In this document: positions 1-64,000 of the stretch, in pieces
How the letters are laid out: every line of letters starts with the position of its first letter
How positions within the stretch are numbered: position 1 is the first letter of the stretch
The notes under the pieces: generated by a model
Told to the model about the DNA's origin: nothing
Databases searched by the model: none
What the model saw: only the letters and a program-made list of their open reading frames with translations
Translations under genes and position numbers: made by a program
Source of the DNA: an uncultured Candidatus Saccharibacteria bacterium
GTDB taxonomy: Bacteria; Patescibacteriota; Minisyncoccia; Phycocordibacterales; Zambryskibacteraceae
Length of the DNA stretch: 64,000 nt
Assembly: GCA_964446535.1 (NCBI GenBank)
Contig: CAYUOR010000002.1
Coordinates: forward strand, 43,372-107,371
Reading direction: 5' to 3'

Positions 1-330
1 CGCGGCGTGCGTGTTTCAACAGTTATGTCGGAGCTTCGAGGAGAAAAAATCGACATTATTGAATGGTCACCGGAGCCGGCCAAGTTTATAGAAGAAGCCC
101 TCTCCCCCGCCAAAATTCTTAATATAGAAATAAACGAAACCGAAAAGTCAGCCACCGTTAACGTCTCGGAAGATCAACAGTCTCTTGCTATCGGCAAGGG
201 TGGGCAGAATGTCAGACTCGCAGCCAAACTCACCGGTTGGAGAATTGACATACAATCCGCTAAAGGCGAAGAACTCGCCGTCGCCGAAGCGCAGGAGGAG
301 CCCACCAAGAAAGAGGAAAATAGTTTATAA
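1..330 (+). CDS. nusA: Transcription termination/antitermination factor NusA, C-terminal part (partial, runs off window start)
   Basis: KH-domain motif [20 protein letters not shown]; the ORF is open at the window start in frame 1. Confidence 0.8.
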
Positions 331-340
331 TCTGTAGAAT

Positions 341-871
341 ATGAATTTGTGGCACGATCTTAGCCCCGGTACCAAAGACGAAATAAACGTTATCGTCGAG
401 ATAAATCGGGGCTCAAAAAATAAGTTTGAAGTAGATAAAGCAACCGGTCTTATAGCTCTCGATCGGGTGTTATATACGGCGCAAGACTTTCCGTTTGACT
501 ACGGCTTCGTGCCACAGACCCTGTGGCACGATGATGACCCGCTTGATGTCGTGCTTCTCACCACGCACCCGCTTTTACCTGGAGTACTGGTTCGGGCAAG
601 ACCGGTCGCCATTATGAATATGATTGATTCTGGCGAAGGCGACGACAAAATTATTGCCGTTCCCGCTGGTGATCCTCGTTGGGCGAATATTAAAGATCTT
701 AAGGATATTAACCCCCACACGCTTAAAGAAATTGAGCATTTTTACGCAACCTACAAAAAGCTTCAGAACAAAATTGTTGAAGTAAAGGGCTTTAAGGGAA
801 AGGCAGAGGCAGAAAAAGCTTTCGAAGAAGGCTCTCTTCTATATAAGAAGAAATATCAACAGGGCGCATAG
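341..871 (+). CDS. ppa: Inorganic pyrophosphatase
   Basis: family I PPase motifs DRVLYTAQDFPFDYGFVP and DDDPLDVVLL. Confidence 0.9.
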   Translation: MNLWHDLSPGTKDEINVIVEINRGSKNKFEVDKATGLIALDRVLYTAQDFPFDYGFVPQTLWHDDDPLDVVLLTTHPLLPGVLVRARPVAIMNMIDSGEGDDKIIAVPAGDPRWANIKDLKDINPHTLKEIEHFYATYKKLQNKIVEVKGFKGKAEAEKAFEEGSLLYKKKYQQGA

Positions 872-931
872 AAGGTTTGCTATAATTAAACTCTTCGGAA
901 ACGGGAGATATTAAGAGCTAAATTAACACTA

Positions 932-1606
932 ATGAATCTTAAGAAAATTGTTGGCGTGACTGTTTTGGTATTCGCTTTTTTACTTTCACCCGTGAGTCAA
1001 GTATTTGGAGTAGAAGCGGAGACTTCAGCCGGAGCGACAGTTACACCGATGAAGGCTCGCTCTCTTGAATTCAGGGCCGAGATGGAAGCAAAGCGATCTG
1101 CCGAGAGAGAAAAAATGGAAGAAAGACGCAACACGATGCAGGACAAACGGGCCTCGACAAGTGATCGAATGCAAGACAAACGAGATAATATGCAGGAGCG
1201 AAAAGCCTCAAGCACCGAGCGTCGAATAGAGTTTCAGCAAAATATAGCTAAACGACAAGTTGAACACGTCTCGAGGGTAATGCGCGCCACCATTGAGCGG
1301 CTTGAAAAGATAATTGTCCGTATCGAGTCTCGCATGGATAAAATCAAAGCAGAAGGAGGAGACACCTCTAGTAGTGAAGAGCATGTAGCTCTAGCTAAAG
1401 CGGATTTACAGGCCGCGGAACTGAAGATTGACGCATTCGTAAACATTGATCTTTCAAGCGATAAGGCCAAAGACAATTTTGAACGAGTTCGTTCTGCCGC
1501 TAAAGAAGTGAAAGATCTTATACATTCGGCGAGGGAGCATCTCTCAGATGCGGTAAGGTCAATTGTTCCCGCCAAAGCCAATGTAGAGGTTGAAGTATCG
1601 AATTAA
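932..1606 (+). CDS. Secreted coiled-coil protein with short internal repeats (hypothetical)
   Basis: N-terminal signal peptide; the remainder is highly charged and predicted coiled-coil, with the repeated unit MQDKR(A/D)..(E)R. Confidence 0.5.
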   Translation: MNLKKIVGVTVLVFAFLLSPVSQVFGVEAETSAGATVTPMKARSLEFRAEMEAKRSAEREKMEERRNTMQDKRASTSDRMQDKRDNMQERKASSTERRIEFQQNIAKRQVEHVSRVMRATIERLEKIIVRIESRMDKIKAEGGDTSSSEEHVALAKADLQAAELKIDAFVNIDLSSDKAKDNFERVRSAAKEVKDLIHSAREHLSDAVRSIVPAKANVEVEVSN

Positions 1607-1632
1607 AAGATATAACCGATAACGCATCAATT

Positions 1633-1899
1633 ATGGATGGAGAACAAAATAATCCGAATCAGGGAGGAGAAAAAAATGGTTCTGGTCTGAAAATAGCAGC
1701 CGCTGTTATCTTGGTAATCGTTGTGCTTGCCGGGCTTTATTTCTGGAGCCAGCGATCGGGTGACGAAGCGACGGAGGTTAAAGATGGGGCGGTAGAATCA
1801 ATTCTGGAGCAGAGTGATTCTGATGATGTCGATTCAATCGAAGCCGACCTAGAGTCAACCGACATCGACAACCTTGATGCCGAATTTAACGCCTCCTAA
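1633..1899 (+). CDS. Small membrane-anchored protein with acidic C-terminus (hypothetical)
   Basis: single hydrophobic helix LKIAAAVILVIVVLAGLYFW followed by a D/E-rich tail. Confidence 0.4.
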   Translation: MDGEQNNPNQGGEKNGSGLKIAAAVILVIVVLAGLYFWSQRSGDEATEVKDGAVESILEQSDSDDVDSIEADLESTDIDNLDAEFNAS

Positions 1900-1969
1900 G
1901 CACGAGCTTTTCTAAGGCCGAGAAGAGCCCCGAGTTGCACTCGCGGGCTCTTTCGTATACGCTAGTCGC

Positions 1970-2545
1970 ATGAGTTATCTTATTCCAACTGTTATTGAGA
2001 AAAGCCAATTCGGTGAAAGAGCTTACGACATATACTCGCGCCTATTGCGTGAAAGAATTGTTTTTTTGGGCGGACCGATTGATGATGCCGTTGCCAATAC
2101 GGTTATTGCCCAACTGCTTTTTCTCGAATCGGAGGATCCCAAAAAAGATATTTCTCTCTACATAAATTCTCCTGGGGGGCACGTTCACTCTGGTCTCGCT
2201 ATTATCGATACTATGAATCATGTAAAACCAGACATCTCAACGCTCTGTGTCGGCATGGCCGCTTCCATGGGTGCCCATATTCTTGCTGCTGGGAAAAAAG
2301 GCAAGCGCTTCACCCTCAGTAACTCACAAATTATGATTCACCAACCCCATGGTGGAGCCGAAGGTCAGGCATCCGACATCGAGATAAACGCGCGACAAAT
2401 TCTCAAACTTCGCGAAAATCTTAATAAAATGCTTGCTAAAAATACTGGGCAACCTCTCTCTAGGATAGAAAAGGATGTTGACAGAGACTTCTTTATGGAT
2501 GCCGAAGAAGCAAAAAAGTACGGCATTATAGACAAGATTCTTTAA
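1970..2545 (+). CDS. clpP: ATP-dependent Clp protease proteolytic subunit ClpP
   Basis: YINSPGG, catalytic Ser context GMAASMG, His context MIHQP, Asp context DRDFFM. Confidence 0.9.
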
Positions 2546-2651
2546 AAGTAGTAGACTAAATTTGTTCACATTTGAAAAGTTTCGCCCCAGGGCGAATGAA
2601 ACCGTTTCCGCTACAGAACTACAGTAACGACCGACTAACCCCAATACGTTT

Positions 2652-4181
2652 ATGTCCGTAAAACTTGCTTTATTGCTTGCATTGCTTGCCGCGTCGGCCG
2701 GTATCGGCTTCGGCTATTTCTTGCGCATTTTAATCTCCTTGGGCCGCAAGGGCTCTATGGAGCTCGACATAAAACAAATGGAGCTTGCCTCAAAGGAAGA
2801 GGCTCAACGCATTTTAGAGGTAGCGGAAACTCGTAGCAAAGAGATTCTAGAGAGGGCTCAAAGAGAATTTAGAGAACGCGAAGACAGAACCAAAAAGATC
2901 GAAGACAGACTGGTTAAAAAAGAGGAAGTTTTAGACAAACGCCAGTCGGATTTAGAACAGGAAGCCCTAAATGCCAAGAAAAAAGCCGCAGAATTAGCGG
3001 AGTTAAAAGTAAAAATAGAACAACTTGTAAAAGAACGCGAACATGAACTCGCGAAGGTGGCAGGATTGTCTCGGGTGGAAGCCAAGAAGGAACTCATGAA
3101 ACTAGTGGAAAAGGAAGCCGAAGAGGATATTCTCATTAGGACCAAAAAACTAGAAGCCGAAAGTAACGAGCGTTTGGAAAATCGTGCCAAGGAAATTCTC
3201 GCCACCGCCATCCAGAGACTCGCCGTCTCGACGGCAAGCAATTTAATGGGTACAACCATTACCCTACCCTCAGACGAGATAAAGGGAAAGATTATCGGTA
3301 AAGAAGGCAGGAATATTAAGGCCTTCGAACGGGCAACTGGCGTTGAAGTAATAGTTGATGACACGCCAAACTCTATCACCCTCTCTTCTTTTGACCCGGT
3401 TCGTCGAGCCATGGCCCGCTTGGCACTAGAAAATCTAATATCAGACGGACGAATTCAGCCTGCAAAAATTGAAGAATTTGTTGAAAAAGCCGACGAAGAA
3501 ATAAATAAAATTATTAAAGAAAAAGGAGAACAGGCAGCCATCGATTGCGGAGTCTACAACCTGGATCCGAAACTTATATCTCTACTTGGACGCCTGCACT
3601 TTCGCACGAGTTACGGTCAGAATGTTTTGGACCACTCTATTGAAATGGCGCACATTGCGGGCATCATAGCCAAGGAACTTGGCGTCGATGTCGCCACGGC
3701 CAAAGCCGGAGCTCTCCTACACGACATAGGCAAGGCGCTTGACCATGAGGTGGCCGGTACACACGTTGAAATCGGTAGAAAAATTTTGGACAAGTTCAAC
3801 GTGCCTAAGGCAGTAATCCAGGCCATGCAGTCACATCACGAAGAATATCCATACGAGACCATAGAATCGGTTATTGTTCAGACCGCGGACACTATTTCCG
3901 CCGGAAGACCAGGTGCTCGTCGCGATACGGCCGAACGCTATCTTAAGCGCCTTGAAGAACTTGAGGCGATAGCTCTTTCCTTCGAAGGAGTCGAGAAAGC
4001 CTATGCCCTATCAGCCGGGCGTGAAATTCGAGTTTTTGTTTTCCCCGACAAAGTTTCAGATCTCGAGGCCCAAAAGCTTGCAAGAAATATTGCCACAAGA
4101 ATCGAAAGTGAGCTTAAATATCCGGGAGAAATCAGGGTGAATGTCATAAGAGAGACCCGCTCCATAGAATTTGCTCGCTAA
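2652..4181 (+). CDS. rny: Ribonuclease Y
   Basis: N-terminal TM helix, coiled-coil, KH domain (GKEGRNIKAFERATG) and HD domain (LLHDIGK). Confidence 0.9.
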   Translation: MSVKLALLLALLAASAGIGFGYFLRILISLGRKGSMELDIKQMELASKEEAQRILEVAETRSKEILERAQREFREREDRTKKIEDRLVKKEEVLDKRQSDLEQEALNAKKKAAELAELKVKIEQLVKEREHELAKVAGLSRVEAKKELMKLVEKEAEEDILIRTKKLEAESNERLENRAKEILATAIQRLAVSTASNLMGTTITLPSDEIKGKIIGKEGRNIKAFERATGVEVIVDDTPNSITLSSFDPVRRAMARLALENLISDGRIQPAKIEEFVEKADEEINKIIKEKGEQAAIDCGVYNLDPKLISLLGRLHFRTSYGQNVLDHSIEMAHIAGIIAKELGVDVATAKAGALLHDIGKALDHEVAGTHVEIGRKILDKFNVPKAVIQAMQSHHEEYPYETIESVIVQTADTISAGRPGARRDTAERYLKRLEELEAIALSFEGVEKAYALSAGREIRVFVFPDKVSDLEAQKLARNIATRIESELKYPGEIRVNVIRETRSIEFAR

Positions 4182-4285
4182 TCGTCCATACGGGCGACCC
4201 GTAGCGCGCCTTGGCTGGTTATTATATAATTCTTGGCGAGTCCAAGGGTAGGTTATAAGTAAATTATTAGGTAAATTAGAGACTA

Positions 4286-4558
4286 ATGAATAAGGTAGAT
4301 ATTGCAAATGCAGTGCACGCGAAACTCGGCGGCACGAAGGTACAAGCCGAAGAAGTCGTAGACACAGTCATCGACTCAATCGTTTCGACCCTTAAGAAAG
4401 GGGGCGAAGTTTCAATTGCTGGTCTCGGGATCTTTTCAACCAAGGTTCGCGCCGCACGTCAGGCGAGAAATCCACGCACCGGCGCAACCATATCTGTTCC
4501 CTCCATGCGAGTACCGAAGTTTCGTCCAGCCAAGGGTCTTAAAGAGGCGGTTAAATAA
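4286..4558 (+). CDS. hup: DNA-binding protein HU
   Basis: HU/IHF signature GLGIFSTKVRAARQARNPRTG. Confidence 0.9.
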   Translation: MNKVDIANAVHAKLGGTKVQAEEVVDTVIDSIVSTLKKGGEVSIAGLGIFSTKVRAARQARNPRTGATISVPSMRVPKFRPAKGLKEAVK

Positions 4559-4574
4559 TTTCTCCTCTCGCCTC

Positions 4575-4606
4575 AAACAAAAATCCCGCTTTAAGCGGGA
4601 TTTTTC
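4575..4606. terminator. Bidirectional intrinsic terminator between hup and cca
   Basis: hairpin ATCCCGCTTTAAGCGGGAT flanked by an A-run upstream and a T-run downstream. Confidence 0.7.
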
Positions 4607-4617
4607 GTCATAATAAT

Positions 4618-6093
4618 TTATTCCACCCGATACTCGTCCCTGATCTTCTCTATCTCTTTTTCTTCTTCGGTTTGGTTTTTAGCACGAGCTTCCTGACCGA
4701 GGCGATCTAATTCTCCGGCTTCAAGGGTGTGTAACTCAAGCACTCTTTTTTCCAAATAAGTTTTATCGTTGAGTTTTGGATTTTCCAGCACTTCCGACAA
4801 AAGAATTTCGAGTATGAAACCGATTTTTGGACCAGGTCCGGAGCTTGTTAGTTTCATAATATCAGCACCATTGATTTGCAATTGTTTGACGGAAATCGGA
4901 TCACGTAAAACTTCTTCAATCATAGATTTATACTTACGTAAGCGGTACGGAGTCTCTTTTGGTCGGCCGGTGCCGACGCGATCCGAGGTGCGTAGACTAA
5001 TCAGGTCCCAAATTAGGTCTTTCCCCACGTTTCTTACTATTCGCCGGACGGCACTGGGTGTTATTTTTTCCGTATCAGAAAAAAACATGTGCCAGCGCAC
5101 AAGCTTAGTGGCCTTATCAACAGTTTCTTTTGGAAATTTCAAATTATCCATAATTTGTCTTGCCATTTTCGCCCCGACAACTTCGTGACCATAGAAGGTC
5201 CACTGATTATTTTTCCAGACCCGCGTATGCGGCTTAGCCACATCGTGAAGTAGGGCCGCCAAGCGAACATGGGGCGGAAAATTTTTCTTAGCGGCATGGT
5301 TAAGGGTGCGTAAAATATGTTCCCAGACGGTATAGGCGTGGGCTTGGTTTTGCTCCATACCTATTCCCTTCTCAAATTCTGGAGAAATAAATTTAAGCAC
5401 CCCAAGGCGGGCCGCCATATCTAGAGCCACCGCCGGCTCTTCAGAAAGAATAATTTTGATAAATTCGTCGCGAATACGTTCTCGCGATACGTGTGACAGG
5501 AGCTCTCTATTTTTAGCAATGGCGTTTTGTGTTTCAAGCTCAATGGCAAAGTTGAGCTCGCTTGCTAGACGAAGCGCTCGGAACATTCTGAGCGCATCTT
5601 CGCCGAAACGCTCTTCGGGCTTGCCTACCGTTCGAATGAGTTTCTTCGTTAGATCTTTCTCTCCACCGAAGGGATCAATCAGTGTTTCAGTTTTAATTTC
5701 ATACGCCATAGCGTTTATAGTAAAGTCGCGCCTAGCCAAATCTTCTTCAATAGTTTTTCCCCATCTGACACTATCTGGTCGACGAAAATCTGAGTAACCG
5801 GACTCGAGCCTAAAGGGAGTTATCTCTATTGTCCTTAGTGTCTCGTCTTGAGTTTCTTCGTTTACTACTCCGACTGTGCCAAACTCGTTTTCATAAAACG
5901 TTTTTGGAAAAATCTTTATGATTTCTTCCGGTGTTGCGCTGGTAGCAAGGTCCCAGTCCTTGGGCGTTCGACCAAGTATCAAGTCTCGAACACAACCGCC
6001 GACAAGAAAGTTCTCAAATCCGGCACGAGAAAGTTCTTCAGAGACCTCTCTTACTTCGTTCGGGATATTAAACAGATGTTTATCTTTCTTCAT
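4618..6093 (-). CDS. cca: CCA-adding tRNA nucleotidyltransferase / poly(A) polymerase family with HD domain
   Basis: polymerase-beta nucleotidyltransferase head GGCVRDLILGRTPKDWDLAT plus a C-terminal HD domain. Confidence 0.85.
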   Translation of the reverse strand: MKKDKHLFNIPNEVREVSEELSRAGFENFLVGGCVRDLILGRTPKDWDLATSATPEEIIKIFPKTFYENEFGTVGVVNEETQDETLRTIEITPFRLESGYSDFRRPDSVRWGKTIEEDLARRDFTINAMAYEIKTETLIDPFGGEKDLTKKLIRTVGKPEERFGEDALRMFRALRLASELNFAIELETQNAIAKNRELLSHVSRERIRDEFIKIILSEEPAVALDMAARLGVLKFISPEFEKGIGMEQNQAHAYTVWEHILRTLNHAAKKNFPPHVRLAALLHDVAKPHTRVWKNNQWTFYGHEVVGAKMARQIMDNLKFPKETVDKATKLVRWHMFFSDTEKITPSAVRRIVRNVGKDLIWDLISLRTSDRVGTGRPKETPYRLRKYKSMIEEVLRDPISVKQLQINGADIMKLTSSGPGPKIGFILEILLSEVLENPKLNDKTYLEKRVLELHTLEAGELDRLGQEARAKNQTEEEKEIEKIRDEYRVE

Positions 6094-6109
6094 TTGAGTT
6101 GAATTAGAT

Positions 6110-6184
6110 TGGTGCCCCCAGCAGGAATCGAACCCACATCACCTGTTCCGAAGACAGGCACTTTATCCATTAAGCTATGGGGGC
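6110..6184 (-). tRNA. tRNA-Arg (anticodon TCG)
   Basis: cloverleaf on the minus strand with anticodon stem CCTGT/ACAGG and loop CTTCGGA. The T-loop TTCGATT and a 3' CCA are encoded. The T-stem contains G-U pairs. Confidence 0.6.
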
Positions 6185-6212
6185 TAAAGTAATGTTACAA
6201 GGGATTTTCGAG

Positions 6213-6284
6213 TGCGACTAGGGAGAATCGAACTCCCATCTCGTCCTTGGCAAGGACGCATTCTACCACTAAACCATAGTCGCA
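6213..6284 (-). tRNA. tRNA-Gly (anticodon GCC)
   Basis: D-arm GTTTAGTGGTAGAAT, anticodon loop TTGCCAA, T-loop TTCGATT, acceptor GCGACTA/TAGTCGC. Confidence 0.7.
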
Positions 6285-6354
6285 GGTGAGAAAGATAATA
6301 ACGTATTAGGAGAAAAAAATCGAGATTTTGAAATGACTTTATCGCATGCTAGGA

Positions 6355-6380
6355 TAGACGCTTACGGGCTGTACGAGTAC
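6355..6380 (+). repeat. tRNA acceptor-stem minihelix repeat, copy 1 (CGGGCTG-TACGAGTACAT-CAGCCCGA)
   Basis: the 7-bp stem is identical to the acceptor stems of the downstream tRNA-Pro genes, and the 11-nt loop is near-identical to copy 2. Confidence 0.4.
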
Positions 6381-6391
6381 ATCAGCCCGAT

Positions 6392-6416
6392 CACTCAGAA
6401 TAAAAAGTTATGCCAG
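6392..6416. other. Perfect palindrome AAAAGTTATGC-CA-GCATAACTTTT (possible bidirectional terminator or protein site)
   Basis: 11-bp inverted arms with A-run/T-run flanks, located between the minihelix and tRNA-Pro. Confidence 0.4.
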
Positions 6417-6427
6417 CATAACTTTTG

Positions 6428-6498
6428 TCCTTCGTTACGGGCTGTAGTACAGCGGTAGTATACACGCTTCGGGAGTGTGAGACCCGAGTTCGATTCTC
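6428..6498 (+). tRNA. tRNA-Pro (anticodon CGG)
   Basis: acceptor CGGGCTG/CAGCCCG, anticodon stem CACGC/GTGTG, loop TTCGGGA, T-arm CCGAG-TTCGATT-CTCGG. Confidence 0.75.
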
Positions 6499-6522
6499 GG
6501 CAGCCCGATGCCAAGTTTGGAA

Positions 6523-6593
6523 AAAATCTAGTCGGGCCGTAGTATATCGGTAGTATGCATGCTTTGGGAGCATGAGGGCCGAGTTCGATTCTC
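6523..6593 (+). tRNA. tRNA-Pro (anticodon TGG)
   Basis: acceptor CGGGCCG/CGGCCCG, anticodon stem CATGC/GCATG, loop TTTGGGA. Confidence 0.8.
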
Positions 6594-6605
6594 GGCGGCC
6601 CGAAA

Positions 6606-6631
6606 GAAAAAATGTACGGGCTGTATGAATA
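6606..6631 (+). repeat. tRNA acceptor-stem minihelix repeat, copy 2 (CGGGCTG-TATGAATACAT-CAGCCCGA)
   Basis: same stem as copy 1 and as the tRNA-Pro acceptor stems. Confidence 0.4.
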
Positions 6632-6679
6632 CATCAGCCCGAGCGTTCGGAATGAATATCAAAGCTCGCTTTGCTATTA

Positions 6680-6750
6680 TTCCTCACTACGGGCTGTAGT
6701 ATAACGGTAGTATCTGCCCATGGGGTGGGTAAGGCCCGGGTTCAATTCCC
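6680..6750 (+). tRNA. tRNA-Pro (anticodon GGG)
   Basis: acceptor CGGGCTG/CAGCCCG, anticodon stem TGCCC/GGGTA, loop ATGGGGT, T-arm CCGGG-TTCAATT-CCCGG. Confidence 0.7.
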
Positions 6751-6755
6751 GGCAG

Positions 6756-6826
6756 CCCGAAAGAAGCGGGATTAGTTTAGTGGCAAAACGACAGTTTTCC
6801 AAACTGTAGTTGGGAGTTCGATTCTC
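6756..6826 (+). tRNA. tRNA-Gly (anticodon TCC)
   Basis: acceptor GCGGGAT/ATCCCGC, anticodon stem ACAGT/ACTGT, loop TTTCCAA, T-loop TTCGATT. Confidence 0.8.
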
Positions 6827-6846
6827 CCATCCCGCACTTTTTCCCT

Positions 6847-7257
6847 CTAAATAACGATATTTTCAAGTATTTCCGCTCGTGCGATTCTATTTTTCTCATC
6901 AATTTTGACCGTAATAAGATCAAGCTGCCATTCTGAGTCAATGTTTTTTTCTAAGAGATAACTTTGTATAGCTCGGTGAAGGCGCCTTATTTTCCAGTGG
7001 TGCATGTTATCTTCCGGCCTAAATTCACCCCTTCTAGTTTCATCAGAAACTTTTTTGTTTAAAGTTACACGAGAAACACTTTTTACTTCAATAAAGTGAA
7101 TAATTCCCTGTTTTTCAGCAACAATGTCTATTTCACCCCACTTTCTTAGGTAATTTCTATCTTTTATCTTAAATTCAAGTTTTTCTAAAAATCTACAAGC
7201 AATATTTTCTCCTATATCACCTAATTTACGTTTACTGGTTCTTTTATCTTCTTCCAT
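6847..7257 (-). CDS. yraN: UPF0102/YraN family endonuclease
   Basis: YraN signature GE.IA..FL...G..I...N........GEIDIVA. Confidence 0.8.
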   Translation of the reverse strand: MEEDKRTSKRKLGDIGENIACRFLEKLEFKIKDRNYLRKWGEIDIVAEKQGIIHFIEVKSVSRVTLNKKVSDETRRGEFRPEDNMHHWKIRRLHRAIQSYLLEKNIDSEWQLDLITVKIDEKNRIARAEILENIVI

Positions 7258-7418
7258 AACTATAAAAGTTTCATATGAAACATATAAGTCAAAAAATCAT
7301 CAAAATTAAGGACATTTGACCTATTATACATAAAAATATGTCTCTTAATACACATCATCCACACAATTATCCACAATTTCAAGCATTTTTTGAAATTCTG
7401 TATTAAGGACAAACAAAA

Positions 7419-7447
7419 ACCACCGCGGGTTTATGCGGTGGCTTGCC
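7419..7447 (-). terminator. Intrinsic terminator on minus strand (hairpin CCACCGCATAAACCCGCGGTGG followed by TTTTTGTTTG)
   Basis: 6-bp GC stem followed by a U-run on the minus strand, about 280 nt downstream of the xth stop. Confidence 0.5.
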
Positions 7448-7727
7448 ACGCCTGTATCGTGGCAGAAGGTAATTCCAGGGCAGTGTGTTGGGTGAACGGA
7501 CGCATTCAACCCAAAAAATAAAGTTGGCGGTTCGTCATCCTCACGCCGACACCAGAGACCAGAATTATCTTCCGGCAATTGGAACGGCCTTCCAAGAACC
7601 AATGCCAGGCTTCAAACCGCAATTAGAGAATAGCAGATGTCCACCAAGCGTCTAATGACATTCTACCCGATAAAGGACAAATATTAAATAAGAAAATGTG
7701 GATATCTTTGTCCTTTATTTTATGGCT

Positions 7728-8498
7728 CTATTTAAGGGTTAATTTTACTGGACAGTGATCAGAACCAAAAATATTGTCTAATATTTCTATTGATTTAATC
7801 TTCTCTAACATTTCCGGAGAAGCGAAAAAATAGTCTATTCTCCAACCGACATTTCGTTCCCTAGCAAATGTTTTCATATCCCAGTATGTATAAGCTTCTT
7901 TTTTGTCAGGAAAAAAGTGACGAAAAACATCCACCCAGCCATAAGAGACAAGTTTATCCACCCAGGCTCTCTCTATTGGTAGAAAGCCTACGTGAGCTTC
8001 ATTTTCCTTGGGCCTTGCTAGGTCTATGGGTTTATGAGCCACATTAACATCTCCACAAAACACGATATTTGGTTGTTTCTCGTGTAACTTATTTACAAAA
8101 TCTAGGAAATAGTCATAGAAATCAAGCTTATATCTAAGACGCTCAGGTGGACCACCTCCATTAGGAAAATACACGTTAATAAGTATAAAATCCTTATATT
8201 CAGCCACAATAAGACGCCCCTCCTCATCTAATTTCTTTATTTTCATGTCACGTGAAACGTTTTTTGGCTCTTCTTTAGAATAAATAGCCACCCCGCTATA
8301 ACCCTTCTTCTGGCTAGGGTAGTGGAAATATGAAAAATAACCCCCAGGTTTGCGCAACTCGTCTGTTAGTTGTTCCGGCAAAGCCTTTGTTTCCTGGAGG
8401 CAGAGAATGTCTGGTTTCATGTCAAACACTTTTTGCATATAGCCGTTTCTGTGTGTCGCCCGCAGCCCATTCACATTCCAGGTGATAAGAGTTTTCAT
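7728..8498 (-). CDS. xth: Exodeoxyribonuclease III (AP endonuclease family 1)
   Basis: MKTLITWNVNGLRA...LCLQETK and the C-terminal SDHCPV motif. Confidence 0.9.
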   Translation of the reverse strand: MKTLITWNVNGLRATHRNGYMQKVFDMKPDILCLQETKALPEQLTDELRKPGGYFSYFHYPSQKKGYSGVAIYSKEEPKNVSRDMKIKKLDEEGRLIVAEYKDFILINVYFPNGGGPPERLRYKLDFYDYFLDFVNKLHEKQPNIVFCGDVNVAHKPIDLARPKENEAHVGFLPIERAWVDKLVSYGWVDVFRHFFPDKKEAYTYWDMKTFARERNVGWRIDYFFASPEMLEKIKSIEILDNIFGSDHCPVKLTLK

Positions 8499-8567
8499 TC
8501 ATTCTCATTCTAGAACAAGTTGTGGGGATAACAAGTTTGCGAATGAAGTATTTTGGCTTAGAATCTA

Positions 8568-9725
8568 ATGTATAAGCTATCTCTTAAATTGACTAAAATT
8601 ACGAACATAAGTAGAGAGGGAGTTCTTAAATTAGTCTTTACGGTGTTTGTTGCGTTTTTCCTTGTGCCGTCTATAAGTTTCGCCGACTTTGTGTGGAGCT
8701 CGATTGGCTCTAACAGTGGTCAGGGATTCGGAGAGTGCGCCAACCCACAGGTAACTTGTATTTTTAGCGGCTCTCCTTACGAGACCGCGAACTGTACTAT
8801 CAGTGATGAATTATCGGGAACTTCTTATGAGAATTATGTTTGCAACGAAGCAAATCTGGGACAGAATTTGACGGAAAGACAAGGAACGTCTTGCGTTAAT
8901 CCGCCAAACACCGGCACCTGGAGTGAAGATTATTATGAATGTCAGTGGTCTGGTCCCATCACACTCACCACATCCATAAGTTCCGGACAGGGAACAGTCT
9001 CTGCACCAGGAATAAGCTGTCCAGGTGATTGTAGCGAAAACTTTAGTTACGGTACCTGGGTAACAATTGTTGCGACACCAGATTCTGCCAATGGATACAG
9101 CTTCGGTTCTTGGGCGGGGGCGTGCCTGGGGCAGACTTCCATTTGTTCTGTACAGATGAACGGAAGCAGGAGTACCAGTGTAAGTTTTAACGCCCCTGCG
9201 GCGCCGACAGTATCTCTAAACGCAAGTCCAAACCCGGTTTCTTATAACAGCGCATCAAATCTTTCCTGGTCTTCATCTAATGCCACAAGCTGTACTGCGT
9301 CGGGCGCCTGGTCAGGTTCCAAGGCGCTTAGCGGAACACAATCAACAGGCAATTTAATTTCCGATCAAACCTACACTCTTACATGTAACGGCGCGGGCGG
9401 CTCGGCATCGCGCTCGGTAACTGTGGGGGTCCTTAGTGGCGGCATGTCCGTTTCCTGCTCCGCCAACCCGACAACAGCTCTCCTCGGGCAAAACATAACT
9501 TGGACAGCCACAGTCTCGGGCGGTGTCCCGCCATACACTTATTCTTGGGCAGGTACCGACATACCTACGACACCCGCGCCGTCAACCAATCCTTATACGA
9601 GAAGTTACAGCACTATCGGGCAGAAGAACGCTACGGTAACCGTTACGGGAGGAAATTCTGCACAGGCAACTTGTCCGCCGGCCGTGGTGCAAATAAACTT
9701 CAATCCAGACTTTGAAGAATTTTAA
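8568..9725 (+). CDS. Secreted Ser/Thr/Gly-rich surface protein with divergent InlB-B-repeat-like domain and C-terminal PKD-like domain (paralog A)
   Basis: signal peptide; GISCPGDC...GY.F..W.G.C domain; C-terminal ~95 aa shared with the downstream paralog, ending in NFNPDFEEF. Confidence 0.6.
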   Translation: MYKLSLKLTKITNISREGVLKLVFTVFVAFFLVPSISFADFVWSSIGSNSGQGFGECANPQVTCIFSGSPYETANCTISDELSGTSYENYVCNEANLGQNLTERQGTSCVNPPNTGTWSEDYYECQWSGPITLTTSISSGQGTVSAPGISCPGDCSENFSYGTWVTIVATPDSANGYSFGSWAGACLGQTSICSVQMNGSRSTSVSFNAPAAPTVSLNASPNPVSYNSASNLSWSSSNATSCTASGAWSGSKALSGTQSTGNLISDQTYTLTCNGAGGSASRSVTVGVLSGGMSVSCSANPTTALLGQNITWTATVSGGVPPYTYSWAGTDIPTTPAPSTNPYTRSYSTIGQKNATVTVTGGNSAQATCPPAVVQINFNPDFEEF

Positions 9726-9727
9726 AT

Positions 9728-12088
9728 ATGAAGTATAAGATTATTACACTCTTAATATTTCTCTCATCAGCAAGTTTTGCTTACGCCGGCACTTGGTCGG
9801 CGCCGATTAACCACCCGGGGATTCCTCCGCCGAATCAATTCTGCGACCAGCCGCCGCTTTATCCGACAAGTCAGATGCCAACGGGGAGTGCTTGTTCGCC
9901 GGACGGGAGCACATATACTTTCGGTTCTATGTCAATGTGTGATTTGGGTGGGGGAGAATTTTCCACGTATCAAAACGCGAACAATGTTCAACAGCAGACA
10001 TGTAACCCCTCTGGCAATACACCGCCGACCGCTAACGCTGGTATAGACAGAACGATAACTCAGCCGACATCTTCGGCAACCCCAAGTGGCGCTTCGGCGA
10101 GTGATCCGGGTGGCTCTGTTGCTTCTACAGTCTGGTCGTTTGTGAGCGGCCCCGGGTCAACGCCGACAATATCAAATAGCACAACCCTGACCCCCACCTT
10201 TAACGGCATGGCTACCGCCGGAGTTTACACTTTTCGTCTTCGGGTAACTGACAACCTGGGACTTTTTACCGACGACACCATGACCGTTACGGTTAACGTG
10301 GCAACGCCGCAGTGCAACGATGGCATAGATAATGATGGTGACACCAGAATCGATATTGGTGACTGGGGTTGCCACTCAGATAACAACGCAACAAATGCTG
10401 CGTCGTACGTTTCCACTGACAATGACGAGTCAAACCCATATTGCAATGTTCCTGGTTGGGGCGCGGAGGAACTTGTCTACGATGGCGATCTTTCGGGTCC
10501 TGGAGGTGTAGGTTGGTGTAACAGCACTTCTTACGGCGCCTGTCCATCAAATCTTGGCGGTGGGCCAACATCGGTTAGCGCTAAAGGTAGCGCGGCGGCG
10601 TGTTGCAGGGGACAAGATTACTTGGGTTGGATTAGACAATGTACTGGAAGTCCGCCCGCGCCGATTGATGGGGCCTGTGGTTCGGAGGCCGGCAACACTT
10701 TACCTGCGGAACCGACCGGCGGGCCATCAGCCTGCGCCTCTGGAACTTTCAACGCATCTACACCAGCAGATACCTCCACAAACTGGAATTGGACGTGTAA
10801 CGGTATAAATGGGGGTTCTTCTGTACAGTGTACGGCTACAAAATCTTCTGGCGGAGCTCCGCCGGCGTGTCCATACGGAATTCAATCAACGCAGACAACA
10901 TCAGCCAAGGCCTTTGATGCACCGGACACATATCCAGACAACATGTGGGGTAACTGGTCACCAGTATGTGGAACTAGTTGGGATGCGCCGTTTATGAATG
11001 ATGCCGCTATTTTTGCTAGAAATGCTGGAGTTCCAGAAAGTCCAGATGTAGATGCTATGGAGGTAGCGTTTGGCTGGTTTCCACAGCCGGGCGCACCAGA
11101 GGAGTATGATACAACAACTGGCAATACCACTCGTCTTAGTTGGGTTTTCGACCAATGGCAAGGTAGCCAAGCAGATCTTATTCCGTGCGTCGGTCAAATT
11201 ACGGTTAACGTCTGCAATGCCCCGCCGAATTACACTTTAACTACAGCAGTTTCTCCTGGTGGTTCGGGCACGGTTAGCGCCACAGGGATAAGTTGCCCAG
11301 GTGACTGTACCGAGTCTTACGTTGTGAACACCATGGTAACAGTGGTGGCCACACCAGCAGTCGGGTACGCCTTTAGTAGTTGGTCGGGGGCTTGCGCCGG
11401 ACAGCCGTCGAGCTGTTCGTTGCAAATGGATGGTAACAAAAATACAACAGCGAACTTTGTCCTGTCTCCAACTTTTGACTACAGCATTTCGAATTCAGGA
11501 ACTTCTAATGTCACAAAGACTGCCGGTGATGCCTACACAACGAATACGATTACAAGAACGCTTACCTCTGGCACCACGGAAGCCGTGACAATTACGGCGA
11601 CAGGCATGCCATCAGGTGTTTCTGTAAGCTACGATGGCAACCGCACCTGCTCACCGAACCCGAGCTGCGTATCTACGATAACCTTCACCGTGAACTCTTC
11701 CACGGCGGCAGGGACCTATAACATTACTGTGACGAGTGCGGGTGACGGCACACCCGGGCCGAGATCAACAAACTTCAACCTTGTTGTTACGCAACCATCT
11801 GGACTCTCTGTCAGCTGTTCTGCCAATCCGACAAGCGCCATGATAGGGGACAACATTACCTGGACAGCAACACCTTCGGGCGGTACTTCGCCCTACACGT
11901 ATTCTTGGTCTGGCACCGATATTCCGACAAGCCCGGCGCCAACAACGAATCCATACATTAAAAAATATGAGACTATAGGAACGAAGACCGCGACGGTTAC
12001 GGTAACAGATGCGGGTTCGTTTCAGGCAACCTGTAACCCAGCTGCCGTGACCCAGATCAATTTCGACCCGTCCTTCGAGGAATTTTAA
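9728..12088 (+). CDS. Large secreted Ser/Thr/Gly-rich surface protein (786 aa) with Cys-rich Asp-repeat (DNDGD) motif, InlB-B-repeat-like and PKD-like domains (paralog B)
   Basis: signal peptide MKYKIITLLIFLSSASFAYA; CNDGIDNDGDTRIDIGDWGC calcium/metal-binding-like motif; shared domains with 8568-9725; ends in NFDPSFEEF. Confidence 0.6.
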   Translation: MKYKIITLLIFLSSASFAYAGTWSAPINHPGIPPPNQFCDQPPLYPTSQMPTGSACSPDGSTYTFGSMSMCDLGGGEFSTYQNANNVQQQTCNPSGNTPPTANAGIDRTITQPTSSATPSGASASDPGGSVASTVWSFVSGPGSTPTISNSTTLTPTFNGMATAGVYTFRLRVTDNLGLFTDDTMTVTVNVATPQCNDGIDNDGDTRIDIGDWGCHSDNNATNAASYVSTDNDESNPYCNVPGWGAEELVYDGDLSGPGGVGWCNSTSYGACPSNLGGGPTSVSAKGSAAACCRGQDYLGWIRQCTGSPPAPIDGACGSEAGNTLPAEPTGGPSACASGTFNASTPADTSTNWNWTCNGINGGSSVQCTATKSSGGAPPACPYGIQSTQTTSAKAFDAPDTYPDNMWGNWSPVCGTSWDAPFMNDAAIFARNAGVPESPDVDAMEVAFGWFPQPGAPEEYDTTTGNTTRLSWVFDQWQGSQADLIPCVGQITVNVCNAPPNYTLTTAVSPGGSGTVSATGISCPGDCTESYVVNTMVTVVATPAVGYAFSSWSGACAGQPSSCSLQMDGNKNTTANFVLSPTFDYSISNSGTSNVTKTAGDAYTTNTITRTLTSGTTEAVTITATGMPSGVSVSYDGNRTCSPNPSCVSTITFTVNSSTAAGTYNITVTSAGDGTPGPRSTNFNLVVTQPSGLSVSCSANPTSAMIGDNITWTATPSGGTSPYTYSWSGTDIPTSPAPTTNPYIKKYETIGTKTATVTVTDAGSFQATCNPAAVTQINFDPSFEEF

Positions 12089-12115
12089 TAGACAAATTTA
12101 GGATATAATTAAAAT

Positions 12116-12640
12116 ATGGAACCGAATCAAATGCCACAGACGCCATCGCAAGGGCCTGACAAGAAAACGCTCATTGCCGTTGTCGTTGTTTTAGTAATAC
12201 TTGCCGCAGGATACCTCTTGGCTACGAAGTATGACAAAAGAATGGGAATAAAGGATGGTGACAAGGCGAGCGAAACCATTCCACTAGAGGTTAGTGTTAC
12301 CCACACGGAACGAGTCAACGGCGTCTTACCCCCTCCGCCCGGCTTTCCTTCCGATATCCCGGTTGAAAAAACGGACATTAGAGAGAGCGCCACAACACAA
12401 TATCCGACCCTTGACGCCAAACAGCTAAGTTTAAATTATCAAACCTCAAAGACGGTTGCCCAGAAATTGACGGAATACAGAGATTATATGAAAAAAGCCG
12501 GCTACAGCGTGAGTGAAAGTAGCGCTTCTGCTCCCGTAAAAGCACTCTTTGGCACCAAAGATGATGCCAATCTCACTGTAGTTATCAGCAACGCAGGCAG
12601 TGGAAAAACTTTGGTTCAGGTCGCCTATCTTCTTAAGTAG
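12116..12640 (+). CDS. Membrane-anchored hypothetical protein
   Basis: N-terminal TM helix LIAVVVVLVILAAGYLLA with a proline-rich linker; no recognisable domain. Confidence 0.4.
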   Translation: MEPNQMPQTPSQGPDKKTLIAVVVVLVILAAGYLLATKYDKRMGIKDGDKASETIPLEVSVTHTERVNGVLPPPPGFPSDIPVEKTDIRESATTQYPTLDAKQLSLNYQTSKTVAQKLTEYRDYMKKAGYSVSESSASAPVKALFGTKDDANLTVVISNAGSGKTLVQVAYLLK

Positions 12641-12698
12641 CTTTCTCTCTTTGCGCCCATATCGACGCGCCCCTGGCGTGGTAGAATAAAATTCTAAT

Positions 12699-14450
12699 AT
12701 GCATATTGATGAGGCGAAACTCGAGGGTTTCATGATCGACTCTGGACTTGTTTCCAGAAAGGATATCGATGCGGCCAAAGTTGAGGCAAAGAAAAAAAAT
12801 ACAAGTATCGGTGAAATTCTTGTAAACCGTGGGGCTCTTACCGAGGATGACCTTCGCCGAATGCAGGCCTATATTCTCGGCATCCCATTTGTGGATTTAA
12901 AAAACCAGAAACTTGATTTCTCGGTTCTCTCGCTCGTTCCGGAACCCATAGCAAGAAACCACAACATTGTTGCGTTCAAGAAAGTAAATGACAGTCTTGA
13001 GGTTGCGATGTTAGACACCGACGATCTTACCGCAATTGACTTTGTTAAGAAAAAGGTTGGCTTAAGAGTTCTGCCCCGCTTGACTGACGCCGAAAGTATG
13101 AAGTGGGCACTGCTTTCATATCAAAAAACTCTTAAGGCCGAGTTCGGAGATATCATCCAGAAAGAAGCAAGCTCTCTTAAAACGGTTAGTGAGGGCGATG
13201 AAGGGGATATAGCCGAAGGGGATCTTAAGAAACTGGCTACCGATATACCGGTTGTTCGTATTGTGGACACCCTTCTCAAACATGCAATTATCCAAGACGC
13301 CTCCGATATACACATAGAGCCAGAGGAGGACAAAGTTCTTGTTCGCTACAGAGTAGACGGTATTTTGCGCGACGCCATGATTCTGCCGAAAAATACTGCT
13401 TCCGGCATAACGGCGCGCATTAAGGTTCTCGCCAACCTTAAACTTGATGAGAAGCGTCTGCCGCAAGACGGGCGATTTAAGATTGATGTAGGCGGAGAGA
13501 AGGTTTCTTTTCGAGTCTCGACTCTGCCGGTCTACTACGGGGAAAAAACTGTGATGCGACTTCTGCGCGAGAGTGTTTCCGGCTTTACTCTTGAGAGTTT
13601 GGGTTTTCACAACAAGGGCCTGGAAGATTTACACCACTCGCTCAAAGCAACGACCGGCATGATCCTTGCCACCGGCCCGACGGGTTCCGGCAAAACCACC
13701 ACCCTCTACACCATGCTTGATATCGTCAATACCCCAGACGTTAATATTTCTACGATAGAAGATCCGGTTGAATATCAGATGACGAGAATTAATCAGACCC
13801 AAGTCCGTCCAGAAATTGGCCTCACTTTTGCCAACGGCCTTAGAACTCTCGTGCGCCAGGACCCAGACATTATTATGGTCGGAGAAATTCGTGACAACGA
13901 GACGGCCGCCCTCGCCATCAACGCCTCTCTAACCGGACACCTCGTTCTCTCAACTCTCCACACGAATTCCGCCGCTGGTGCGATACCGCGCCTTCTTGAT
14001 ATGAAAGTTGAACCATTCCTTTTAGTTTCTACGCTCAACGTGGTCATTGCCCAACGCCTGATTCGTCGTCTTGCCGCGTCAAAGACCAAGTATTTTTTAA
14101 ACAAAGATGAACTTGACTCACTCTCTAAAATTGTCTCTCTTGACCGCATGCTCGGATTTCTAAGGGAAGGTAAGATTATTGATAAAAAGGATGGATTCGA
14201 AAAGGTGCCCTTCTGGAAACCGAATCCCGGCAAAGATTCCGAGGATGGCTACTCAAGCCGTATTGGAATTCATGAAGTCTTACCTGTTACCGCGACTATT
14301 AAAAACCTGATTATGAAAGGGGCGACTGATCAAGAAATCGAAGAGCAGGCCAAGTCCGAAGGTATGATGACTATGGTTGAAGACGGTATTTTTAAGGCAG
14401 CGCAGGGTATTACTACTATAGAAGAAGTTCTAAGGGTCGTTTCAGAATAA
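12699..14450 (+). CDS. pilB: Type IV pilus assembly ATPase PilB (GspE family)
   Basis: T2SSE N-terminal domain; Walker A LATGPTGSGKTTTLY; Asp/His boxes. Confidence 0.9.
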   Translation: MHIDEAKLEGFMIDSGLVSRKDIDAAKVEAKKKNTSIGEILVNRGALTEDDLRRMQAYILGIPFVDLKNQKLDFSVLSLVPEPIARNHNIVAFKKVNDSLEVAMLDTDDLTAIDFVKKKVGLRVLPRLTDAESMKWALLSYQKTLKAEFGDIIQKEASSLKTVSEGDEGDIAEGDLKKLATDIPVVRIVDTLLKHAIIQDASDIHIEPEEDKVLVRYRVDGILRDAMILPKNTASGITARIKVLANLKLDEKRLPQDGRFKIDVGGEKVSFRVSTLPVYYGEKTVMRLLRESVSGFTLESLGFHNKGLEDLHHSLKATTGMILATGPTGSGKTTTLYTMLDIVNTPDVNISTIEDPVEYQMTRINQTQVRPEIGLTFANGLRTLVRQDPDIIMVGEIRDNETAALAINASLTGHLVLSTLHTNSAAGAIPRLLDMKVEPFLLVSTLNVVIAQRLIRRLAASKTKYFLNKDELDSLSKIVSLDRMLGFLREGKIIDKKDGFEKVPFWKPNPGKDSEDGYSSRIGIHEVLPVTATIKNLIMKGATDQEIEEQAKSEGMMTMVEDGIFKAAQGITTIEEVLRVVSE

Positions 14451-14461
14451 AAAATAGTCAC

Positions 14462-15673
14462 ATGGCTCTCTATAAATACAAAGCAAAAGATAAGGAAGGA
14501 AAAATCTACGAGCGTGCGGCTGACGTTAAAAATCGTGCTGAAATCTACAATATTATTCGCGAGGAAGGGGGCACCCTTGTTTCTATAGAGGAGGCAAAAA
14601 GTATTTTTTCCAAAGGGCTTATCTGGAATTTTTTTAGCGGTATAAAAACTCACCAGAAAATAATTTTTGCAAAAAACTTAGGTTTAATGATGGACGCTGG
14701 ATTGCCTGTTACTCGGGCACTTTCTGTTATGGCGAAGCAAGCTAAGGGCAAAGCCATGAAAAAACTTCTCTCTGATCTAGAAGAAGACATAAGTCATGGT
14801 CAAACTCTTTCGGAATCTCTGCACAAGCATCCACGAATTTTTTCACCCCTTTTCGTATCTATGGTTAAGGCGGGCGAAGAATCCGGCAATGTCTCTGGCG
14901 CTCTGGCTATTGTTGCGAATCAAATGGAGAAGACATATCTATTGGCGAAAAAAGTGCGAGGCGCCATGATTTATCCGGCCGTTATCATTGTCGTGATGAT
15001 TGCACTTGCGATACTGCTTCTCATATATATGGTTCCCACTCTTACGGCAACCTTTGAAGGTCTGGGAGTCGAACTTCCGCTACCGACAAGAATCCTCATT
15101 GCCTCAAGTAACTTTATGGTCGATAACACGTTTCTCGTTCTTTCTGTTCTCGCGCTCTTTGTAGGCTTATCTATAATGTTTTTCAGAAGCAAACTCGGCA
15201 GGAGCATTACGGACGTCGTATTCCTTCGCCTACCGGCAATTGGCGAGATGGTTAGAGAGTTTGAATCTGCGAGAAGCGCCCGCACCCTTTCATCCCTTCT
15301 TGGTGCCGGGGTGGAGATTATCGTTGCTCTCGACGTTACCATAGATGTCTTGCAAAACCATCTTTACAAGGAAGCGCTCGGCAGCGCTCGTAGTGCGGTG
15401 GAAAAAGGTGAGCCGATGTCGGAAGTTTTTATCAAGCACGAACACCTTTACCCGCGCTTTGTCGGAGAGATGGTGGCAGTAGGTGAGGAGACGGGCAAAA
15501 TTTCAGAGATGTTGAAAGGAGTTGCCGATTACTACGAAGAAGAGGTAGACCAAAAGACCAAAAATCTTTCAACAATTATTGAGCCAGTACTCATGATTAT
15601 TATCGGTATCGGGGTTGGAGTTTTCGCTATCTCGATGCTCGCCCCAACGTATTCTTTGGTCGATTATATTTAA
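14462..15673 (+). CDS. pilC: Type IV pilus platform protein PilC (GspF family)
   Basis: two T2SSF repeats and three TM segments; adjacent to pilB. Confidence 0.85.
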   Translation: MALYKYKAKDKEGKIYERAADVKNRAEIYNIIREEGGTLVSIEEAKSIFSKGLIWNFFSGIKTHQKIIFAKNLGLMMDAGLPVTRALSVMAKQAKGKAMKKLLSDLEEDISHGQTLSESLHKHPRIFSPLFVSMVKAGEESGNVSGALAIVANQMEKTYLLAKKVRGAMIYPAVIIVVMIALAILLLIYMVPTLTATFEGLGVELPLPTRILIASSNFMVDNTFLVLSVLALFVGLSIMFFRSKLGRSITDVVFLRLPAIGEMVREFESARSARTLSSLLGAGVEIIVALDVTIDVLQNHLYKEALGSARSAVEKGEPMSEVFIKHEHLYPRFVGEMVAVGEETGKISEMLKGVADYYEEEVDQKTKNLSTIIEPVLMIIIGIGVGVFAISMLAPTYSLVDYI

Positions 15674-15678
15674 TTTTA

Positions 15679-16149
15679 ATGAATTCAAAATCTATTAGTC
15701 GAGGTTTTACATTGTTAGAACTTCTGCTCGTTATAGTTATTGTTACTGTAGTGGCTGCTCTCGGTGTGTTTTCCTTTACAAAACTTAATTCTTCTCAGGC
15801 ATTGGAAAAAAGTGCCGACCTGGTAGTTTCTACTCTTAATGAGGCCAGAGCACTTACTCTCTCTTCAAAAGGAGATACGCAGTACGGCGTTTACATTGAG
15901 CCTTCGCAGATAGTTTTATTTTCTGGTAATTCATACTCCTCCTCAGATCCGGCCAACAGAGTAAACACCCTACATTCACTAGTGGGTATTCAAAATATTA
16001 ATCTTTCTGGCGGTGGTACAAGCGTAATTTTTGAACGTCTAACGGGTGGCACTAATCAAGCGGGCACGCTGGAGATTTTCTTAAGATCTTCTCCGGGGAC
16101 GTATCGCACCATTACCATTACGGGAACAGGGATAGTAGAATTAGACTAA
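15679..16149 (+). CDS. Prepilin-type N-terminal cleavage/methylation domain pilin (GspH/FimT-like)
   Basis: N-terminal RGFTLLELLLVIVIV class III signal. Confidence 0.75.
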   Translation: MNSKSISRGFTLLELLLVIVIVTVVAALGVFSFTKLNSSQALEKSADLVVSTLNEARALTLSSKGDTQYGVYIEPSQIVLFSGNSYSSSDPANRVNTLHSLVGIQNINLSGGGTSVIFERLTGGTNQAGTLEIFLRSSPGTYRTITITGTGIVELD

Positions 16150-16156
16150 TAGCTCT

Positions 16157-16648
16157 ATGAAAAACTTTCCGAACCATTCTACGCGCGGATTGACTCTGGT
16201 GGAGGTGCTTGTTGCCGCTTCTATAATTTTGGTTTTTCTTCTGGCGCTTTTCGGCGCCCACAATCTCTATTTGAAGGCCGCATTTTCTAGCGGCGAGGTT
16301 ATTAAGGCAACCACCTTAGCAGAAGAGAGCTTAGAGGTAGTTAGATTTTTAAGAAACGGCTCTTGGGATAGAAACATTGCACCCCTTTCTCTCGACACCG
16401 ATTATTTTTTAACTTTTAACTCTGGCATTTGGGCAACAAGTACCACTAATGCTTTTTTAGATAATCTCTTTGAAAGAAAAATTAGATTATCGGCCGTTTA
16501 TCGTGACGTCAATGGAGATATTGTTTCCTCAGGAGGAACCCTGGATCCTGATACCAGACTAGTAGTCTCAACTGTTTCATGGCAGCTAAGAAATACGACG
16601 ACCACTCGATCCGTATCCACGTACTTAACAGACCTGTATGAAAACTAA
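16157..16648 (+). CDS. Minor pilin-like protein (atypical prepilin N-terminus)
   Basis: RGLTLVEVLVAASIILVFLLALF N-terminal helix; lies in the pilin gene cluster. Confidence 0.6.
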   Translation: MKNFPNHSTRGLTLVEVLVAASIILVFLLALFGAHNLYLKAAFSSGEVIKATTLAEESLEVVRFLRNGSWDRNIAPLSLDTDYFLTFNSGIWATSTTNAFLDNLFERKIRLSAVYRDVNGDIVSSGGTLDPDTRLVVSTVSWQLRNTTTTRSVSTYLTDLYEN

Positions 16649-17150
16649 AATATTGAAAAACAAACGCGGGTTCACTTTAATCGAGATGCTGATTTACATA
16701 TTCATTTTAATATTAATGCTTGGGGTTATTATGAACATAACCATTTCGGTAATTAATTCCGGAAAAATTGTAAAAGCTCTACGAAATATTGAAAACTCAA
16801 CTCTGACGAGTTTCGAGCGTATTTCAAGGGAGTTACGCCAAGCCGAAAGTGTGAATCTCTCTTCGAGCGTCTTGAGTGTTCATCCTGGCCATCTTGTACT
16901 TGTGGGCACTGACGACTTTGGTGCACCACGCACCGTCGAATTTCGTCTATCTGGCAATGTTTTAATGCTTAGAGAAAATGGTATTGATGTGGGCGCCTTA
17001 ACCGAGCCTAACACAAGGGTAACTGAACTTATTTTTCGACGCTTCGTTAACTCCAATTCGGAGGGAATCAGAACAGAAATCACGCTTGAGAGTGGTACCA
17101 GTACTAGTTATCGTTCAAGCAAATTTTATTACTCCGCTATCATAAGATAA
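16638..17150 (+). CDS. Minor pilin (prepilin-type N-terminal domain)
   Basis: KRGFTLIEMLIYIFILILMLGVI. Confidence 0.7.
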   Translation: MKTKILKNKRGFTLIEMLIYIFILILMLGVIMNITISVINSGKIVKALRNIENSTLTSFERISRELRQAESVNLSSSVLSVHPGHLVLVGTDDFGAPRTVEFRLSGNVLMLRENGIDVGALTEPNTRVTELIFRRFVNSNSEGIRTEITLESGTSTSYRSSKFYYSAIIR

Positions 17151-17152
17151 GC

Positions 17153-18883
17153 ATGAAAAATCAAAATTCTATTTCATATAATCGGGGACAGGCGATGATG
17201 GTTGCCACCATACTTTTTCTTGTAGTTTCACTCACCATTATTTTTGGCATTAGTGCACCAATTTTGAAACAGCAAAAAATAACTTCGCAACACGTACTTT
17301 CTCGTCAAAGTTATTTTCTAGCAGAAGCCGGGCTCGAAGATGTTCTCTTTAGACTTAGAACAGGAAAACCCGTCGGTGCAAACGAGACTATCAGCCTTAA
17401 CGGATCTAGCGTGACCATCGTCACGACTGATGTTTTTGACGGCAAAGAAGTGGTGGCCACAGGTAATGCTGGCGAGGCCGTGCGCAAGGTTAGGGCAGGG
17501 GTCACAATGGGTGTTGGAGCAGTGTTCGGCTACGGTGTGCAAGTTGGAGCTGGCGGGCTTACTATGGGCAATAACTCCGTCATTAACGGCAGCGTCTATT
17601 CAAATGGCAATATAACCGGTAGTGGCAATATTACGGGCACTGCTTTTGCCGCCAATTCTTCCGCTCTTAGTGCTGACCAAACAAATGATTCCGGAACTCC
17701 GGCGTATGATATAACTTTTGGCAACGCAAATGGTACCCAGGATTTTGCTCAAAGTTTTCAAGTTAGCGCAACTGGTGTTGTTAATAAAGTTGACCTATAC
17801 ATAAAAAAGGTTAGCACCCCCGGTAATTTAACTGTAAGAATTGTTTCAAACTCCGGATCAAATCCAAGCTCAACCACTCTAGCATCAGGCACACTTTCTG
17901 CTTCACTAGTTTCTACTAACTACGGCTGGGTCAGTGTGCCCCTATCTTCAAATCCGGAATTAACCGTTGGCACTACCTACTGGATAGTCATTGATGGGGT
18001 CACCAACTCTTCTCGCTATTACATTATTGGGGCAAATGATAATGGATATGGAAACGGTACAGGTAAAATTGGACAACATTCTGGCACTTGGAATAACACG
18101 ACCCCTTCCGGACTTGATGGTTTTTTTAAACTATATATGGGTGGTCTGACCGGACTTATTAGTGGTATTAACATTGGCTCTGGTGGTGTCGGCAATGCTT
18201 ATGCGCACACGGTAAATAATTCTAATATTGCTGGCACCAATTATTGCCAAACCGGAACCGGCAATAATAAACCATGCAACACATCTCTACCCGACCCCAC
18301 GCAGGTAGCCATGCCTATTTCCGAGCAGAATATTTTAGATTGGAAAGCAGATGCAGAAGCTGGTGGCACTATTTCCGGAAATTATACTTTGAACGACAAT
18401 ACTGGCACCTTGGGACCAAAGAAAATCACCGGCAATCTAACAGTTCAGAATAATGCAGACCTTACATTAACAGGAACAGTTTGGGTAATGGGAAATGTAT
18501 TGATTGATAACAATGCGACAGTCAGACTTGATTCAAGTTACGGCACGTCTGATGGAGTCATGGTTGCTGACGGCACAATTACAATCCAGAACAATGCCAC
18601 TTTTGCTGGCTCGGGCTCTCCCGGGAGCTACCTCATGACACTCTCCACCTCTAATTCAACGAGCGCTATTACGCTTAACAACAACGGCGGTTCAGTAATC
18701 CTCTATGCCGCCAACGGCACTGTTAATTTAAGCAATAATGGAAGTGCCAAGTCTTTAAATGGAAAGTTTATAAACCTGAACAATAATGCCGTGGTGATTT
18801 ATGATAGTGGGCTTGCAAATTCAAACTTCGTCAACGGTCCATCCGGGGGTTGGGATATCTCAAGTTGGCAAGAGACCGAATAA
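17153..18883 (+). CDS. Large PilX-N-domain pilus-associated protein with G/N/T-rich beta-helix-like repeats (putative tip adhesin)
   Basis: N-terminus RGQAMMVATILFLVVSLTIIFGI resembles the PilX N-terminal domain; the remainder is rich in NGxxTG repeats. Confidence 0.5.
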   Translation: MKNQNSISYNRGQAMMVATILFLVVSLTIIFGISAPILKQQKITSQHVLSRQSYFLAEAGLEDVLFRLRTGKPVGANETISLNGSSVTIVTTDVFDGKEVVATGNAGEAVRKVRAGVTMGVGAVFGYGVQVGAGGLTMGNNSVINGSVYSNGNITGSGNITGTAFAANSSALSADQTNDSGTPAYDITFGNANGTQDFAQSFQVSATGVVNKVDLYIKKVSTPGNLTVRIVSNSGSNPSSTTLASGTLSASLVSTNYGWVSVPLSSNPELTVGTTYWIVIDGVTNSSRYYIIGANDNGYGNGTGKIGQHSGTWNNTTPSGLDGFFKLYMGGLTGLISGINIGSGGVGNAYAHTVNNSNIAGTNYCQTGTGNNKPCNTSLPDPTQVAMPISEQNILDWKADAEAGGTISGNYTLNDNTGTLGPKKITGNLTVQNNADLTLTGTVWVMGNVLIDNNATVRLDSSYGTSDGVMVADGTITIQNNATFAGSGSPGSYLMTLSTSNSTSAITLNNNGGSVILYAANGTVNLSNNGSAKSLNGKFINLNNNAVVIYDSGLANSNFVNGPSGGWDISSWQETE

Positions 18884-18917
18884 ATAGTTCTGGCGCTCTT
18901 GTTATATAATAGGACAA

Positions 18918-19679
18918 ATGCCGAAACCATTATTGGTAGCAAATTGGAAGAATTATCCGAACTCCATCGACGAAGCCAGACTACTCCTAGCTAAACTAGC
19001 AAGGGCTAAAAGATATTTGAAAAAAACTGCATTTTTCATCGCACCACCATTACCGTACCTTGAAGCGGTGGCCGACAGGGCAAAAAGCTTTTCTCAACTT
19101 GCCTGCCAGGATGTGATGGAAGCGCCTAGCGGCACATACACAGGTGTTGTTACCATGGACATGCTTAAAAGCCTAGGCACGAGACTTGTAATTCTTGGTC
19201 ATAGCGAGCGGAGAGCTTTGGGAGAAACCAATGAGCAGATTTCTCGCAAGGTGAAAAATGTTCTTCGCGCCGGCTTGGCCCCGATCGTTTGTGTCGGCGA
19301 ACCATCTCGGGACCACGAGGGGAGACACTTCGAATTCTTAAGGGAGCAGATAAAGGCATCTTTATTCGGCTTAACCAACAAGACTGATGCCTCAAAAATA
19401 ATTGTCGCCTATGAACCTGTTTGGGCTGTGGGTAGCAAGGCGCTTGGTGCAATAGAGCCGAGCGATTTAGCCGAATCGGTTCTTTTCATAAAGAAAGTTT
19501 TAAACGATATTTTCGGACGTAAAATTGCCGATAAAATTTCCATTCTCTACGGCGGCTCTGTTGACGCCTCAAACGCTAAAAAACTTTTCACCAAGACGGG
19601 TATCAGGGGTTATCTTGTCGGGAGAGCATCACTCAATGCTAAGGTTTTCGAGAGTATTGTTAGGGAGTTACTTTCATGA
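18918..19679 (+). CDS. tpiA: Triosephosphate isomerase
   Basis: ANWKN..., catalytic ILGHSERR and AYEPVWAVG motifs. Confidence 0.85.
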   Translation: MPKPLLVANWKNYPNSIDEARLLLAKLARAKRYLKKTAFFIAPPLPYLEAVADRAKSFSQLACQDVMEAPSGTYTGVVTMDMLKSLGTRLVILGHSERRALGETNEQISRKVKNVLRAGLAPIVCVGEPSRDHEGRHFEFLREQIKASLFGLTNKTDASKIIVAYEPVWAVGSKALGAIEPSDLAESVLFIKKVLNDIFGRKIADKISILYGGSVDASNAKKLFTKTGIRGYLVGRASLNAKVFESIVRELLS

Positions 19680-20713
19680 TGAAAACAATTAATGAAGCAA
19701 AAGATTTGAAAGACAAACGTGTTCTGGTGCGGGTGGACTGGAGCGTACCTGTGGCGGGTGAAGAGGTGGTAAGTGATTATCAGATTCTAAAAACTCTTCC
19801 GACCATAGAATATCTTAAAAATTCTGGGGCCAAAATAATTATCGCAAGCCACATGGAGCGCGATGCAGATTCACTTAAACCGATTTACAATTATGTAAAA
19901 AAGTTTTTACCCGAACTTACTTTTGTTAAGAAAAGCAACCTAATGCTTTTAGAAAATCTCCGCCACCATGCAGGTGAGAAGGACAATTCTCCAGAATTCG
20001 CCAAAAAACTCGCGAAAATGGCCGATATTTTCGTCAATGAAGCTTTTCCGGTATCGCACAGGCAGCATGCTTCAGTCGTTGGGGTACCAAAGCTTCTGCC
20101 TAGTTATGCCGGACTACAACTTGCACGCGAAATTGAGGTGTTATCCAAAGCCTTTTACCCAAAGCATCCCTTTCTCTTTATTCTAGGTGGAGCAAAGTTT
20201 GACACCAAGCTCCCGCTACTTAAAAAATTTATTCACGTTGCCGACAAAATCTTTGTTGGCGGCGCTCTGGCTCACAACTTTTTCAAAGAAATGGGGCGCG
20301 ACATAGGGGACTCTCTTGTCAGTAGTGGCGACTATGACCTCAGAGAGCTTCTCCAGACTGATAAAATTTCTTTACCCGAAGACACTATTACTGAGGGCAC
20401 AAAGATTATGGATGCCGGACCGATTACTCTAGAGAATCTTCGCCGTAAAATTATGAATGCGCAATTAATTCTTTGGAACGGTCCCCTGGGCGCCTACGAG
20501 AGGGGATATCGGACGGCGACCCTTGAATTAGCCAAGATGATTGCCGAATCCGGCCGTGAGTCGATTATCGGCGGGGGCGACACTTTAGCTGCCGTAACGG
20601 AGCTCAATATTTTTGATAAATTTACTTTTGTCTCTACTGGCGGTGGAGCTATGCTTGATTTTCTTTCTTCTGGTACCCTACCCGGAATTGAGGCACTTAA
20701 AGAGAGCGTATAA
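19676..20713 (+). CDS. pgk: Phosphoglycerate kinase (short form)
   Basis: KRVLVRVDWSVP N-terminus, SHMERD, and a C-terminal GGGD-type region; start overlaps the tpiA stop. Confidence 0.8.
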   Translation: MMKTINEAKDLKDKRVLVRVDWSVPVAGEEVVSDYQILKTLPTIEYLKNSGAKIIIASHMERDADSLKPIYNYVKKFLPELTFVKKSNLMLLENLRHHAGEKDNSPEFAKKLAKMADIFVNEAFPVSHRQHASVVGVPKLLPSYAGLQLAREIEVLSKAFYPKHPFLFILGGAKFDTKLPLLKKFIHVADKIFVGGALAHNFFKEMGRDIGDSLVSSGDYDLRELLQTDKISLPEDTITEGTKIMDAGPITLENLRRKIMNAQLILWNGPLGAYERGYRTATLELAKMIAESGRESIIGGGDTLAAVTELNIFDKFTFVSTGGGAMLDFLSSGTLPGIEALKESV

Positions 20714-21062
20714 TTTTTTCCGCGTTCGTTTTAAAATCGTTTTTGTCGCCTTCGACTCCCGAGTTGGGGAAAACCCAGATATGAGCATGCTCCACCTCAT
20801 CGCCGACAATTCTTGAAAGTATAAAATCAGTGTTAAATGCTTTCTGTAATGCCTTGGCGATTTTTCGTGCCACCTCGAAATATTCACCCGCATTCGGCAC
20901 ATCCCAGACCCAGCGATAGTGCTTTTTCGGGATTACTTGAGTGTGTCCGGGAGACTGAGGATTAATATCCAGGAAAGCTAAAAAGTTTTCGTCTTCGTAA
21001 ACCTGGTGTGAAGGTATTTGGCCCGAAACGATTTTACAGAATACGCATTTTTCGTTTTTCAT
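20697..21062 (-). CDS. HIT family (histidine triad) hydrolase
   Basis: CVFCKI...PGHTQVIPKKH. Confidence 0.85.
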   Translation of the reverse strand: MKNEKCVFCKIVSGQIPSHQVYEDENFLAFLDINPQSPGHTQVIPKKHYRWVWDVPNAGEYFEVARKIAKALQKAFNTDFILSRIVGDEVEHAHIWVFPNSGVEGDKNDFKTNAEKIIRSL

Positions 21063-21063
21063 A

Positions 21064-21966
21064 TTAATAACTTCTGGAGTTAATTAATCTGCCGAACCTG
21101 TCATATAGTTCTATTGTTTCGTATTCATTTGCCCACATTTCCCAACCCCTACCCAGAAAAACCCTCCATGTCTTACCGTAGAAATCTTCATCATTCACGT
21201 GTGAAGCAATACAGCCCGCGTAGCTGAAACGCTCTTTGATAAAGGCGACACAAGCGCCTGAAAGCGGCTTACCATTTACACAATTACGACAAACGGAACC
21301 ATCGGCCTCCCTGGTGTTAAACTCCGGTGTCTGACAGCTCGGCAGACGCTCTATGAATTTCCGACATTCTACATCAAGATATTCGAGCCCCCGCTCTTGA
21401 GACGGGCGCGGGCAGCTCCTACTTAGGGCGGGGGTAAATTTGTATTCATCCGTATTTTCAAGGTAGCCACTACAAATATTTTCTTTAAAACTTACAATTT
21501 TGTAAGGAGCTTCGACAGTAATAGCACCCGTTGTAATTATTGCTCTCTCGCCACGCTCAAGAATAATATCAAGCATTAAATTGTTGTTGCTTGGTGAGAG
21601 GAACGGGGTGCCGCGTCCGATGTAGGCAATATCGGGGGCAAAGTAGCGCAACTGGCCACCGATGTTGTATGGACGCTTGTCCTTGGCGTTTTTCAGATAC
21701 CAGCCCGTAATATTTATCGGATCTCGTCCGCGGTTATTTATTATTATGTATTCTTCAAATGACTGATAAGATCTTGCCGCGTTACCAGTACTTATAGACA
21801 CCTCAACCTCGCTTGACACCTCTCTCGAGACAACATTCTCTTTTCTTTCTGATACAGAGGTCTTTTCTCGCGATTGCGTGCTCGTTCTGCCTAGAGAAGT
21901 AATAATTAAAGCAATAATTACCACGACTAGTATCACCACGCCCTCGGTCGTGCTGCTTTTTTTCAT
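21064..21966 (-). CDS. Membrane-anchored protein with lamin-tail-domain-like segment and Cys-rich C-terminal region (hypothetical)
   Basis: N-terminal TM helix; IINNRGRDPINITGWYL resembles the LTD motif; 10 Cys in the C-terminal half. Confidence 0.5.
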   Translation of the reverse strand: MKKSSTTEGVVILVVVIIALIITSLGRTSTQSREKTSVSERKENVVSREVSSEVEVSISTGNAARSYQSFEEYIIINNRGRDPINITGWYLKNAKDKRPYNIGGQLRYFAPDIAYIGRGTPFLSPSNNNLMLDIILERGERAIITTGAITVEAPYKIVSFKENICSGYLENTDEYKFTPALSRSCPRPSQERGLEYLDVECRKFIERLPSCQTPEFNTREADGSVCRNCVNGKPLSGACVAFIKERFSYAGCIASHVNDEDFYGKTWRVFLGRGWEMWANEYETIELYDRFGRLINSRSY

Positions 21967-22034
21967 AGAACCATATTAATACAGCCGCAGGCTTAATCAA
22001 AATACATTATTTCTCGCGTGCTAAAATATGTTCA

Positions 22035-23681
22035 ATGAAATACTTCCCAGAATTATTTGAGGCCATGCTTCAGGAGCGGGGTCTTTCGGATGGTGAACGC
22101 GACAACTTTCTTAATCCAGATTATGAGAAGCTCCACGACCCGCTTCTTTTACCCGATATGGCACGAGCCAGAGACAGGCTAATCGGGGCCCTGAAAAATA
22201 ATGAACATATCACGATTTTTTCCGACTATGATGCGGACGGTATTCCAGGCGCTGTGGTACTCTCAGATTTTTTTCGTAGGATTAATTATGACAACATTTC
22301 TTTTTACATCCCGCACAGGCACAACGAAGGATTCGGACTCAGTCTTGATGTCATTGAAGAATGTCTAAGGCGTGGGACAAGTCTTCTTATCACCATAGAT
22401 TGCGGCGTTGTTGATTTCGACGAGGTACTTCACGCTCAAAATAACGGCATAGACGTCATCATCACCGATCACCACAAAACGAAAGACAAACTGCCAAAGG
22501 CCTACGCTGTTATAAACCCAAATAGGGAAGACTCTAAGTACGAATTCAAAGAGCTTTGCGGTTCTGCCGTTGTTTTCAAACTCGTGCAGGCGGTGATGAA
22601 TACCAACACCCTTGGAGTAAAGCCCGGACTAGAGAAGTGGTCTCTGGATATGGTGGCTATCGCCACTCTTTCTGATATGGTTCCGCTTCTTGGAGAAAAC
22701 AGGATTCTGTCTCGCTTTGGACTTGAAGTCTTGCGCAAATCGCCGAGACCGGGACTCGCCGCCCTTTTTAAGAGAGCGCGTCTTGATCAGAAAAATCTTA
22801 CCGAAGACGATGTGGTCTTTATGATTACACCAAGAATAAACGCCGCCTCACGTATGGGTGTTTCTGAAGATGCCCTGAAGCTTTTACGCACGAACGATCC
22901 GATAGAGGCCGACAGGCTTTCACTCCACCTGGAGAAAATAAATAACCAGCGCAAAGGTGTTGTAGCAAGTATTATCAAAGATGCCAAATCGCATCTCGAC
23001 AAAAGAGAAAAGATTTCAGAAGTAATAGTTATAGGCAATCCCGAGTGGCGCCCCGGTCTTTTGGGTCTTGTTGCAAATTCTTTGGTAGAAGAATACGCCA
23101 GACCCGCCTTCGTCTGGGGTCGGGATGGGAACGGCTTACTCAAGGGATCTTGTCGTGCACCGGAAAATTTTGATCTAGTCAAACTTATGAATTTTACCGC
23201 GGACTATTTTACCGAATTTGGCGGACACGCCGGTGCTGGCGGATTTTCCACCAGCTTTGAAAACCTTTTGGTTCTTGAAGAAAAACTTTCTCTGGAGGCT
23301 GCAGAGGCGAAAGTTTCTGTTGAGAACGTGACCTCGGCGATAAGTTTACCGATAAGCCTCTCCGATATAGGAGAAAATTTGTGGCAGACCGTTTCTCTCT
23401 TTGCTCCATTCGGTGTTGGGAATAGGAAGCCGATTTTTAAGATTCCTAATGCCGAAATTAAATCAATAAAAACATTCGGCAAAGAGGGGAACCACTTGGA
23501 GGTACTCTTTAATGGCGGAAGTCGGGAAGTTAAGGCGATTTCTTTCTTTTCCAGTCCTGAAAATTTCGGAACCCCGCTTCTTCCCGGGATAAGAGTTAAT
23601 GTTTTGGCCAATCTGGAAAAGTCTTATTTTGGCAGTCGTCCAGAACTTAGGCTAAGAATTCTCGATATTATAAAAATATGA
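22035..23681 (+). CDS. recJ: Single-stranded-DNA-specific exonuclease RecJ
   Basis: DHH motifs FSDYDADG and ITDHH; DHHA1 region. Confidence 0.85.
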   Translation: MKYFPELFEAMLQERGLSDGERDNFLNPDYEKLHDPLLLPDMARARDRLIGALKNNEHITIFSDYDADGIPGAVVLSDFFRRINYDNISFYIPHRHNEGFGLSLDVIEECLRRGTSLLITIDCGVVDFDEVLHAQNNGIDVIITDHHKTKDKLPKAYAVINPNREDSKYEFKELCGSAVVFKLVQAVMNTNTLGVKPGLEKWSLDMVAIATLSDMVPLLGENRILSRFGLEVLRKSPRPGLAALFKRARLDQKNLTEDDVVFMITPRINAASRMGVSEDALKLLRTNDPIEADRLSLHLEKINNQRKGVVASIIKDAKSHLDKREKISEVIVIGNPEWRPGLLGLVANSLVEEYARPAFVWGRDGNGLLKGSCRAPENFDLVKLMNFTADYFTEFGGHAGAGGFSTSFENLLVLEEKLSLEAAEAKVSVENVTSAISLPISLSDIGENLWQTVSLFAPFGVGNRKPIFKIPNAEIKSIKTFGKEGNHLEVLFNGGSREVKAISFFSSPENFGTPLLPGIRVNVLANLEKSYFGSRPELRLRILDIIKI

Positions 23682-24151
23682 CGGAAATTTATACCGACGG
23701 CGCTTCTCGCGGCAATCCAGGACCTGGGGGCTGGGGGGTAGTCGTTCTCTCTGAGAGAGAAGTAAGAGAGCTTGGCGGTGGAGAGCCCCGCACGACCAAC
23801 AATAAAATGGAGTTAACCGCCGCAATTCGGGCTTTAGAAGCCTGTTCCGATAAAAAGCTGACCATTTACACCGATTCAGAGTATGTTGCTAAAGGTATGA
23901 CCGAGTGGATATTCAATTGGCAGAAAAAAGGTTGGAAAACAGCAAACAAAAAACCAGTTTTAAACCAAGATTTATGGCAAAAGCTCTCTTCTCTTGCCGA
24001 AGACAGAGAAATTTCTTGGAAATATGTGCCGGCGCATAGCGGTATTCGCCTTAACGAACGAGCCGACGAAATTGCCACCGGCTTTGCCGACGCAGTTTCG
24101 GGTGCCGAGAAGCCAAAGCTTTTCCATGGACCGAAAAACGCGTACCGATAG
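23678..24151 (+). CDS. rnhA: Ribonuclease HI
   Basis: TDGASRGNPGPGGWG...ELTAAIRALE...TDSEYV catalytic DEDD residues. Confidence 0.9.
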   Translation: MTEIYTDGASRGNPGPGGWGVVVLSEREVRELGGGEPRTTNNKMELTAAIRALEACSDKKLTIYTDSEYVAKGMTEWIFNWQKKGWKTANKKPVLNQDLWQKLSSLAEDREISWKYVPAHSGIRLNERADEIATGFADAVSGAEKPKLFHGPKNAYR

Positions 24152-25610
24152 TATCTTTGCAATAATTTTTGGATTTATTATTGGAGTTTTTGCTGCTTCA
24201 TTTTATCAATCCAACATTTTCCTTGTTCTTTTTATCATCTTTTTGGGCTGTGCTGTTTTGTTAACCGATAAACTAAGAAGCAGGCTTATTAGTAGAGAAA
24301 GCTTACTTATATCTCTTGTACTAATTGCTTCTGGGTTAGGCATTTTCCGCTATGAGATCAAAGATTATTACGTTCCACTAAAGCCGTCTGAGACAGGCAT
24401 TGTCATTAGTGAGCCGGAACAAAGGGAAAATACCACGCGTTTTGTTTTCAAGGCCGACAATGGAGAAAAAGTTTTGGTTAACACAGATTTATACAGCCAT
24501 GTTCTATATGGTGACAGGGTGAAGGTCTCTGGAAAACCAGTCATTCCAGGATTAATAGAGAACGATGATGGGCTAAGGGTGTTTGATTACGGAAAATATC
24601 TTGCCAAAGATGATATTTACCTCGTTTTAAATTTCGTCGAGGTCGAAATCGTCTCGCGGCAACATGGAAATCCGCTCAAAAACTTTTTATTTAAAATTAA
24701 AAATAGTTTCACAGCTAAAATAAAAGAAATACTTGCCGAACCATATGCCAGCTTACTTTCCGGGCTTATTGTTTCTGGTAAGGGCGCCATGCCGCGCGAT
24801 ATTTTGGAAGAATTTCGCCGTGCAGGAATTATTCATATTGTCGTACTTTCTGGCTACAACATAACTATTATCGCCGAATTCATCAGAAGATTTTTCCAGA
24901 GTGTTTTTCTCGCGACCAGAGCCAGGTTCGCCTTACCACTCAGTATCGCCGCCTCAGTTTTCGCCATTTTAGGCTTTGTGCTTATGACTGGTGCCGAAGC
25001 AACGGTAGTACGTGCCTCTATCATGGTGCTGGTAGTTATAGTTGCGAAAATGTTGGGCAAAATCCACTCCGCACCCAGAGCACTTCTTATCGCCGGTTTC
25101 CTAATGGTTATTCATAATCCAAAGATTCTTGTTTTCGATCCCTCTTTTCAACTATCTTTTCTTGCCACCCTTGGTCTTGTTTACGCAGCACCGCTCTTTG
25201 AGAGAATTTTTAAACAGGTACCAGAAAAATTTGGATTTAGAATTATCCTCTCCACAACACTAGCGACACAACTCTTTGTTCTACCTTTTATTATTTACTC
25301 AATAGGTGATTTTTCTCTGGTATCTCTTTTGTCCAACCTTTTAGTTCTTGCGGTGATTCCTCTTACAATGCTTCTAGGTTTCCTTGCCACTCTACTTGCC
25401 TACTTAGGCACTATTTTTGCACTACCTCTTGCCTATCTAGCACACATTCTCCTTGCCTGGATTCTTTTCGTGGCATCAACTTTAGGCAACCTATCGCTTG
25501 CGTCAATATCGGTCCCCCCAATCTCCCCCGTGGCTTTGGCTTTGTTTTATCTGATACTCGCTCTTATTTTCTGGCGGCTAAAAAATTATTCTCAACATTC
25601 TCCCAATTAA
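24126..25610 (+). CDS. comEC: ComEC/Rec2 DNA-uptake channel, N-terminal part (DUF4131 + Competence domain) lacking the metallo-beta-lactamase domain
   Basis: polytopic membrane protein with the Competence-domain motif LSGLIVSGKGAMPRDILEEFRRAGIIHIVVLSGYNI; the start at the internal ATG at 24126 overlaps the rnhA end. Confidence 0.7.
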   Translation: MDRKTRTDSIFAIIFGFIIGVFAASFYQSNIFLVLFIIFLGCAVLLTDKLRSRLISRESLLISLVLIASGLGIFRYEIKDYYVPLKPSETGIVISEPEQRENTTRFVFKADNGEKVLVNTDLYSHVLYGDRVKVSGKPVIPGLIENDDGLRVFDYGKYLAKDDIYLVLNFVEVEIVSRQHGNPLKNFLFKIKNSFTAKIKEILAEPYASLLSGLIVSGKGAMPRDILEEFRRAGIIHIVVLSGYNITIIAEFIRRFFQSVFLATRARFALPLSIAASVFAILGFVLMTGAEATVVRASIMVLVVIVAKMLGKIHSAPRALLIAGFLMVIHNPKILVFDPSFQLSFLATLGLVYAAPLFERIFKQVPEKFGFRIILSTTLATQLFVLPFIIYSIGDFSLVSLLSNLLVLAVIPLTMLLGFLATLLAYLGTIFALPLAYLAHILLAWILFVASTLGNLSLASISVPPISPVALALFYLILALIFWRLKNYSQHSPN

Positions 25611-26160
25611 GATTCGCGAAAAATGCTTCAACATATTTTTTCTTCTCCGACGGTGTGTAGTCTATAAAATATGCGTGTTCCCACATATCAAGAACAAGAA
25701 CAGGGGAGAGGCCAACGAGCTGCCCAAGATGGTGCTCATCTACCCAAGCGTTAATTAACCTCTTTGTTTCTTTGTCGTAATAGAGAATTGCCCAACCGAT
25801 ACCGCGCGTAAGAGCAATTGCTTTAAATCTGTTGAGCCACATATTAAAATCGCCCCACTCACTCTCAATCGCCTTTTTAAGTTCACTTTTTTCATCGAGT
25901 GTTGTTGTCCCACCTTCAAAATGCGCAAAATAGTATTCATGGTTTCTCATTCCATCAAATTCAAAACCAAAGCGGCGCTGGAGCTCTCCCAAGGCATAGG
26001 CATTTGCCTCGCTCTCTTTTGCGTATTCCTCAATTTTTGCCAAGATGGTATTGGTGTTTTTGACGTAACCCGAGTAGAGTTTCAGGTGTTCTTCAATAGC
26101 TTTTTCGCTGAGGCCGTTTAATTTTGGAATGCTGAATTTTTTTTCTTCGAATAGTTTCAT
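25564..26160 (-). CDS. sodA: Fe/Mn superoxide dismutase
   Basis: H-x3-H N-terminus and C-terminal DMWEHAYF signature. Confidence 0.9.
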   Translation of the reverse strand: MKLFEEKKFSIPKLNGLSEKAIEEHLKLYSGYVKNTNTILAKIEEYAKESEANAYALGELQRRFGFEFDGMRNHEYYFAHFEGGTTTLDEKSELKKAIESEWGDFNMWLNRFKAIALTRGIGWAILYYDKETKRLINAWVDEHHLGQLVGLSPVLVLDMWEHAYFIDYTPSEKKKYVEAFFANLNWENVENNFLAARK

Positions 26161-26183
26161 ATTAGAGACATTATACTATAAGC

Positions 26184-27041
26184 ATGGATATTGTTAGAAA
26201 ATACTGGTCAGAACTTATCGTAGCAGGGCTAATTCTCGCGAATATCCTCGTCTTTCTTTCCCTTCATGAAAGGAGTCCCAATCAAATTCTCTCCGTATAT
26301 TTTTTGGATGTTGGACAGGGGGATGCGATTTTTATTGAATCACCATCGCGCCAGAGAATTTTAATTGACGGCGGTCGAAACAGGAAAGTTTTAACCGAGC
26401 TTGGCAAAATTTTGCCGTTTGCTGATAGAAGAATTGATTTTGTCATAGCGACGCATCCGGACGGTGACCACATTGGAGGGTTGCCGGAGGTTGTAAGCCG
26501 CTATAAAGTTGGCACCTATTTGGAGCCCGGGGTTTTATCGGAAAGCTCTGTAAATACAGAATTGCACGATCGTCTCGAAATAAAAAATATTCCAATAATT
26601 TTAGCGCGAAGAGGTATGGTGATTGTTCTTGGTGATGACGTGCGACTAGAAATTCTTTTCCCCGCGGTCGACGTTTCAAATTGGGAAAGTAACAGGGCCT
26701 CTATCGTGTCTAGACTTGTATATGGTGACCACGAATTTCTGTTGACAGGAGACTCCCCCTCTCAGATAGAGCACGTCTTAACCATCCTTGATAAGGAAAA
26801 AATTGATGTAGAAGTTTTAAAGGTGGGGCACCACGGTTCGCGCACCTCCACTTCGCTCGAGTTTGTCCAGGCAACAACCCCCGAATATGCGGTAATATCC
26901 GCCGGACGCGACAATACTTACGGCCATCCCCATCAAGAAGTTTTGGTCAATTTAGAAAAAGTCCAGGCGAAAATTTTAAGCACCACCAACCTTGGCAGAA
27001 TAAAGTTTGAAACGGACGGAAAAGTACTCAGGGTTAAATAA
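26184..27041 (+). CDS. Membrane-anchored metallo-beta-lactamase-fold protein corresponding to the ComEC C-terminal domain
   Basis: N-terminal TM helix, then FLDVGQGDAIFIE...ATHPDGDHIGG...VGHHGSRTS typical of the ComEC MBL domain. Confidence 0.7.
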   Translation: MDIVRKYWSELIVAGLILANILVFLSLHERSPNQILSVYFLDVGQGDAIFIESPSRQRILIDGGRNRKVLTELGKILPFADRRIDFVIATHPDGDHIGGLPEVVSRYKVGTYLEPGVLSESSVNTELHDRLEIKNIPIILARRGMVIVLGDDVRLEILFPAVDVSNWESNRASIVSRLVYGDHEFLLTGDSPSQIEHVLTILDKEKIDVEVLKVGHHGSRTSTSLEFVQATTPEYAVISAGRDNTYGHPHQEVLVNLEKVQAKILSTTNLGRIKFETDGKVLRVK

Positions 27042-27276
27042 CCCCCGCTTTTTTGAGCACCGAATGAGCACCGCGTTTGTTTATGGTCTTTATAGCGCGA
27101 GTGGAGAGGACGAGGGTGATAGTTTTCTTGAGTTCGGGCACGTAAATGCGCTTTTTCTGGAAATTCGGGTACTTTCTCGTAAAGCCTGTCGGATTAAATT
27201 GGGTAGCACGAGTCCTGTTGGAGTAGCCCCCACCGATTTTCGAACCCTTTTTGCTGACTGGACAAACTTTCGCCAT
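27034..27276 (-). CDS. rpmB: 50S ribosomal protein L28
   Basis: MAKVCPVSKKG...NRTRATQ...R.FTRKYPNFQKKRIYVPE matches the L28 family. Confidence 0.85.
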   Translation of the reverse strand: MAKVCPVSKKGSKIGGGYSNRTRATQFNPTGFTRKYPNFQKKRIYVPELKKTITLVLSTRAIKTINKRGAHSVLKKAGVI

Positions 27277-27310
27277 ATGGGGCTAAAGACTAGCATGTTA
27301 TAATGCCGAA

Positions 27311-27937
27311 ATGCAAGTTGATTTCCTCTTTCAAATCGTGATTCTTATCATGTCTGTCGTGATTCACGAAGTTACTCACGGCTATGTAGCCTCTATTTTA
27401 GGCGACCAGACCGCGCGCTACCAGGGCCGCTTAACACTTAACCCGATAAAGCATCTTGATTTCTTCGGCTCGTTTCTCGTGCCGCTACTTCTTAAGCTTT
27501 CTGGGGTAGGCATCATTCTCGGTTGGGCAAAGCCTGTGCCTTATAACCCGTACAATCTCCGCCCCGGTCGGTGGTCCGAGGCGCTCGTCGCGTTTGCCGG
27601 CCCTGGAGCCAATATCGTTCTCGCTCTTGTCTTTGGACTTTTTCTTCGTTTCACTATTTCGACTGGAGCAAGCTGGTTTAACGAAGACTTTTTATTTATC
27701 ACCAGTCTAGTTGTTTTTATCAACATCTTGCTTGCTATTTTCAACTTAATTCCGATTCCGCCCCTTGACGGCTCCAAAATCCTTTTCGCTATTTTCCCTG
27801 AAAAATTTTTAGAGCTGAGAAATTTCTTTGAGCGCTACGGCCTGGTGCTCGTACTCCTATTTGTTTTCTTTCTTTGGAAGTTCGTTTATCCCCTGGTCGG
27901 GGCGATTTTCAGCCTGATTACCGGTGTTTCATTCTAG
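27311..27937 (+). CDS. Peptidase M50 family (site-2 protease-like) membrane metalloprotease
   Basis: HEVTHG zinc-binding motif in the first TM segment; polytopic; LDG motif. Confidence 0.75.
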   Translation: MQVDFLFQIVILIMSVVIHEVTHGYVASILGDQTARYQGRLTLNPIKHLDFFGSFLVPLLLKLSGVGIILGWAKPVPYNPYNLRPGRWSEALVAFAGPGANIVLALVFGLFLRFTISTGASWFNEDFLFITSLVVFINILLAIFNLIPIPPLDGSKILFAIFPEKFLELRNFFERYGLVLVLLFVFFLWKFVYPLVGAIFSLITGVSF

Positions 27938-27940
27938 GAG

Positions 27941-27958
27941 CCTGCCTGCGCAGGCAGG
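27941..27958. repeat. Palindrome CCTGCCTGCGCAGGCAGG containing the recurrent 15-mer GCCTGCGCAGGCAGG
   Basis: perfect 18-nt palindrome. The same 15-mer recurs at 51319-51333, and a 13-mer version at 56239-56251. Confidence 0.5.
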
Positions 27959-27989
27959 TTGCATTTTAGCTCTGTTTCGGTTAGAGTGA
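27959..27989 (+). promoter_or_regulatory. Putative sigma70-like promoter for rpsL operon (TTGCAT-N16-TAGAGT)
   Basis: hexamers immediately after the palindrome, followed by the hairpin CCCCTGAGGGG plus a T-run just before the rpsL ATG. Confidence 0.3.
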
Positions 27990-28015
27990 GCTTTCCCCTG
28001 AGGGGTCTTTTTTAA

Positions 28016-28429
28016 ATGTCGACTATAAATCAGCTTGTCAGACGAAAGAAGAGAAAAAGAATTAGCCGCAAGACTAAAGCGGTTGCTTTGACGCGCGGAT
28101 TTAATACCATAAAAAATAGACCCATTCTATTCAATTCTCCGTTTAAGCGCGGTGTCGCGACAAAAGTTACGACAAAGACTCCCAAGAAACCAAACTCCGC
28201 TATCAGAAAAATCGCCCGCGTTAGGCTAACCAACGGTATGGAAGTGACAGCCTATATTCCTGGTATCGGCCACACTCTTCAAGAGCACTCGGTCGTCCTT
28301 CTTCGCGGCGGTCGTGTCAAGGATGTCGGCCTTCGCTATACCATTGTGCGTGGCGTACTTGATGCCACAGGAGTTGAGAGTAGACGACAAGCTAGAAGCC
28401 AGTATGGCGCCAAGAAGCCAAAGGCATAA
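28016..28429 (+). CDS. rpsL: 30S ribosomal protein S12
   Basis: [15 protein letters not shown]-terminus and conserved PKKPNSA(I)RK...[19 protein letters not shown]. Confidence 0.9.
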
Positions 28430-28435
28430 ACACTA

Positions 28436-28906
28436 ATGCGCAGGAAACTAAAAGCCAAGCCGAAAATAAATCCAGACTTTGTCTACGATTCGGAAAAAAT
28501 AACGAAATTCATAAACTATTGCATGGAACGCGGTAAGAAAAATACCGCAAGAAAGGTCGTCTACGATTCCTTCGAGCTTATTAAAGAAAAGACAAAAAAC
28601 CAAAACCCTCTTGAAATTTTCGAACTGGCTCTTAAAAATACTGGTCCAACCATGGAGGTTCGTTCACGCCGTGTCGGGGGCGCCAACTATCAAATCCCGC
28701 GCGAAGTTCGCCCCGAACGTCGTCAGTTCCTCTCTATGAAGTGGATAATTGATGCCGCAAGAACCAAGAAGGGCAAGCCCATGGCGGAAAAACTTGCCGA
28801 AGAAATTATTGCCGCCTCTAACAACGAAGGAGAAGCAATTCGTAAACGCGAAAATATGCACAAAATGGCCGAAGCCAACAAGGCTTTCGCCCACTTCGCC
28901 TGGTAA
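28436..28906 (+). CDS. rpsG: 30S ribosomal protein S7
   Basis: S7 family conservation; position between rpsL and fusA. Confidence 0.9.
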
Positions 28907-28911
28907 ATTTT

Positions 28912-31074
<2,163 letters not shown>

Positions 31075-31232
31075 TTGACTATTTGGACGGTTCTATATAA
31101 CATATTGCCCAAGCGTTATACGTGCGTTTGGCTTGATCTTTGAGATTATTCTCAATAAGTTCGGGTTAAGCGATTTCCTATGCGCTTTCACTTTAGACAC
31201 TAAATTAACTTAACCATTAATTCTTAATTACT

Positions 31233-32423
31233 ATGGCAGAATTTGATCGTTCAAAGCCGCACATCAACGTCGGGACCATCGGTCACGTTGACCACGGCAA
31301 GACCACTTTGACCGCCGCTATTTTGAACGTGCTTCACCGCGCGGGCAAGAAGGCGACCGTCAAGAACGTCGACCAGATCGACAACTCTCCTGAAGAGAAG
31401 GCGAGGGGTATTACCATTGCCCTCTCTCACTCTGAATATGAGACCGATGCTCGCCACTACGCGCACGTCGACGCCCCTGGTCACGCGGACTATATTAAAA
31501 ACATGATTACCGGTGCCGCTCAGATGGACGGCGCCATTCTAGTTGTTGCTGCGACTGACGGCGTGATGCCCCAGACGCGCGAGCACATCCTGCTTGCCAA
31601 GCAGGTCGGTGTGCCGAAGATCGTAGTTTTCCTCAACAAGTGCGATATGGTTGCCGACAAGGAGCTTATCGCCCTCGTTGAAGAGGAGGTTCGAGATCTC
31701 TTGAAGAAATATGACTACGACGGTGCAAATGCTCCAGTTATTAAGGGTTCTGCTCTTAAGGCCCTTGAAGCTTCTGGCGTTGACGACGAATGGTCAAAGA
31801 AGGTCTTGGAACTTGCCGACGCTCTTGATACTTATTTTCCGGTTCCGGTTCGAGAAACAGACAAGCCGTTTCTTATGCCTATCGAGGACATCTTCTCTAT
31901 TGAAGGTCGAGGGACGGTAGTTACCGGTCGTATTGAGAGGGGTATCGTGAAGGTCGGTGAGGAAATAGAAATTGTCGGCATCAAAGATACTTCTAAGACC
32001 ACTGTTACTGGAATTGAGATGTTCAACAAATCGCTCAAAGAAGGTATGGCTGGAGACAATGCCGGCATTCTTCTTCGTGGCGTAAAGAAAGAAGACCTCC
32101 ACCGAGGTCAGGTCTTGGCGAAGCCCGGTTCGGTCACTCCGCACACCGACTTCACGGCCGAGGTCTACATTCTTAAGAAAGAGGAAGGTGGCCGTCACAC
32201 TCCGTTTTTCACCGGCTACAAACCACAATTCTACATCCGCACCACTGACGTTACTGGTGAAGTGACGCTTGCAGAAGGTGTTGAGATGGTTATGCCGGGA
32301 GACACCGCAACCTTTAAGGTTAAGTTGGTTGCGCCTGTCGCTCTTGAAAGTGAACAGCGCTTCGCCATCCGCGAGGGAGGCAAAACTGTCGGTGCCGGTG
32401 TCGTTACCAAGATAATCGCCTAA
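31233..32423 (+). CDS. tuf: Elongation factor Tu
   Basis: [29 protein letters not shown]. Confidence 0.95.
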
Positions 32424-32476
32424 GTACCACATAGAAAATTTGTTCTTTCGGGACGCGTGAAAGCGCCCTAATCACA

Positions 32477-32884
32477 ATGGCTACCAAACAAACCAAAAAA
32501 GCTCCCCCAAAAAGTCAGAAAAAGACGACTAAGGCTCCGAAAGCTCCGAAGTTGAAAGTCCCCAAAGCGGAGGAGATAACTTCGCGCCTGCGCATCCGGG
32601 TTCGTGCCTATGAGTCGAAGATTCTTGATCTCTCGGTTAAGCAGATTATCGATACGGCACTTCGCTACGATGCGAAAGTTCAAGGTCCGATACCCCTGCC
32701 AACCGAGATTAAGAAATACACAGTAAATCGCGCCGCCTTTATCTACAAGAACGCGCGCGAACAGTTTGAGATGAGGATTCATAAGAGACTGATTGACATC
32801 TTGAACCCAACTCCAAAAATCATTGAATCCTTGACGAATCTCTCACTGCCGAGCGGGGTCAACATCGACGTAAAACTCATATGA
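32477..32884 (+). CDS. rpsJ: 30S ribosomal protein S10 with ~27-aa lysine-rich N-terminal extension
   Basis: core [16 protein letters not shown]...GPIPLPT; N-terminus [25 protein letters not shown]. Confidence 0.8.
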
Positions 32885-33327
32885 AAAAAATGAAGGCAAA
32901 AAAGGTGGGAATGACGCAAATATTCGACGAGGGCGGGGAAGTTTATCCCGTTACGCTTGTTGTACCCGTAGACAATCCGAAGAGCGAAGGAGGAGAGGCG
33001 CTCTTCACGGAGGGCGAGAATATTGACGTTTCGGCTATATCCAAAGGTAAGGGTTTTCAAGGTGTTGTTAAACGCCACAAATTCGGAGGCGGTAGACGCA
33101 CTCATGGGCAGAAACATTCAGAGCGCGAAGTGGGCTCCATCGGCGGTGGTGGTCGAGCTGGGGGTCGTGTTGCGAAGGGTATGAGAATGGCTGGCAGGAT
33201 GGGTGGCAAAAGAATAACAGTAAAAAGATTGAAGATTATGAGAATTTCTCCAGAAACTAGAGAAATTTTTATTCGTGGCGCCATTCCTGGGAGACGTGGC
33301 GCTCTTGTTGAATTAAGGTCGCAATAA
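32881..33327 (+). CDS. rplC: 50S ribosomal protein L3 (shortened, 148 aa)
   Basis: [22 protein letters not shown]-terminus, [13 protein letters not shown] and MAGRMGG.R.TV; the central region is missing. Confidence 0.75.
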
Positions 33328-33332
33328 ATTTT

Positions 33333-34013
33333 ATGGAAGGAATTATCTACAGCATGGAAGGAAAAAAGTCTGGCACGGTTTCTTTACCGAAAAATATTTT
33401 TGGTCTTTCTTGGAATGCCGACCTAGTAAAACAAGTTGTCGACTCTCTCCTCTCCTCAAGAAGGAAACCCGTTGCCCACACCAAAAACCGTGGCGAAGTC
33501 CGTGGTGGCGGTAAAAAACCCTGGCAGCAGAAGGGTACCGGTCGGGCGCGACACGGCTCCATACGCTCTCCTCTCTGGGTAGGGGGTGGTGTTACCGGTG
33601 GTCCAAGAAAAGATAAAAATTTCTCCCGTAAAGTTTCGCAAAAAACTAGAATTAAAGCCCTCCACACAATCCTTTCTCGCAAAGCGAAAGACGGCGAACT
33701 GCTTCTTGTCGACTCTCTGTCGCTTAAGGAACCCAAAACTCGTGAAGCTATTAAAGCTCTAAATTCTCTTTCAGGAGTCAAGGGTTTTGAAAGGCTCTTT
33801 TCAAAGACGAAAAATGCAACCCTTATTGCTTTTGCTGAGAAAGACAAGAAAAATGAACGCGCCTTTGAAAATCTTGGCAATGTTGAAGTTATCGAGGCAC
33901 GCAACATGGACCCGATTTCTCTTTTGACGTATAAATATCTGGTTATAGAAAATCCGAAGAAAGCTCTTCCGTATCTTCCAGGCGCCAAAGCAAAAGAAAA
34001 TGCCAAATCTTAA
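33333..34013 (+). CDS. rplD: 50S ribosomal protein L4
   Basis: RGGGKKPWQQKGTGRARHGSIRSP. Confidence 0.85.
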   Translation: MEGIIYSMEGKKSGTVSLPKNIFGLSWNADLVKQVVDSLLSSRRKPVAHTKNRGEVRGGGKKPWQQKGTGRARHGSIRSPLWVGGGVTGGPRKDKNFSRKVSQKTRIKALHTILSRKAKDGELLLVDSLSLKEPKTREAIKALNSLSGVKGFERLFSKTKNATLIAFAEKDKKNERAFENLGNVEVIEARNMDPISLLTYKYLVIENPKKALPYLPGAKAKENAKS

Positions 34014-34290
34014 TCTTAAACCTAAAAATGTTTTACTGAGGCCTCGCATTACCGAGAAGGCAGCTCTTCGCGCGGACAAGGGCGTTTACGTCTTTGAGGT
34101 GACGAAAGATGCCAATAAAAGATCGATTAAAGCCTCGGTCAAAGCGGTCTATGGTGTCACCCCGACCAAGGTCTCGGTTGCGAGCATTCCTTCCAAGGGA
34201 GTTTTTGTCAGAGGTAAATGGGGTGTAAAGAGCGGCGGTAAAAAGGCCTACGTTTATCTAAAGAAGGGAGATAAGATCGAGCTCATGTAA
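34000..34290 (+). CDS. rplW: 50S ribosomal protein L23
   Basis: L23 family conservation; overlaps the rplD end; operon position. Confidence 0.8.
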   Translation: MPNLNLKPKNVLLRPRITEKAALRADKGVYVFEVTKDANKRSIKASVKAVYGVTPTKVSVASIPSKGVFVRGKWGVKSGGKKAYVYLKKGDKIELM

Positions 34291-34294
34291 TTTT

Positions 34295-35131
34295 ATGAAA
34301 ACCTACAAACCTACAACTAAATCTCGGCGCCAGACATCCGGTATAGACTTTAGAAAAATTCTTACTACCGATAAACCGGAGAAATCGCTAACTAGCGGTT
34401 TTAAGCGTGGTGCGGGACGAAATAGACATGGCCGTATCACCACTCGGCACAAAGGCGGTGGGCACAAACGTCTTTTCCGCGACGTTGATTTCTCATACGA
34501 CAAGTACGATATTCCTTTCACCATAAAGACAGTCGAATATGATCCAAATCGCTCGGGCTTCATAGGCCTTGCTCAGTACAAAGACGGAGAAAAGCGCTAC
34601 GTTCTGCTTCACAACACCGCCAAGGTGGGTGATTCTTATATAGTTTCCGAGAAAGCTCCTTTGGTAGCCGGTAACCGCCTGCCTCTTGGCAATATTGTTG
34701 TGGGCACCTTTGTTTACAATGTAGAACTCAAACACAAGGGTGGAGCAAAGCTTGCTCGTTCTGGAGGTAATTATGCAGAAGTGCTCGCCAAAGAGGGTGG
34801 CTATGTTGACTTAAAGATGCCGTCAACCGAGGTAAGAAAGGTGCCGGCAAACGCCTGGGCCACCATCGGCGAAGTTTCAAACAATGAAAATCGACTGGTT
34901 AATCTCGGTAAGGCCGGACGCTCAAGATGGCTTGGTATTCGTCCGACCGTTCGCGGAACCGCCATGAATCCGGTAGATCACCCGCACGGCGGAGGAGAGG
35001 GCAGACAAGGTCGAGGCAGGAGACGCGCTGTTTCTTTCACTGGTCGTCCAACCGGCAAGGGTCAGAAATCTCGCCGAGCCAAGAAATATTCAAACAAATT
35101 TATTGTCAGTCGCAGAAAAGTCGGCAAGTAA
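34295..35131 (+). CDS. rplB: 50S ribosomal protein L2
   Basis: GRNRHGRITTRHKGGGHKR; C-terminal HPHGGGEG. Confidence 0.9.
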   Translation: MKTYKPTTKSRRQTSGIDFRKILTTDKPEKSLTSGFKRGAGRNRHGRITTRHKGGGHKRLFRDVDFSYDKYDIPFTIKTVEYDPNRSGFIGLAQYKDGEKRYVLLHNTAKVGDSYIVSEKAPLVAGNRLPLGNIVVGTFVYNVELKHKGGAKLARSGGNYAEVLAKEGGYVDLKMPSTEVRKVPANAWATIGEVSNNENRLVNLGKAGRSRWLGIRPTVRGTAMNPVDHPHGGGEGRQGRGRRRAVSFTGRPTGKGQKSRRAKKYSNKFIVSRRKVGK

Positions 35132-35242
35132 CGCTTGCTTTATTTTTTAAAGTTTACTAGAGTATCTAGCCATAAGGTCAAAGACAAGGGGCAACCATAA
35201 GTCCTCTCGAGACTAGACTCAGGTTTTCGGCCTTATAAAATT

Positions 35243-35728
35243 ATGGCCATTTCTCGTGCTAAGAAAGAAGAAGTATTGGAAAAACTAAGGCAAGCGTTTA
35301 AAAACGCCAAGTCTTTAGTTTTTATTAACTTCAAAGGACTCTCGGTCGGCGATACAGCCAACATGAGAAAAACTCTCAAATCCGAGGGCATTTCTTATAT
35401 GGTGGCAAAGAAAACTCTTACGCACCGCGCGCTTACCGAGGCTCGATTTGACGGCGAAGCGCCGACACTAGACGGAGAACTGGCGCTGGCTTGGGGTAGC
35501 GATGATACGGCCCCTGCTCGCGGCGTCCACTCATTCAAGGAAAAATTTCCTGAAAGCTTAAAAATTCTTGGCGGAGTTTTTCAAGGTCGCTTTATGACGG
35601 GCGCCGAGATGACAGAAATTGCCATGATTCCGAGCCTTGATGTTCTTAGGGGTAAGTTTGTCAACATTATAAATTCTCCAATACAGCGTTTTGTAATTGG
35701 GCTTAGCGAAATTAGTAAAAAGAAATAA
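35243..35728 (+). CDS. rplJ: 50S ribosomal protein L10
   Basis: L10 N-terminal domain [29 protein letters not shown]. Confidence 0.8.
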
Positions 35729-36125
35729 CATGACAGAAGAAACAAAAAAAGCAGAAGTACCGGCGAAATTCGACAAAATTGTCAAAGAGATAGAGGGTAT
35801 GTCGGCGCTTGAACTAAATGAACTCGTCAAAGTTTTTGAAGAGCGTTTTGGTGTCTCGGCTACTGCCGTGGCTGTTGCCGGTCCTGCCGCCGCCGGTCCC
35901 GCTGAAGAAGAGAAATCTACGGCATCTGTAGAACTTGCCGATGGTGGTGCTAATAAAATTGGCGTAATCAAGGTCGTCAAGGAAGCTTTGGGTCTCGGTC
36001 TTAAAGAAGCCAAGGATCTCGTCGATGGCGCACCGTCAATGCTCAAGGCGGATATGAAAAAGGAAGACGCCGCAAACCTTAAAAAGCAAATTGAAGAAGC
36101 AGGTGGCAAGGTAAACCTCAAATAA
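35729..36125 (+). CDS. rplL: 50S ribosomal protein L7/L12
   Basis: Ala/Pro hinge [17 protein letters not shown] and C-terminal domain [25 protein letters not shown]; start placed at the internal ATG MTEETKK. Confidence 0.85.
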
Positions 36126-36138
36126 GTAATATAGGCGC

Positions 36139-36696
36139 ATGAAATCCGTTTCCCACATCTTCGGCGGAGAGGCCAAGGTGAAGGTTATGCGACTATTTAT
36201 CTTTAATCCTGGCCTTATTTTAAGCCTAGGCGAGGTGGCTAAGCGGGTTAAGGAGAGGCCTCGAATAGTAAGGCAGGACCTTAGAACTCTTACCAAGGCC
36301 GGTCTTATCAAGAAGCGTGCCAAAGGCTTTGCCCTTAACCAGTCTTATCCCTATCTTAGGGCGGTTGAAAACTTTCTTGTTGATGCCACACCCCTGACTC
36401 ATCAGGAAATTATCAAACGACTTTCACGCGGCGGCAACTTAAAACTTATTCTGATTTCGGGCGTTTTTCTTCACGATAAGGACTCAAGAGTTGACCTGCT
36501 TGTTGTCGGTACCAATCTGAAAAAAGCGAGAATTATATCGGCCATTCTCTCTATTGAGGCCGAACTCGGCAGGGAGCTCCGCTACGCCCTTTTTGAAACG
36601 GCCGATTTTCAATACCGTATGGGTATTTACGATAAATTAATCAGGGATATTCTAGACTATCCGCATCAAAGGGTTCTAAATAAGCTCAATATTTAA
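36139..36696 (+). CDS. Winged-helix DNA-binding domain fused to minimal nucleotidyltransferase (MNT)-like domain (hypothetical regulator)
   Basis: N-terminal ArsR/wHTH-like LSLGEVAKRVKERPRIVRQDLRTLTKAGLI; C-terminal ISGVFLHDKDSRVDLLVVG nucleotidyltransferase-like motif. Confidence 0.45.
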   Translation: MKSVSHIFGGEAKVKVMRLFIFNPGLILSLGEVAKRVKERPRIVRQDLRTLTKAGLIKKRAKGFALNQSYPYLRAVENFLVDATPLTHQEIIKRLSRGGNLKLILISGVFLHDKDSRVDLLVVGTNLKKARIISAILSIEAELGRELRYALFETADFQYRMGIYDKLIRDILDYPHQRVLNKLNI

Positions 36697-36824
36697 GGCT
36701 TAAACTATCCACAAGGAACGAAATAAACAGCTTATCTGGTGTATAATAGGTTGATACCCCTTTTAGAGTGGTAATTGAATTAGAAGCTAAGTGCGTTAAG
36801 CACAATATTCGCTAAAAAGAATAT

Positions 36825-37514
36825 ATGTTATTGGATACTTGGGGATTAGGATTGCAGTCCTCTTTCGAGACTCTTTGGTTGGGGATTGTAAGCTTTGTTC
36901 CGCAACTTGTTATCGCCATCCTTATTGTCGTGGTCGGCTGGCTCGTCGGAGCCCTTGTCGGTCGCGCCATCTGGCAGGTGTTCAAGTCTCTTAAGGTTGA
37001 TGATGCCCTACGCAAGGCGGGTTTTGAATCTTTCTTGCGAAGAGGTGGCCTCAATCTTGATTCAGGCGCCTTTATTGGCAGCTTGGTTAAGTGGTTCATA
37101 ATTGTAGTTTTCCTTATTGCCGCCTTCAATGTCTTGGGTCTCGCGCAAGTTAACTACTTCCTCCAGGATGTTGTAATCGGCTACTTGCCTCGAGTTCTTG
37201 CCGCGGCCTTGGTTCTTCTTGTCGCTGGCGTTATCGGAGATGTTACCGGACGCGTTGTGGTTACCGCCGCGAAAACCGCCGGAATCGCTTCTTCGCACTT
37301 TGTCGGCGCGGTTGCCAAGTGGTCCATCTGGATATTTGCTATCCTCGTAGCGCTCTCCCAGCTGGGTATTGCTGCCGCCTTCAGCCAGACACTCTTCACA
37401 GGCATCGTCATTGCGGTTTCTCTTGCTCTGGGACTCTCCTTCGGTCTTGGTGGTCAGGAAGCTGCCGCTCGCTTTATCGAGCGTCTGCGTGGTGAGATGA
37501 AGGGACACGAATAA
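36825..37514 (+). CDS. Membrane protein with repeated conserved TM-helix motif (MscS-associated TM_helix-like)
   Basis: about 5 TM helices with the repeated pattern Q.L...VI..LP..L.A..VLLV.G. Confidence 0.5.
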   Translation: MLLDTWGLGLQSSFETLWLGIVSFVPQLVIAILIVVVGWLVGALVGRAIWQVFKSLKVDDALRKAGFESFLRRGGLNLDSGAFIGSLVKWFIIVVFLIAAFNVLGLAQVNYFLQDVVIGYLPRVLAAALVLLVAGVIGDVTGRVVVTAAKTAGIASSHFVGAVAKWSIWIFAILVALSQLGIAAAFSQTLFTGIVIAVSLALGLSFGLGGQEAAARFIERLRGEMKGHE

Positions 37515-37555
37515 TCCAAGAGTGGTTTATTTAGCTAGGTAATACCACTGTGGCA

Positions 37556-37597
37556 AAAGCCCGTTCCGACCGAACGTCGGGGCGGGTTTTTGTTATT
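37556..37597 (+). terminator. Intrinsic terminator after the membrane protein gene
   Basis: compound hairpin GCCCGTTCCGACCGAACGTCGGGGCGGG followed by TTTTTGTT. Confidence 0.55.
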
Positions 37598-37676
37598 CTT
37601 CGACATTGACTTAGGCTCTGAATTTTTATAATATGTCTGCCACGTCCCGCTAAGGCGGGACTGTTTAAATGAATAA

Positions 37677-38018
37677 ATGACAAGATCTCAAAGCAAAGGT
37701 CCATATGTCGATCCTCGTCTTTTAAAAAAGGTTGAGGGCAAAAAGCCAGATGCCGTTGGTGTGATAAAAACCTGGGCGCGAGCTTCTCAGATTTCGCCGG
37801 AAATGGTCGGTTTTACTTTCGGTGTTCACAACGGCAAGACGCATGTTGATGTTTTTGTTTCTGAGGATATGGTGGGACATCGTCTCGGAGAATTCGTGCC
37901 AACCAGAAAATTCACTAAACACGGCGGTAAAATGCAAAAAGAGCTCGAAACAAAACAGAAAGAAACAGAAATTGCTGCCGCCAAGGCTGCTAAGGGGTCC
38001 GAAGAAACAAAGAAATAA
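37677..38018 (+). CDS. rpsS: 30S ribosomal protein S19 (with C-terminal extension)
   Basis: S19 core [16 protein letters not shown]....VGHRLGEF. Confidence 0.85.
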
Positions 38019-38020
38019 TT

Positions 38021-38392
38021 ATGAAAGAAGCGCGAGCCGAATTGAATAACTACCGACAATCACCACGCAAGGTGCGCGTAGTCGCCGACGCTGTTCGTGG
38101 CAAAAAAGTTGAAGACGCCCTGACAACACTCTCTTTTATACCAAAGCGGGCAGCCCTACCCATCCAAAAACTTTTGAATTCTGCTTTAAGCAATGCTAAA
38201 AATCTTTCTCTTTCCGAAGGGCTTATTGTGAAGGAGCTTCGAGTCGACAACGGCCCGACTCTCTATCGTAGACGACCGCGCTCGCGAGGTATGGCAAACC
38301 CAATTCGCAAAAGAACATCCCACGTTACAGTTGTTCTCGTTGAGTCGGCACAGAAAAAGACGAACAAGACCAAGTCGGAAGCCAAGAAATAA
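38021..38392 (+). CDS. rplV: 50S ribosomal protein L22
   Basis: L22 family conservation; operon position. Confidence 0.85.
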   Translation: MKEARAELNNYRQSPRKVRVVADAVRGKKVEDALTTLSFIPKRAALPIQKLLNSALSNAKNLSLSEGLIVKELRVDNGPTLYRRRPRSRGMANPIRKRTSHVTVVLVESAQKKTNKTKSEAKK

Positions 38393-38393
38393 C

Positions 38394-39056
38394 ATGACAC
38401 ATACAGTACACCCATACTCACATCGCCTCGGCATCTTAAGGGACTGGAAGTCCAGATGGTTTTCTCCAAAGGCTAAATACAAATATGCTCTTCGCGGAGA
38501 TATTTTGATACGCGAATATCTGGAAAAGAAACTAAAAGGATTCTTCGTCTCTTTGGTAGAAATAGAAAGAAGCGAGAAGGCAATTCGCATAATCATAAAC
38601 TCCTCAAGACCGGGTATGATTATTGGTCGAGAAGGTCTCGGCGCTGAACTTTTGAGGAAAGAATTGAAGGCCCTACTTGAAAAACATAAACTTTTGGATA
38701 AAAAGGTGGATGTTAAGCTTGATATCAGCGAAGTAAAATCTGCGGAATCGAATGCCGCCATAGTGGCGCAAATGGTGGTTGAAGGACTCGAAAAACGCCT
38801 GCCTTTTAGGCGCGTAACGAAGCAGATGCTTGAGAAGGTGATGGCCAACCGTGATGTGGAAGGAGTGCGCATTCTTCTATCCGGCAGACTGGGTGGGGCC
38901 ACTATGAGTCGCACGGAAGATAGGAAGCTTGGCCGGATTCCACTCCAAACCCTGCGAGCTGACGTCGATTATTCGGTGACTAAGGCGGTGATGCCTTACG
39001 GCACCATTGGGGTCAAAGTTTGGATTTACCGCGGTGAAATTTTTGATAAAAAATAA
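38394..39056 (+). CDS. rpsC: 30S ribosomal protein S3
   Basis: KH domain and C-terminal GRLGGA..SRTE; start at MTHTVHPYSHRLG. Confidence 0.85.
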   Translation: MTHTVHPYSHRLGILRDWKSRWFSPKAKYKYALRGDILIREYLEKKLKGFFVSLVEIERSEKAIRIIINSSRPGMIIGREGLGAELLRKELKALLEKHKLLDKKVDVKLDISEVKSAESNAAIVAQMVVEGLEKRLPFRRVTKQMLEKVMANRDVEGVRILLSGRLGGATMSRTEDRKLGRIPLQTLRADVDYSVTKAVMPYGTIGVKVWIYRGEIFDKK

Positions 39057-39058
39057 AC

Positions 39059-39475
39059 ATGCTTTTTCCGAAAAAAGTTAAATACCGAAAATGGCAAACG
39101 ATGAGAAAGAATCCATCGAAGGTTGGCACTGCCACACGCGGTGTAACTGTCGCTTTCGGTTCATACGGTCTTAAAGCGTTGGGCCAAGCGCGAATCCGCT
39201 CCAACCAGATTGAGTCGGCAAGAAAGGCGCTTTCTCGTCATCTCGGTAAAAATGGAAGACTCTGGGTTCGTATTTTCCCCGACATGCCCTATACATCCAA
39301 ACCTGCCGAGGTAAAGCTTGGTAAGGGCAAAGGGGATCTTCAGGGCTATGCCGCCCCGGTGCTTCCGGGTAGAATCCTTTTCGAAGTGGACGGTGTTGAC
39401 AACGCTGTTGCCAAGGAGGCCCTGCGTAAGGCCGGCACCAAACTTCCGGTAAAAACCAAAGTTGTAGAGAGATAA
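39059..39475 (+). CDS. rplP: 50S ribosomal protein L16
   Basis: L16 family conservation; operon position. Confidence 0.9.
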   Translation: MLFPKKVKYRKWQTMRKNPSKVGTATRGVTVAFGSYGLKALGQARIRSNQIESARKALSRHLGKNGRLWVRIFPDMPYTSKPAEVKLGKGKGDLQGYAAPVLPGRILFEVDGVDNAVAKEALRKAGTKLPVKTKVVER

Positions 39476-39484
39476 TTTTACTAA

Positions 39485-39682
39485 ATGAAAAAAACTTCGT
39501 ACAAAGGAAAAAATCACACAGAACTCGTAAAGAGCCTCTTGGAGAAGCGTGAAAGTTTGCGAAAACTCCAGTTCGGCGTGACGGGCTCGAAGACTCGTGA
39601 TGTAAGGGAAATTCGCACCCTAAGAAAAGATATCGCCCGCATTATGACAGAGCTTAGCCGAGAACGTCTGGCTACAAAATAA
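39485..39682 (+). CDS. rpmC: 50S ribosomal protein L29
   Basis: 65 aa, L29-like helical protein at the operon position. Confidence 0.75.
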
Positions 39683-39683
39683 T

Positions 39684-39923
39684 ATGAAAACTGAAAACAA
39701 AAAATCTAAGATTCTCTCCGGCACCGTAGTCTCAAACAAGATGAAGAATACTGCGGTGGTTCTTGTTGAGCGCTATGAAAAACACCCGAGATACGGCAAA
39801 TTCGTTAAAAAACGAAAAAAATTTAAGGCGCACGATGAGGGTAATAGCAAAAACATCGGCGAGAAAGTTCGCATTCGCGAGACTCGACCTATTTCTAAAG
39901 ATAAGCACTTTGTAGTAATATAA
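39684..39923 (+). CDS. rpsQ: 30S ribosomal protein S17
   Basis: [18 protein letters not shown]; OB fold. Confidence 0.8.
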
Positions 39924-39932
39924 TTTCCTTCT

Positions 39933-40304
39933 ATGGTTCAACCTCGTTCAATCGTTCAAATTGCAGATAATTCCGGAGCAAAAATCGGGAGAGTTTTTAA
40001 AGTGCTCGGTAGCTCGAAGAAACGCTACGCCTCGATAGGCGAGCTCGTTATCTTTTCGGTTCAGAAGGCTGAGCCGAGAAAGCCGGTTAAGAAAAAGGAC
40101 GTTCTCTGCGGTCTGGTGGTTCGCCAACGAGCCCCCTTTCATCGCAAGGATGGCACCTATGTTCGCTTTGACGAGAACGCGGTCGTAATACTTGACGCGA
40201 CAAGGAAGGAGCCTATGGCTGGACGCATTTTCGGGCCTATTCCAAGAGAGATCGGCGAATTAGGGTTCCAAAAAATAATTTCTCTTGCCCCAGAAGTCGT
40301 ATAA
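39933..40304 (+). CDS. rplN: 50S ribosomal protein L14
   Basis: MVQPRSIVQIADNSGAK. Confidence 0.9.
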   Translation: MVQPRSIVQIADNSGAKIGRVFKVLGSSKKRYASIGELVIFSVQKAEPRKPVKKKDVLCGLVVRQRAPFHRKDGTYVRFDENAVVILDATRKEPMAGRIFGPIPREIGELGFQKIISLAPEVV

Positions 40305-40308
40305 ATTT

Positions 40309-40533
40309 ATGCACGTAAAAAAAGGAGACACAGTCATAGTATTGGCAGGCAAAGATAAGGGAAAGACCGGTAAGGTTATAAAAGCTCTGCCGCAGAGAAA
40401 CATGGTTATGGTTGACGGTATAAACACCAAACACGTCCATGAACATGCAAAAAAGAAGGGTGCCAAAGGTGCCGTGATAGATAAAACTTTTCCTATCCAC
40501 GCCTCGAACGTAAAGCTTCATGGAAAATCTTAA
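40309..40533 (+). CDS. rplX: 50S ribosomal protein L24
   Basis: KKGDTVIVLAGKDKGKTGKV KOW motif; start at MHVKKGD. Confidence 0.8.
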   Translation: MHVKKGDTVIVLAGKDKGKTGKVIKALPQRNMVMVDGINTKHVHEHAKKKGAKGAVIDKTFPIHASNVKLHGKS

Positions 40534-41062
40534 AGAAAAATCAAAAAAAGTTTTTCAGGCTCTCAAAGAAAAACGAGGGTATAAAAACCCCATGCAAGCC
40601 CCCAGGATCAGCAAGGTTATTGTCTCTGTCGGCGTCGGCTCATATAAGGACAAAAATAAATTCAAGGTTGTTGAGGATCGTCTGGCGCGTATTACTGGGC
40701 AAAAAGCGGCAACACGCGGCGCCAAGATTTCCATAGCAAGTTTTAAGTCGCGCCAGGGCGATACCGTCGGCTACCAGGTAACGCTTAGGGGTTCGCGTAT
40801 GTATGACTTTTTGGACCGCCTGATTCACATTGCTCTGCCGCGAACCAAAGATTTCAGAGGCATTTCGTCAAAGTCAGCCGACGAAATGGGCAACTACACC
40901 CTCGGCATCAAGGAACACAACGTTTTTCCCGAGACTTCCGACGAGGAGCTCAAAGACGTTTTCGGCCTTGCTGTCACCATAGTCACTACTGCTAAATCTC
41001 GAGATGAAGTTGTCGATTTCCTCAAGTTTCTGGGCTTTCCTTTTAAGAAGGAGGGGCTCTAA
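40520..41062 (+). CDS. rplE: 50S ribosomal protein L5
   Basis: L5 family conservation; operon position. Confidence 0.9.
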   Translation: MENLKEKSKKVFQALKEKRGYKNPMQAPRISKVIVSVGVGSYKDKNKFKVVEDRLARITGQKAATRGAKISIASFKSRQGDTVGYQVTLRGSRMYDFLDRLIHIALPRTKDFRGISSKSADEMGNYTLGIKEHNVFPETSDEELKDVFGLAVTIVTTAKSRDEVVDFLKFLGFPFKKEGL

Positions 41063-41132
41063 AAATTCTTGAATCTGGCTCTGCCTTGTGTTAAACTGCC
41101 TAACCAAGGCTTTCAGGCCTTTTTGTTTCTTA

Positions 41133-41317
41133 TGGCTAAAACATCTGTCATCGCACGCTCAAAGAAGAAGCCCAAATTTTCTACCAGGGCTACTTTGCGT
41201 TGTTTTCGTTGCGGTCGCAAACGCGGTTATATGCGAGATTTCGACCTTTGCCGTATTTGCTTCAGAGAACTTGCCAACGAGGGAAAGATCCCCGGCATAA
41301 AAAAATCTTCTTGGTAA
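41133..41317 (+). CDS. rpsZ: 30S ribosomal protein S14 type Z (zinc-binding)
   Basis: 61 aa with a CxxC...CxxC pattern (RCFRCGR...CRIC); start at MAKTSVIA. Confidence 0.8.
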
Positions 41318-41321
41318 AAAT

Positions 41322-41708
41322 ATGGACGTGATATCAAACATGATAATTCAGATAAAGAACGCCGGGCTTGTCGGCCTTGAAGAGGTTAGATTACCTTACT
41401 CGAAGTTTAAACACGCAATTCTCGATGTTTTGAAAAAAGAGGGTTTCATTAAAGCTGTTGGCACTGGCACGAGCAAGGGTAAAAAAACCTTGATCGTTGA
41501 GCTCTTTGTCGAAAATCGTGTGCCGAAAATCAGAGGGGTTGAGCGAATATCAAAGCCATCAAGGCGCATTTATCGTAGATCCGACGAAATACGACCGGTT
41601 AAAAATGGTTACGGCGCGCTCGTGGTCTCAACCTCCAAGGGAGTTATGTCCGGTCGCGAGGCAAAAAAAGAGGGCCTTGGCGGCGAGGCGCTTTTTGCGA
41701 TTTGGTAA
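41322..41708 (+). CDS. rpsH: 30S ribosomal protein S8
   Basis: S8 family conservation; operon position. Confidence 0.85.
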   Translation: MDVISNMIIQIKNAGLVGLEEVRLPYSKFKHAILDVLKKEGFIKAVGTGTSKGKKTLIVELFVENRVPKIRGVERISKPSRRIYRRSDEIRPVKNGYGALVVSTSKGVMSGREAKKEGLGGEALFAIW

Positions 41709-41714
41709 ATTTAT

Positions 41715-42248
41715 ATGTCACGAATAGGTAAAAAAACAATAATGGTGCCGGAAAAGACAGGGGTGGAAGTCTCTGGGGATAAAATTTCTGTGAAAGGACC
41801 ACTGGGCGAACTTTCTCGAACACTTAACCCGGTAATCGAGGTTAAACTCAACGGTCAGGAGCTAATGGTTACCACAAAGAAAGAAACCCCAGAGTCCAAA
41901 GCTCTCTGGGGCACCTATGCCTCGCATATCTCCAATATGATTTCTGGCGTCAACAAAGCTTTTGCCAAAACACTTATTCTTGAAGGTATCGGCTTCAAAT
42001 CTGAAGTTAAGGGTGACAAAATTGTTTTAGCTCTCGGTTTTTCCCATCCTGTTAGTGTAGATATTCCGAAAACACTCAAGGTAACTGCGGAAAAGAATGT
42101 TATCAACATTTCCGGCTCGGATAAGGAGGAGGTCGGTCTTTTCGCCGCCAAACTGCGCGCGCTCAAGAAACCAGAACCGTACAAGGGTAAAGGCATGCGC
42201 TATTCCGATGAGACAATAAGAAGGAAACAGGGCAAAAAGTCCGTCTAA
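41715..42248 (+). CDS. rplF: 50S ribosomal protein L6
   Basis: MSRIGKK...V.V.G..I.VKGP.GEL. Confidence 0.85.
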   Translation: MSRIGKKTIMVPEKTGVEVSGDKISVKGPLGELSRTLNPVIEVKLNGQELMVTTKKETPESKALWGTYASHISNMISGVNKAFAKTLILEGIGFKSEVKGDKIVLALGFSHPVSVDIPKTLKVTAEKNVINISGSDKEEVGLFAAKLRALKKPEPYKGKGMRYSDETIRRKQGKKSV

Positions 42249-42253
42249 ATTTT

Positions 42254-42559
42254 ATGACAAGCGCTCGCGACAGAAAAAGAAAGAAAATAAGATCCAAGGT
42301 TTCCGGCACCGCAGACCGACCACGCCTCTCTGTGTTTAAATCAAATACTGCACTCTTTGTCCAGCTTATTGACGACGAAAAAGCGGTAACACTCGCTGCG
42401 GTTCGCGGAGCTGATCCCACAAAGGTCGGTGCCAATATCGCAAAGCTTGCTCAAACGAAGAAAATAAAGAAAGTTGTCTTTGATCGAGGGGGCTACATAT
42501 ATACCGGCAAGATTGCCAAACTTGCCGAGGCAGCCCGCGGTGCAGGACTTGAATTTTAA
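42254..42559 (+). CDS. rplR: 50S ribosomal protein L18
   Basis: L18 family conservation; operon position. Confidence 0.8.
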   Translation: MTSARDRKRKKIRSKVSGTADRPRLSVFKSNTALFVQLIDDEKAVTLAAVRGADPTKVGANIAKLAQTKKIKKVVFDRGGYIYTGKIAKLAEAARGAGLEF

Positions 42560-42563
42560 AACC

Positions 42564-43163
42564 ATGAGCGAAGAAACAAATAAAACAAATATTACTCCCA
42601 CCCCCGAAGCTGTTCCTGAGGCGGTAACGGAGACGGCTGCAAAGCCGAGAGACAGGGGAGAAAGAAACAGGAGACAACACCGAGCTCCTCGTCGTCGAGA
42701 CAGCGCTCGTACTAAGCCCGAGTTTGATCAGAAGATTATTAGCATGCGTCGAGTCGCTCGTGTTATGGCTGGCGGTAGACGATTTAATTTCTCTGTGGCG
42801 GTTGTAGCCGGTAACCGCAAAGGCAGGGTGGGCGTCGGTCAGGGCAAGGCCTCTGACACCCCTCTTGCCATAGATAAGGCCTTCCGCGATGCGAAGAAGA
42901 ATATGATTACGGTCAACACTACCAAAAATATGTCTATCCCGCACGATGTGGAAACAAAATTTGCCGCCTCCCACGTTAAAATTATGCCCGCCAGAGGCAA
43001 GGGTATTTTGGCGGGAAGTTCAGTGCGAACTGTTCTGGAACTTGCCGGATTGCGTGAAGTGGGAGCAAAGCTTTTCTCCAGATCAAAAAACACAACCAAT
43101 AATGCCAAAGCCGCCGTCAAAGCCCTCAAGATGCTTGAAACTACCAAGATAAGAAACAAATAA
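42564..43163 (+). CDS. rpsE: 30S ribosomal protein S5 (with low-complexity N-terminal extension)
   Basis: S5 dsRBD core VSMRRVARVMAGGRRFNFSVAVVAGNRKGRVGVGQGKA; start at MSEETNK. Confidence 0.85.
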   Translation: MSEETNKTNITPTPEAVPEAVTETAAKPRDRGERNRRQHRAPRRRDSARTKPEFDQKIISMRRVARVMAGGRRFNFSVAVVAGNRKGRVGVGQGKASDTPLAIDKAFRDAKKNMITVNTTKNMSIPHDVETKFAASHVKIMPARGKGILAGSSVRTVLELAGLREVGAKLFSRSKNTTNNAKAAVKALKMLETTKIRNK

Positions 43164-43168
43164 GACCA

Positions 43169-43453
43169 ATGCAACTTCACAACCTTCAGTCAAGAACAAA
43201 AAGAATTCGCTCACGACAGGTTGGTCGGGGTGGACGACGCGGAAAAACTTCTGGGCGCGGCACCAAGGGTCAAAACGCTCGTGCCGGAAGGAAGAAACGC
43301 CCTGAGATAAGGGATATAATTAAACGTATCCCGAAATTACGTGGTCGGGGTAAATCGGCCCTCAAATCCAGACGCCAGAAGCTTAAGGGAGCCGAACTTA
43401 AAGCCCATCTTGCTAAAAAGAAAACTCTAAGAAAGAAGTCGTCGGAAAAATAA
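43169..43453 (+). CDS. rplO: 50S ribosomal protein L15, short form (94 aa; no L30 gene precedes it)
   Basis: L15 N-terminal Gly/Arg-rich motif VGRGGRRGKTSGRGTKGQNARAG...LPK.RG; the C-terminal part is absent. Confidence 0.6.
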   Translation: MQLHNLQSRTKRIRSRQVGRGGRRGKTSGRGTKGQNARAGRKKRPEIRDIIKRIPKLRGRGKSALKSRRQKLKGAELKAHLAKKKTLRKKSSEK

Positions 43454-43454
43454 A

Positions 43455-44726
43455 ATGTCTAAACTCGTCGAGAAACTCAAACTCATTTTCGGAGACGAGT
43501 CGCTTCGAAAGCGAATTGTTTTTATTCTGGCAATTCTCGCGCTCTCACGCCTTTTTGCCATCATCCCGATTCCCGGTGTTGATGCTAGTCGCTTGGAAAG
43601 CCTGCTTTCTTCAAGCGAATTTCTTAACCTTTTGAATCTTTTTTCCGGCGGCGGTCTGACAAATCTTTCTGTTGTAATGCTTGGTGTCGGCCCCTATATT
43701 ACCGCCTCGATTATCATGCAGCTCCTGACCGTCATGGTGCCGAAGCTTAAGGCGCTCTACCAGGAAGAGGGCGATGCAGGTCGCCGAAAGTTTACCCAGT
43801 ATTCACGCCTCTTAACGGTTCCTCTGGCAGCCATCCAGGGTTACGCGTTTATAAAACTTCTTCAGAGTCAGGCAGTCTTGCCGCCACTTGCCCTCAACAC
43901 TCTTATCATAGATATTTTGGTTATCATTGCCGGCTCCATGCTTCTTATGTGGCTCGGTGAACTTATTACCGAATTCGGCATAGGAAACGGTGTTTCTCTT
44001 ATCATCTTTGCCGGCATCGTTGCGCAGTTACCGGCGATTTTTGGTCAAATAAGTTTTACATTTAACCCCGCCGATCTGCCGGTCTATCTAATCGGCCTAG
44101 CGGTGGCTCTGGCTGTAATCTTTGGCGTCGTAATAGTGACGGAGGCAGAACGACCCATTCCCATAACCTATGCCAAACAGGTTCGCGGTGAGCGCACCTA
44201 CGGCGGCGTTTCAACATACCTGCCCCTCCGACTGAATCAAGCGGGTGTGATTCCGATAATTTTCGCACTCTCAATCCTGATTTTCCCGCAAATGATTTTC
44301 CAGTTTCTTAGTCAGTCCAGTATTGCCTTAGTCGCGAGTGTCTCCACCTTCCTTCTTTCACTGCTTGCCAATATCTGGTTCTACACCTCGGCCTACTTTG
44401 TCCTGGTCTTTGCTTTTACCTATTTCTACACCGCCGTAACATTTGATCCAGATTCCGTCGCAACCAATCTGCAGAAATCGGGCGCTTTTGTTGCCGGTGT
44501 TCGACCCGGCACCGCCACCGCCGAATACATAGGCAAAATTTTGACCCGCCTGACCCTGGTCGGCGCCCTCTTCTTGTCTTTCATTGCTGTTCTGCCGCTT
44601 CTTATGAGATCTCTGACCGGTATCCAGTCTCTTGCCATCGGCGGTACGGCGCTCCTCATCGTTGTTTCGGTGGTGCTTGACCTTGTTAAAAAGATAAATG
44701 CGCAAGTTTCTGTGCGCGAATACTAA
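43455..44726 (+). CDS. secY: Preprotein translocase subunit SecY
   Basis: 10-TM protein with conserved SecY motifs GGG..LS, GIGNGVSLIIFAGI. Confidence 0.9.
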   Translation: MSKLVEKLKLIFGDESLRKRIVFILAILALSRLFAIIPIPGVDASRLESLLSSSEFLNLLNLFSGGGLTNLSVVMLGVGPYITASIIMQLLTVMVPKLKALYQEEGDAGRRKFTQYSRLLTVPLAAIQGYAFIKLLQSQAVLPPLALNTLIIDILVIIAGSMLLMWLGELITEFGIGNGVSLIIFAGIVAQLPAIFGQISFTFNPADLPVYLIGLAVALAVIFGVVIVTEAERPIPITYAKQVRGERTYGGVSTYLPLRLNQAGVIPIIFALSILIFPQMIFQFLSQSSIALVASVSTFLLSLLANIWFYTSAYFVLVFAFTYFYTAVTFDPDSVATNLQKSGAFVAGVRPGTATAEYIGKILTRLTLVGALFLSFIAVLPLLMRSLTGIQSLAIGGTALLIVVSVVLDLVKKINAQVSVREY

Positions 44727-44728
44727 CA

Positions 44729-45322
44729 ATGCTTGAGACAGCAATATTTGTCGGTCGTTCCGGCTGTGGGAAGGGGACTCAGGCGGCGCTTCTCATGGAT
44801 AAAATCAAAGAACGAGATTCCGAACACCAAATTCTCTACGTCGAGACGGGAGACCACTACAGGAGTTTCGTGCGAGGCAAGAATCTCTCCTCGCGCTTAG
44901 CAAACGACATCTACGAGCACGACGACCTGGCTCCGGTTTTTCTCGGCTGTTGGCTTTGGAGCAACGTGCTTATCAATGAGCTGGAGGAGGGGATGCACTT
45001 GATTTTCGACGGCACTTCACGCGCCCTGCTTGAAGCTGAAGTTCTTGCCACCGCTCTCAAGTTTTATAAACGCGAGAAGCCGGCGGTTATTTATATAGAT
45101 GTATCAAACAAGTGGTCAGACGACAGACTACTTGCTCGTGGTAGAGCCGACGACCGCTCTCTTTCAAAGATCAATAAACGTCTTAAGTGGTTTGAGACCG
45201 ACGTTCTTCCGGCCATAGAGTATTTCAAAAAAAATCCGTATTTTCACTTTATCCAGGTTAACGGCGAACAACCCATAGAGAAAGTTCATGCCGATATAAT
45301 GGCCGAGTATGATAAGGCTTAA
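44729..45322 (+). CDS. adk: Adenylate kinase (divergent)
   Basis: P-loop GRSGCGKGTQA; position after secY. Confidence 0.75.
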   Translation: MLETAIFVGRSGCGKGTQAALLMDKIKERDSEHQILYVETGDHYRSFVRGKNLSSRLANDIYEHDDLAPVFLGCWLWSNVLINELEEGMHLIFDGTSRALLEAEVLATALKFYKREKPAVIYIDVSNKWSDDRLLARGRADDRSLSKINKRLKWFETDVLPAIEYFKKNPYFHFIQVNGEQPIEKVHADIMAEYDKA

Positions 45323-46076
45323 AACTCCCGAGGACATAGCTATTCTCCGCGAGGGCGGTAAGAGGCATGCCAAAATTCTTAAAGAGCTTGCCAAACTGGT
45401 AAAACCGGGAATTTCCACCGCCCTTCTTGAAGATGAGGCGCTTCGTATGATTAAGGCAAACGGAGATGAACCAGCTTTCATGGGCTACAGACCAGCGGGA
45501 GCGCGGAGGAAGTTTCCCGCTTCACTCTGTGTTTCCATAAATGACGAAATCGTCCACGGTATTCCGAACGAGGGTGAAAAAATTCTGAAAGAGGGCGACA
45601 TCGTCGGCCTGGATCTTGGCATCATACACAGAGGTCTCATCACCGACTCGGCTATCACCGTGCCCGTGGGGAATGTTGATGAGGTTTCAAAAAAACTTAT
45701 TAACACAACACGAATGGCTCTAGAGGCGGGTATTAAAGCGGCTCGACTCGGTGCCAATATAGGCGATATCGGTGCCGCCATCAGCGCCGTTGTCGACAAA
45801 ACAAGTTTTTCAATCGCCGACGACCTGGTCGGGCACGGTGTTGGCTTCGAAGTTCATGAAGATCCTTATGTGCCAAACTTCGGTACCAAGGGCTCGGGAG
45901 AAAAACTTGTCTCGGGTATGGTCTTAGCTCTTGAGCCAATGGTAAATGTCGGAACCTCAAAGATAAAATTGCTCCCCGACGGTTACACCATCAAGACTCG
46001 CGACGGCTCGAAGAGCGCCCACTTCGAACACTCCATTGCAATTACGGAAAAAGGTACAATAATACTAACCGAATGA
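45309..46076 (+). CDS. map: Methionine aminopeptidase type I
   Basis: pita-bread fold motifs and metal ligands (D..D..H..E..E pattern); position after adk. Confidence 0.9.
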   Translation: MIRLKTPEDIAILREGGKRHAKILKELAKLVKPGISTALLEDEALRMIKANGDEPAFMGYRPAGARRKFPASLCVSINDEIVHGIPNEGEKILKEGDIVGLDLGIIHRGLITDSAITVPVGNVDEVSKKLINTTRMALEAGIKAARLGANIGDIGAAISAVVDKTSFSIADDLVGHGVGFEVHEDPYVPNFGTKGSGEKLVSGMVLALEPMVNVGTSKIKLLPDGYTIKTRDGSKSAHFEHSIAITEKGTIILTE

Positions 46077-46594
46077 CAGAGAAACATCCGAAACACGAAA
46101 AAACATTTGTTGCGATAAAACCCGACGGTGTTCAGAGGGTTCTCGTTGGAGAAATTATTGGCCGTCTCGAACGCGTTGGGCTAAAGCTGGTTGCTCTTAA
46201 GATGCTGGTAGCCGAACCGAAGAAAATTGAAAAACATTATGAACTTCTTGACGATAAAATAAGACGCCATCTTGTCAAATATATGACAAGCGGGCCGATA
46301 ATAGCCATGGTTTGGCAGGGCGCGAATGCTGTCAAGCTCGTAAGAAAAATTGTTGGCTCGACGGAACCCCTAACTTCGGATGTTGGCACCATTAGGGGAG
46401 ATTTTGTTTTGGACTCATACGACCTTTCGGACTCTGATGGTCGCGCAGTGAGAAACCTAATTCATGCCTCGGGTAATACGGAAGAGGCGGCAAAGGAAAT
46501 TGACCTCTGGTTTAGCTCTAAGGAGCTTGTGAATTATCGTCTAGTTACGGAAGAGATACTTTATGACGTTAATTTAGACGGTCTTTTGGAATAA
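46073..46594 (+). CDS. ndk: Nucleoside diphosphate kinase
   Basis: TFVAIKPDGVQR, catalytic His in NLIHASG. Confidence 0.8.
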   Translation: MTEKHPKHEKTFVAIKPDGVQRVLVGEIIGRLERVGLKLVALKMLVAEPKKIEKHYELLDDKIRRHLVKYMTSGPIIAMVWQGANAVKLVRKIVGSTEPLTSDVGTIRGDFVLDSYDLSDSDGRAVRNLIHASGNTEEAAKEIDLWFSSKELVNYRLVTEEILYDVNLDGLLE

Positions 46595-46628
46595 TTAACA
46601 TAAGGATTGCGTTTCTCTTGGTGGCTCG

Positions 46629-46637
46629 TGCTATAAT
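46629..46637 (+). promoter_or_regulatory. Extended -10 promoter element TGcTATAAT
   Basis: perfect extended -10 in the 217-bp non-coding gap after ndk. Confidence 0.4.
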
Positions 46638-46643
46638 GTTGTT

Positions 46644-46797
46644 AGGGTTATTTGAGGTATTATCTAGCTAAAACATTTTAAGGGAGTCTTCATAGTCACA
46701 CTCCTTGGAGCGAGACTGCGGACACCCACCTAGTCTTTAAACTAGGGTATACCAAAATAACCCTACAAAAGTTCTCCGTCGGTAGCGGAGATTTTTT
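46644..46797 (+). ncRNA. Candidate small structured ncRNA (~150 nt) with closing helix and intrinsic terminator; identity unknown (6S/SRP-like topology)
   Basis: 10-bp closing helix AGGGTTATTT(46644-46653)/AAATAACCCT(46755-46764), internal hairpin CTAGTctttaAACTAG, and terminator CTCCGtcggtagCGGAG+TTTTTT at 46774-46797. Confidence 0.3.
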
Positions 46798-46811
46798 GTT
46801 AGAATAGACGA

Positions 46812-47213
46812 ATGAAGTCAGACACCCTCTTATTCTTCTGTCTAGCCGCCTTTGTCGTCGTCGGGCTTCTGCACATAGCGGCAGAATTTTTTTATTTTTA
46901 CTGGACTGTTTTCTGGTTTGATATCATGATGCATTTTCTCGGTGGTATTGCTGTTGCCTTAGCGACCCTTTGGGCTGTCGTTCGCCTAAATTTTTTAAAA
47001 AATTATGGAAATCCAATCTTAACAACATTCTTCACAACCCTCACGGCGGTTCTGGTTGTTTCTTTTTTCTGGGAAGTGCTGGAGCACTTGACCGGCACAG
47101 CCAAAGCGCTTGAGGGCTACGTTTTCGATACCACTATGGACACGAGCGCGGCGCTTCTCGGGGCAGCTCTCACCTCGAGCCTAGTTTCGCGAAGAATCTT
47201 TCAAGCTGGTTAA
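46812..47213 (+). CDS. Small integral membrane protein (4 TM, hypothetical)
   Basis: four hydrophobic helices; no recognisable motif. Confidence 0.4.
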   Translation: MKSDTLLFFCLAAFVVVGLLHIAAEFFYFYWTVFWFDIMMHFLGGIAVALATLWAVVRLNFLKNYGNPILTTFFTTLTAVLVVSFFWEVLEHLTGTAKALEGYVFDTTMDTSAALLGAALTSSLVSRRIFQAG

Positions 47214-47540
47214 AAGAGATTTAAAAACTTCTGGATTTTTTCCAGCTATTTCAGAAAGAATTTTCCTGTCGAGATTAATTTTACTCTTTTTGAGTAACGG
47301 AATAAATTTTGAATAGGATAGACCGTTTTCGCGCAAAGCGGCGGAAAGACGAACATTCCAAAGTCTGCGGAAATCTCCCTTTTTGTCGCGCCTATGGGCG
47401 AAGGCATAGGAACCAGCGTGAAAAATCGCTTCGTTGGCCTGGCGTTCTTTTTTCGATCGGCCGAAGCGGTATCCTTTAACCTTACTTAAAATGTTTCGTC
47501 TGGTTTTTAGAGCATTTACTCCCTTCTTGACTCTGGTCAT
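47181..47540 (-). CDS. rplT: 50S ribosomal protein L20
   Basis: MTRVKKGVNALKTRRNILSKVKGYRFGRSK. Confidence 0.9.
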   Translation of the reverse strand: MTRVKKGVNALKTRRNILSKVKGYRFGRSKKERQANEAIFHAGSYAFAHRRDKKGDFRRLWNVRLSAALRENGLSYSKFIPLLKKSKINLDRKILSEIAGKNPEVFKSLLTSLKDSSRN

Positions 47541-47544
47541 GGTT

Positions 47545-47736
47545 TTAGAGGTTAACTAAGTAGCGACTCCTAAGCTTCTTACTCATATGGAACTCCATCC
47601 CGCGCTTTTTGGCTGACTTGCTCCCTCGACGCTCCTTGGCGTTAAAGTGGTTTTGGCCGGCTTTGCGCGACAAGAGCTTGCCCCCCTTCGAGAGTTTAAG
47701 TCGCTTGGTATAAGACTTATTTGTCTTCATAGCCAT
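47545..47736 (-). CDS. rpmI: 50S ribosomal protein L35
   Basis: 63-aa basic protein MAMKTNKSYTKRLKLSKGGKL. Confidence 0.85.
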   Translation of the reverse strand: MAMKTNKSYTKRLKLSKGGKLLSRKAGQNHFNAKERRGSKSAKKRGMEFHMSKKLRSRYLVNL

Positions 47737-47799
47737 ATTAAGTCATACATTCTACCTAATTTTCTCAATATGTCTAGCCTACTAGGAGAGACAGAGCCT

Positions 47800-48312
47800 T
47801 TAAGCCCGCTCTATTATTATAGTGAGTCCCTTGGGGCTCTTTTTCACTGAATCGGCAACCTTGTAGTCAACCGAGACGAATTTAAGCATGCGCTCCAGAC
47901 GTTCCGAAAGAAATTTCTCATCCATATATTTTGCACGACCGGGCAGAAATAAGTTAACCCTCACTCGGTGTCCCTGGGCGAGCCACTCGCTTGTCTTTTT
48001 AGCTTTAAGCTCCAGATCGTGATTCCCCGTACCGACTTTCACCTGTATCGTCTTTACCTCGGCGGAGTGTGCGCGTTTAGCAAGTTTTCCTTTCTTATTC
48101 TCTTCGTATAAAAAGCGACCGATGTCGGCAATTTTTGCCACGGGCGGTACAGCATTCGGAGAAATTTCGATCAAATCGAGTCCGAAACCTTGCGCCTTCT
48201 TAAGCGCATCCTCGAGGGTGAGAATGCCGAAGTTTTCCCCCTTGGGGCCGATAACGCGAAGTTTAGGAGTCCTTATCTCTAAATTAGTGCGGAGCTGTTG
48301 CAATGTCTTGAT
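47800..48312 (-). CDS. infC: Translation initiation factor IF-3 (probable non-AUG start; the ORF track's AUG at 48408 is likely an upstream artefact)
   Basis: IF3 N-terminal and C-terminal domains NLEIRTPKLRVIGPKGENFGILTLEDAL...DLIEISPNA.PPV.KI.D; an extended -10 TGTGTATAAT lies on the minus strand at 48328-48337, downstream of the listed ATG. Confidence 0.75.
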   Translation of the reverse strand: MKTLQQLRTNLEIRTPKLRVIGPKGENFGILTLEDALKKAQGFGLDLIEISPNAVPPVAKIADIGRFLYEENKKGKLAKRAHSAEVKTIQVKVGTGNHDLELKAKKTSEWLAQGHRVRVNLFLPGRAKYMDEKFLSERLERMLKFVSVDYKVADSVKKSPKGLTIIIERA

Positions 48313-48383
48313 CTGCTTGTCCCTAGGATTATACACCAGGGCAGTGTCTCTTGCTAGCCTGACCCTTTGATATAATAGAAAAC

Positions 48384-48839
48384 ATGGAATACAGACATAA
48401 TCCTCCAACTTTAGCGGAGCTGCGTTCTCTAAAGCAGTCGGTTCGCCAGCCGCATATGGAGGCGCGACAGAGCTTCTCGTCCATTGAGAAGTTTGCCCTG
48501 AAGATGACCCATGCCATAGGCTCTATGGGATTCTTTTTTCTCTTGACCTTCTGGACTCTGAGTTGGGTTGCTTGGAACCTTTGGGGGCCGTCTCATATGC
48601 GTTTTGACCCGGGACCGGCATTTTTCGTCTGGCTTTTCGTATCGAATATTTTACAGCTCATACTTCTGCCACTTATCTTAGTCGGGCAAAACCTAGAGGG
48701 TAAATACGCTGAACATCGCGCCCAAGCCGATTTCGAAATAAATAAGAAAGCCGAGCACGAGATAGAGGTAATTATCGCGCATCTTGAGAATCAGAACGAA
48801 CTTCTTCTGGAGCTCGCAAAAAAAATTGAAAGAAAATAG
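48384..48839 (+). CDS. DUF1003 family membrane protein
   Basis: IEKFALKMTHAIGSM.FF...W.....WN....RFDP.P.F..WLF.SN..QL.LLPLI.VGQN. Confidence 0.7.
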   Translation: MEYRHNPPTLAELRSLKQSVRQPHMEARQSFSSIEKFALKMTHAIGSMGFFFLLTFWTLSWVAWNLWGPSHMRFDPGPAFFVWLFVSNILQLILLPLILVGQNLEGKYAEHRAQADFEINKKAEHEIEVIIAHLENQNELLLELAKKIERK

Positions 48840-48973
48840 ACAGCTCTGGCTCTCCGTGCTAGGATGGCCCGAGTGGGCGAGCGTGAGCAACTCCCTTCCC
48901 TGTACCCCTACTGTGGTTTCGACGGTCGCCATGACCCGAATCATAGGGCTCACGCCTCGCCCACGCCACTCCA

Positions 48974-49001
48974 CCCCGATGTAAAATATCGGGGTTTTTT
49001 A
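48974..49001 (+). terminator. Intrinsic terminator CCCCGATGTAAAATATCGGGG + T-run
   Basis: hairpin followed by TTTTTTATTTT; member of a recurrent hairpin family. Confidence 0.55.
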
Positions 49002-49068
49002 TTTTAAATAAAAAAACCACGTCGGCATCGGGGATGCTTATCCGACGTGGTGGGGCCCTAGTCACCCC

Positions 49069-49287
49069 TCAGGCGGACTCAACCCAAAGGAGTAAGGTTC
49101 GTCCGCCGATGACCAGGACCCAAGTAGCTCCGACAAAAAGGCGGAAAATCGGCGAAAGCGAATCAACGAACGAAGTGAGCACGTCCCTTCTGTTAAAAAC
49201 GGAAGCCGCCATCGGCGCAATGAAGATAAGGACGTAGAAATTCGCCTTAATAAACGTCCAGATCATTGATATTCTCCCGTTCGCCAC
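49069..49287 (-). CDS. Small 2-TM membrane protein (hypothetical)
   Basis: 72 aa; its own downstream terminator hairpin (49015-49048 on the minus strand). Confidence 0.35.
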   Translation of the reverse strand: MANGRISMIWTFIKANFYVLIFIAPMAASVFNRRDVLTSFVDSLSPIFRLFVGATWVLVIGGRTLLLWVESA

Positions 49288-49400
49288 AAGGAATCAACCT
49301 GTTTCCACCCTATCACAATATTTAAAAAGTCGCCTAGTCCGTTGTCGGACTAGGCGCACTAAGACGGCTCGTTGTGTTGAGAAACAAACATAGTAGTTTC

Positions 49401-49679
49401 CTACTGTCTTCCTCCTGTTTGCATTGCCCGTCGAACGGCCTCGCGCGAAACCTCTTTACAATTCTCTGGCGCTCTCGAAATTCGACTGCCGATCACCTGA
49501 TCACAGACCTTGACCATTTCTTTTGCTCTTCTTTTCTCCTCTTCTTTCCGAAGTTTGATGCATGTCTGGTCGAGATAGACGTTCTGACAATAGGCACTTA
49601 GGGCATTACCACCTGAAACACATCCGTAAACCCCCAAGGCCAACAAAATGACGAAAAACCAGGGGGCGAGCGTGGGCAC
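49401..49679 (-). CDS. Small membrane-anchored Cys-containing protein (hypothetical)
   Basis: N-terminal TM helix; followed on the minus strand by a perfect 10-bp hairpin terminator (49330-49365). Confidence 0.4.
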   Translation of the reverse strand: MPTLAPWFFVILLALGVYGCVSGGNALSAYCQNVYLDQTCIKLRKEEEKRRAKEMVKVCDQVIGSRISRAPENCKEVSREAVRRAMQTGGRQ

Positions 49680-49750
49680 GTTACTCTCCTTTTTCCAAAA
49701 ATCTTCCTTATAAACAATATCATATAAAAAGAAAACCGCCCGAAGTTACT

Positions 49751-49939
49751 TCACGACTCGGGCGGCAACTCAATTTTGAAGGTTTCGTGCCACTTGAGGT
49801 GGGCTTCCATACTGCCTAGAATGTTTTTCCCGCAGGTTTTGCACGGTCCGTTGCAGCAGGCACGGACGTGATACATGCGCTGATTCATGTGGCATCGGCA
49901 GAAACACTCCGACCATACAGGCAATTTAAGGTTCTTCAC
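49751..49939 (-). CDS. Small Cys/His-rich zinc-ribbon-like protein (GTG start, hypothetical)
   Basis: CxCxC...CCxxPCxxC pattern; GGAGGA Shine-Dalgarno-like sequence upstream of the GTG. Confidence 0.35.
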   Translation of the reverse strand: MKNLKLPVWSECFCRCHMNQRMYHVRACCNGPCKTCGKNILGSMEAHLKWHETFKIELPPES

Positions 49940-50188
49940 ACTTCCTCCTACAGAGGGATAACCACCCTAACCATAACACTATTGAATTCATAAAAACAAA
50001 TCCCCATTAATTAATATTTTTTATGATAAAATAATTCGAAATGAAAAAGATCGTTAGATTTATTGCGTCGCGCTGGCCGTGGTTTAACCGCATGATCTAC
50101 CGACCGTACAGAGGTGCCCAGAGGGGATACTGGTACAGACTGCCTTGGAACAGAACCGAAGGTTACCCCGCCTAGACCCTCTCAATAA

Positions 50189-50220
50189 AAAACCCCCGTC
50201 GAGAGACGGGGGTTTGAATG
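50189..50220. terminator. Bidirectional terminator AAAAAACCCCCGTCgagaGACGGGGGTTT
   Basis: 8-bp GC stem with an A-run before and a T-run after; sits between convergent small ORFs. Confidence 0.55.
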
Positions 50221-50233
50221 TTGAGCGAAGAAG

Positions 50234-50365
50234 TCAGATCTCGAACTCGCGCCGAATGATCGTCTGGGTGTCGACCCTGATGAAACCTTCGTTGTCATCG
50301 GGCAGGCCGGCGACGAGGCCCTGCTTCTCGATGATCTTGGTCGGATCTTTCCAGCCGTATTTCAT
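50234..50365 (-). CDS. Small protein, 44 aa (MKYGWKDPTKIIEKQGLVAGLPDDNEGFIRVDTQTIIRREFEI), hypothetical
   Basis: perfect Shine-Dalgarno AAAGGAGGT 7 nt upstream of the ATG; GC-rich codon usage; lies immediately 3' of ssrA. Confidence 0.4.
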   Translation of the reverse strand: MKYGWKDPTKIIEKQGLVAGLPDDNEGFIRVDTQTIIRREFEI

Positions 50366-50433
50366 GTGACCTCCTTTCGTGTGCCTATTCTTATTATAAC
50401 TAAAAACCACTCGGGAAGAGTAGTTTTTATTAT

Positions 50434-50852
50434 TGGTGGAGGTGGCGGGAATGAGCCCGCGTCCAAGGAAATGTCTCCGACGAATCTAGCACGCCTAGAC
50501 CGATTTTTCCGCCTTACGGCGAATCTCGATTCTCAAACTATAAATCGGACAAAACATTTGAGATTCAAAGCTCTTTAGTTTGGCGCCGAGAGGAGCACTC
50601 TCTGCGTTACAATCCGACAGATAAGCACCTGAGATCTCGTATCGGATGGCGAGATAACAGGCGTTCGCTTAGGCGAGCTTACGCTCGAGCGTAGGCGAAA
50701 GCAAAGTCGTTTGCCGTAAAGTACGGCGAAACAATAGACTTTGCCCGTGCGACGATATTGTCAGCACTTAAATTTTCCAAGGGTTTAAGGAGTTCTTGGA
50801 GCTCCGCGTGCCACGGCGGGGAACTGGTTTCCATGTCGAAACTGGCACCCCC
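50434..50852 (-). ncRNA. ssrA: tmRNA (SsrA)
   Basis: 5' end GGGGGUGCCAGUUUCGACAUGG matches the tmRNA consensus GGGGCUGAUUCUGGAUUCGAC. The 3' end GGACGCGGGCUCAUUCCCGCCACCUCCACCA matches the tRNA-like T-arm/acceptor GGACGGGGGUUCAAAUCCCCCCAGCUCCACCA. There is an internal tag ORF GCA AAC GAC UUU GCU UUC GCC UAC GCU CGA GCG UAA. smpB lies immediately upstream. Confidence 0.85.
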
Positions 50853-50863
50853 GTATTTAAATC

Positions 50864-51301
50864 TTACAACGTTCTCTTCAGGTCTCTCTCGATGTCGCGT
50901 TTTTTTATTGTCTGGCGTTTGTCTATTTTCTTCTTGCCACGCGCAATTGCGATATCAAGCTTTAGAAACCTACCCTTATTATACACCGAAAGAGGCACTA
51001 TTGTCAATCCTTTAGTATTTTCCGCCTCGGCAAGCCTCTCTAATTCTTTTCCTGAAAGCAAAACTTTTCTCACCCGCTTGGCGTCATAGTCTTTCGGAGC
51101 ATTTTTCGGCTGATAGGCCGGGAGATCGGCACCCAGAAGATATGCCTCACCCCCTCGCACCGTTACGTAAGCGCCCTGAAGGTTGAGTTTGCCCGATCGG
51201 ACAGCCTTCACCTCCGTACCAAGGAGCTCCAAACCTGCCGAAAATTTTTCAAGTATTTCGTAATCAAAGCGGGCTTTTCTGTTGTCGGCAAACTGTGTCA
51301 T
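50864..51301 (-). CDS. smpB: SsrA-binding protein SmpB
   Basis: NRKARFDYEILEKFSAGLELLGTEVKAVR...GKKKIDKRQTIKKRD; the true start is the internal Met MTQFADN, and the ORF-track N-terminal extension is spurious. Confidence 0.9.
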   Translation of the reverse strand: MTQFADNRKARFDYEILEKFSAGLELLGTEVKAVRSGKLNLQGAYVTVRGGEAYLLGADLPAYQPKNAPKDYDAKRVRKVLLSGKELERLAEAENTKGLTIVPLSVYNKGRFLKLDIAIARGKKKIDKRQTIKKRDIERDLKRTL

Positions 51302-51318
51302 AGGGCAAATAATACCTC

Positions 51319-51333
51319 GCCTGCGCAGGCAGG
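51319..51333. repeat. Second copy of 15-mer GCCTGCGCAGGCAGG (palindromic core) between smpB and ftsH
   Basis: identical to 27944-27958; sits 10 nt upstream of the putative -35 TAGGCA of the ftsH promoter. Confidence 0.5.
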
Positions 51334-51379
51334 GCAAAATATATAGGCAAACCGAACTTTTTCGGTATAATATGTCGCT

Positions 51380-53311
51380 ATGAACGAACCCTCGAAACAT
51401 AAGAAGAAAATAATTATCACGAAGCCGAAGGGTCCAGGCGGCCTGCCGCCAGGCCGCGGTCTTATCGTCCAGCTTCTTCTGACCTTCCTTATTTTCTTCA
51501 CCCTCGTTAGCCTCTACTCGTCTATCACGAATAAAGATGCGGCAACAGAGGAAATACCGCTCTCGGTCCTGGCCCAAGAGATCAAGGATGGCAACATCTC
51601 CGAGATCAGAGTTGTTGGCGACAGACTCGACCTTACATTTGCCGACGGCACGAAAAAGATTTCAAAGAAGGAAGCATCAACCGCTCTCACCACCACTCTA
51701 AAAAATTATACGGTCTCCGAAGAGGCGCTTGCCAAAATAAATATTGAAGTAAAAAGCGACAGGGGGTTTCTCTATTGGTTTGCATCTCTCGCGCCGATAC
51801 TTCTTCCCATAGCATTTATCATCTTTTTCATCTGGTTTCTCTCGCGCCAGGTCAAGGGCGCGGGGATGCAGGCCTTCACCTTCGGTCAGTCTAAGGCCAG
51901 GATGACGCGCCCCGACGACAAGAGCCAGAAGGTGACATTTAGAGATGTGGCTGGCTGCAAAGAGGCGAAGGAGGAGCTTAAAGAGATTGTGGACTTTCTA
52001 AAAAATCCGAAAAAGTTCTTGGACATCGGCGCGAGGATTCCGAAGGGCATTCTCTTGATGGGTGCGCCAGGGACAGGCAAGACTCTTCTTGCTCGCGCGG
52101 TAGCGGGAGAGGCGGGAGTTTCGTTTTTCTCAATATCGGGATCGGAATTTGTCGAGATGTTTGTCGGTGTCGGCGCCTCGCGTGTTCGCGACCTCTTTGA
52201 CCTGGCGAAGAAGGCGGCCCCAGCCATTATCTTTGTTGACGAGATAGATGCGGTCGGACGAGTGCGCGGGACGGGAGTCGGCGGCGGGAATGACGAGCGC
52301 GAGCAAACTCTGAATCAGATCTTGGTGGAGCTCGACGGCTTCGAGCCGAATGAAAAGGTTATCGTTATGGCAGCGACGAATCGACCCGACGTCCTTGATC
52401 CGGCCCTCCTTCGCCCGGGGCGCTTCGACCGACGGGTGACACTCGACCTTCCCGACAGGAAAGATCGTGAAGAAATTCTCCTTATCCACGCCAGGAAAAA
52501 GCCATTCGCCGAGGATGTAAACCTACCACTCATAGCCGAGCGTACCCCCGGCTTTTCCGGTGCCGATCTCTACTCCCTTATGAACGAAGCGGCGATACTC
52601 GCCGCGCGGGAGAATAGGACGAAAGTATCGCAATACGATCTTATCCGCTCTATTGAGAAGGTGATGCTCGGCCCGGAACGCAGAAGCCACATCCTTTCAA
52701 AGAAGGAGAAAGAGCTCACGGCTTATCACGAAGCGGGGCACGCCGTGGTCGCATCCGTTCTGCCTTATGCCGATCCTGTGCATAAGATTTCTATAATTTC
52801 TCGCGGTCGCGCGGCAGGTTATACCCTGAAACTTCCTCTGGAAGACAGAAAGCTGCAGTCAAAGAAAGAATTTCTCGACGACATCGCGACAGCTCTCGGC
52901 GGCTACGTCGTGGAGAAAACTATTTTCCGCGACATCACGACGGGACCCTCAAACGACCTTCAGGTCGCAACAGCGCGAGCTCGCGACATGGTGACGAAGT
53001 TCGGCATGTCGGAGAAGATGGGTCCTGTAGCGCTCGAGGGTCCTGGCGGCAAACCACTATTCGGCGTCGGGGTAAGCGACAAAGATTACTCGGAGAAGGT
53101 CGGAGCGATGATAGATGCCGAAGTCTCTCTCATCATGAATGACGCGATGAGAAAGGTGGAGAAAATCATCAAGGATCACAGAAAAGCGCTTGACGCTATC
53201 GCCGGACGCTTGATAGAGACCGAGACAATAGAGCAAAAAGAGTTTGAAGAAATTTTGATAGCAAACGGTATTACGCCAAAGAAGAAAAAAGATATAGAAC
53301 ACCAAGCATAA
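51380..53311 (+). CDS. ftsH: ATP-dependent zinc metalloprotease FtsH
   Basis: AAA Walker [18 protein letters not shown] zinc motif; two N-terminal TM helices. Confidence 0.9.
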
Positions 53312-53315
53312 AAGA

Positions 53316-53347
53316 AAAACCCCCGATGTTACATCGGGGGTTTTTCT
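53316..53347. terminator. Bidirectional terminator CCCCCGATGTTACATCGGGGG
   Basis: perfect hairpin with A-run/T-run flanks between the convergent ftsH and DUF378 genes. Confidence 0.7.
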
Positions 53348-53557
53348 TTACATTGCTGCGCCGCCCGAGGGGACGCACTCTTTGCAGTTCTTCTTGTGGG
53401 TGAAGATTTCGTATAACGCCGAGAGAGCTACCAGGATGTAGACTATCATGGCGACGGTATCACCAACGTAATTGCCGATACCATAACCGAAGGCTTCAAG
53501 ACCCCAGTTAAGACCTCCGACGACGAGGAGGATAAACGTTACTTTGTGTATACTCAT
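53348..53557 (-). CDS. DUF378 family small membrane protein
   Basis: GGLNWGL signature; 2 TM. Confidence 0.7.
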   Translation of the reverse strand: MSIHKVTFILLVVGGLNWGLEAFGYGIGNYVGDTVAMIVYILVALSALYEIFTHKKNCKECVPSGGAAM

Positions 53558-53608
53558 ACTACAAGCTAGCTATTAAATCCGATAGACACGCTACTTATTC
53601 TACACCCT

Positions 53609-54205
53609 CTATATACCTAAATTATTCACAGGCGGCATGGGCTTACCCGTTGCCTTTATTCCCGTGTGGTGCGTGGCAGACATTTGCATGATAACGTCTT
53701 TGACGTGCTCTGGGTGTGGCACCTGGTGAAATATAAACTCTCTTTCGGATGAGGCGGTTTGAACCGTAACATTGCCGAACTTAAAAAATGTTTCTATGAA
53801 CCCTCGGGTGTGGGCGTTAACATCCTGAATACGGTTTGCAGAAAGTTCTGAAACCTCACGATTAAAGAATCCGTGTTGGTCGCTATCTATGATTCTTTTA
53901 TTTGTGATAAGGACGGTCGACAGGCTATATAGCGTGATGGCGTGAAAAGCAGAGAGCCAGAGCGCCATATACCAAAGGCTAGCGACGAAAAGAAAGGCCG
54001 GAAACCAGCCACTATTTAAAATAAGAGAATAGAAAATAAGACCAACAAAAATCGGCACGAGAGCGGCAAAGCTGAGAAGCCCGAGGCGGATATAGATGGT
54101 CAGCGGGTGTCGGCGTAGAAGTGTTATTACTTCTTCACCCTCCTTTTGGCCCACGAAGGAATTTAGAGATTCAGAAAACAGCGAGAAAAATGGGTGGAGC
54201 TTCAT
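53609..54205 (-). CDS. Membrane protein with bacterial PH (bPH_2/YdbT-like) domain
   Basis: two TM helices followed by a PH-like domain (ITNKRII...ELS..RIQDV). Confidence 0.5.
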   Translation of the reverse strand: MKLHPFFSLFSESLNSFVGQKEGEEVITLLRRHPLTIYIRLGLLSFAALVPIFVGLIFYSLILNSGWFPAFLFVASLWYMALWLSAFHAITLYSLSTVLITNKRIIDSDQHGFFNREVSELSANRIQDVNAHTRGFIETFFKFGNVTVQTASSEREFIFHQVPHPEHVKDVIMQMSATHHTGIKATGKPMPPVNNLGI

Positions 54206-54441
54206 GGCAGGAGTTTTGTAATATCAATCTTTAGAAACATTGCAACCGCAATACCGGAAAAGATAAGCGAACCTCCGAGGAAAATTGCTGCAAATTTCTT
54301 CGGCTGGGTGCCGATGCCGAAGCGTGTCAGGTGGTAGAGGATAATAAAGGCGAATATCCAGTAGACGAAAAAAACTCCAACAATCAGGACATTAAAGATA
54401 ATCCCGAGGAACTGCATAAATTGTTTCCTTAATTCTAGCAC
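54202..54441 (-). CDS. Small 2-TM membrane protein (hypothetical)
   Basis: 79 aa; overlaps the upstream gene stop by 4 nt. Confidence 0.35.
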   Translation of the reverse strand: MLELRKQFMQFLGIIFNVLIVGVFFVYWIFAFIILYHLTRFGIGTQPKKFAAIFLGGSLIFSGIAVAMFLKIDITKLLP

Positions 54442-54452
54442 TAAAAAGAAAA

Positions 54453-54473
54453 GCCCCGATGTAACATCGGGGC
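54453..54473 (-). terminator. Terminator hairpin GCCCCGATGTAACATCGGGGC (U-run on minus strand)
   Basis: same hairpin family as 48974 and 53320. Confidence 0.6.
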
Positions 54474-54492
54474 CTGAACATTGAACTTGTGA

Positions 54493-54876
54493 TTATTGAC
54501 CTCTACCCTTGAATGGCAGTGGTCGCAAGAGGCCGGCGTCGTCGAGGTCCATGAGCTCCTGGTTGCGCCGGAGCTTCTTGCCTTCCGCTTCGTACTCGGC
54601 TTCTTCCGAAAAGAGCGGCGTACCGCCACGAGGCGGCGTTTGAGCAGCTCTCCGCTTGAGAATCTTCCTCTCCGCCACATCGAGGTGGCTCGCCACGAGC
54701 ATGGCGACGACGGCAAGAAAGATTCCGAGAACGACGAGTTCTCCGGCGAGCGCCTTCTTCTCCGTGAAGATGATGAGGTAGAAGCTTATTGACAGAAAGA
54801 GGATACCGATGATACTCGAGACGCCGAGGACCATGCGCATGAAGCGAAAGTACGGCGTGTTCATTTCCCTGATCAC
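54493..54876 (-). CDS. Membrane protein with charged C-terminal tail (hypothetical)
   Basis: two TM helices; Arg/Glu-rich tail. Confidence 0.4.
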   Translation of the reverse strand: MIREMNTPYFRFMRMVLGVSSIIGILFLSISFYLIIFTEKKALAGELVVLGIFLAVVAMLVASHLDVAERKILKRRAAQTPPRGGTPLFSEEAEYEAEGKKLRRNQELMDLDDAGLLRPLPFKGRGQ

Positions 54877-54957
54877 AAAGACCTCCTTTTTGAGCTGAAA
54901 AAGTCTCCTGCAACTATACTATTTTAATCCCACAAAGTCAAGAGATATGAAAACTAG

Positions 54958-55031
54958 TCCGCCCGCCACGATTCGAACGTGGGACCCCCGAGGTATAAGC
55001 TCGATGCTCTAACCAGCTGAGCTACGGGCGG
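54958..55031 (-). tRNA. tRNA-Ile with anticodon TAT (UAU), C1-G72 acceptor pair
   Basis: D-arm GCTCAGCTGGTTAGAGC (Ile/Ala/Met type), anticodon stem TCGAG/CTCGG, loop CTTATAC, T-arm CCACG-TTCGAAT-CGTGG, acceptor CCGCCCG/CGGGCGG. Confidence 0.65.
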
Positions 55032-55053
55032 AAAGATTTAATATATCACAGTG

Positions 55054-57198
55054 TTATTCAAAGTGAATTTTACGCTCACTAGAATCCAAGCGCTCCTTAA
55101 GTAGCGGAAATTTATTAAGCCCGGGATCAAGTTCAACAAGCCTTGTTGCTTCTGCTCGCGCCGCCTCAACCATCTTTAAATTCTTAATCGCTTCCATCCC
55201 GACATCCGAGATACCCCACTGTCTCATCCCCGCGAGCTCTCCCGCCCCGCGCTGTTTAAGGTCGTACTCGGCGAGTTCGAACCCATTTTTGGCGGAGACT
55301 AGAGCTTTCAGCCGCTCACGCGCCTTGTCTCCCCGGCTTTCGGTGAAGACGAAACAATATGCCTGGTGATTGGAGCGGATGACTCGACCGCGGAGCTGGT
55401 GGAGCTGGGCGAGACCGAAGCGCTCCGCACCTTCTATAATAATGAGCGAAGCGTTTTCTACATTGACGCCCACTTCGACGACTGAGGTGGCGACAAGGAT
55501 ATCCAATTTTTTATTTTTAAACTCCAACATTATCTTTTCTTTCTCGGCGGGCTTCATCTTGCTGTGAAGAATACCTATTTCGTACTCACCGAAGACTTCT
55601 TTTTTCAGGCGCTTCGCCTCTTCCTTTACGGATTTGGCAAGGACCGCAAGTTCTTTTGTCGGGTCGGGTTCGTCTATACGCGGGCAGATAACGTAGAGCT
55701 GCCGTCCAGCTTTTAATTCTTCACGTACTTTCTCGTATGCTTGCAGCCGCTTATCCGGAGCGACAACTTCCGTGATAATTTTTTTCCTACCTTCCGGCAT
55801 CTCGTCTATGAGAGAGAGGTCGAGGTCGCCGTAGAGTGTGAGGGCGAGGGTTCTCGGGATGGGAGTCGCGGTCATAGAGAGCAGGTGCGGAGTAAGCTCG
55901 TTTTTTGTCACAAGCTTTTGCCTTTGCGCCGTGCCGAAGCGGTGCTGTTCGTCAACGATGACAAATGCCAGGTGTTTAAACTTAACCGACTTTTGAATTA
56001 GCGCGTGAGTGCCGATAAGGACCGAGATTTCGCCCGAGGCTACCCACTTAAGAAGCTGGGCTCGAGATATATCTGTGGCGCCATCGGGATTAATCTTCGA
56101 TGGGAATTTTTTACAACCACTTCCTGTGATGAGAGCAATATTTATCGGCAAGTGGGAGAAGTATTTTATAAACGAGTCAAAGTGCTGTTGAGCGAGTATT
56201 TCTGTCGGTGCCATGTAGGCCGACTGGAGGGTGCCTGACTGCGCAGGCAGGCCGAATTCATTAAGAGGGCGGGAGGTGGTGACGGCGTAGACCGCAGTAG
56301 CGGCAACAGCGGTCTTGCCCGAGCCGACGTCCCCTTCGAGAAGGCGCGACATCGGGTGTCCGCGGCGGAAATCGAGAAGGACGGTTTCTATGGCGCGTCT
56401 CTGTGCTGCTGTTGCCTTGAAAGGAAATCTCGAAATAAAAGTTTCTACATCCTCAGGTTTCTTGTCTATGACGAAGGCGGCGCGCTCTTTAAACTCGTGC
56501 CTAAATTTTTGTCTCTCAAGCTGGATGAAAAATATTTCTTCAAAGGCGAAGCGCTTGCGCGCCGCTTCGGCGTGCTCGAGCCTCTTCGGTGCGTGGATGT
56601 ATATGAGCGAAGTGCGCAGGTCGGGGAGATTGTACTTTTTCAAAATCTCGTCTGGCAGGGGGTCAACAAGGGGGTCCAGGACCCTGCTTGCGAAAGCCGT
56701 CTGCACTTTATGATAAAGCCAGTTGGAAGTAACACCGCGAGTCTCGGGGTAAACGGGGTAGAGAGAGTGCGCGGCAGTTTTTGTAAAAAGGTCGGGAGCT
56801 GTTTCGATTTTCGGATTTGAAAAGTAGAGAGAGCCGTTCCGCTCGGAAACCTTGCCCTCAACACGGACGCGGGAATTCTCGGCAAGCATTTTTGCCAAGT
56901 AGGCTTGGTAGAACCAGACGATTTTTATTTTGCCCGTAGCATCTTCGACAAAGCCCTCTGCCATGGGAATTTTTTTCCTGAAAGCTCTGCTCGTTTTTAG
57001 TTTGCTGATTTGTCCGAAGACGACAGCTGTTTCACCCTTCTTCAGATCGACAATATTGGCAATCTCCGCCGAGTCGCCATAGTAGCGGGGGAAGTAGTAG
57101 AGAAGGTCACGAACCGTCTCGAGCCCTAGGCGCTTGAGGGCGGAGAGCTGCCTCGGCAGTATTCGGAAGACGTCGGAGAGTTTATCACTCGGATGCAT
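55054..57198 (-). CDS. recG: ATP-dependent DNA helicase RecG
   Basis: wedge domain plus SF2 helicase motifs GDVGSGKT, DEQHRFG, and a TRG-type motif in the C-terminus. Confidence 0.9.
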   Translation of the reverse strand: MHPSDKLSDVFRILPRQLSALKRLGLETVRDLLYYFPRYYGDSAEIANIVDLKKGETAVVFGQISKLKTSRAFRKKIPMAEGFVEDATGKIKIVWFYQAYLAKMLAENSRVRVEGKVSERNGSLYFSNPKIETAPDLFTKTAAHSLYPVYPETRGVTSNWLYHKVQTAFASRVLDPLVDPLPDEILKKYNLPDLRTSLIYIHAPKRLEHAEAARKRFAFEEIFFIQLERQKFRHEFKERAAFVIDKKPEDVETFISRFPFKATAAQRRAIETVLLDFRRGHPMSRLLEGDVGSGKTAVAATAVYAVTTSRPLNEFGLPAQSGTLQSAYMAPTEILAQQHFDSFIKYFSHLPINIALITGSGCKKFPSKINPDGATDISRAQLLKWVASGEISVLIGTHALIQKSVKFKHLAFVIVDEQHRFGTAQRQKLVTKNELTPHLLSMTATPIPRTLALTLYGDLDLSLIDEMPEGRKKIITEVVAPDKRLQAYEKVREELKAGRQLYVICPRIDEPDPTKELAVLAKSVKEEAKRLKKEVFGEYEIGILHSKMKPAEKEKIMLEFKNKKLDILVATSVVEVGVNVENASLIIIEGAERFGLAQLHQLRGRVIRSNHQAYCFVFTESRGDKARERLKALVSAKNGFELAEYDLKQRGAGELAGMRQWGISDVGMEAIKNLKMVEAARAEATRLVELDPGLNKFPLLKERLDSSERKIHFE

Positions 57199-57202
57199 CT
57201 CT

Positions 57203-57886
57203 CTATCTTACCGCTTTGTCGGAGACAATCTTTCCGTCGTCGAGTGTCACGATTCTCTGTGTCAAGGAGCTGTATTCCTCTTCGTGAGTCACCATGATGA
57301 TAGTCTGACCCTGTTTATGCACCTCTTGGAACAGTTTCATAATAGAGCGGCTGGATTCGTTGTCTAAGTTCGCCGTCGGCTCGTCGGCAAAAAGCACTTT
57401 CGGCCCGTGCGCCAAGGCTCTTGCGATAGAGGTGCGCTGTTGCTCTCCGCCCGAGAGCTGGCTTGGCAAATTTTCCAGGCGATGTCCGAGACCGACACGT
57501 TCCAGAGAGACTTTAGATTTTTCGTAAGCATCGTGTTTTGAAAGACCCTGCATCATGAGAGGCACGGCAACGTTTTCCATAGCAGTCAGGTCTGGGAGCA
57601 GGGCGTAATCCTGGAAGACGTAGCCGAGCTCCGATAAGCGGAGATTCGTCTTTTCTTCGGCGGTCATGTTGTGCGTATCTTTGCCGAAGAGGTACACCTC
57701 GCCCGAAGTCGGATCGTCGAGAAGAGACATCTGGTACATGAAAGTAGATTTGCCCGCACCCGACCTGCCCATGATAGAGATCCACTCTCCCTCTTCGGCG
57801 ACGAAGTCTATACCCTTAAGGACGCGCGTCTCCTTACTGCCGTCGATGAAAGTTTTTATTAAGTTTTCTACTTTGATTAAAGGCAT
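57203..57886 (-). CDS. ABC transporter ATP-binding protein (MacB/LolD/FtsE-like)
   Basis: Walker A GRSGAGKST, signature LSGGEQQR, Walker B LFADEPT. Confidence 0.85.
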   Translation of the reverse strand: MPLIKVENLIKTFIDGSKETRVLKGIDFVAEEGEWISIMGRSGAGKSTFMYQMSLLDDPTSGEVYLFGKDTHNMTAEEKTNLRLSELGYVFQDYALLPDLTAMENVAVPLMMQGLSKHDAYEKSKVSLERVGLGHRLENLPSQLSGGEQQRTSIARALAHGPKVLFADEPTANLDNESSRSIMKLFQEVHKQGQTIIMVTHEEEYSSLTQRIVTLDDGKIVSDKAVR

Positions 57887-57889
57887 GTT

Positions 57890-59137
57890 TTAGTTTCTCC
57901 CAAGGATGGAATCAAGAGTATTTTTCCTGACGATCATCCTTGCGGGGATGTAGCCCGCGATGACTGTTGTAATCATAAGTATGGCGATTTTCACCGCGGT
58001 ACTGTCTAAGGGCGCGACGAGAATGCCGTCGGAGAAGGGGAAGTCTATGGGGTGCGTGGCGATAAACGGCTCGAGAAAGGCATATAGGAGAACGAGCCCG
58101 ATGCCGGAGCCGACCGCGGCGTAGAAAAAGGACTGGAAGACGTAGGAGATTTCTATGGTTCTTCCCGAAACACCGATACCCTTAAGGATGCCGATAAACT
58201 TTCTTCTCGTTATGGCGTTGATGAAGATGACGATAAAGATGGTGATGGAGGCGACGACGAGGCCTATGGAGCTCATCAGGTTTCCGAGGAGGGCGAAAGT
58301 ATCTTTGATATCCTCCAGGAATTTCGGCTGAGCCTCCTCAAAGGTTTGGACTCTCGCATATTCGCCGACACCACTTCTCAAGAGCGCCTCTTTAAAGAAA
58401 ATGGGATCGGCACCAGGCTTCAGACGGACAGAAATTTCGCCGACGTTGTAGTCGTTCCTTCCTATAAGGTCGCGAAACTGGGTGTCAACGAAATAGACTC
58501 GATAGGAGAGTTCATCCACCTTGGATTTCACAATACCCTTGACTGTCACCTCGCGCTTTATGTTGCCGAGAGTTATACGCACCTTGTCTCCGACTTTGAC
58601 GTTATCAAGTGTCGGGAAGCTTGCCGTCTCGACGGGGAAGTATTCTGTAAGAAGGTATGACCCTAAGAGGACCTGGTCGTAGTCTGTCGGTAGAAGATAC
58701 TCGCCGTCTATAACGAAGCGCGAGATCCCTGTCAGATCTTCCTCGGCGACGGGGTTTATGCCGACGAAGGGTGCCCCTGCTCGGTCAATCTCTTCGTCCT
58801 TAGTCGCTTCCTTGTAACCGGCTTCAACATTGCCGGAAGAGAGGTAGCGCGCCGAGACGGCGAGAGTCTCGGGCATGGATTTAATAATATTTAAAACTTG
58901 CGGGCTCTGTTCTATATAATCTTTCTTCTCGAGGGTGGAGATAAGGATGTCGGAGGTGTAGAGATTTTTATTCGCCTGGACCGCGCCTTCGATAAGCCCG
59001 ACAAGAATCCCCGAGACCACAACCAGGTTAAGAAACGTCAGGGTCATGACGAAGATGATTAACCCCGTCGTCCACTTACTGGCGCGGCGCATCTGGCGTA
59101 GAGCGAGGAAAAAGCCTAGGCGGATAAACTGCGGCAT
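57890..59137 (-). CDS. ABC transporter permease (FtsX/MacB-type, 4 TM with large extracytoplasmic loop)
   Basis: FtsX-like C-terminal TM bundle; adjacent to the ATPase. Confidence 0.8.
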   Translation of the reverse strand: MPQFIRLGFFLALRQMRRASKWTTGLIIFVMTLTFLNLVVVSGILVGLIEGAVQANKNLYTSDILISTLEKKDYIEQSPQVLNIIKSMPETLAVSARYLSSGNVEAGYKEATKDEEIDRAGAPFVGINPVAEEDLTGISRFVIDGEYLLPTDYDQVLLGSYLLTEYFPVETASFPTLDNVKVGDKVRITLGNIKREVTVKGIVKSKVDELSYRVYFVDTQFRDLIGRNDYNVGEISVRLKPGADPIFFKEALLRSGVGEYARVQTFEEAQPKFLEDIKDTFALLGNLMSSIGLVVASITIFIVIFINAITRRKFIGILKGIGVSGRTIEISYVFQSFFYAAVGSGIGLVLLYAFLEPFIATHPIDFPFSDGILVAPLDSTAVKIAILMITTVIAGYIPARMIVRKNTLDSILGRN

Positions 59138-60595
59138 CTACTTAGCGCTAGGGTTGGTAATGATTTGTGATCCCTCGGGAAGCGTAGAGAGAAGCTCAAC
59201 CGAGCCGGAGGAATCACGTTCACCGACCGTTACTGGAGTTTTCACCTCCTTGCCGTCCGAGCCCAGTATATAGACGAAGGATTCCTCTCCTTCCACGACG
59301 ACTGTTCTCTCGGGGATAAGGAAGACCGAAGGCTTTCTAGAAGTTTCAATTTCTATATTGGCGGTCATACCGGAGCGCACTAACTCAGACTGATTTGTCA
59401 GGGCGAGGCGGACTTTGTATGTAGAGACACCGTCGCGGATAGTCTCGGCTGGGTCTATGTGTATGACACGAGCTTGGAACTTCTCTTTCTCGCCGTAGGC
59501 GTCAAGTGTGACAGAAGCAGTATCACCGACCTTTACTCCCGAGATAGAAACTTCTGGCACAAAGGATTCTATCTCGAGTTCGCGGCTGATGACCGAGATT
59601 ACTTCGGCATTCGCGGCGACAGTCTGCCCGACCTTCGCGTCCTGCTTCGAGACGACACCGTCTATGGGAGAAGAGAGAGAAGTTTTGGAGAGCTGTGAGC
59701 GAGCATTCGCGAGAGCGGCACGAGCGGCCTCAACCCGTGCGACCTGTACAGGCACATCGAGTAAAAGGTTTTTGAGATTTTCTTCCGAAGAGATGAGACT
59801 CTGGGTTGCGGTGTTTAGAGCGGCCTCGGCTGCGGCCATAGTTGTTTTGTATCCGTCTATCGTAGTCTGCGAGAGCCAAGCCGATTCTTCAAAAAGATTT
59901 GCCGCCTGGGAAACTTCCGAGACGTAGCGGGCGACTGTGGCCAGGTTTTCTCGAGACTTGGAGAGCTTTTCTTCTGTGTAAGTTGTGAGTGAGAGACCGG
60001 TTGTAATATTTCTCCAGTTCTCGAAGAGGACATCCATCTTACGTCGAGTACTGTTTATAGAGTCGCGGAGATTCACATCCTTTGAGAGGTCGCCGTTTAT
60101 CTCGGGGAAGCCCGAGTGGATATTGATAAAGAGCTGATCGGCTTTCTTATAAACAGCGTCGTCGGCGACGGCGCGGGCGTTGAGGATACTCTGGATCACA
60201 GCGCGCTTCGAGTTCGTAATCTGCGCTTCGAAGGTGCCTGCACCCTCGAGCTTATCGAGTCCGGCGAGAGCAAGATTAAGTTCGGCTTCCGCCTTCAGCA
60301 CCTCGGCCGAGATAGTACTTGCATCCAGGCGCGCGAGGAGCGAGCCCCTGTTTACAACAGAGCCGACCTCGCGTGAGACCGAGGCGACAGTACCCGAGAC
60401 CTCGAAGCCGAGATTTACACTCTCTTTCGGAATCACCTTGCCCGAAATTTTGACAGTCCTGACGAGGTCACCGAGAACGGGAGAGACGACCGTTTTCTCG
60501 CCGTTACCTCCCGCCTTGAAGATGAAAATGCCGCCGACTAAGACTACTAGGGCGACAATTAGAAAAACCTTTCTTTGTTTAACAAATGCAAACAT
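59138..60595 (-). CDS. HlyD/MacA-family periplasmic adaptor (long coiled-coil hairpin)
   Basis: N-terminal TM helix, biotinyl/lipoyl-like half-domains flanking a long coiled-coil; adjacent to the MacB-like pair. Confidence 0.75.
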   Translation of the reverse strand: MFAFVKQRKVFLIVALVVLVGGIFIFKAGGNGEKTVVSPVLGDLVRTVKISGKVIPKESVNLGFEVSGTVASVSREVGSVVNRGSLLARLDASTISAEVLKAEAELNLALAGLDKLEGAGTFEAQITNSKRAVIQSILNARAVADDAVYKKADQLFINIHSGFPEINGDLSKDVNLRDSINSTRRKMDVLFENWRNITTGLSLTTYTEEKLSKSRENLATVARYVSEVSQAANLFEESAWLSQTTIDGYKTTMAAAEAALNTATQSLISSEENLKNLLLDVPVQVARVEAARAALANARSQLSKTSLSSPIDGVVSKQDAKVGQTVAANAEVISVISRELEIESFVPEVSISGVKVGDTASVTLDAYGEKEKFQARVIHIDPAETIRDGVSTYKVRLALTNQSELVRSGMTANIEIETSRKPSVFLIPERTVVVEGEESFVYILGSDGKEVKTPVTVGERDSSGSVELLSTLPEGSQIITNPSAK

Positions 60596-60631
60596 TGTAA
60601 GAACAATTTATAACATTTTTCCCATCCATTA

Positions 60632-60892
60632 TCAATTCTTTATTTCAAAGACTTTTCTTTTCGACGTGGCACCCGAGACGAGACGCACTTCGGAGCGCGA
60701 GACGCCGAAGTGTCGAGCTAAGAGTTTCACAATCGCCTCGTTTGCCCGACCCTCTTTCGGCGCCTCCTTTACCGAGACGGTGTAGTACTCCTCCGGGTCC
60801 TTTATGAGCTTCAAGGGCGGGGGAGCGACCTTGTCTTCCTTTGCGCCCGCCTTCGCCCTAACAAAAATTTTCATTGTCTTATAGAGTAGCAT
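60632..60892 (-). CDS. DUF167 (YggU/UPF0235) family protein
   Basis: KIFVRAKAGAKEDKV...AKEGRANEAIVKLLARHFGVSRSEVRLVSGATSRRK. Confidence 0.7.
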   Translation of the reverse strand: MLLYKTMKIFVRAKAGAKEDKVAPPPLKLIKDPEEYYTVSVKEAPKEGRANEAIVKLLARHFGVSRSEVRLVSGATSKRKVFEIKN

Positions 60893-60920
60893 TTTTCGGA
60901 ATTATCAATTTTTAATAGCT

Positions 60921-60997
60921 AGCTCATTAACCTATGAAATACTATGAAATTTTGCAAAAAGCTTGACTGGAATATAGCACATATGATAACCTATGAA
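60921..60997 (+). promoter_or_regulatory. Direct repeats AACCTATGAAATA (x2) / CTATGAAAT (x3) upstream of hsdM; candidate operator
   Basis: copies at 60921-60933 (followed by tandem CTATGAAAT at 60934) and 60985-60997; TTGACT -35-like hexamer at 60963. Confidence 0.3.
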
Positions 60998-60999
60998 AT

Positions 61000-62703
61000 A
61001 TGAAGAAAACATCAAACGAGAAGGCACTACTCTCAATCAGCGAAGTTTCAAGCATTTTTGGTATTCACCAAGACACGCTTCGTAATTGGGAGAAAAAAGG
61101 ACTTATTACTCCACTCCGTGTTGGTCCACGAAAAGATCGAAAGTACAAGCCGGAAGACATTGAGCGTATTGCGAATGATAAAAGTATTTTCAAGGGGCTT
61201 GATGAACCTCTCGATGATGGAAAAATGAATCTCACCCAACTCAAGCAATTCCTTTGGAGAAGTGCCGATATTTTGCGTGGAAAGATAGACAGTTCTGATT
61301 ACAAAAAATATATATTTGGACTCCTTTTCTACAAACGCATCAGTGATGTGTGGGACGAAGAATATAAAAAAGTTCTTGAGGAATATCATGACGAAGAAAT
61401 TGCTCGCGCAGATCACAATCACCGTTTCCAAGTTCCGAAAGATTGCCGATGGGAAGTAATACAAAAACAAGCAGAGGGTATCGGGCAGAAACTCAATGAA
61501 ATTTTTGATAAACTCACAAACGCAAACAGTCCCAAGCTCGACAAGATTTTTGATGATCTAGATTTTGCCAACAAGGATAAATTTCCAAATACTACTCTAC
61601 AAAATTTAATAAACCATTTTTCAAAACATAATTTTGGAGACAACTACATCAGCTCTGATCTTCTTGGGGATGCATACGAATATCTCATTGAGCAATTTGC
61701 GGCGGATGCGGGTAAAAAAGGCGGAGAATTTTACACTCCGCGTGAGGTTGAGCGGGTAATAATAAACATTTTAAAACCTCACGAGAAAGACCATATCTAC
61801 GATATGGCAGTTGGCTCTGGCGGTTTCCTACTCGAGGCGTATCACTATCTGCGAGAACAAGCTGGAGAAAAGAAAGCTCGCTCACTCTACCTTTACGGGC
61901 AAGAAATAAACATTGGTACATACGCAATTGCAAAAATTAACATGTTTCTCCACGGGCTTGATAGTGCAGACATTCAGCGCGGAGATACTCTTGCCGATCC
62001 AAAATTTTTGAATCCTGACGGATCGCTAAAAACCTATGATATCTGTGTTGCAAATCCGCCCTACTCCATTAGTGAATGGGAAGATCAGATTTTTGCCGCG
62101 AATAAACACGGAATTCTTGATGGTTATGAAATGCCTCCGGCAAAAAAAGCCGATTACGCCTTTGTGCTCCACATGGTGAAGTCCATGAATAAAAACGGTC
62201 GTGCGGGAATTGTGCTTCCTCACGGGGTACTTTTCCGAGGTGGCGCTGAAGGACGAATCCGTGAGCAACTGATAAAAAATGATCTCATAGAGACCGTCAT
62301 CGCTCTCCCCGCAAAGCTTTTCTATGGCACAGGTATTCCGGCGGCGATCGTGATATTTAACAAGAACAAACCAGAAGCTCACAAGAATAAAATTCTAATT
62401 ATAGACGCGGAAAAAGATTTTGAAGAAGGTAAAAACCAGAATCGCCTTCGCAAAAAAGATATTGAAAAAATTGTTTCGGCTTTTGAGAGTTACCGCGATG
62501 TTGAGAAATATGCTCGCATCGTGGGTATCAAAGAGTTGGAAGAAAATGAGTTCAATCTCAATGTCCGTCGCTATGTAGAAAATGGTGATGAGGAGGAAGT
62601 TGTAGATGTGAAAACAGTTTGGAGTGAATTGAAAGAAATTGAGAAGGAGCGCGAAGTGATTGATAAGAAGGCCGTCAATTATTTAAAAGAATTAAAATAT
62701 TAA
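61000..62703 (+). CDS. hsdM: Type I restriction-modification N6-adenine DNA methyltransferase subunit HsdM with N-terminal MerR/excisionase-type HTH domain
   Basis: HTH LLSISEVSSIFGIHQDTLRNWEKKGLITP; HsdM_N LKQFLWRSADILRG; the AdoMet motif follows within 61800-61830 (frame uncertain); catalytic NPPYS. Confidence 0.85.
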   Translation: MKKTSNEKALLSISEVSSIFGIHQDTLRNWEKKGLITPLRVGPRKDRKYKPEDIERIANDKSIFKGLDEPLDDGKMNLTQLKQFLWRSADILRGKIDSSDYKKYIFGLLFYKRISDVWDEEYKKVLEEYHDEEIARADHNHRFQVPKDCRWEVIQKQAEGIGQKLNEIFDKLTNANSPKLDKIFDDLDFANKDKFPNTTLQNLINHFSKHNFGDNYISSDLLGDAYEYLIEQFAADAGKKGGEFYTPREVERVIINILKPHEKDHIYDMAVGSGGFLLEAYHYLREQAGEKKARSLYLYGQEINIGTYAIAKINMFLHGLDSADIQRGDTLADPKFLNPDGSLKTYDICVANPPYSISEWEDQIFAANKHGILDGYEMPPAKKADYAFVLHMVKSMNKNGRAGIVLPHGVLFRGGAEGRIREQLIKNDLIETVIALPAKLFYGTGIPAAIVIFNKNKPEAHKNKILIIDAEKDFEEGKNQNRLRKKDIEKIVSAFESYRDVEKYARIVGIKELEENEFNLNVRRYVENGDEEEVVDVKTVWSELKEIEKEREVIDKKAVNYLKELKY

Positions 62704-62707
62704 ATGT

Positions 62708-63253
62708 ATGGAGAAATATATAATTTTTGAAGGAAATATTGACCAACAGGCAACACTTAGACTTGTTAACGCAATTCAAAATGCAATAAACCAAGCACCT
62801 CAGGCAACAAAGGTAACTATAATATTTTCCTCTCTTGGGGGAAGTATATATGATGGTTTCCTCTTGGCTTCTTTTATCCAAAACTCAAGAGTTCCGATTG
62901 CTATTCACGCTGTAAATCATATTGATTCAATTGCAAATGTTGTCTATTTATCTGTAAAAGAAAGAACAGCAGAATCTCATACGAAGTTTTATATGCATGG
63001 CGCCTCAACACAAGGAAATTTCGACGAGAAAGCACTTAAAGAACAACTTTCTTCGATTAAGACCAATAATAGTCGCATAGCTCACTTTGTGACTGCAAAT
63101 TCGGGCATTAGTCTCAAGAAAGTGAGATCAATGATGGAAAGCGGAACAACGATTTCAGCTCAAGAAGCTTTAAAGTATAAAATTGTTCAAAAAATAATGC
63201 ATCGTGAAGTTCCTCCAGATGCAATTAGAGAAGAAATAATTTATGTCAATTAA
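62708..63253 (+). CDS. ClpP-like (S14 family fold) serine peptidase paralog embedded in the Type I R-M operon
   Basis: ClpP-like order of motifs: FSSLGGSIYDG (compare INSPGG.V..G), candidate Ser in HIDSIA, candidate His in YMHGAS, C-terminal ISAQEALKYKIVQKIM (compare SA.EA..YGL.D.I). Starts 4 nt after the hsdM stop, and the hsdS start overlaps its end by 11 nt. Confidence 0.55.
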   Translation: MEKYIIFEGNIDQQATLRLVNAIQNAINQAPQATKVTIIFSSLGGSIYDGFLLASFIQNSRVPIAIHAVNHIDSIANVVYLSVKERTAESHTKFYMHGASTQGNFDEKALKEQLSSIKTNNSRIAHFVTANSGISLKKVRSMMESGTTISAQEALKYKIVQKIMHREVPPDAIREEIIYVN

Positions 63254-64000
63254 ATCTTCACAACAAAATATTCCCAGTGGATGGCAAGAAACCAAACTTC
63301 TTGATTGTCTTCGCATTCCATCAAAGCTTTCGGGTATAAAACTTTCTGAATATGAGAAAGAGGGTGATTTTCCTGTTTTTGATCAGGGGCAAGATTATAT
63401 TAGTGGATTTTCATCAAACAAAGACTTAGTGGTTAAAGATGTCCCTGCAATACTTTTTGGTGACCACACTCGTATTGTGAAATATATAAAAAGTCCATTT
63501 GTTGCAGGAGCCGACGGAACCAAAATATTTTGGGCAAAAGATGGTTTTGATCCAACATTTCTTTATTATTTGGTTTTGAGTCAAAAAATTCCCAATACTG
63601 GATATAACCGACATTTCAAATTTTTCAAAGATATAAAAGTAATAATTCCTGAATCTAAAACCGAACAACAAAAAATTGCAGAGATTTTGGGGACGGTGGA
63701 TGAGGATATTGCGAAAACAAAGGAAGTAATTCAAGCGACAGAAAAGCTTAAGCGAGGGCTTATGCAACAGCTCTTTACTCGCGGGATTGGGCATACAAAA
63801 TTTAAGGAAACAAAAATCGGACAGATTCCTGAGGACTGGGAATTAGTGAAGATGAAAAATATTTGTACAGTAAGACAAGGTCTTCAAATTGCAATTTCTC
63901 AAAGATTTTCAGAGTATAAAGAAGGTAGATACAAATATATTACTTTGAAAAGCATAAAAGAGAATATTTATGATTATATTGAATCACCTAAACAGTCAGT
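63243..64000 (+). CDS. hsdS: Type I restriction-modification specificity subunit HsdS (partial, runs off window end)
   Basis: target-recognition-domain hallmarks: N-terminal LP.GW...L, DYISGFSSNKDLV (Methylase_S); central conserved helix KIAEILG..D..I..T...I.....LK.GLMQQLFTRG; start of a second TRD. Confidence 0.75.
   Translation, partial: MSIKSSQQNIPSGWQETKLLDCLRIPSKLSGIKLSEYEKEGDFPVFDQGQDYISGFSSNKDLVVKDVPAILFGDHTRIVKYIKSPFVAGADGTKIFWAKDGFDPTFLYYLVLSQKIPNTGYNRHFKFFKDIKVIIPESKTEQQKIAEILGTVDEDIAKTKEVIQATEKLKRGLMQQLFTRGIGHTKFKETKIGQIPEDWELVKMKNICTVRQGLQIAISQRFSEYKEGRYKYITLKSIKENIYDYIESPKQS

Follow-up and report, generated by a model that had tools for sequence, protein, structure and literature searches.

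To our knowledge, the leaders of bacterial pre-tRNAs are usually regarded as unstructured, disposable sequence. Among the described systems that come closest to the locus reported here are the vestigial tRNA stem-loops of organelles, which act as processing signals in mitochondrial 'tRNA punctuation' and in the t-elements of plant mitochondria. Acceptor-TΨC minihelices are model substrates of RNase P, the CCA-adding enzyme and aminoacyl-tRNA synthetases, and the trp leader attenuator is built on the choice between 1:2 and 3:4 pairing versus 2:3 pairing. The 178-bp repeats of the Escherichia coli tyrT operon (rtT RNA) are located downstream and include the 3' end of tRNA-Tyr. Remnants of tRNAs reportedly also persist after tandem duplication. 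Partial tRNA fragments usually come from the 3' part and border integrase-bearing elements that are kilobases in size. For prokaryotes, PMC9897764 describes partial tRNA genes that integrative elements or CRISPR activity have left behind.

The locus analysed here contains, in front of tRNA-Pro genes, a module that shares traits with each of these systems and has the defining features of none. Like the organelle stem-loops, it comprises short tRNA-derived hairpins between or before the genes of a polycistronic transcript, with tRNA ends kept and with tandem duplication; unlike them, it is bacterial, lies directly before a functional tRNA of the same kind and is joined to a second hairpin and a linker. 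Organelle punctuation moreover needs no match between the stem and the downstream tRNA, whereas the stem of the module follows its tRNA. An acceptor-TΨC minihelix likewise has a helix of about 10-12 bp with a genuine acceptor stem as its lower 7 bp, but the hairpin of the module lacks a T-loop and CCA, has a variable discriminator and is embedded in a leader. As in four-segment attenuators, compatible strands (a, a', A, A') permit two exclusive folds; here, however, neither a terminator nor a coding sequence is present, and the 3:4 pairing is the acceptor stem of the tRNA. The tyrT repeats are also repeated units in a tRNA operon that contain a piece of a tRNA, but they lie downstream, derive from the 3' end and form no hairpin that mimics an acceptor stem. 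A tRNA gene fragment duplicated beside an intact gene is common to the module and to the partial tRNA genes of PMC9897764; the module differs in consisting of the 5' start and its inverted copy, the repeats are only 64 nt apart, and mobile genes are absent. Neither Rfam nor the literature that we searched yielded a description of it.

Table 1. Features of the tRNA cluster that carries the two modules, in the coordinates of the window.
Feature	Position	Strand	Remarks
CCA-adding enzyme gene (cca)	4618-6093	-	adjoins the tRNA cluster
tRNA-Arg(TCG) and tRNA-Gly(GCC)	6110-6283	-	
Promoter-like site	6328-6355	+	TTGAAA, 16-nt spacer, TG-n-TAGGAT
Module 1, hairpin 1 ('minihelix 1')	6365-6390	+	5' arm CGGGCTGTA, equal to nt 1-9 of tRNA-Pro(CGG)
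Module 1, linker, hairpin 2 and tail	6391-6437	+	linker TCACTCAGAA, a diverged GCGYTCGGAA
tRNA-Pro(CGG)	6438-6508	+	acceptor stem CGGGCTG/CAGCCCG, discriminator A, no encoded CCA
tRNA-Pro(TGG)	6533-6603	+	acceptor stem CGGGCCG/CGGCCCG; no module in front in this genome
Module 2, hairpin 1 ('minihelix 2')	6617-6642	+	begins 13 nt past the end of tRNA-Pro(TGG)
Module 2, linker, hairpin 2 and tail	6643-6689	+	linker GCGTTCGGAA, hairpin 2 at 6649-6683, tail TCACTA
tRNA-Pro(GGG)	6690-6760	+	acceptor stem CGGGCTG/CAGCCCG
tRNA-Gly(TCC)	6766-6837	+	begins 5 nt past tRNA-Pro(GGG)

The cluster lies in a stretch of 64,000 nucleotides that was analysed as a whole and is called the window here (Table 1). 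Besides cca, a gene for a UPF0102/YraN-type protein flanks it, and nearby open reading frames can be read as RNase Y, ClpP, HU and exonuclease III; the equivalent neighbours in relatives carry the Pfam domains RNase_Y_N, CLP_protease, Bac_DNA_binding and Exo_endo_phos. Encoded CCA is missing from the tRNA-Pro and tRNA-Gly genes of the cluster. The preliminary description had pointed to two 26-nt elements in this region, and both are present on the forward strand as written there (CGGGCTGTACGAGTACATCAGCCCGA and CGGGCTGTATGAATACATCAGCCCGA, hairpin 1 of modules 1 and 2). Their consensus has two matches in the window compared with none in 100 dinucleotide-preserving shuffles, which is far above chance expectation, and they fold into hairpins of -12.7 and -15.0 kcal/mol (z = -3.8 and -5.7 against shuffled controls); the observation is real and significant. 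That the elements copy the acceptor stem of an adjacent tRNA-Pro was borne out for the CGG and GGG genes, and in module 1 the 3' arm of hairpin 1, CAGCCCG, is the 3' acceptor strand of tRNA-Pro(CGG). The stem had been assigned to all three tRNA-Pro genes, which is right for these two and wrong for the TGG gene. The elements are also not simply interleaved with the tRNAs: each starts exactly 73 nt upstream of the start of the tRNA-Pro whose stem it matches. Together with a 47-nt hairpin spacer and the tRNA, the element makes up a 146-nt unit that occurs twice in the window with 74% identity, and the two spacers each fold as a hairpin from different sequences. A perfect 11-bp palindrome does exist in the first spacer, at 6403-6413/6416-6426 instead of the 6392-6416 given for it previously; it forms the core arms of hairpin 2, whose outer pairs are 6398-6400/6431-6433, and the tail TTCGTTA directly touches position +1 of tRNA-Pro(CGG).

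ARAGORN calls neither of the two 26-nt elements, and neither is matched by Rfam RF00005 even at E <= 10; over 6280-6860, Rfam returns tRNAs only and leaves the module unmatched at the same threshold. No terminator-like sites were found in 6000-7000, where hairpin 1 of module 2 is followed by its linker and not by a T run. Elsewhere in the window, a hairpin at 49735-49765 shares CCGCCCG with tRNA-Ile, but has a T-rich 3' side and lies 5 kb from the tRNA-Ile gene; it was taken as a coincidental terminator-like hairpin.

In order to place the elements among related genomes, loci of relatives (labelled L001, L002 and so on in this analysis) were gathered via the CCA enzyme, giving 80 species-level genome loci with 55-85% protein identity. 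All of them are from Parcubacteria/Zambryskibacteria-type MAGs, and most have the same tRNA cluster beside cca, with gene order and orientation that vary among relatives. Partial tRNA-Pro copies are plentiful in these clusters, and endonuclease-like ORFs are inserted in those of L001 and L020. Searching related genomes for the consensus recovered exact or near-exact elements in L005 (two copies, in the layout of the window), L001, L002, L011, L014 and L020, and none in the equally close L003, L004, L006, L009, L010 and L012. A covariance model built from 15 versions gave 9 strong matches in 7 genomes across the window and the 80 loci, and two additional, divergent copies were found in L115 and L155. 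Further relatives, reached through CCA homologues, contributed a single copy (L190) and a pair (L199), while the tRNA cluster was missing from the loci of two more contigs. Altogether, the module was found in 19 distinct versions (two each in the window, L005, L115 and L155 and one each in L001, L002, L011, L014, L020, the L089 type, L097, L118, L130, L190 and L199), all located 68-78 nt before a tRNA. Upstream 5' copies precede 17 of the 95 tRNA-Pro genes in the 80 orthologous loci, compared with 1 of the 192 Arg and Gly genes, and this one is spurious. When metagenome contigs were scanned with a sequence pattern, 108 stretches matched, mostly by chance in G+C-rich DNA, and a tRNA-Pro lies 68-77 nt downstream in 16 contigs (17 matches), for which the conservation of the lower stem is partly built in, since the pattern fixed CGGGYTGTA...CAGCYCR. 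The linker/tail pattern had no match in a viral contig collection. As only seven genomes among the window and its 80 species-level relatives have strong matches, the module is dispensable.

The aligned versions share one order over about 73 nt: hairpin 1, the single-stranded linker GCGYTCGGAA, hairpin 2, the tail TCAYTA and, bordering it at position +1, the tRNA. RNAalifold recovers both hairpins. In an alignment of 17 sequences, 90.6% of the cells are paired, as opposed to 78% in shuffled and 31-48% in slid-partner controls; both sides have changed in 14 of the 22 pairs, and none of 500 shuffles reached the observed covariation score, which was also computed on a 15-sequence alignment. Covariation thus supports both hairpins. 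Hairpin 2 has a conserved GGAA/TTCC base and an upper stem that is free to vary, and its structure is kept by G-U-containing covariation, as expected for RNA. In hairpin 1, base changes yielding G-U and A-C were counted, as a strand bias that could distinguish RNA from DNA, at three each.

The relatives also clarify what hairpin 1 is. Its stem measures 10-12 bp in all versions, with a variable upper part: L020 and L097 have a perfect 11-bp stem closed by a 4-nt loop (CGGGCTGTATG-ANTA-CATACAGCCCG, for example AATA), the 10-11 bp of L020, L097, the L089 type, L011 and L014 include the 7 bp of the acceptor stem at the bottom, and the upper stems of L011, L014, the L089 type, L115 and L118 differ while remaining complementary (TCTT/AAGA, TAC/GTA, TACA/TGTG, AAGC/GCTT). 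In the window, L005, L001, L002 and L130, one A has been lost and U8 is left unpaired, so that both window copies consist of 7 bp, a bulge and 3 bp. What had been described as a conserved 11-nt loop is accordingly an eroded extension of the stem, and what had been taken for an autonomous 7-bp minihelix belongs, as its first hairpin, to a larger leader with two hairpins. The actual loops are 3-6 nt long and variable (AGTA, AATA, ATTA, GATA, TCC, TAAGTC), and the 7-nt T-loop (TΨCRANY) was not found in any version of hairpin 1. The discriminator A, said to be retained, is G in most relatives: across the 17 tabulated versions the stem is followed by A in 5, by T in 1 and by G in 11, a count that takes in L001, whose G follows a mismatched terminal pair. 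Beyond these, L190 has A at this position and the Arg version of L199 has T. CCA does not follow hairpin 1 in any tabulated version. The lack of conservation of the discriminator argues against recognition by ProRS and against aminoacylation, and the reading as free acceptor minihelices that retain a discriminator holds only in part. Judged from the sequences, the better description would seem to be a conserved and selected two-hairpin pre-tRNA leader, the first hairpin of which mirrors and tracks the downstream acceptor stem.

Several other identities were considered for parts of the module. The C/T and G/A differences at positions 10 and 13 do not covary with position 13 of the tRNA, as the first copy in L005 combines T10 with G13; they are variation of the loop or upper stem. 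Short ORFs cross module 2 and the first copy in L005, but module 1 has no ATG, no ribosome-binding site is seen and the frame is shifted in L020, which on a reading of the sequences rules out a leader peptide. An internal promoter in the linker or hairpin 2 was rejected because inspection showed no conserved -10 box and a scan gave only the site listed in Table 1. T-loop-like linkers (TTCGAAA in L014 and the first copy in L115, TTCAAAT in the L089 type) are inconsistent across versions, and Rfam was empty for a group I intron or ribozyme in the window region and in L045.

The promoter-like site allows some of the modules to be placed within their transcript. Its TAGGAT stops 9 nt short of hairpin 1 in four lineages (module 1 of the window, the first copies in L005 and L115, and the L089 type) and equally far short of tRNA-Pro(CGG) itself in L001, L002 and L190, where no promoter-proximal module is present; in L020 the distance to hairpin 1 is 15 nt. 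So placed, the promoter-proximal modules would stand right at the 5' terminus of the primary transcript. The remaining ones, including module 2 of the window, begin about 13-40 nt after a preceding tRNA-Pro. As in bacterial tRNA operons generally, the modules would be transcribed and then cut by RNase P after the tail; the transcription start, this cut and the order of folding are inferred here.

Hairpin 1 is a possible substrate of RNase P, RNase Z or the CCA enzyme, and on this basis it might serve as punctuation or be released as a free minihelix. It would stand in for the stack of acceptor and T-arm, with cuts by RNase P at its 5' border and by RNase Z at its 3' border, and would be set free as a hairpin of about 26 nt, possibly CCA-tagged, and/or leave a 47-nt RNA of linker and hairpin 2, an arrangement that would recall the vestigial tRNA stem-loops of mitochondrial transcripts. 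A stem kept at 10-12 bp while its upper sequence varies would suit such a role, as would the CTCACTA that precedes internal copies just as it precedes real tRNAs, and the pairing of CCA-less tRNA-Pro and tRNA-Gly genes with an adjoining gene for the CCA-adding enzyme. We nonetheless consider this distinctly unlikely: T-loop, CCA and a conserved discriminator are all missing, promoter-proximal copies have no upstream partner from which anything would be separated, and enzymes that read structure need no stem matched to a tRNA, yet the stem matches.

The preliminary description had allowed for the elements being neutral duplication scars. Between the window and L001, L002, L005, L011, L014 and L020, however, identity at the 4-fold degenerate sites of cca is down to 23-36%, while the module has a mean column identity of 75%, with near-invariant positions in the linker and the tail. 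Since the silent sites of cca are saturated and the module has been kept in the orthologous clusters, it is under selection, and a decaying duplication scar is excluded. A copying mechanism may contribute part of the conservation.

The lower stem of hairpin 1 follows the acceptor stem of whichever tRNA lies immediately downstream. In 16 versions it is of the CGGGCTG/CAGCCCG type, with zero to two single-base drift changes each, and the downstream tRNA-Pro has this same acceptor stem every time, independent of its anticodon (CGG, TGG or GGG), while other tRNA-Pro in the same clusters bear other acceptor stems. In the second copy of L115, both hairpin 1 and the tRNA-Pro(GGG) it precedes have CGGGCCG/CGGCCCG, although in upper stem (TAAGC..GCTTT) and hairpin 2 this copy is similar to the CGGGCTG-type module of L118; hairpin 1 and the start of the tRNA are identical over just 9-10 nt, with differing flanks. 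The module of L199 precedes a tRNA-Arg(TCG) with the acceptor stem GCCCCCG/CGGGGGC. It was assigned to the family by its linker (GGCGCTCGGAGA), hairpin 2 and tail (CCTCCTCACTT), and its upper stem, GTCTT/AAGGC, resembles the Pro module of L011. Its hairpin 1, GCCCCCTGTCTTTACAAGGCGGGGTC (GCCCCC...CGGGGTC), has as 5' arm the 5' strand of the tRNA-Arg, GCCCCC(G), and as 3' arm CGGGGGC with one change. The lower stem thus matches three acceptor stems (Pro with U6:A67, Pro with C6:G67 and, in one relative, Arg), and the case for tracking rests on two independent events, those of L115 and L199. No version has a compensated change in the lower 7 bp that is independent of its tRNA; the changes seen there are drift in one arm. 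A structure that merely stabilised the 5' end would need no likeness to the tRNA, so that either the match itself matters or it is continually copied anew.

Continual copying is the core of an account in which hairpin 1 is a structural by-product and the functional unit is an ordinary leader of hairpin 2 and UCAYUA. In-register tandem duplication would repeatedly place a copy of the tRNA's first bases upstream, the arms would be kept matched to the tRNA by short-patch template switching (quasi-palindrome correction and direct-repeat copying), and selection would only purge variants whose loose 5' strand disturbs tRNA folding. Tracking could indeed arise from short-patch copying that has no function at the RNA level, by in-register tandem duplication or by template switching, for which nearby direct and inverted repeats could be the substrates. 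L199 provides the clearest trace of such events: a tandem repeat with a period of 74 nt, 2.1 copies and 100% identity, whose last partial copy consists of the tail and nt 1-6 of the tRNA-Arg, with an older, degenerate copy of the module further upstream. From its sequence, L199 would represent a module multiplying through tandem duplications that keep register with the tRNA start, and any such duplication automatically puts a copy of the first bases of the tRNA ahead of the next unit. The module is also flanked by direct repeats of tail and tRNA start, 11-21 nt long, in the window, L005, L002 and L020 (11-12 nt in the window, 17 nt in the second copy of L005 and in L199, 21 nt in L002; 9-21 nt overall). 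They fit in-register duplication and would also allow precise loss of the module. The suggestion made at the outset, that the elements are remnants of a duplication mechanism, is plausible in this light.

Other observations that a by-product would explain are leaders with hairpin 2 and without hairpin 1 in front of other tRNA-Pro genes (for example the TGG genes of L001 and L005), the patchy distribution with its frequent losses, and uncompensated drift changes, in either arm, in 8 modules. It would not explain why the linker GCGYTCGGAA is kept across saturated divergence even though it lies outside any repeat; the identity of 9-10 nt with differing flanks in L115 is short for conversion of a recombination type, and the 3' arm has been rewritten too, in both L115 and L199. 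We regard the by-product account as plausible, although less likely than not.

A further account would place the element at the level of DNA, as a palindromic site for recombination or protein binding, or as the trace of a mobile element directed at tRNA genes; an integrase att site, a homing-endonuclease target and a MITE are the candidates. Recombination is active in the cluster, with gene order and orientation that differ between relatives, and the inserted endonuclease-like ORFs and abundant partial tRNA-Pro copies mentioned above would be in keeping with this. The module itself, however, is accompanied by neither integrase nor transposase, the flanking repeats of 9-21 nt are unlike a target-site duplication, whose length would be fixed, what is repeated is the 5' part of the tRNA, with 64 nt and no ORF between the copies, hairpin 2 keeps its structure in the RNA-like manner described above, and the empty scan of viral contigs gives no viral or plasmid link. 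Among the specific candidates, a MITE or insertion sequence was rejected because inverted repeats are weak, with none clear on inspection, and the flanking repeats vary in length; a tRNA fragment bordering an integrated element was rejected on the same grounds of a 5' start, a 64-nt distance and the lack of an ORF. An explanation at the level of DNA seems highly improbable to us.

The reading that we prefer, tentatively and with somewhat less than even confidence, is that of a tRNA-derived, structured pre-tRNA leader that would have spread by in-register tandem duplication and would be removed by RNase P. The 5' arm of hairpin 1 duplicates the first 6-9 nt of the downstream tRNA and the 3' arm is its complement, so that hairpin 1 reproduces the acceptor stem of that tRNA. 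Arm a thus equals the 5' strand of the tRNA (A) and arm a' its 3' strand (A'), which permits two exclusive pairings, a:a' with A:A' or a:A' with a':A. All four strand pairings are possible in 19 of the 19 versions. In the second, nested fold, the 73-nt leader becomes an extra arm between positions 9 and 10 of the tRNA. ViennaRNA assigns this fold a probability of 0.99 for module 1 of the window, 0.34-0.93 for module 2 depending on the flanks, 0.07-0.99 from module to module, and 0.002-0.99 across all versions; the weight of the alternative is uncertain, as nearest-neighbour models ignore the tertiary structure of the tRNA and the order and kinetics of transcription, which should favour the local hairpin. 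We rate the two folds, on these models, as thermodynamically competitive. When the 3' arm of module 2 was shuffled in silico, the native acceptor pairing fell from 0.66 to 0.15, and when the module was deleted, it rose to 0.94-0.99. The upstream copy would hence not be inert, and a lone 5' arm would compete for the 3' strand of the tRNA; the modelling supports keeping both extra strands locked up as the minimal function of hairpin 1.

In the mechanism that we propose for such a leader, the module would be co-transcribed with the tRNA and hairpin 1 would fold first, locking up the duplicated 5' strand together with the anti-acceptor 3' arm. The real tRNA would then be free to close its own acceptor stem, and RNase P would cut after UCAYUA and remove the whole leader. 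The alternative nested fold would block correct 5' maturation, and by this route the leader may set the share of the precursor that matures. One may go further and suppose that Parcubacteria possess a general, previously undescribed class of cis-acting pre-tRNA leaders in which an acceptor/anti-acceptor hairpin, matched to the tRNA that follows, would compete with that tRNA's acceptor stem and in this way gate 5' maturation, an extrapolation that we consider unlikely. Such a leader would be an attenuator-like switch that acts on tRNA processing and not on transcription or translation, with Pro or Arg tRNAs as its targets so far. The tRNA-in-tRNA nesting of other Parcubacteria could be a related device.

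The leader described here departs from the usual picture of pre-tRNA leaders in being conserved and backed by covariation, with a first hairpin that mirrors the acceptor stem and is matched anew where the tRNA differs. A hairpin copy that matches whichever tRNA follows suggests a previously undescribed link to tRNA maturation in the Parcubacteria, the ultra-small bacteria in which the module occurs. For annotators, these hairpins are not tRNA pseudogenes, and the motif could join RNA family libraries whichever reading applies. Should the match result solely from duplication and template switching, it would be a clean natural case of stable tRNA-derived hairpins arising from in-register duplication of a 5' border; if it is functional, it would represent a new control or safeguard of tRNA maturation in genome-reduced bacteria.

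Several loci from relatives carry a tRNA gene inside another tRNA gene at tRNA-Pro(UGG) (L038, L039, L040, L045, L046, L052 and L079), and two further loci, L006 and L130, show the same nesting for tRNA-Pro(CGG). In this layout the 5' half of a second tRNA-Pro, extending to the anticodon loop, is followed by a leader and a complete tRNA-Pro, after which come a trailer, a conserved hairpin and the matching 3' half. The trailer could pair with the leader over about 14 bp, and the hairpin preceding the 3' half, AGAAACAT-ATT-ATGTTTCT, shows compensatory changes in L046. When the outer halves were joined in silico, the resulting tRNA-Pro genes were recognised by ARAGORN. Rfam detected no group I intron in the arrangement of L045, and we found no description of tRNA-Pro nested within tRNA-Pro in the literature. 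Of the parts of this arrangement, L076 has the 5' half alone.

A 71-nt tRNA-Pro(GGG)-like gene is conserved in L001, L004 and L017, lying downstream of tRNA-Pro(GGG) in L001, and is not called by ARAGORN in these three loci. Its D-loop (AAAAGCA) is devoid of GG and its T-loop (AGCGTTA or AGCATTA) of TTC; every stem is intact, and the anticodon stem differs between genomes by compensatory changes. This gene may be a tRNA without the usual elbow contacts between D-loop and T-loop.

The window itself encodes a tRNA-Ile with a UAU anticodon. This is unusual for bacteria, in which decoding of AUA normally falls to a CAU tRNA modified with lysidine. A G+C-rich hairpin that lies some 670 nt downstream of the tmRNA gene, with T-rich sequence after it, looks terminator-like; it has 7 nt in common with the 5' end of tRNA-Ile, a likeness that we take as coincidence.

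Features of the window and of related loci
Feature	Locus	Position	Strand	Remark
tRNA-Ile, anticodon TAT	window	54957-55031	-	
Hairpin CCGCCCGAGTCGTGAAGTAACTTCGGGCGG	window	49735-49765	-	
tmRNA gene	window	50434-50852	-	Rfam, 96 bits
Nested tRNA-Pro(UGG)	L045	about 8560-8860	-	
ORFs within or beside tRNA-Pro cluster	L001	2195-2620 and 1090-1767		
ORF within or beside tRNA-Pro cluster	L020	6368-7348		Pfam HNH_repeat
Leader module, three copies before tRNA-Arg(TCG)	L199	2682-2909		

Many metagenome contigs bearing the CCA-adding enzyme gene (cca) stop 40-220 nt upstream of it, at the start of the tRNA cluster (L189, L193, L194, L196, L198, L201, L202 and L207). The assemblies are probably broken by the repeated tRNA-Pro sequences there, and the leader modules would therefore be under-sampled in short-read MAGs.

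Both ORFs inserted in L001 contain LAGLIDADG-like motifs and have no Pfam match. The domain matched by the L020 ORF is homing-endonuclease-associated. The order and orientation of the Gly, Arg and Pro tRNA genes vary among close relatives, which marks the cluster as a recombination hot spot. Since the leader modules of L199, one degenerate copy and two identical 74-nt units downstream of a -10-like TAGGAT box at about 2636, precede a tRNA-Arg gene, the module family is not confined to tRNA-Pro.

Follow-up and report, generated by a model that had tools for sequence, protein, structure and literature searches.

An invariant C-terminal tail on variable secreted proteins encoded with a type IV pilus operon in an ultra-small bacterium, a possible docking peptide

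The window, i.e., the whole 64-kb stretch of DNA analysed here, comes from an uncultured ultra-small bacterium of the CPR/Zambryskibacteria type and encodes two neighbouring secreted proteins, A and B (Table 1). An earlier note on this DNA had described them as consecutive secreted proteins of 385 and 786 amino acids, and both ORFs were found at exactly the positions given, on the + strand. They are Ser/Thr/Gly/Asn-rich and very acidic, as the note had claimed, with these four residues making up 44.7% of A and 43.0% of B. The term "giant" used for them does not suit proteins of these sizes. The N-terminus of B, MKYKIITLLIFLSSASFAYA followed by GT, resembles a Sec signal peptide as judged by eye, and both A and B are predicted to be Sec-exported, disulfide-rich, acidic proteins. 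A ends in ...VVQINFNPDFEEF and B in ...VTQINFDPSFEEF, each directly before the stop codon, and they are the only ORFs in the window with a FEEF-type end.

Table 1. Coordinates of genes A and B, their domains and the downstream pilus genes
Feature	Position	Strand	Description	Evidence
Gene A	8568..9725	+	385-aa secreted acidic Ig-domain protein, end NPDFEEF	ORF; pI 4.39; 14 Cys; orthologues in L002, L041, L043
A, signal peptide	8568..8684	+	Sec-type, residues 1-39, ...FFLVPSISFA/DF	Read from sequence; L002 orthologue with matching ...PSISYA/DF site
A, B-repeat	8982..9191	+	Divergent InlB B-repeat, residues 139-208	Pfam PF18998, 26.1 bits (gathering cut-off 23.6)
A, Ig-like domain	9195..9431	+	~Residues 210-288, ...SSSNATSC...TYTLTC...	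46% identical to same-type repeats in P0034; no Pfam match
A, C-terminal domain	9432..9701	+	PKD-fold domain, residues 289-378	72% identical to that of B; SprB repeat 20.1 bits (below threshold); fold inferred from model of B
A, tail	9702..9722	+	Free C-terminal tail N-P-D-F-E-E-F	Tail pattern and alignment
Gene B	9728..12088	+	786-aa secreted acidic Ig-domain protein, end DPSFEEF	ORF; pI 4.05; 28 Cys
B, signal peptide	9728..9787	+	Sec-type, residues 1-20, ...SFAYA/GT	Read from sequence
B, N-terminal PKD domain	10037..10294	+	K319L-like PKD domain, residues 104-189	Pfam PF22352, 59.3 bits (cut-off 27); PDB KIAA0319L, E 2.8e-10
B, acidic repeat	10310..10384	+	Single acidic double-disulfide repeat CNDGIDNDGD..., residues 195-219	NCBIfam NF033662, E 4.2e-6, 26.4 bits (below 41-bit cut-off)
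B, B-repeat	11240..11461	+	Divergent InlB B-repeat, residues 505-578	Pfam PF18998, 44.7 bits (cut-off 23.6)
B, Ig-like domain	11480..11794	+	Conserved stalk domain FDYSISNSG...TFNLVV, ~residues 585-689	Conserved block in 27-protein family alignment; also in P0001
B, C-terminal domain	11795..12064	+	PKD-fold domain, residues 690-779	AlphaFold pLDDT 90.7; Foldseek ColG PKD domains; Pfam PKD_4 and SprB below threshold
B, tail	12065..12085	+	Free C-terminal tail D-P-S-F-E-E-F	Last strand of model ends at N778; residues 780-786 mean pLDDT 61; invariant in relatives
TM174	12116..12640	+	Bitopic membrane protein, one N-terminal TM helix, beta-rich ectodomain; candidate tail receptor	Adjacency; AlphaFold ectodomain pLDDT ~90
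PilB	12699..14450	+	PilB/GspE-type assembly ATPase	Pfam T2SSE, E 1.6e-123
PilC	14462..15673	+	PilC/GspF platform protein	Pfam T2SSF, E 5.9e-57
Three pilin genes	15679..17150	+	15679-16149, 16157-16648, 16638-17150; N-terminal methylation motifs	Pfam N_methyl in each
576-aa protein	17153..18883	+	Pilin-like hydrophobic N-terminus, last of conserved string	Syntenic in relatives

The proposed paralogy of A and B holds over their C-terminal halves, in which the last ~290 residues share 46% identity (BLASTP, E = 5e-61). Their ~95-residue C-terminal domains are indeed shared, although "near-identical" is somewhat generous for 72% identity over the final 97 residues. A Foldseek search using the AlphaFold model of this domain in B gave the PKD domains of ColG as top matches (E 2e-4 to 4e-4, TM 0.65-0.80). 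All Pfam matches of the C-terminus of B were below the gathering thresholds (SprB, 18.7 versus 28 bits; PKD_4, 17.7 versus 27; PKD, 15.4 versus 23.5), as was the SprB match of the A domain (20.1 versus 28 bits). The PKD-like character claimed for the domain is therefore supported at the level of the predicted fold and not by sequence HMMs. A profile of the domain matched 11,102 relatives, and its GG..PY.Y.W motif is common to SprB repeats.

Further upstream, the GISCPGDC...W.GAC segment was correctly recognized as a divergent InlB B-repeat, scoring above the PF18998 gathering threshold of 23.6 bits in both proteins; PF18998 (Flg_new_2) was matched in 18 of the 27 family members (best E 2e-37). 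The Cys-bounded DNDGD motif reported in B is present (NF033662, E 4e-6), but B was rejected as a member of that family, because its one repeat falls short of a cut-off that is set for the whole protein with several repeats. B also contains a K319L-like PKD domain that the earlier note did not describe. This N-terminal domain passes the PKD gathering threshold (tested family PF22352/PF18911/PF00801).

The C-terminal part has the fixed order InlB-type B-repeat, Ig-like domain, PKD-fold domain and tail. Pairwise comparisons within the family detected similarity in 326 of 351 pairs for the final 100 residues, in 291 of 351 for the preceding 200, and in 38 of 325 for the heads. The N-terminal heads are unrelated between genomes, and the last ~300 residues form a constant stalk.

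The two genes had been described as adjacent to a pilus locus. The link is real and stronger than stated, as A and B are not merely neighbours of that locus but stand at the start of one and the same gene string, whose synteny is conserved in ~45 loci. The string begins with the tail protein(s) and TM174, continues with PilB and PilC, and ends with three pilins and a large pilin-like protein; the joint presence of PilB, PilC and prepilin-type pilins identifies a type IV pilus/Com-like operon. From A through B and TM174 to PilB the gaps are short and contain no intergenic terminator-like site. A and B are the first genes of this conserved operon. The 576-aa protein at the end of the string matched no known domain in Pfam or the PDB.

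In the model of B, the seven-residue tail lies outside the PKD fold and is flexible, its pLDDT of 61 contrasting with 86-96 across the ten-residue blocks of the domain. We scanned 185,579 GTDB species genomes for the pattern F[ND]PxFEEF followed by a stop codon and found 38 stretches, 23 of which come from ~20 genomes within a single CPR clade; every one of the 23 lies in the same protein family, with the tail always at the extreme C-terminus. The remaining 15 were rejected as chance matches (TGG read-throughs or tiny ORFs). This occurrence is far beyond chance. Each genome carries one or two tail genes, almost always of this one gene family, and the tail is not a proteome-wide tag. As an ascertainment-free sample, 26 metagenome loci were retrieved by TM174 alone; the gene directly upstream ends in P-x-[F/L]-E-E-F in all 23 that include upstream sequence. 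The earlier note had made its proposal depend on conservation of the tail in relatives, and both the GTDB scan and the TM174-retrieved loci conserve it.

Five residues (F-8, P-6, E-3, E-2 and F-1) are invariant among 18 non-redundant sequences of at least 95 residues, in which the C-terminal domain has a mean pairwise identity of 71% (minimum 47%). Similarly, five of the 15 invariant columns of the 27-protein alignment fall within the final six residues. An invariant yet disordered tail is typical of a linear binding motif. The invariance is partly due to shared ancestry, because the clade is narrow (PilB is ~80-87% identical in most loci). The tail uses all four Pro codons and a mixture of GAA/GAG and TTT/TTC (GAA 13 times and GAG 12 times at position -3), a synonymous variety that points to selection at the protein level.

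Among the best 150 of the 11,102 relatives of the C-terminal domain, only P0001 and P0034 carry the tail. P0034 is encoded in a distant CPR genome (ribosomal proteins L2 and L4 are 61% and 50% identical) and ends in ...TPHFEEF, but the terminal domain before this tail is of another kind. Its gene is not close to pilus genes and has no TM174 within 10 kb, and the internal PKD-like repeats of P0034 lack the tail. This suggests that the tail is modular.

The earlier note had compared the tail with sorting or anchoring signals such as LPXTG and PEP-CTERM. The core of this proposal is retained, since a functional anchoring or recognition element, namely a docking peptide rather than a sortase-type signal, is the best reading of the invariant C-terminus. 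The likeness to the two named signals is not, as their defining features are missing. The tail is an acidic-aromatic motif with no hydrophobic segment, in agreement with its description as acidic and non-hydrophobic. We rejected an LPXTG/sortase substrate because the proteins end at ...F[ND]PxFEEF, with neither a hydrophobic helix nor a basic tail, and PEP-CTERM/exosortase and GlyGly-CTERM because a hydrophobic segment, an Arg-rich cluster and an NCBIfam match are all missing. Because A and B have no TM segment and no sortase-like gene is nearby, the tail does not appear to be a signal of the LPXTG/PEP-CTERM type.

As the most likely role of the tail, we tentatively propose, at somewhat short of an even chance, non-covalent docking by which variable adhesin heads are tethered, with TM174 as the best partner candidate. 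A and B, predicted to be exported by Sec, carry heads that differ between lineages on the conserved ~300-aa C-terminal stalk, and the flexible tail [N/D]-P-x-F-E-E-F-COOH, with its free carboxylate, would be the short peptide that docks. It would be captured non-covalently by a conserved partner outside the cytoplasm, for which the TM174 ectodomain is the best candidate, and this capture would tether the exchangeable adhesin heads to the cell surface beside the pilus machine. The docking role, the surface display and the adhesive function of A and B are what we infer from these features, and the S-layer-like and host-attachment roles raised in the earlier note are likewise candidate functions.

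TM174 was chosen as candidate because it persists beside the tail gene, has a TM anchor and has a confidently folded ectodomain. Its place next to the tail gene is kept in loci that lack PilC and the pilins (L010, L017) and in one that lacks the entire pilus block (L033). In ~8 of 20 species genomes it does not adjoin the tail gene, which is then followed directly by PilB or TIM; TM174 may be encoded elsewhere in those genomes. The fold matches of TM174 are weak (best E 9e-3, TM ~0.4, Mog1p/PsbP-like; neighbours PA1624, DcrB, TiME, PsbP and SciW); Mog1p/PsbP-like proteins are a class often tied to membrane-anchored complexes (PMC7716261). Its ectodomain has a pI of 4.7-8.7 and is not consistently basic, so it offers no obvious charge complement to the two tail glutamates. 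TM174 may be just a pilus assembly component.

In that case, the stalk and tail could dock on the pilus itself, at a minor-pilin tip complex or the 576-aa protein, and A and B would be pilus-borne adhesins like PilY1/PilC with TM174 as an assembly factor only. In almost every locus a tail gene stands first in the PilB-PilC-pilin string, in several genomes it is followed directly by PilB without TM174 (L005, L012, L021, L031), and PilY1 sets a precedent for non-pilin adhesins encoded in pilin operons. However, tail genes are still present at loci from which the pilin genes (L010, L017, L033) or the entire pilus block (L022) have been lost, no pilus gene lies near P0034, and the Pfam Neisseria_PilC beta-propeller is missing from A, B and 25 relatives, for which reason we rejected A and B as PilY1/PilC tip adhesins. 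We consider docking on the pilus rather unlikely.

A structural role within the protein seems less likely still. With no partner involved, the tail might fold back onto the PKD or B-repeat domains, serve as a cap for the last strand or shield the C-terminus from exoproteases; it nearly always follows the same PKD-fold domain, and a pLDDT of 61 is low but not that of full disorder. But P0034 carries it on a different terminal domain, thousands of SprB/PKD-like repeats exist without such a cap, and a simple cap would hardly require as many as five invariant residues.

It is more doubtful again that the tail acts as a genuine signal for sorting or processing, removed by a peptidase or transpeptidase of a new sortase-like system that attaches the protein covalently to wall, lipid or protein. 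The position of the tail at the extreme C-terminus, its invariance on secreted proteins with variable passengers and its absence from Pfam and NCBIfam would fit such a signal, but the substrate has no hydrophobic segment that would keep it at the membrane, and one or two substrates per genome would be unusual for a dedicated system. A cognate sortase, for which the earlier note had proposed a check, was not found: a regular-expression search detected no sortase-like TLxTC ORF in the window or in ~68 related loci, and synteny revealed no conserved neighbouring enzyme. No NCBIfam sorting-domain model matched the C-terminal region at E<=1. A T9SS C-terminal sorting domain was also rejected, as no NCBIfam or Pfam CTD match was found and the genome is from CPR. 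CPR cells are monoderm.

Conservation at the nucleic-acid level, with the GAG/GAA codons as a ribosome-binding site for the coupled gene or as a transcript element, could be imagined from the 2 nt between the A stop and the B start and from Glu codons ~8 nt upstream of the ATG, but it is effectively refuted by the freely varying synonymous codons, by distances to the next start of 2 nt to >100 nt with no conserved downstream sequence and by the different context of the P0034 tail.

Contact with other cells is something on which CPR/Patescibacteria depend, and few structures besides type IV pili have been shown by experiment to matter for it, in Saccharibacteria only (PMC11623550, PMC10633639). 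For the question of how such cells retain their surface proteins and couple them to pili, the tail provides a defined, searchable sequence signature, with a candidate receptor gene beside it and a modular architecture of variable head and constant stalk and tail. If docking is true, the signature would help to predict which adhesins a single clade of groundwater CPR possesses, and the peptide could serve as a tag in pull-downs that use recombinant proteins derived from metagenomes. A broader and more speculative idea, which we regard as possible but unlikely, is that P-x-F-E-E-F-COOH is a new CPR C-terminal anchoring signal read by a TM174-family receptor, so that rapidly evolving, interchangeable adhesin heads would be plugged in at the base of a type IV pilus/DNA-uptake machine, as a sortase-independent display specific to ultra-small episymbionts. 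The clade concerned is uncultured and narrow, and the function remains putative.

Several known systems resemble the docking arrangement in part. LPXTG and PEP-CTERM proteins are likewise secreted surface proteins with varying passengers that carry a short invariant motif at their extreme C-terminus, but A and B have no TM helix or basic cluster after the motif and each genome has only one or two substrates. As a mechanistic analogy only, -E-E-F-COOH on a flexible tail with a free carboxylate fits the class III PDZ ligand pattern, [D/E]-x-hydrophobic-COOH; a Pfam scan of ~35 of the 80 ORFs called in the window, or roughly half, found no PDZ protein, and TM174 has no detectable relationship with PDZ. 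PilY1/PilC are Sec-secreted non-pilin adhesins encoded with pilus genes, with a conserved, pilus-facing C-terminal part and a variable N-terminal part. A and B are also Sec-secreted non-pilins encoded with pilus genes, but their genes lie upstream of PilB and not among the minor pilins, and the tail is found at a distance from pilus genes as well.

WxL-domain proteins of monoderm bacteria are anchored non-covalently through their C-terminus and are clustered with small membrane proteins. Like them, A and B are variable surface proteins whose C-terminal module is conserved, a gene for a small membrane protein lies next to theirs, and their attachment is presumably non-covalent. In contrast, no sequence or domain relation to WxL was detected, and the conserved element of A and B combines a PKD-fold domain with a seven-residue tail and is encoded in a type IV pilus operon. 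Finally, the SprB-repeat/PKD fibrillar proteins of CPR, archaea and Bacteroidota, including those with Flg_new_2, are, like A and B, Sec-exported chains of Ig-like beta-sandwiches, whereas the fixed terminal stalk, the tail and the position in the pilus operon are specific to the CPR clade of A and B.

Two neighboring secreted Ig-domain proteins, A and B, are encoded in the window with a spacing of 2 nt, and the earlier note had positioned both ORFs exactly. Its description of them as giant was wrong, as A has 385 and B 786 residues. Inspection of the sequences revealed putative Sec-type signal peptides in A (...FFLVPSISFA, followed by DF) and B (MKYKIITLLIFLSSASFAYA, followed by GT). The pI values are 4.39 and 4.05, Ser, Thr, Gly and Asn together make up 44.7% and 43.0% of the residues, and the cysteine counts, 14 and 28, are both even. 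The N-terminal portions are unrelated, while the C-terminal ~290 residues share 46% identity (BLASTP, E = 5e-61), which rises to 72% over the last 97. A ends in ...VVQINFNPDFEEF and B in ...VTQINFDPSFEEF, and a six-frame check of the 64-kb window found no further ORF with such an end. We refer to these last seven residues, [N/D]-P-x-F-E-E-F-COOH, as the tail, with positions counted back from the terminal F (-1).

Coordinates of the features in the window
Feature	Position	Strand	Remark
tRNA cluster, six genes	6110-6837		three tRNA-Pro (CGG, TGG, GGG), two tRNA-Gly, one tRNA-Arg
YraN	6847-7257		
ORF, 85 aa	7345-7602		spurious; overlaps the non-coding stretch
Non-coding stretch	7395-7662	minus	GC-rich, ~260 nt, between YraN and Xth
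Xth	7728-8498		
A	8568-9725	plus	ORF
B	9728-12088	plus	ORF
TM174	12116-12640		bitopic membrane protein
576-aa protein	17153-18883		closes the conserved pilus string
Lamin-tail-domain protein	21064-21966	minus	
Stretch with a DNA-uptake theme	21064-27041		includes an Fe/Mn superoxide dismutase on the opposite strand
RecJ	22035-23681		
ComEC	23994-25610		Competence and DUF4131 domains
MBL-fold protein	26184-27041		separately encoded
Extra genes between rplB and rpsS	35243-37514		include an MscS-like channel
Region adjoining tmRNA	48840-50430		~1.6 kb without an ORF >92 aa
tmRNA	50434-50852	minus	
tRNA-Ile	54957-55031	minus	anticodon TAT (ARAGORN)
HsdM methylase	61000-62703		type I restriction-modification; fused N-terminal MerR-type HTH
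ClpP-like protein	62708-63253		second, divergent; directly after the HsdM fusion

The divergent InlB B-repeat (PF18998) proposed in the earlier note scored above the Pfam cut-off of 23.6 bits in both A (residues 139-208, 26.1 bits) and B (residues 505-578, 44.7 bits). In B, residues 104-189 additionally form a PKD domain of the K319L-like type (59.3 bits versus 27), which matches KIAA0319L in the PDB (E = 2.8e-10). The Cys-bounded DNDGD motif at residues 195-219 of B represents one copy of the NCBIfam acidic double-disulfide repeat (E = 4e-6), with 26.4 bits, under the 41-bit whole-protein cut-off. The shared C-terminal domain had been called PKD-like, which did not hold by sequence HMM, as the SprB, PKD_4 and PKD scores were all sub-threshold. 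However, the designation is correct at the fold level: residues 690-786 of B gave a confident AlphaFold model (pLDDT 90.7), whose best structural neighbors in the PDB are the collagenase ColG PKD domains (E = 2e-4, TM 0.69-0.80). The last strand of the model ends at N778, and the final seven residues, DPSFEEF, have a mean pLDDT of 61 versus 86-96 in the ten-residue blocks of the domain. In this model the tail is a flexible appendage outside the sandwich.

A homology search using the 97-aa module returned four proteins, all ending in F[ND]PxFEEF. We then back-translated the pattern F-[ND]-P-x-F-E-E-F-stop and scanned one genome per species (185,579 species), which yielded 38 stretches. Twenty-three of them belong to ~20 genomes of one CPR lineage, labeled Zambryskibacteria, Parcubacteria, Minisyncoccia or (TPA assemblies) 'Saccharibacteria', and the same PKD-like domain precedes the tail in all 23. 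Because PilB in these genomes is mostly 80-87% identical to that of the window, most of them form one clade. The other 15 stretches, from unrelated phyla, were rejected as genuine tails, since they either read through a TGG codon or fall in ORFs only 11-122 aa long; three matches on viral contigs, all with TGG codons rather than stops, were also attributed to chance. By our own estimate the pattern holds ~37 bits, corresponding to about ten chance matches in 1.2e12 positions, and the observed 15 is close to this.

Every match of the pattern scan has the tail by definition, so metagenome contigs were also searched independently of it, using TM174, the membrane protein encoded just downstream of B, as the query. 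This second search returned 26 loci, and the gene directly 5' of TM174 ends in P-x-[F/L]-E-E-F in 23 of the 23 with upstream sequence, the sole variants being DPDLEEF (L055) and FFPHFEEF (L061 and L062). The tail is therefore conserved in relatives, contrary to the refuting case set out in the earlier note. F at -8, P at -6, E at -3 and -2, and F at -1 do not vary among the 18 non-redundant sequences with 95 aa or more, whose 100-aa modules have a mean pairwise identity of 71% (minimum 47%), and the last six residues hold five of the 15 invariant columns in the 27-protein family alignment. All four Pro codons are used in the tail, GAA is about as frequent as GAG, and the sequence 3' of the stop codon lacks conservation. 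The mixed synonymous codons and the unconserved post-stop sequence indicate selection at the protein level, and the codon data rule out a Shine-Dalgarno/ribosome-binding site or another DNA-level cause. Its occurrence is limited to a narrow clade of uncultured bacteria, and we found no mention in the literature of a bacterial FEEF C-terminal motif or of C-terminal sorting in Patescibacteria.

Several assemblies break or frameshift exactly inside tandem tail genes (L007, 3794-3847; L014, 4031-4195; L011; L028), leaving, for example, a 17-aa remnant ending in VIFDPQFEEF, an N-gap after which the tail is repeated, or the same tail at two contig ends. Apparently, the repeated C-terminal module disturbs the assembly of these genes, and the tail copy numbers per genome may therefore be underestimates.

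In an all-against-all BLASTP comparison of 27 full-length family members, similarity was detectable in 326 of 351 pairs for the last 100 aa, in 291 of 351 for the preceding 200 aa (B-repeat and Ig-like domain), and in 38 of 325 for the N-terminal heads. Pfam assigned Flg_new_2 to 18 of the 27 members; in some heads it also recognized PKD or CARDB domains. The BLASTP and Pfam patterns together define a family with a variable head, a constant stalk of ~300 aa and the tail, a layout expected if the C-terminus is attached and the N-terminus exposed.

A profile of the C-terminal domain searched against 1.84 billion representatives gave 11,102 matches, many with tens of repeats and dominated by multi-repeat SprB/PKD proteins, which places the domain in the very large SprB/PKD-like repeat family. 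Of the best 150 of the 11,102 matches, just two, P0001 and P0034, have an FEEF end. P0034 is a 1047-aa protein from a different CPR genome, with ribosomal proteins L2, L4 and S7 that are 61%, 50% and 58% identical to those of the window. Its gene lies inside the ribosomal-protein operon next to an IS200-type transposase, and neither pilus genes nor TM174 were found within 10 kb. P0034 has several internal PKD-like repeats, none with a tail, and its C-terminus, ...TSVTIGLTPHFEEF, follows a different Ig-like domain. This layout suggests that the tail marks the protein end and not the PKD-like repeat, and that other domains can carry it. A search with the C-terminal 89 aa of P0034 found no homologues, so the modularity of the tail rests on one protein. 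In that distant genome (L040, 10001-13911), P0034 and the IS200-type Y1 transposase occupy the L2/S19 junction, where the ribosomal-protein operon of the window has extra genes; the junction looks like a recurrent insertion site.

The pilus link proposed earlier is closer than the "adjacent" of the earlier note. In ~45 loci the gene order is kept: Xth, YraN (opposite strand), one or two tail proteins, TM174, PilB, PilC, three pilins, a 576-aa pilin-like protein, TIM and PGK. Intergenic gaps are short along this string, no terminator-like site was found in those between A, B, TM174 and PilB, and intragenic terminator-like sites are as frequent as in shuffled sequence. The short gaps and the lack of an intergenic terminator indicate that the tail genes lead a type IV pilus/Com-like operon and are not mere neighbors. 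No domain was detected in the 576-aa protein, whose hydrophobic N-terminus resembles that of pilins; it may be a large minor pilin or else a tip protein. RecJ, ComEC and a separately encoded MBL protein are found next to the operon, within 12 kb, which would, speculatively, fit a DNA-uptake pilus.

Upstream of the operon, the non-coding stretch between YraN and Xth shares 70-80% nucleotide identity with related genomes and has a conserved promoter-like TTGTCC...TAGAAT upstream of it and a terminator-like hairpin with a U-run at its end. RNAalifold on four sequences predicted 47 pairs, nine with compensatory double changes, and the L043 copy carries a hairpin inserted within one loop. No Rfam match was found at E<=1, and the stretch is a candidate unannotated structured RNA. 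For the region adjoining the tmRNA gene, Rfam gave nothing better than E = 0.036, and none of the related loci compared was similar to it. GC content drops to 36.5% at the window end.

An invariant, flexible peptide at the extreme C-terminus of exported proteins whose heads vary is most readily interpreted as a putative docking motif. Docking would involve the free carboxylate of the tail and a conserved partner on the extracytoplasmic side, with its gene close by. The leading candidate is TM174, because the tail gene precedes it in all 23 loci, because it stays by the tail gene where pilus genes are lost, and because it combines a single TM helix with a beta-rich ectodomain that was modeled confidently. 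Its fold neighbors, though weak (E = 9e-3 and above; only PA1624, DcrB, TiME, PsbP and SciW), include PA1624 and DcrB, whose Mog1p/PsbP-like fold has been linked to membrane-anchored complexes (PMC7716261). TM174 has no relatives in Pfam, NCBIfam or the PDB; its homologue P0158 bears a precomputed PF27226 label, an entry absent from the Pfam copy searched. The family shows a strongly conserved Pro-rich segment, VNG.LP.PP.FP.DIP.E.

The main alternative is that the pilus itself is the docking partner. TM174 adjoins the tail gene in ~12 of 20 species genomes; the tail gene runs directly into PilB in L005, L012, L021 and L031, and an assembly gap separates the two in L014. However, TM174 and the tail gene are still adjacent in L010 and L017, which lack PilC and the pilins, and in L033, which lacks the entire pilus block. 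A purely structural role of the tail is less likely, as is a signal cleaved by some enzyme. A Pfam scan of ~35 window ORFs, about half of the 80 called, found no PDZ, sortase or exosortase protein. At position -7, cleavage directed by Asn/Asp or isopeptide chemistry is unlikely, as this residue, mostly N or D, is F in L061 and L062 and T in P0034. An outer-membrane beta-signal was rejected for lack of a barrel and because export takes place in a monoderm context. A and B may serve as adhesins or S-layer proteins, perhaps in episymbiosis.

The analogy to sortase-type signals drawn in the earlier note fails. No sorting-domain model of NCBIfam or Pfam matched A or B, and a signature search found no sortase-like TLxTC ORF in the window or in ~68 related loci. 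Together with the bare C-terminal motif, these results exclude membership in the LPXTG, PEP-CTERM and T9SS-CTD classes. Unlike LPXTG and PEP-CTERM signals, A and B end at the motif, which nothing follows, neither a hydrophobic helix nor a basic cluster. The tail is best classed as a putative C-terminal anchoring or docking module on Ig-type surface proteins and has no entry in Pfam or NCBIfam.

Follow-up and report, generated by a model that had tools for sequence, protein, structure and literature searches.

The locus described here probably encodes a naturally split ComEC that is built from two subunits, a membrane channel and a separate, membrane-anchored nuclease of the metallo-beta-lactamase (MBL) type. 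ComEC is the universal DNA-import channel in natural transformation, and in the single-chain form of the protein the MBL nuclease degrades the DNA strand that is not transported. In the arrangement proposed, the second subunit (26184-27041) would consist of TM11 followed by an extracytoplasmic, Mn-dependent MBL nuclease. The two proteins are predicted to reassemble in the membrane, and the resulting pair would serve DNA uptake together with a type IV pilus.

The split is old and common to the sampled Patescibacteria, the original form being a translationally coupled pair with overlapping stop and start codons. Within one Paceibacteria subclade, which includes this genome, a Fe/Mn superoxide dismutase gene (sodA) was then inserted antisense between the halves and, since that time, has been inherited together with both ComEC genes. 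Here, the nuclease gene would be expressed from its own -10 box as a leaderless mRNA, with this box overlapping that of the divergent sodA.

Organization of the locus

The locus lies in a window, that is, the whole stretch of DNA that was analysed, of 64,000 nucleotides. Its features are as follows (coordinates, strand, description):

12699-14450, PilB; 14462-15673, PilC; 15679-17150, three pilins; together the type IV pilus cluster
22035..23681, plus strand, recJ (DHH, DHHA1 and RecJ_OB; Pfam), heading the conserved recJ-rnhA-comEC block
23678..24151, plus strand, rnhA (RNase H), from Pfam (157 bits) and coordinates
24126..25610, plus strand, ComEC channel subunit (N-half), 494 aa; Pfam DUF4131 and Competence, TIGR00361 83-409
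24216..24647, plus strand, DUF4131 region (TM helices and OB fold), residues 31-174; Pfam PF13567, 48.6 bits
24768..25580, plus strand, Competence (channel) domain, residues 215-485; Pfam PF03772, 149.2 bits
25564..25610, both strands, convergent dual-coding overlap of 47 nt between the channel gene and sodA at their 3' ends
25564..26160, minus strand, sodA, Fe/Mn superoxide dismutase, 198 aa; Pfam and metal ligands
26161..26183, no strand, divergent intergenic region of 23 nt between the sodA and MBL start codons
26172-26177, plus strand, TATACT, -10-like box of the MBL gene, 6 nt before its ATG
26175-26170, minus strand, TATAAT, -10-like box of sodA, 9 nt before its ATG
26184..27041, plus strand, ComEC nuclease subunit (C-half), 285 aa; TIGR00361 412-661, 143.5 bits
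26205..26273, plus strand, predicted TM anchor of the nuclease subunit, residues ~8-30; AF2 helix 8-30, aligned to 30bt_A 513-530
27030..27045, no strand, GC-rich hairpin with T-runs on both strands at the MBL gene/rpmB junction; terminator-like matches on both strands
27034..27276, minus strand, rpmB (ribosomal protein L28); Pfam

The two ComEC genes belong to a tightly packed series. A -10-like box, TAAAAT, is found 7 nt upstream of the recJ ATG, and rnhA shares 4 nt with recJ and 26 nt with the channel gene. The recJ-rnhA-comEC synteny block is kept in relatives L001-L006, and the gene order recJ-rnhA-N-half-(sodA)-MBL recurs across independent assemblies. Downstream of the MBL gene, the conserved neighbour is rpmB, which is convergent to it with an overlap of 8 nt, and this is followed by an M50 protease. 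The hairpin at this junction is possibly a bidirectional terminator. It is the only plausibly placed match in a terminator scan of the region, which returned 6 terminator-like matches against 4.6 expected and so did not exceed chance. The scan found no credible terminator between the channel gene and sodA, and no RNA family turned up within or near the ComEC locus when the whole window was searched against Rfam.

The gene between the halves encodes a dismutase whose Sod_Fe_C domain scores 88.9 bits and whose Sod_Fe_N domain scores 23 bits against a cut-off of 27 (Pfam); against the NCBIfam equivalogs, the product is in every case far under the cut-offs. The metal ligands H25, H75 (GMRNHE), D163 and H167 (DMWEH) are kept in 90% or more of 27 orthologues. 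The channel gene and sodA overlap by 44-50 nt in L004, L006, L008 and L009, which are the closest relatives. In addition, sodA and the MBL gene have been inherited together (r=0.67, Mantel p=0.001).

The channel and nuclease halves

The channel subunit contains three N-terminal TM helices, an OB fold (DUF4131) and the Competence domain, and terminates in a cytoplasmic segment past TM10. Cut-offs for the two Pfam matches are 31.6 bits (PF13567) and 23 bits (PF03772), and the latter match spans profile positions 2-267 of 270; no Pfam domain lies beyond Competence in this ORF. The longest ORF in the frame of the channel gene begins at TTG 23994, while the public record calls the start at 24126 and matches the 494-aa protein exactly; the stop codon occupies 25608-25610. 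The subunit aligns to residues 144-498 of the solved ComEC 30bt_A, and in this alignment the OB-loop aromatics at the channel mouth, the equivalents of Y169/Y172, are kept (DYGKY; PMC13539106).

The nuclease subunit is made up of a short basic N-terminus, one TM helix and an MBL domain with all of the metal-binding motifs. Lactamase_B scores 62.5 bits in this ORF (Pfam), with HPDGDH and VGHHGS present, and the motifs HPDxDH, TGD, GHHGS and HPH are invariant in 12 homologues. Residues 12-280 align to 30bt_A 513-789 (E=1.4e-34), and the subunit also aligns to 9ic4, ComEC's beta-lactamase-like domain on its own. With the TM11 topology of full-length ComEC taken from PMC13539106, the TM helix is predicted to be the TM11 equivalent and the MBL domain to be extracytoplasmic. 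An AF2 model of the subunit alone, built on a 12-sequence alignment, is of low confidence (mean pLDDT 49), and helix 8-30 is its only segment with a pLDDT above 70. The isolated C-terminal domain of ComEC is an active Mn2+-dependent nuclease that degrades ss, ds and plasmid DNA alone, and the metal site of the ComEC nuclease matters for transformation of B. subtilis (PMC8579336). From its sequence, the nuclease subunit described here is expected to be enzymatically active.

The split arrangement is not peculiar to this genome. The best 120 homologues (62-75% identical) are all standalone, with lengths of 274-299 aa. Of the 150 best representatives of 50%-identity clusters, about 140 are standalone too (roughly 200-350 aa). 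One relative, P0125, is joined to another MBL and to a lamin-tail domain and has no channel. Two other identities for the MBL ORF were considered and rejected, namely blaAHM, which is B3-like (antibiotic-hydrolysing; 92 bits against a cut-off of 590), and GloB (19.8 bits against 200.8).

When placed on full-length ComEC, the two halves are complementary and do not overlap. On TIGR00361 (ComEC_Rec2, 663 positions), the channel half matches 83-409 and the nuclease half 412-661, and on the 801-residue 30bt_A they cover residues 144-498 and 513-789. Each half alone scores below the TIGR00361 equivalog cut-off of 190.05 bits (66.2 and 143.5 bits), whereas the sum is 209.7 bits. The broken ends align directly to contiguous ComEC, with at most ~3 residues unaccounted for. 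The break point is in the cytoplasmic loop after TM10/CH1, just before the last helix, and the modules are not all on one polypeptide here, as the nuclease with TM11 is on a separate chain. In the solved ComEC structure, TM11 comes ahead of the nuclease domain and is not seen in one protomer's map, and a flexible linker tethers the nuclease (PMC13539106); the junction before TM11 is the loosest one in that structure.

These results bear on an earlier note, made from the letters of this DNA and its ORFs. It had read ORF 24126-25610 as DUF4131 plus Competence and nothing further, ORF 26184-27041 as a ComEC-type MBL domain with its own N-terminal TM helix, and the gene between them as an antisense superoxide dismutase that overlaps the first half by 47 nt. 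The Pfam scores, the AF2 helix and the coordinates of sodA (25564-26160, minus strand) bear out these readings, and the alignment of both ORFs to full-length ComEC that it had proposed gave the complementarity described above. Its concern that the second ORF might be a generic MBL hydrolase is met by the finding that the best match is ComEC. The type IV pilus that it had placed in the same window was located as well, with PilB, PilC and three pilins.

Two routes by which one chain might still be made were also considered. A split intein or trans-splicing was rejected because neither ORF contains an intein or Hint domain. Programmed frameshifting to a fused protein is impossible at this locus, with sodA in between; it is conceivable in some relatives of the adjacent type, where an A7 run occurs within the L012/L016 overlap.

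Distribution and evolution of the split

The survey comprised 80 species-representative loci among the matches listed, which are a sample. Many of the NCBI taxon labels on these loci are unreliable; in particular, the TPA labels 'uncultured Candidatus Saccharibacteria' and 'Gammaproteobacteria' were distrusted, as the loci so labelled cluster with Paceibacteria-type sequences. Among the matches listed, fused ComEC was found in none of 63 Patescibacteria-type loci and in 10 of 16 Chloroflexota loci, which answers the search for a fused comEC in related genomes that the earlier note had advised. A neighbour-joining tree built from the two halves (709 columns, 100 bootstraps) set the Patescibacteria apart from the Chloroflexota with 100% bootstrap, the deep internal nodes being weak (0-60%).

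All sodA-bearing loci among the matches listed fall within a single derived subclade (bootstrap 100%). One locus without sodA, L001, is nested in this subclade nevertheless (81-100%) and retains the ATTATACTATA box, and is a secondary loss of sodA. Outside the subclade, at least 18 Patescibacteria-type loci have the two genes abutting or overlapping without sodA and with the same break point. These sodA-less junctions consist of ATGA, overlaps of 17-37 nt or spacers of 0-4 nt, and in the junctions inspected every MBL ORF opens with basic residues and then a TM helix. The split is clade-wide in the sampled Patescibacteria and came first, with sodA later; sodA is a secondary insertion between pre-existing halves and is not the cause of the split.

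The channel gene is upstream at the same locus in 48 of the 63 Patescibacteria-type loci among the matches listed, and in ~35 of these it abuts the MBL gene or is parted from it by sodA alone. In 6-7 Patescibacteria-type loci that extend 5 kb or more upstream, no channel gene occurs within 6 kb of the MBL gene, and in nine others 0.3-3 kb of other DNA lies between the two genes. Linkage of the channel and MBL genes is therefore not obligatory. In two Dehalococcoidia loci, L058 and L060, the gene is split at the same site and the loci are nested among fused relatives, which suggests a permissive break point.

Promoter region and expression

The 23 nt between the divergent start codons contain overlapping -10-like boxes inside a conserved motif, ATTATACTATA, which is kept in L001, L004, L006, L008 and L009. 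The minus-strand (sodA) promoter match is 10/12. TATAAT-like boxes in the window peak at -12 to -15 from the ATG (19 of 65 genes) and are near zero elsewhere, and the boxes of the MBL gene and sodA are at -12 and -15, respectively. An SD-like motif is present in only 6 of 66 genes. As sodA excludes fusion by read-through, the nuclease gene needs start signals of its own, and it appears to have a leaderless promoter that overlaps the -10 of sodA. A -10 box 6 nt ahead of the MBL ATG implies a leaderless mRNA, and transcripts at the locus are accordingly predicted to be of this type.

There is a slim chance that sodA has a role beyond that of a passenger. Since its -10 box overlaps the nuclease gene's and its 3' end runs into the channel gene, RNA polymerase occupancy and convergent transcription might render superoxide defence and the building of the complete DNA-uptake machine (channel and nuclease) mutually exclusive. 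A link to manganese supply could be added to this, and is conceivable because Mn2+ is used by the nuclease domain of ComEC and the dismutase is of the Fe/Mn family. If true, a free nuclease subunit would let the cell toggle between strand-selective import and bulk DNA digestion.

Alternative explanations

Split genes in MAGs are commonly artefacts, and a sequencing or assembly frameshift had been raised by the earlier note. Nothing specific at this locus favors a frameshift or a decaying pseudogene, and either can be practically dismissed: a complete antisense gene is present between the halves, public gene calls are identical, dozens of independent assemblies show the arrangement, neither ORF is truncated and each has a proper start, and the catalytic and channel residues are conserved. 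The same note had offered either gene fission by insertion or an ancestral two-gene arrangement, and the second of these stands for the sampled Patescibacteria. That insertion of sodA broke a formerly fused comEC is very improbable. Although sodA is positioned exactly at the junction with hardly any spare DNA (it overlaps the channel gene by 47 nt and starts 23 nt from the nuclease gene), the same break occurs without it in the lineages outside its subclade, sodA-bearing loci form one derived subclade with 100% bootstrap, and the 63 Patescibacteria loci among the matches listed include no fused ComEC. Rather unlikely, in our judgement, is a reversed polarity, in which the two-gene state is primitive and a gene fusion gave rise to the single-chain ComEC seen in Chloroflexota, Firmicutes and others. 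Here, Pimentel & Zhang reconstructed a Competence-only ancestor with multiple Lactamase_B gains (PMC6299819), overlapping stop/start pairs fuse easily, and the Patescibacteria are a deep lineage. However, the MBL gene carries TM11, which is counted in the competence domain of fused proteins, and L058 and L060, which split recently and independently at this site among fused Dehalococcoidia, mean that fission does happen. The polarity of fission versus fusion leaves the functional reading unchanged.

It is unlikely, to a somewhat greater degree, that the two proteins share an origin and are no longer one machine, with the channel working alone and the TM-anchored MBL being an independent surface nuclease that scavenges nucleotides. 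The Saccharibacterium Southlakia epibionticum, the sole genetically tested CPR bacterium, has a 482-aa, channel-only ComEC; comEC-dependent transformation works, and a ComEC-type MBL gene is absent from the tables of the paper (PMC10633639), so that the channel half is evidently able to function without such a nuclease. Further support comes from the several loci in which the channel and MBL genes are not linked, from the unaided digestion of ss, ds and plasmid DNA by the isolated C-terminal domain (PMC8579336), from P0125, whose fusion partners are another MBL and a lamin-tail domain rather than a channel, and from a passage of PMC6744442 in which CPR bacteria are thought to scavenge nucleotides. 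Against this, the channel gene is upstream in 48 of 63 loci and abutting or separated by sodA in ~35, stop/start overlaps are common, as is typical of fixed-ratio subunits, and the proteins keep the TM11 equivalent and, at the channel mouth, the OB-loop aromatics. A two-subunit ComEC is the reading that we prefer.

Significance

Approximately half of the known ComECs are apparently without a nuclease domain, and removal of the second strand in these has been called open (PMC8579336). Across much of the Patescibacteria, the 'missing' domain has a neighbouring gene to itself, which encodes a separate membrane-anchored protein, and domain-profile surveys undercount it for this reason. The split is a natural experiment on whether a covalent tether between nuclease and channel is needed, on the tolerance of a break before TM11 and on the expression of the parts. 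It is also relevant to judging the DNA-uptake capacity of uncultured, ultra-small bacteria, and to annotation, where both genes carry the label 'ComEC/Rec2 family competence protein'. Finally, sodA is a clean example of a gene lodged between subunit genes in a very compact genome, with one of them apparently forced onto its own promoter.

Comparison with known systems

Single-chain ComEC/Rec2 (B. subtilis; Neomoorella carbonis, PDB 30bt; TIGR00361) shares its three modules and their order with the split protein: the OB fold with three TM helices comes first, then the Competence channel, and last TM11 with the Mn-dependent MBL. As in these proteins, no MBL metal-binding motif is missing here, the aromatics at the channel mouth are kept, and a type IV pilus cluster is found in the genome. 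Unlike them, the locus has two polypeptides, a break between TM10/CH1 and TM11, an antisense gene in between and a nuclease gene with a promoter-like element.

The ComEC-MBL fusion is described as nearly absent in CPR bacteria in a passage of Meheust et al. (2019, PMC6744442), and the survey here agrees with this. That passage makes no mention of the MBL part persisting as a separate, usually adjacent, TM-anchored gene, nor of sodA, and a description of a split or separately encoded ComEC nuclease was not found in the open-access literature. The 'DC-profile' ComECs, which have DUF4131 and Competence only (PMC6299819; e.g. S. epibionticum), share the architecture and length of the channel subunit, and published surveys would score the latter as 'Lactamase_B lost'. 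In contrast to DC-profile proteins, the 'missing' nuclease domain is here the neighbouring gene, and at least some apparently nuclease-less ComECs therefore have the domain encoded in trans.

In S. pneumoniae, a separate, membrane-located nuclease, EndA, degrades the non-transforming strand beside the ComEC channel. The nuclease described here is likewise separate, but its fold is unrelated to that of EndA, and it is the own domain of ComEC with its native TM helix.

Layout of the comEC locus

ComEC is encoded in the window by two genes, one for a channel subunit and one for a nuclease with a metallo-beta-lactamase (MBL) domain, and an antisense sodA lies between them:

24126-25610, +: ComEC channel gene; 494 aa from its ATG; Pfam DUF4131 (the OB fold) and Competence
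25564-26160, -: sodA; 198 aa; Pfam Sod_Fe_C strong, Sod_Fe_N just below cut-off
26184-27041, +: ComEC nuclease gene; 285 aa; Pfam Lactamase_B
12699-17150: type IV pilus cluster; PilB, PilC and three pilins

The ORF map and the raw sequence place the channel gene and sodA in convergent overlap by 47 nt, and leave 23 nt between the starts of sodA and the MBL gene, which diverge. They uphold every coordinate that an earlier note gave for the locus, and the type IV pilus that it mentioned is the cluster listed here. The gene calls in the public record for the contig are identical. The 5' neighbours of the channel gene are recJ and rnhA, with overlapping boundaries; 3' of the MBL gene lie rpmB (-), an M50 protease, rpsL, rpsG and fusA.

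Complementarity of the halves

The channel ORF matches positions 83-409 of the 663-position NCBIfam ComEC equivalog TIGR00361 and the MBL ORF positions 412-661; their two scores add up to 209.7 bits, where the cut-off is 190.05. On the solved full-length chain 30bt_A of 801 residues, the channel ORF aligns to residues 144-498, reaching its own last residue, and the MBL ORF, from its residue 12, to 513-789. The ORFs are therefore complementary, non-overlapping halves of ComEC, as the earlier note had supposed, with at most about 3 residues unaccounted for.

Full-length ComEC has 11 TM helices, three of them ahead of the OB fold, and a short cytoplasmic helix, CH1, in the TM10-TM11 interval. TM11 runs into the periplasmic beta-lactamase-like domain, which is mobile on a flexible linker and is held by a small conserved contact to an OB-fold loop; in one protomer, TM11 is missing in the map (cryo-EM, PMC13539106). 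Here, the break lies after the TM10/CH1 region and before TM11, so that the 285-aa protein consists of TM11 and the nuclease. At the N-terminus of this protein, the short basic segment MDIVRKYW precedes about 20 hydrophobic residues, consistent with an N-in/C-out orientation in the membrane. AF2 places a helix at residues 8-30, and the remainder of the model is unreliable. At the channel mouth, the channel subunit retains the aromatic pair that corresponds to Y169/Y172.

Split ComEC in other genomes

The best 120 homologues of the 285-aa protein share 62-75% identity with it and are all 274-299 aa long; their sources are Zambryskibacteria, Parcubacteria, Minisyncoccia and similar MAGs, and the name 'ComEC/Rec2 family competence protein' is attached to several of them. 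With HMMER, 6,458 matches at E<=1e-30 turned up in an exhaustive search of 1.84 billion cluster representatives. Among the best 150 of these, about 140 stand alone as proteins of approximately 200-350 aa and only 5 are of ComEC length (788-818 aa), with the match at the C-terminus; P0219, the one of the five that was checked, has DUF4131, Competence and Lactamase_B. The metal-binding motifs HPDxDH, TGD, GHHGS and HPH are invariant across 12 diverse homologues, and independent assemblies repeat the order recJ, rnhA, channel gene, (antisense sodA), MBL gene. The split is no artefact, and other genomes share it.

Scanning a single genome for each GTDB species, which gives a sample rather than a census, yielded at least 80 loci, classed by phmmer with the three window proteins as queries.

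Arrangement of the ComEC halves in the 63 Patescibacteria-type loci among those listed
Fused ComEC: 0
Halves separated by an antisense sodA: 21
sodA and MBL gene as a divergent pair, upstream region truncated or without a channel gene: 5
Halves abutting or within about 230 nt, without sodA: 18
Halves separated by 0.3-3 kb of other DNA: 9
Locus without a channel gene: 10 (at least 5 kb upstream in 6-7)

A search of orthologous loci for a fused comEC, proposed earlier as a check, thus found none among these 63, and a fused form of 790-970 aa in 10 of the 16 Chloroflexota loci listed. Where the halves adjoin without sodA, the genes meet at ATGA, overlap by 17-37 nt or are spaced by 0-4 nt, all typical of translationally coupled subunit genes. 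At the window locus itself, translational coupling, or a recoding event that fuses the halves, is ruled out by the intervening sodA.

Two Dehalococcoidia loci (L058:4400-6828 and L060:68-2462) also carry ComEC as two ORFs, cut at the same pre-TM11 loop; in L060 an SD-like AAGGAAG precedes the second start. Both nest among fused relatives (L060 with L087, bootstrap 99%) and are either frameshift errors or fissions that arose recently and independently at a permissive site. Their occurrence amid fused kin argues that the site is structurally permissive. In Anaerolineae (L081, L069 and L071), standalone ComEC-type MBL genes make up a clade of their own. In L081 (2544-6864) one such gene lies 1.1 kb downstream of a 798-aa, ComEC-length ORF, in whose C-terminal region phmmer detected no MBL.

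Many TPA MAG records (L009-L085) are titled 'uncultured Candidatus Saccharibacteria bacterium', and two 'Gammaproteobacteria'. The ComEC of these records clusters with Zambryski-, Nomura- and Moran-bacteria-type sequences, and these labels appear to be placeholders, unfit for claims about distribution.

Order of events

A bootstrapped NJ tree was built from both halves, concatenated, of 55 loci (709 columns). Patescibacteria and Chloroflexota separate at 100%, and all listed sodA-bearing loci fall in a single subclade (100%); the deep nodes inside it are poorly supported. The remaining listed Patescibacteria lineages (labelled Moranbacteria, Falkowbacteria, Yanofskybacteria and others) all lack sodA. 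Across the loci sampled, the split is therefore older than sodA and was not caused by it, contrary to the earlier suggestion of fission by sodA insertion.

One Zambryskibacteria locus (L001, MHVR01000010) lacks sodA, yet nests inside the sodA clade (81-100%). Its 53-nt spacer retains the ATTATACTATA box of its sodA-bearing relatives, which fits a secondary loss of sodA. The distances of sodA correlate with those of the MBL gene (r=0.67, Mantel p=0.001), as expected if the two were co-inherited since a single insertion.

Expression signals

SD-like motifs are scarce in the window (6 of 66 long ORFs). In 19 of 65 genes a TATAAT-like hexamer starts 12-15 nt ahead of the ATG, and such hexamers hardly occur elsewhere upstream; examples lie at 12116, 12699, 18918, 22035, 23678, 27311, 46812, 48384 and 51380. 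This sharp peak at -12 to -15 is the signature of leaderless mRNAs, which look like the default for the first genes of transcription units in this genome. At the sodA/MBL intergenic region, the two -10-like boxes are:

Nuclease gene, +: TATACT at -12; 6 nt to the ATG
sodA, -: TATAAT at -15; 9 nt to the ATG; promoter match 10/12

These boxes overlap inside ATTATACTATA (26170-26180), which is kept at the same spacing in five other loci (L004, L006, L008, L009 and L001). We infer from this arrangement a separate transcript for the nuclease subunit, driven by a putative promoter that shares DNA with that of sodA. Lacking a box of this kind and overlapping rnhA, the channel gene is probably co-transcribed with rnhA, possibly also with recJ. 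As the 3' ends overlap, the channel-gene transcript must enter sodA antisense; regulatory interference from this convergence is speculation. More distant sodA-bearing loci have longer spacers and extra genes, so the arrangement is under no strict constraint.

Other features of the window

21064-21966, -: 300-aa protein; N-terminal TM anchor and weak lamin-tail domain (LTD)
50434-50852, -: tmRNA (Rfam, full-length, 96 bits)
54957-55031, -: tRNA-Ile, UAU anticodon
6110-6837: tight tRNA cluster; three tRNA-Pro, two tRNA-Gly, one tRNA-Arg
61000-62703, +: type I restriction-modification methylase; HsdM_N and N6_Mtase, with an N-terminal MerR-type HTH domain

The LTD gene is divergent and upstream of recJ, a position kept in L001-L006. 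P0125, a 721-aa relative of the ComEC-type MBL, is an MBL-MBL-LTD fusion; this hints that the LTD protein may be functionally tied to the nuclease or to DNA uptake. The ARAGORN scan of the window did not report the tmRNA. A UAU anticodon for AUA is unusual in bacteria, most of which use a lysidine-modified CAU tRNA.

A two-subunit ComEC or an independent nuclease

The most likely reading, which we hold with some reserve, is that the locus encodes a two-subunit ComEC. Here, the type IV pilus would deliver DNA, and the channel and TM11-nuclease subunits would come together in the membrane. The nuclease would dock on the channel mouth and degrade the non-imported strand, and the opposite strand would pass through the channel. 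Published results back parts of this: the C-terminal domain of ComEC, when isolated, has Mn2+-dependent nuclease activity, and B. subtilis transformation depends to an important degree on its metal site (PMC8579336); the natural tether is flexible (PMC13539106). In the main rival, which we consider improbable, the nuclease has come to work on its own, as a surface DNase in nucleotide scavenging. It draws on the unlinking of the MBL and channel genes in some lineages and on P0125, where the MBL is joined to a second MBL and an LTD. It also draws on Southlakia epibionticum, a Saccharibacterium and the only CPR bacterium with genetics: transformation is comEC-dependent, its ComEC is a 482-aa channel-only protein, and the genome tables examined list no ComEC-type MBL (PMC10633639).

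In the supplements of PMC10633639, rpmB (-) and a site-2 (M50) protease of Southlakia are directly preceded by a gene for a 211-aa MBL-fold protein (SEML1_0132-0134). This is the gene order of the window; the Southlakia protein belongs to PF13483, a different MBL subfamily. The channel-only ComEC (SEML1_0777) lies elsewhere in that genome. Going by these tables, the PF13483 gene could represent a nuclease gene that was displaced or replaced, or the shared order could be a coincidence.

Relation to known ComECs

The missing ComEC-MBL fusion in CPR bacteria was already known, as the passage on it in Meheust et al. describes it as nearly absent there (PMC6744442). Silale et al. noted that nearly half of ComECs have no C-terminal nuclease domain and called strand removal in these an open question (PMC8579336). 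The survey of Pimentel and Zhang was limited to Competence-containing proteins (PMC6299819), and its scoring would give the window ComEC a 'DC' profile with Lactamase_B lost. The NCBI pipeline labels both genes ComEC/Rec2. Searches of open-access literature turned up neither the nuclease as a separate, usually adjacent, TM11-anchored gene with one conserved split site, nor the nested sodA and its promoter arrangement.

The closest family is single-chain ComEC. Every defining module of that family is present in the window locus, but single-chain ComEC carries them on one polypeptide and here they are divided between two. The split ComEC is real and conserved, is no categorically new system, and is of relevance to specialists in competence and in CPR bacteria.

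Follow-up and report, generated by a model that had tools for sequence, protein, structure and literature searches.

A tmRNA gene directly downstream of smpB in a Parcubacteria-type genome, with a predicted 28-residue tag

Introduction

The minus strand between positions 50434 and 50852 of the DNA analyzed here (the window, which is the whole stretch of 64,000 nucleotides) raises two linked questions: does it encode a genuine tmRNA, and at which codon would such an RNA resume translation? An earlier note, made from the sequence alone, had recognized a tmRNA gene (ssrA) at this position and had read from it the tag ANDFAFAYARA, starting at the GCA codon at 50714. Our analysis supports the gene and moves the start of the tag. 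With a probability of about 0.88, as judged from comparative sequence analysis, we assume that the region encodes a functional one-piece tmRNA of a Parcubacteria/Zambryskibacteria-type bacterium, which would carry a tag frame of 28 codons and be paired with the SmpB protein encoded upstream.

Materials and Methods

Eighty loci anchored on relatives of SmpB were taken from a genome collection. The tmRNAs of 65 relatives were extracted just downstream of smpB in Parcubacteria-type genomes using a relaxed pattern, which together with the window gave 66 sequences; patterns that demanded an encoded CCA or a D-loop of the UUCGAC type gave 8 and 19 of 81, and 15 loci, several of them truncated, remained without an extracted tmRNA. 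The region from pseudoknot 1 (PK1) to helix 5 of the 66 tmRNAs was aligned by MAFFT and the resume position was read from the alignment columns. As the relatives share kinship, the counts out of 66 given below are not 66 independent trials. A hand-drawn structure of the region was scored on those 19 sequences whose tags comprise 28 codons.

Results

A complete tmRNA gene next to smpB

The Rfam model RF00023, named in the earlier note as a check, matched 50852..50434 on the minus strand with 96.1 bits (cmscan, gathering score 47, E = 3e-36), which reproduces the coordinates assigned before, and the whole model is covered (positions 1-374 of 374). The RNA is a one-piece tmRNA of 419 nt with an encoded 3' CCA, and the minus strand starts at its 5' end with GGGGGUGCCAGUUUCGACAUGG and ends at its 3' end with GGACGCGGGCUCAUUCCCGCCACCUCCACCA. 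An RNAalifold analysis of 18 subclade members predicted 79 pairs, compensatory changes were seen in 47 of these, and the fold of the whole molecule beats 100 out of 100 shuffled sequences (z = -5.5). Searching the 64-kb window with RF00023 revealed no second tmRNA. The 70-aa ORF that overlaps the region, and that had been regarded as spurious, is indeed present, on the plus strand at 50366-50578. We are virtually certain that 50434-50852 is a genuine tmRNA; it is a new example of a known family and an ordinary ribosome-rescue RNA gene.

The acceptor stem is formed by GGGGGUG (50846..50852, minus strand), which provides the G of the G3-U pair, and by the 3' segment at 50434..50444, consisting of CACCUCC (50444-50438), the discriminator A (50437) and CCA (50436-50434). 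As described before, all seven positions are paired with one G-U among them, which lies at position 3. In 18 relatives the acceptor pairs are invariant or covarying, and the G-U is found at position 3 in 18/18. A G3-U pair is the classical alanine identity pair. The CCA end is encoded in 26 of the 66 clade members.

The placement directly downstream of smpB also holds, with a gap of 11 nt between the end of smpB and the RNA. The smpB gene (50864..51301, minus strand) encodes 145 aa with a Pfam SmpB match of 164 bits; the invariant columns were checked in the alignment, and the C-terminal tail is intact, including the DKR motif (D127-K128-R129). The best SmpB matches are Zambryskibacteria and Parcubacteria MAGs, and the nearest relatives (Zambryskibacteria, Parcubacteria and Patescibacteria MAGs) share 70-83% identity with the window protein. 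Therefore, the CPR/Patescibacteria origin that the note had presumed is correct.

The resume codon and the frame of the tag

The position of the resume codon is decided by the alignment of the 66 tmRNAs. The resume column lies 10-11 nt past PK1 and contains GCA in 61 sequences, GCU in three and GUA in two; in the window it is GCU (50763..50765, minus strand, tmRNA nt 88-90), 10 nt past PK1. The bases in front of this column are strongly conserved: position -4 is A and position -5 a pyrimidine in 66/66, and A at -3 and U at -1 are each found in 63/66. The U(-5) and A(-4) of the window (50769..50770, minus strand) are the equivalent of E. coli U85/A86, which have a role in the choice of the tmRNA reading frame, and the E. 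coli resume codon follows PK1 at a distance of 12 nt (PMC2481249). The same GCU was found by cmscan, which aligned the consensus UGCaAAC to UGCUGAC at 50766-50760 and treated the stretch from there on to 50714 as an insertion, and by ARAGORN, which reported the tag ADNIVARAKSIVSPYFTANDFAFAYARA as soon as one loop of the window RNA had been normalized (see below). In about 30 relatives ARAGORN itself called homologous tags of 24-29 residues, for example ADSIVSRVKSTVSPYFTAKDFAFAYVRA in locus L001.

The frame that starts at this GCU comprises 28 codons (50682..50765, minus strand) and is open in 66/66; it ends at the UAA at 50679..50681 (minus strand), located in the GUAA loop of helix 5. The string from GCA to UAA given in the earlier note was found at 50714-50679, and both its stop codon and its -YARA C-terminus are right, as the same UAA is reached from the resume column in all 66 sequences. 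The tags comprise 21, 23, 24, 25, 26, 27, 28 or 29 codons, and since the UAA stays in frame at these eight lengths, all length differences are multiples of three. Between the resume column and UAA, in-frame stops occur in 0/66 sequences, whereas 33/66 contain a stop in the +1 and 50/66 in the +2 frame; for the part upstream of the 50714 equivalent alone the corresponding counts are 0/66, 19/66 and 23/66. In the same upstream part, pairwise differences accumulate at third codon positions (309/310/701 for codon positions 1/2/3 in the 28-codon class, 141/143/260 in the 25-codon class and 101/111/233 in the 29-codon class), with a weaker excess in the 24-codon class (1023/903/1309). The downstream part, which is coding under both readings, has the same pattern (132/322/533). 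The serine of the SPYF motif is encoded by TCN in 63 sequences and by AGT in one. Part of the amino-acid conservation, namely SPYF-T/G-A/M, falls on a conserved RNA hairpin and is therefore not independent coding evidence.

Taken together, the tag is very probably the 28-residue peptide ADNIVARAKSIVSPYFTANDFAFAYARA, predicted from 50765-50682 and preceded by the alanine that the tmRNA brings along. ANDFAFAYARA is the C-terminal 11 residues of this tag: the GCU at 50765-50763 stands 17 codons upstream of GCA 50714 in the same frame, and the start had been put these 17 codons too late. The note had foreseen that an alignment might place the resume codon elsewhere and yield a conventional tag; the codon does differ, and the tag that follows from it is, with 28 residues, not a conventional short one. 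It lies within the range of 8-35 residues known for tags (PMC8012679).

Predicted RNA structure within the tag frame

In the hand-drawn structure of the 28-codon class, 89.7% of cells are paired, compared with 37-47% when the 3' partners were slid, 14 pairs are changed on both sides, and 0/500 shuffles match on four of five measures. PK1 (50776..50805, minus strand), which has strong support, consists of S1 GGAG/CUCC and S2 UCCAAG/CUUGGA, paired in 100% and 92% of cells, with compensatory changes in five of the six S2 pairs and in 6/10 pairs overall. It is followed by hairpin Ha (50747..50767, minus strand, GUGC(U)GAC...GUCGCAC), which holds the nucleotides -2 and -1 and the resume codon itself; 97% of its cells are paired, two pairs are compensated (G-C to A-U and C-G to U-A), and in one of the two the change to a GUA resume codon goes along with a change from G to A on the opposite strand. 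Hairpin Hb (50699..50746, minus strand) extends over codons 7-22 with an outer stem GGGCAAAGUC/GACUUUGCUU (94% paired, three pairs changed on both sides) and an inner stem GUUU-GCCGUA/UACGGC-AAAC (88% paired), and is also present in the MFE fold. Its tip encodes SPYF, and relatives with SPYFGM instead of SPYFTA have the tip hairpin rebuilt as CAUAC-UUCG-GUAUG, which indicates that RNA structure and coding jointly constrain this segment. Helix 5 (50666..50691, minus strand, CGCU-CGAGC GUAA GCUCG-CCUA-AGCG), with the UAA in its GUAA loop, was seen in the MFE fold and has weaker support from the gappy alignment (only 72-76% paired).

In the MFE folds of the 66 sequences, 68% of the frame nucleotides are paired on average and 76% in the window, and z is below -2 in 62/66; the U-A at -5/-4 is unpaired in 50/66 folds. 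For a mutant E. coli tmRNA, such a helix at the resume codon was suggested to cause inactivation (PMC2481249); the conserved helix predicted at the resume codon here would be a notable difference from that system and is a point against a functional tmRNA with the 28-codon frame. Downstream of the frame, three strongly covarying stems (alignment columns 212-249, 255-277 and 295-333, compared as single stems) are found where PK2-PK4 belong and are placed on the model by cmscan.

Alternative starts of the tag

Other in-frame GCN codons exist within the tag frame, which is a point against the 28-residue reading, yet resumption at one of these alanine codons is highly improbable. An example is GCA codon 6 (50750-50748), which would shorten the tag to ARAKSIVSPYFTANDFAFAYARA with 23 residues; the downstream frame and the C-terminus would stay unchanged, and ARAGORN chose the equivalent codon in locus L022. 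However, in the 24- and 25-codon classes the segment around codon 6 differs in length or is missing, so the position is not conserved, it has neither the conserved U-A context nor the fixed spacing to PK1, and the first GCU is the choice of ARAGORN both in the repaired window sequence and in most relatives.

Resumption at GCA 50714-50712, which would give ANDFAFAYARA and leave the 51 nt in front of it as an untranslated structured spacer, is highly improbable. This reading would produce a tag resembling classical short tags such as ANDENYALAA, and as the 51-nt stretch forms conserved hairpins with some covariation, constraint at the RNA level could explain part of its conservation. However, the codon at this position is GCN in only 38/66 sequences, with AUG in 19/66 and AGA, GAG, GUG, AAU, AAC, GGG or ACC in nine more; its -4 base is U or C in the 66 sequences and never the required A; it lies 61 nt past PK1 compared with 10-11 nt for the resume column of the clade and 12 nt in E. 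coli, and inside the long hairpin Hb. Moreover, the supposed spacer contains an in-frame stop in 0/66 sequences, tolerates triplet indels only and has the third-position excess described above. The aligned resume codon of the whole set of 66 lies at the equivalent of 50765-50763; a resume codon at 50714 is not supported, and therefore neither is ANDFAFAYARA as the tag. We return to the 28-codon frame as the preferred reading.

A shortened elbow and the missing ARAGORN call

ARAGORN, also named as a check in the note, called no tmRNA, neither in the whole window nor in 50300-51000. The T-arm (50445..50460, minus strand) has a 5-bp stem GCGGG/CCCGC and a loop CUCAUU (50455-50450) of 6 nt where 7 are usual, which cmscan aligned with a deletion in the T-loop, and the D-loop CCAGUUUC is without GG. 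The typical, though not defining, elbow, consisting of a 7-nt UUCGAUU-like T-loop and a D-loop GG, is therefore absent from the window tmRNA. Within the 18 subclade members the T-loop has 6 nt in 18/18 and the T-stem covaries at 3/5 pairs (GCGGG/CCCGC, GGGAG/CUCCC, AGGAG/CUCCU and AUGGG/CCCAU); a loop of this length throughout 18 members with a covarying stem is not a sequencing error. The two loops change together: 18/18 six-nucleotide T-loops are accompanied by an 8-nt D-loop without GG and 47/47 GG D-loops by a 7-nt T-loop, with one exception. In the sublineage of the window T-loop and D-loop are each one nucleotide shorter. Because the other features hold and the variant is conserved with covariation, we regard this elbow as a clade variant which does not exclude the RNA from the family. 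A co-evolution of SmpB with the 6-nt T-loop was considered and rejected, since no SmpB column in the alignment separates the 17 genomes with six from the 32 with seven nucleotides.

The ARAGORN result is explained by the 6-nt T-loop in combination with a D-loop without the usual GG. The call was regained, with the 28-residue tag, when the T-loop was changed to UUCGAUU, CUCGAUU or UUCAUU or when a GG D-loop was swapped in, and it was not regained by one added A (T-loop CUCAAUU). ARAGORN missed 17/18 six-nucleotide members, the window included, and found no tmRNA in 43/80 SmpB-anchored loci, 17 of them with a 6-nt T-loop. As the repair of a single loop restores the call, the miss is a scoring-threshold effect and not evidence against the gene. 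That the locus is a decaying or non-functional ssrA copy, as the 6-nt T-loop, the D-loop without GG and the missing call might indicate, is hardly credible, as the same elbow variant occurs in 18 independent MAGs with a covarying T-stem and compensatory changes molecule-wide, the G3-U, CCA, PK1, frame-setting nucleotides and tag frame are all intact, as is SmpB, a second tmRNA is absent from the window, and a single base change reverses the ARAGORN miss.

A probable promoter and a terminator-like hairpin

A sigma-70-type promoter sequence, TTGACA-18 nt-TATAAT with a 12/12 match, is located inside the 3' part of smpB (50978..51007, minus strand), about 125 nt upstream of the 5' end of the tmRNA. 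In the relatives the codons that make up these elements are nearly fixed (Leu TTG 53/53, Thr ACA 52/53, Val GTG 49/49, Tyr TAT 50/53, Asn AAT 49/49), whereas for the neighboring Gly, Pro and Ile codons all synonyms are in use. Frozen promoter codons next to free neighbors argue for an ssrA promoter that is written into smpB, and the TTGACA-18-TATAAT sequence is the probable candidate.

Directly after the CCA, a terminator-like hairpin is followed by a U run (50396..50433, minus strand). Its predicted stability is -13.7 kcal/mol (z = -5.85), and 0/200 shuffles are as stable; a simple terminator scan did not list it. Further downstream, a 58-aa ORF (50234-50410) matches no Pfam family, and the 80 loci contain no homologue of it. 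Its likely start is the ATG at 50365, behind AAAGGAGG.

Tag ending and candidate proteases

The earlier note had called the -ARA ending unusual. The ending is real, whereas its being peculiar to this genome was not borne out: in the 66 tags the last three residues are ARA in 23, VRA in 13, ARV in seven, VRV in four and IRA in one, and arginine is thus penultimate in 48/66. Judged from these predicted tags, -ARA is typical of the clade. Nomurabacteria-type tags end in AYA, AFA, ALA or ASA. The final residue (A in 55 tags, V in 11) is the usual small hydrophobic one, and the adjoining arginine is the unusual part. Carsonella alone was described to end its tag in a charged residue (Hudson et al., PMC4131195). 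The predicted junction of the 28-residue tag would read AADNIVAR..., compared with AANDFAF... under the 11-residue reading.

Two candidates for the tag protease can be named, a Clp unfoldase with ClpP, and FtsH. The clpP gene (1970..2545, plus strand), 48 kb away, has a Pfam CLP_protease match of 282.5 bits and the active-site motif GMAASMG, and its presence shows that the organism keeps the Clp protease core. The ftsH gene (51380..53311, plus strand, HEAGH motif) is divergent from smpB-ssrA and a candidate by context only; an ftsH match was found in 74/80 SmpB-anchored loci, upstream and divergent in 66, and this synteny is a suggestive clue. Neither lon nor clpX was detected within the 64-kb window (motif scan and Pfam scan of the ORFs). 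Literature specific to CPR/Parcubacteria tmRNA tags or their proteases was not found.

Discussion

The most plausible working of this locus starts with transcription of ssrA, probably from the consensus promoter within the 3' part of smpB. Removal of the leader at G50852 would presumably fall to RNase P, and the transcript would end at the hairpin right after the CCA. Along the established trans-translation pathway, AlaRS would charge the tmRNA, SmpB and EF-Tu would bring it to ribosomes that have stalled on broken mRNA, and the nascent chain would be passed to the Ala-tmRNA. Translation would then resume at GCU, so that (A)ADNIVARAKSIVSPYFTANDFAFAYARA is appended, and the tagged protein would be degraded.

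These results leave the understanding of the role of tmRNA unchanged, and their main value lies in annotation: the Rfam model finds the gene easily, ARAGORN misses it, and a naive reading mistakes the tag. Of modest additional interest are the altered elbow, the strongly folded frame and the probable promoter within smpB. The joint shortening of T-loop and D-loop amounts to a natural experiment that bears on the elbow requirements of tmRNA, the promoter in synonymous sites of smpB is a clean case of overlapping coding and regulatory constraint, and the 28-residue tag family provides a concrete candidate degron, SPYF...DF.FAY[AV]R[AV], from a lineage that cannot be grown in culture on its own. 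It is tempting to go further and to see the Parcubacteria-type tmRNAs as a distinct functional subclass, characterized by a frame of 21-29 codons that three conserved hairpins enclose almost completely, with a paired resume codon, by SPYF...DF.FA and a penultimate arginine, and in the sublineage of the window by a rebuilt elbow; we consider this rather unlikely. If these features are functional, the tag would be recognized by determinants other than the E. coli ClpX/SspB rules, the neighbor FtsH or a co-adapted Clp unfoldase could be the reader, and resumption would need the unwinding of a helix that is deemed inhibitory in E. coli.

Three known systems come close to the window tmRNA. Its sisters in Zambryskibacteria, Nomurabacteria and Paceibacteria MAGs (for example L023, L018 and L011) have the same architecture. 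They share the ftsH / smpB-ssrA arrangement, the promoter inside smpB and the tag family A-[DKN]-...-SPYF-[TG]-[AM]-x-DF-x-FA-[YF]-[AV]-R-[AV], with tags of 21-29 residues compared with 28 in the window. Unlike the window, 47/66 of these tmRNAs combine a GG D-loop with the canonical T-loop of 7 nt, and Nomurabacteria-type tags end in -SA[FYLS]A and not in -[AV]R[AV].

A long tag in a reduced genome is also known from mycoplasmas. In the account given in PMC8403727 (citing Gur and Sauer 2008), the long ssrA tags of Mycoplasma/Mesoplasma have 27 residues, as in M. pneumoniae, end in -FAFA and are degraded by Lon. Mycoplasmas lack ClpXP, which leaves Lon as their only cytoplasmic ATP-dependent protease. 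The window tag is similar in length (28 vs. 27) and in its aromatic/alanine-rich C-terminus (...DFAFAYARA vs. ...NFAFA), a likeness in composition only and without sequence homology. As clpP is encoded in the window genome at 1970-2545, the parallel fails on one defining point, and a switch to Lon after the loss of ClpXP was rejected as the cause of the long tag.

Most of the architecture is that of E. coli SsrA. Both RNAs have the acceptor G3-U, the discriminator A, CCA, the T-arm, P2 and PK1, U-A at -5/-4 with an alanine resume codon about 10 nt past PK1 (nt 88 in the window tmRNA, nt 90 in E. coli), three covarying stems where PK2-PK4 belong, UAA in the loop of helix 5, a terminal hydrophobic residue of the tag and an SmpB partner with the DKR tail motif. 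In contrast to E. coli, the tag has 28 instead of 10 residues and ends in -YARA with a penultimate arginine instead of -ALAA, the resume codon and the larger part of the frame lie in conserved predicted hairpins, the T-loop is 6 nt long, the D-loop contains a single G in place of GG, and ssrA is located 11 nt from smpB with its putative promoter inside the smpB gene.

A probable ssrA promoter within the smpB coding sequence

The coding sequence of SmpB, which lies directly upstream of the tmRNA gene (ssrA), holds a perfect sigma-70-type promoter, TTGACA-18-TATAAT, at positions 50978-51007 of the minus strand, where it spells the SmpB residues L-T ... Y-N. A comparison with 53 relatives revealed that the promoter is kept at synonymous sites (TTG in 53/53, ACA in 52/53, TAT in 50/53 and AAT in 49/49), and that the four-fold codons beside it differ among the relatives. 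Judged from this pattern of sequence conservation, the embedded element is probably the promoter of ssrA.

The smpB-ssrA pair is adjoined by a divergent ftsH gene (51380-53311, plus strand). Of the 80 loci anchored on SmpB, which cover Zambryskibacteria, Nomurabacteria and Paceibacteria-type MAGs, 74 have an ftsH match; the gene is upstream and divergent in 66. Directly downstream of the tmRNA terminator, a small ORF on the minus strand (50234-50365; about 43 aa from the ATG at 50365, MKYGWKDPTK...) is preceded by a strong ribosome-binding site, AAAGGAGG; a Pfam search gave no match for it, and a homologue is absent from the 80 related loci.

A shortened tRNA-like elbow

The T-arm of the window's tmRNA (50445-50460, minus strand) carries a loop of 6 nt, a feature shared with the related loci L003, L007, L009-L012, L014, L017, L018, L021-L023, L028, L034, L035, L037 and L038, and the loop sequence is either CUCAUU or UUCAAU. 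In all 18 members of this subclade the short T-loop goes with a D-loop analogue (50834-50845, minus strand, in the window) that is 1 nt shorter and lacks GG, and a GG-containing D-loop goes with a 7-nt T-loop in 47/47 cases. The shortening of both loops is a coordinated alteration of the tRNA-like elbow. ARAGORN made no tmRNA call in 17 of the 18 members, the window among them.

tRNA genes and the clpP cluster

Since CCA is not encoded in 40 of the 66 tmRNAs of the clade, a CCA-adding-type nucleotidyltransferase (4618-6093, minus strand) is of relevance here. It is clustered with clpP (1970-2545, plus strand; Pfam 282 bits) and RNase Y (2652-4181, plus strand); no clpX adjoins clpP in the window. 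Six tRNA genes on both strands are packed at 6110-6837 (Arg-UCG, Gly-GCC, Pro-CGG, Pro-UGG, Pro-GGG, Gly-UCC), which places all three Pro isoacceptors side by side. ARAGORN also called a tRNA-Ile with the anticodon UAU (54957-55031, minus strand; Rfam tRNA 64 bits). As AUA is decoded in most bacteria by a lysidine-modified CAU tRNA, such an isoacceptor would be uncommon.

Structural variants and presentation of the resume codon

A 13-nt insertion in the 3' pseudoknot region makes an additional small hairpin in the window (50510-50521, minus strand; CGCC-GUAA-GGCG) and in L007, L017 and L028, and is absent in the other 14 subclade members. In Nomurabacteria-type loci (L050, L055, L057, L065-L074) the resume codon lies in a GCAA tetraloop that caps a UAAUU/AAUUA stem. 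This stem would pair the -5 and -4 nucleotides, which are otherwise free, and would present the resume codon differently from the clade of the window.
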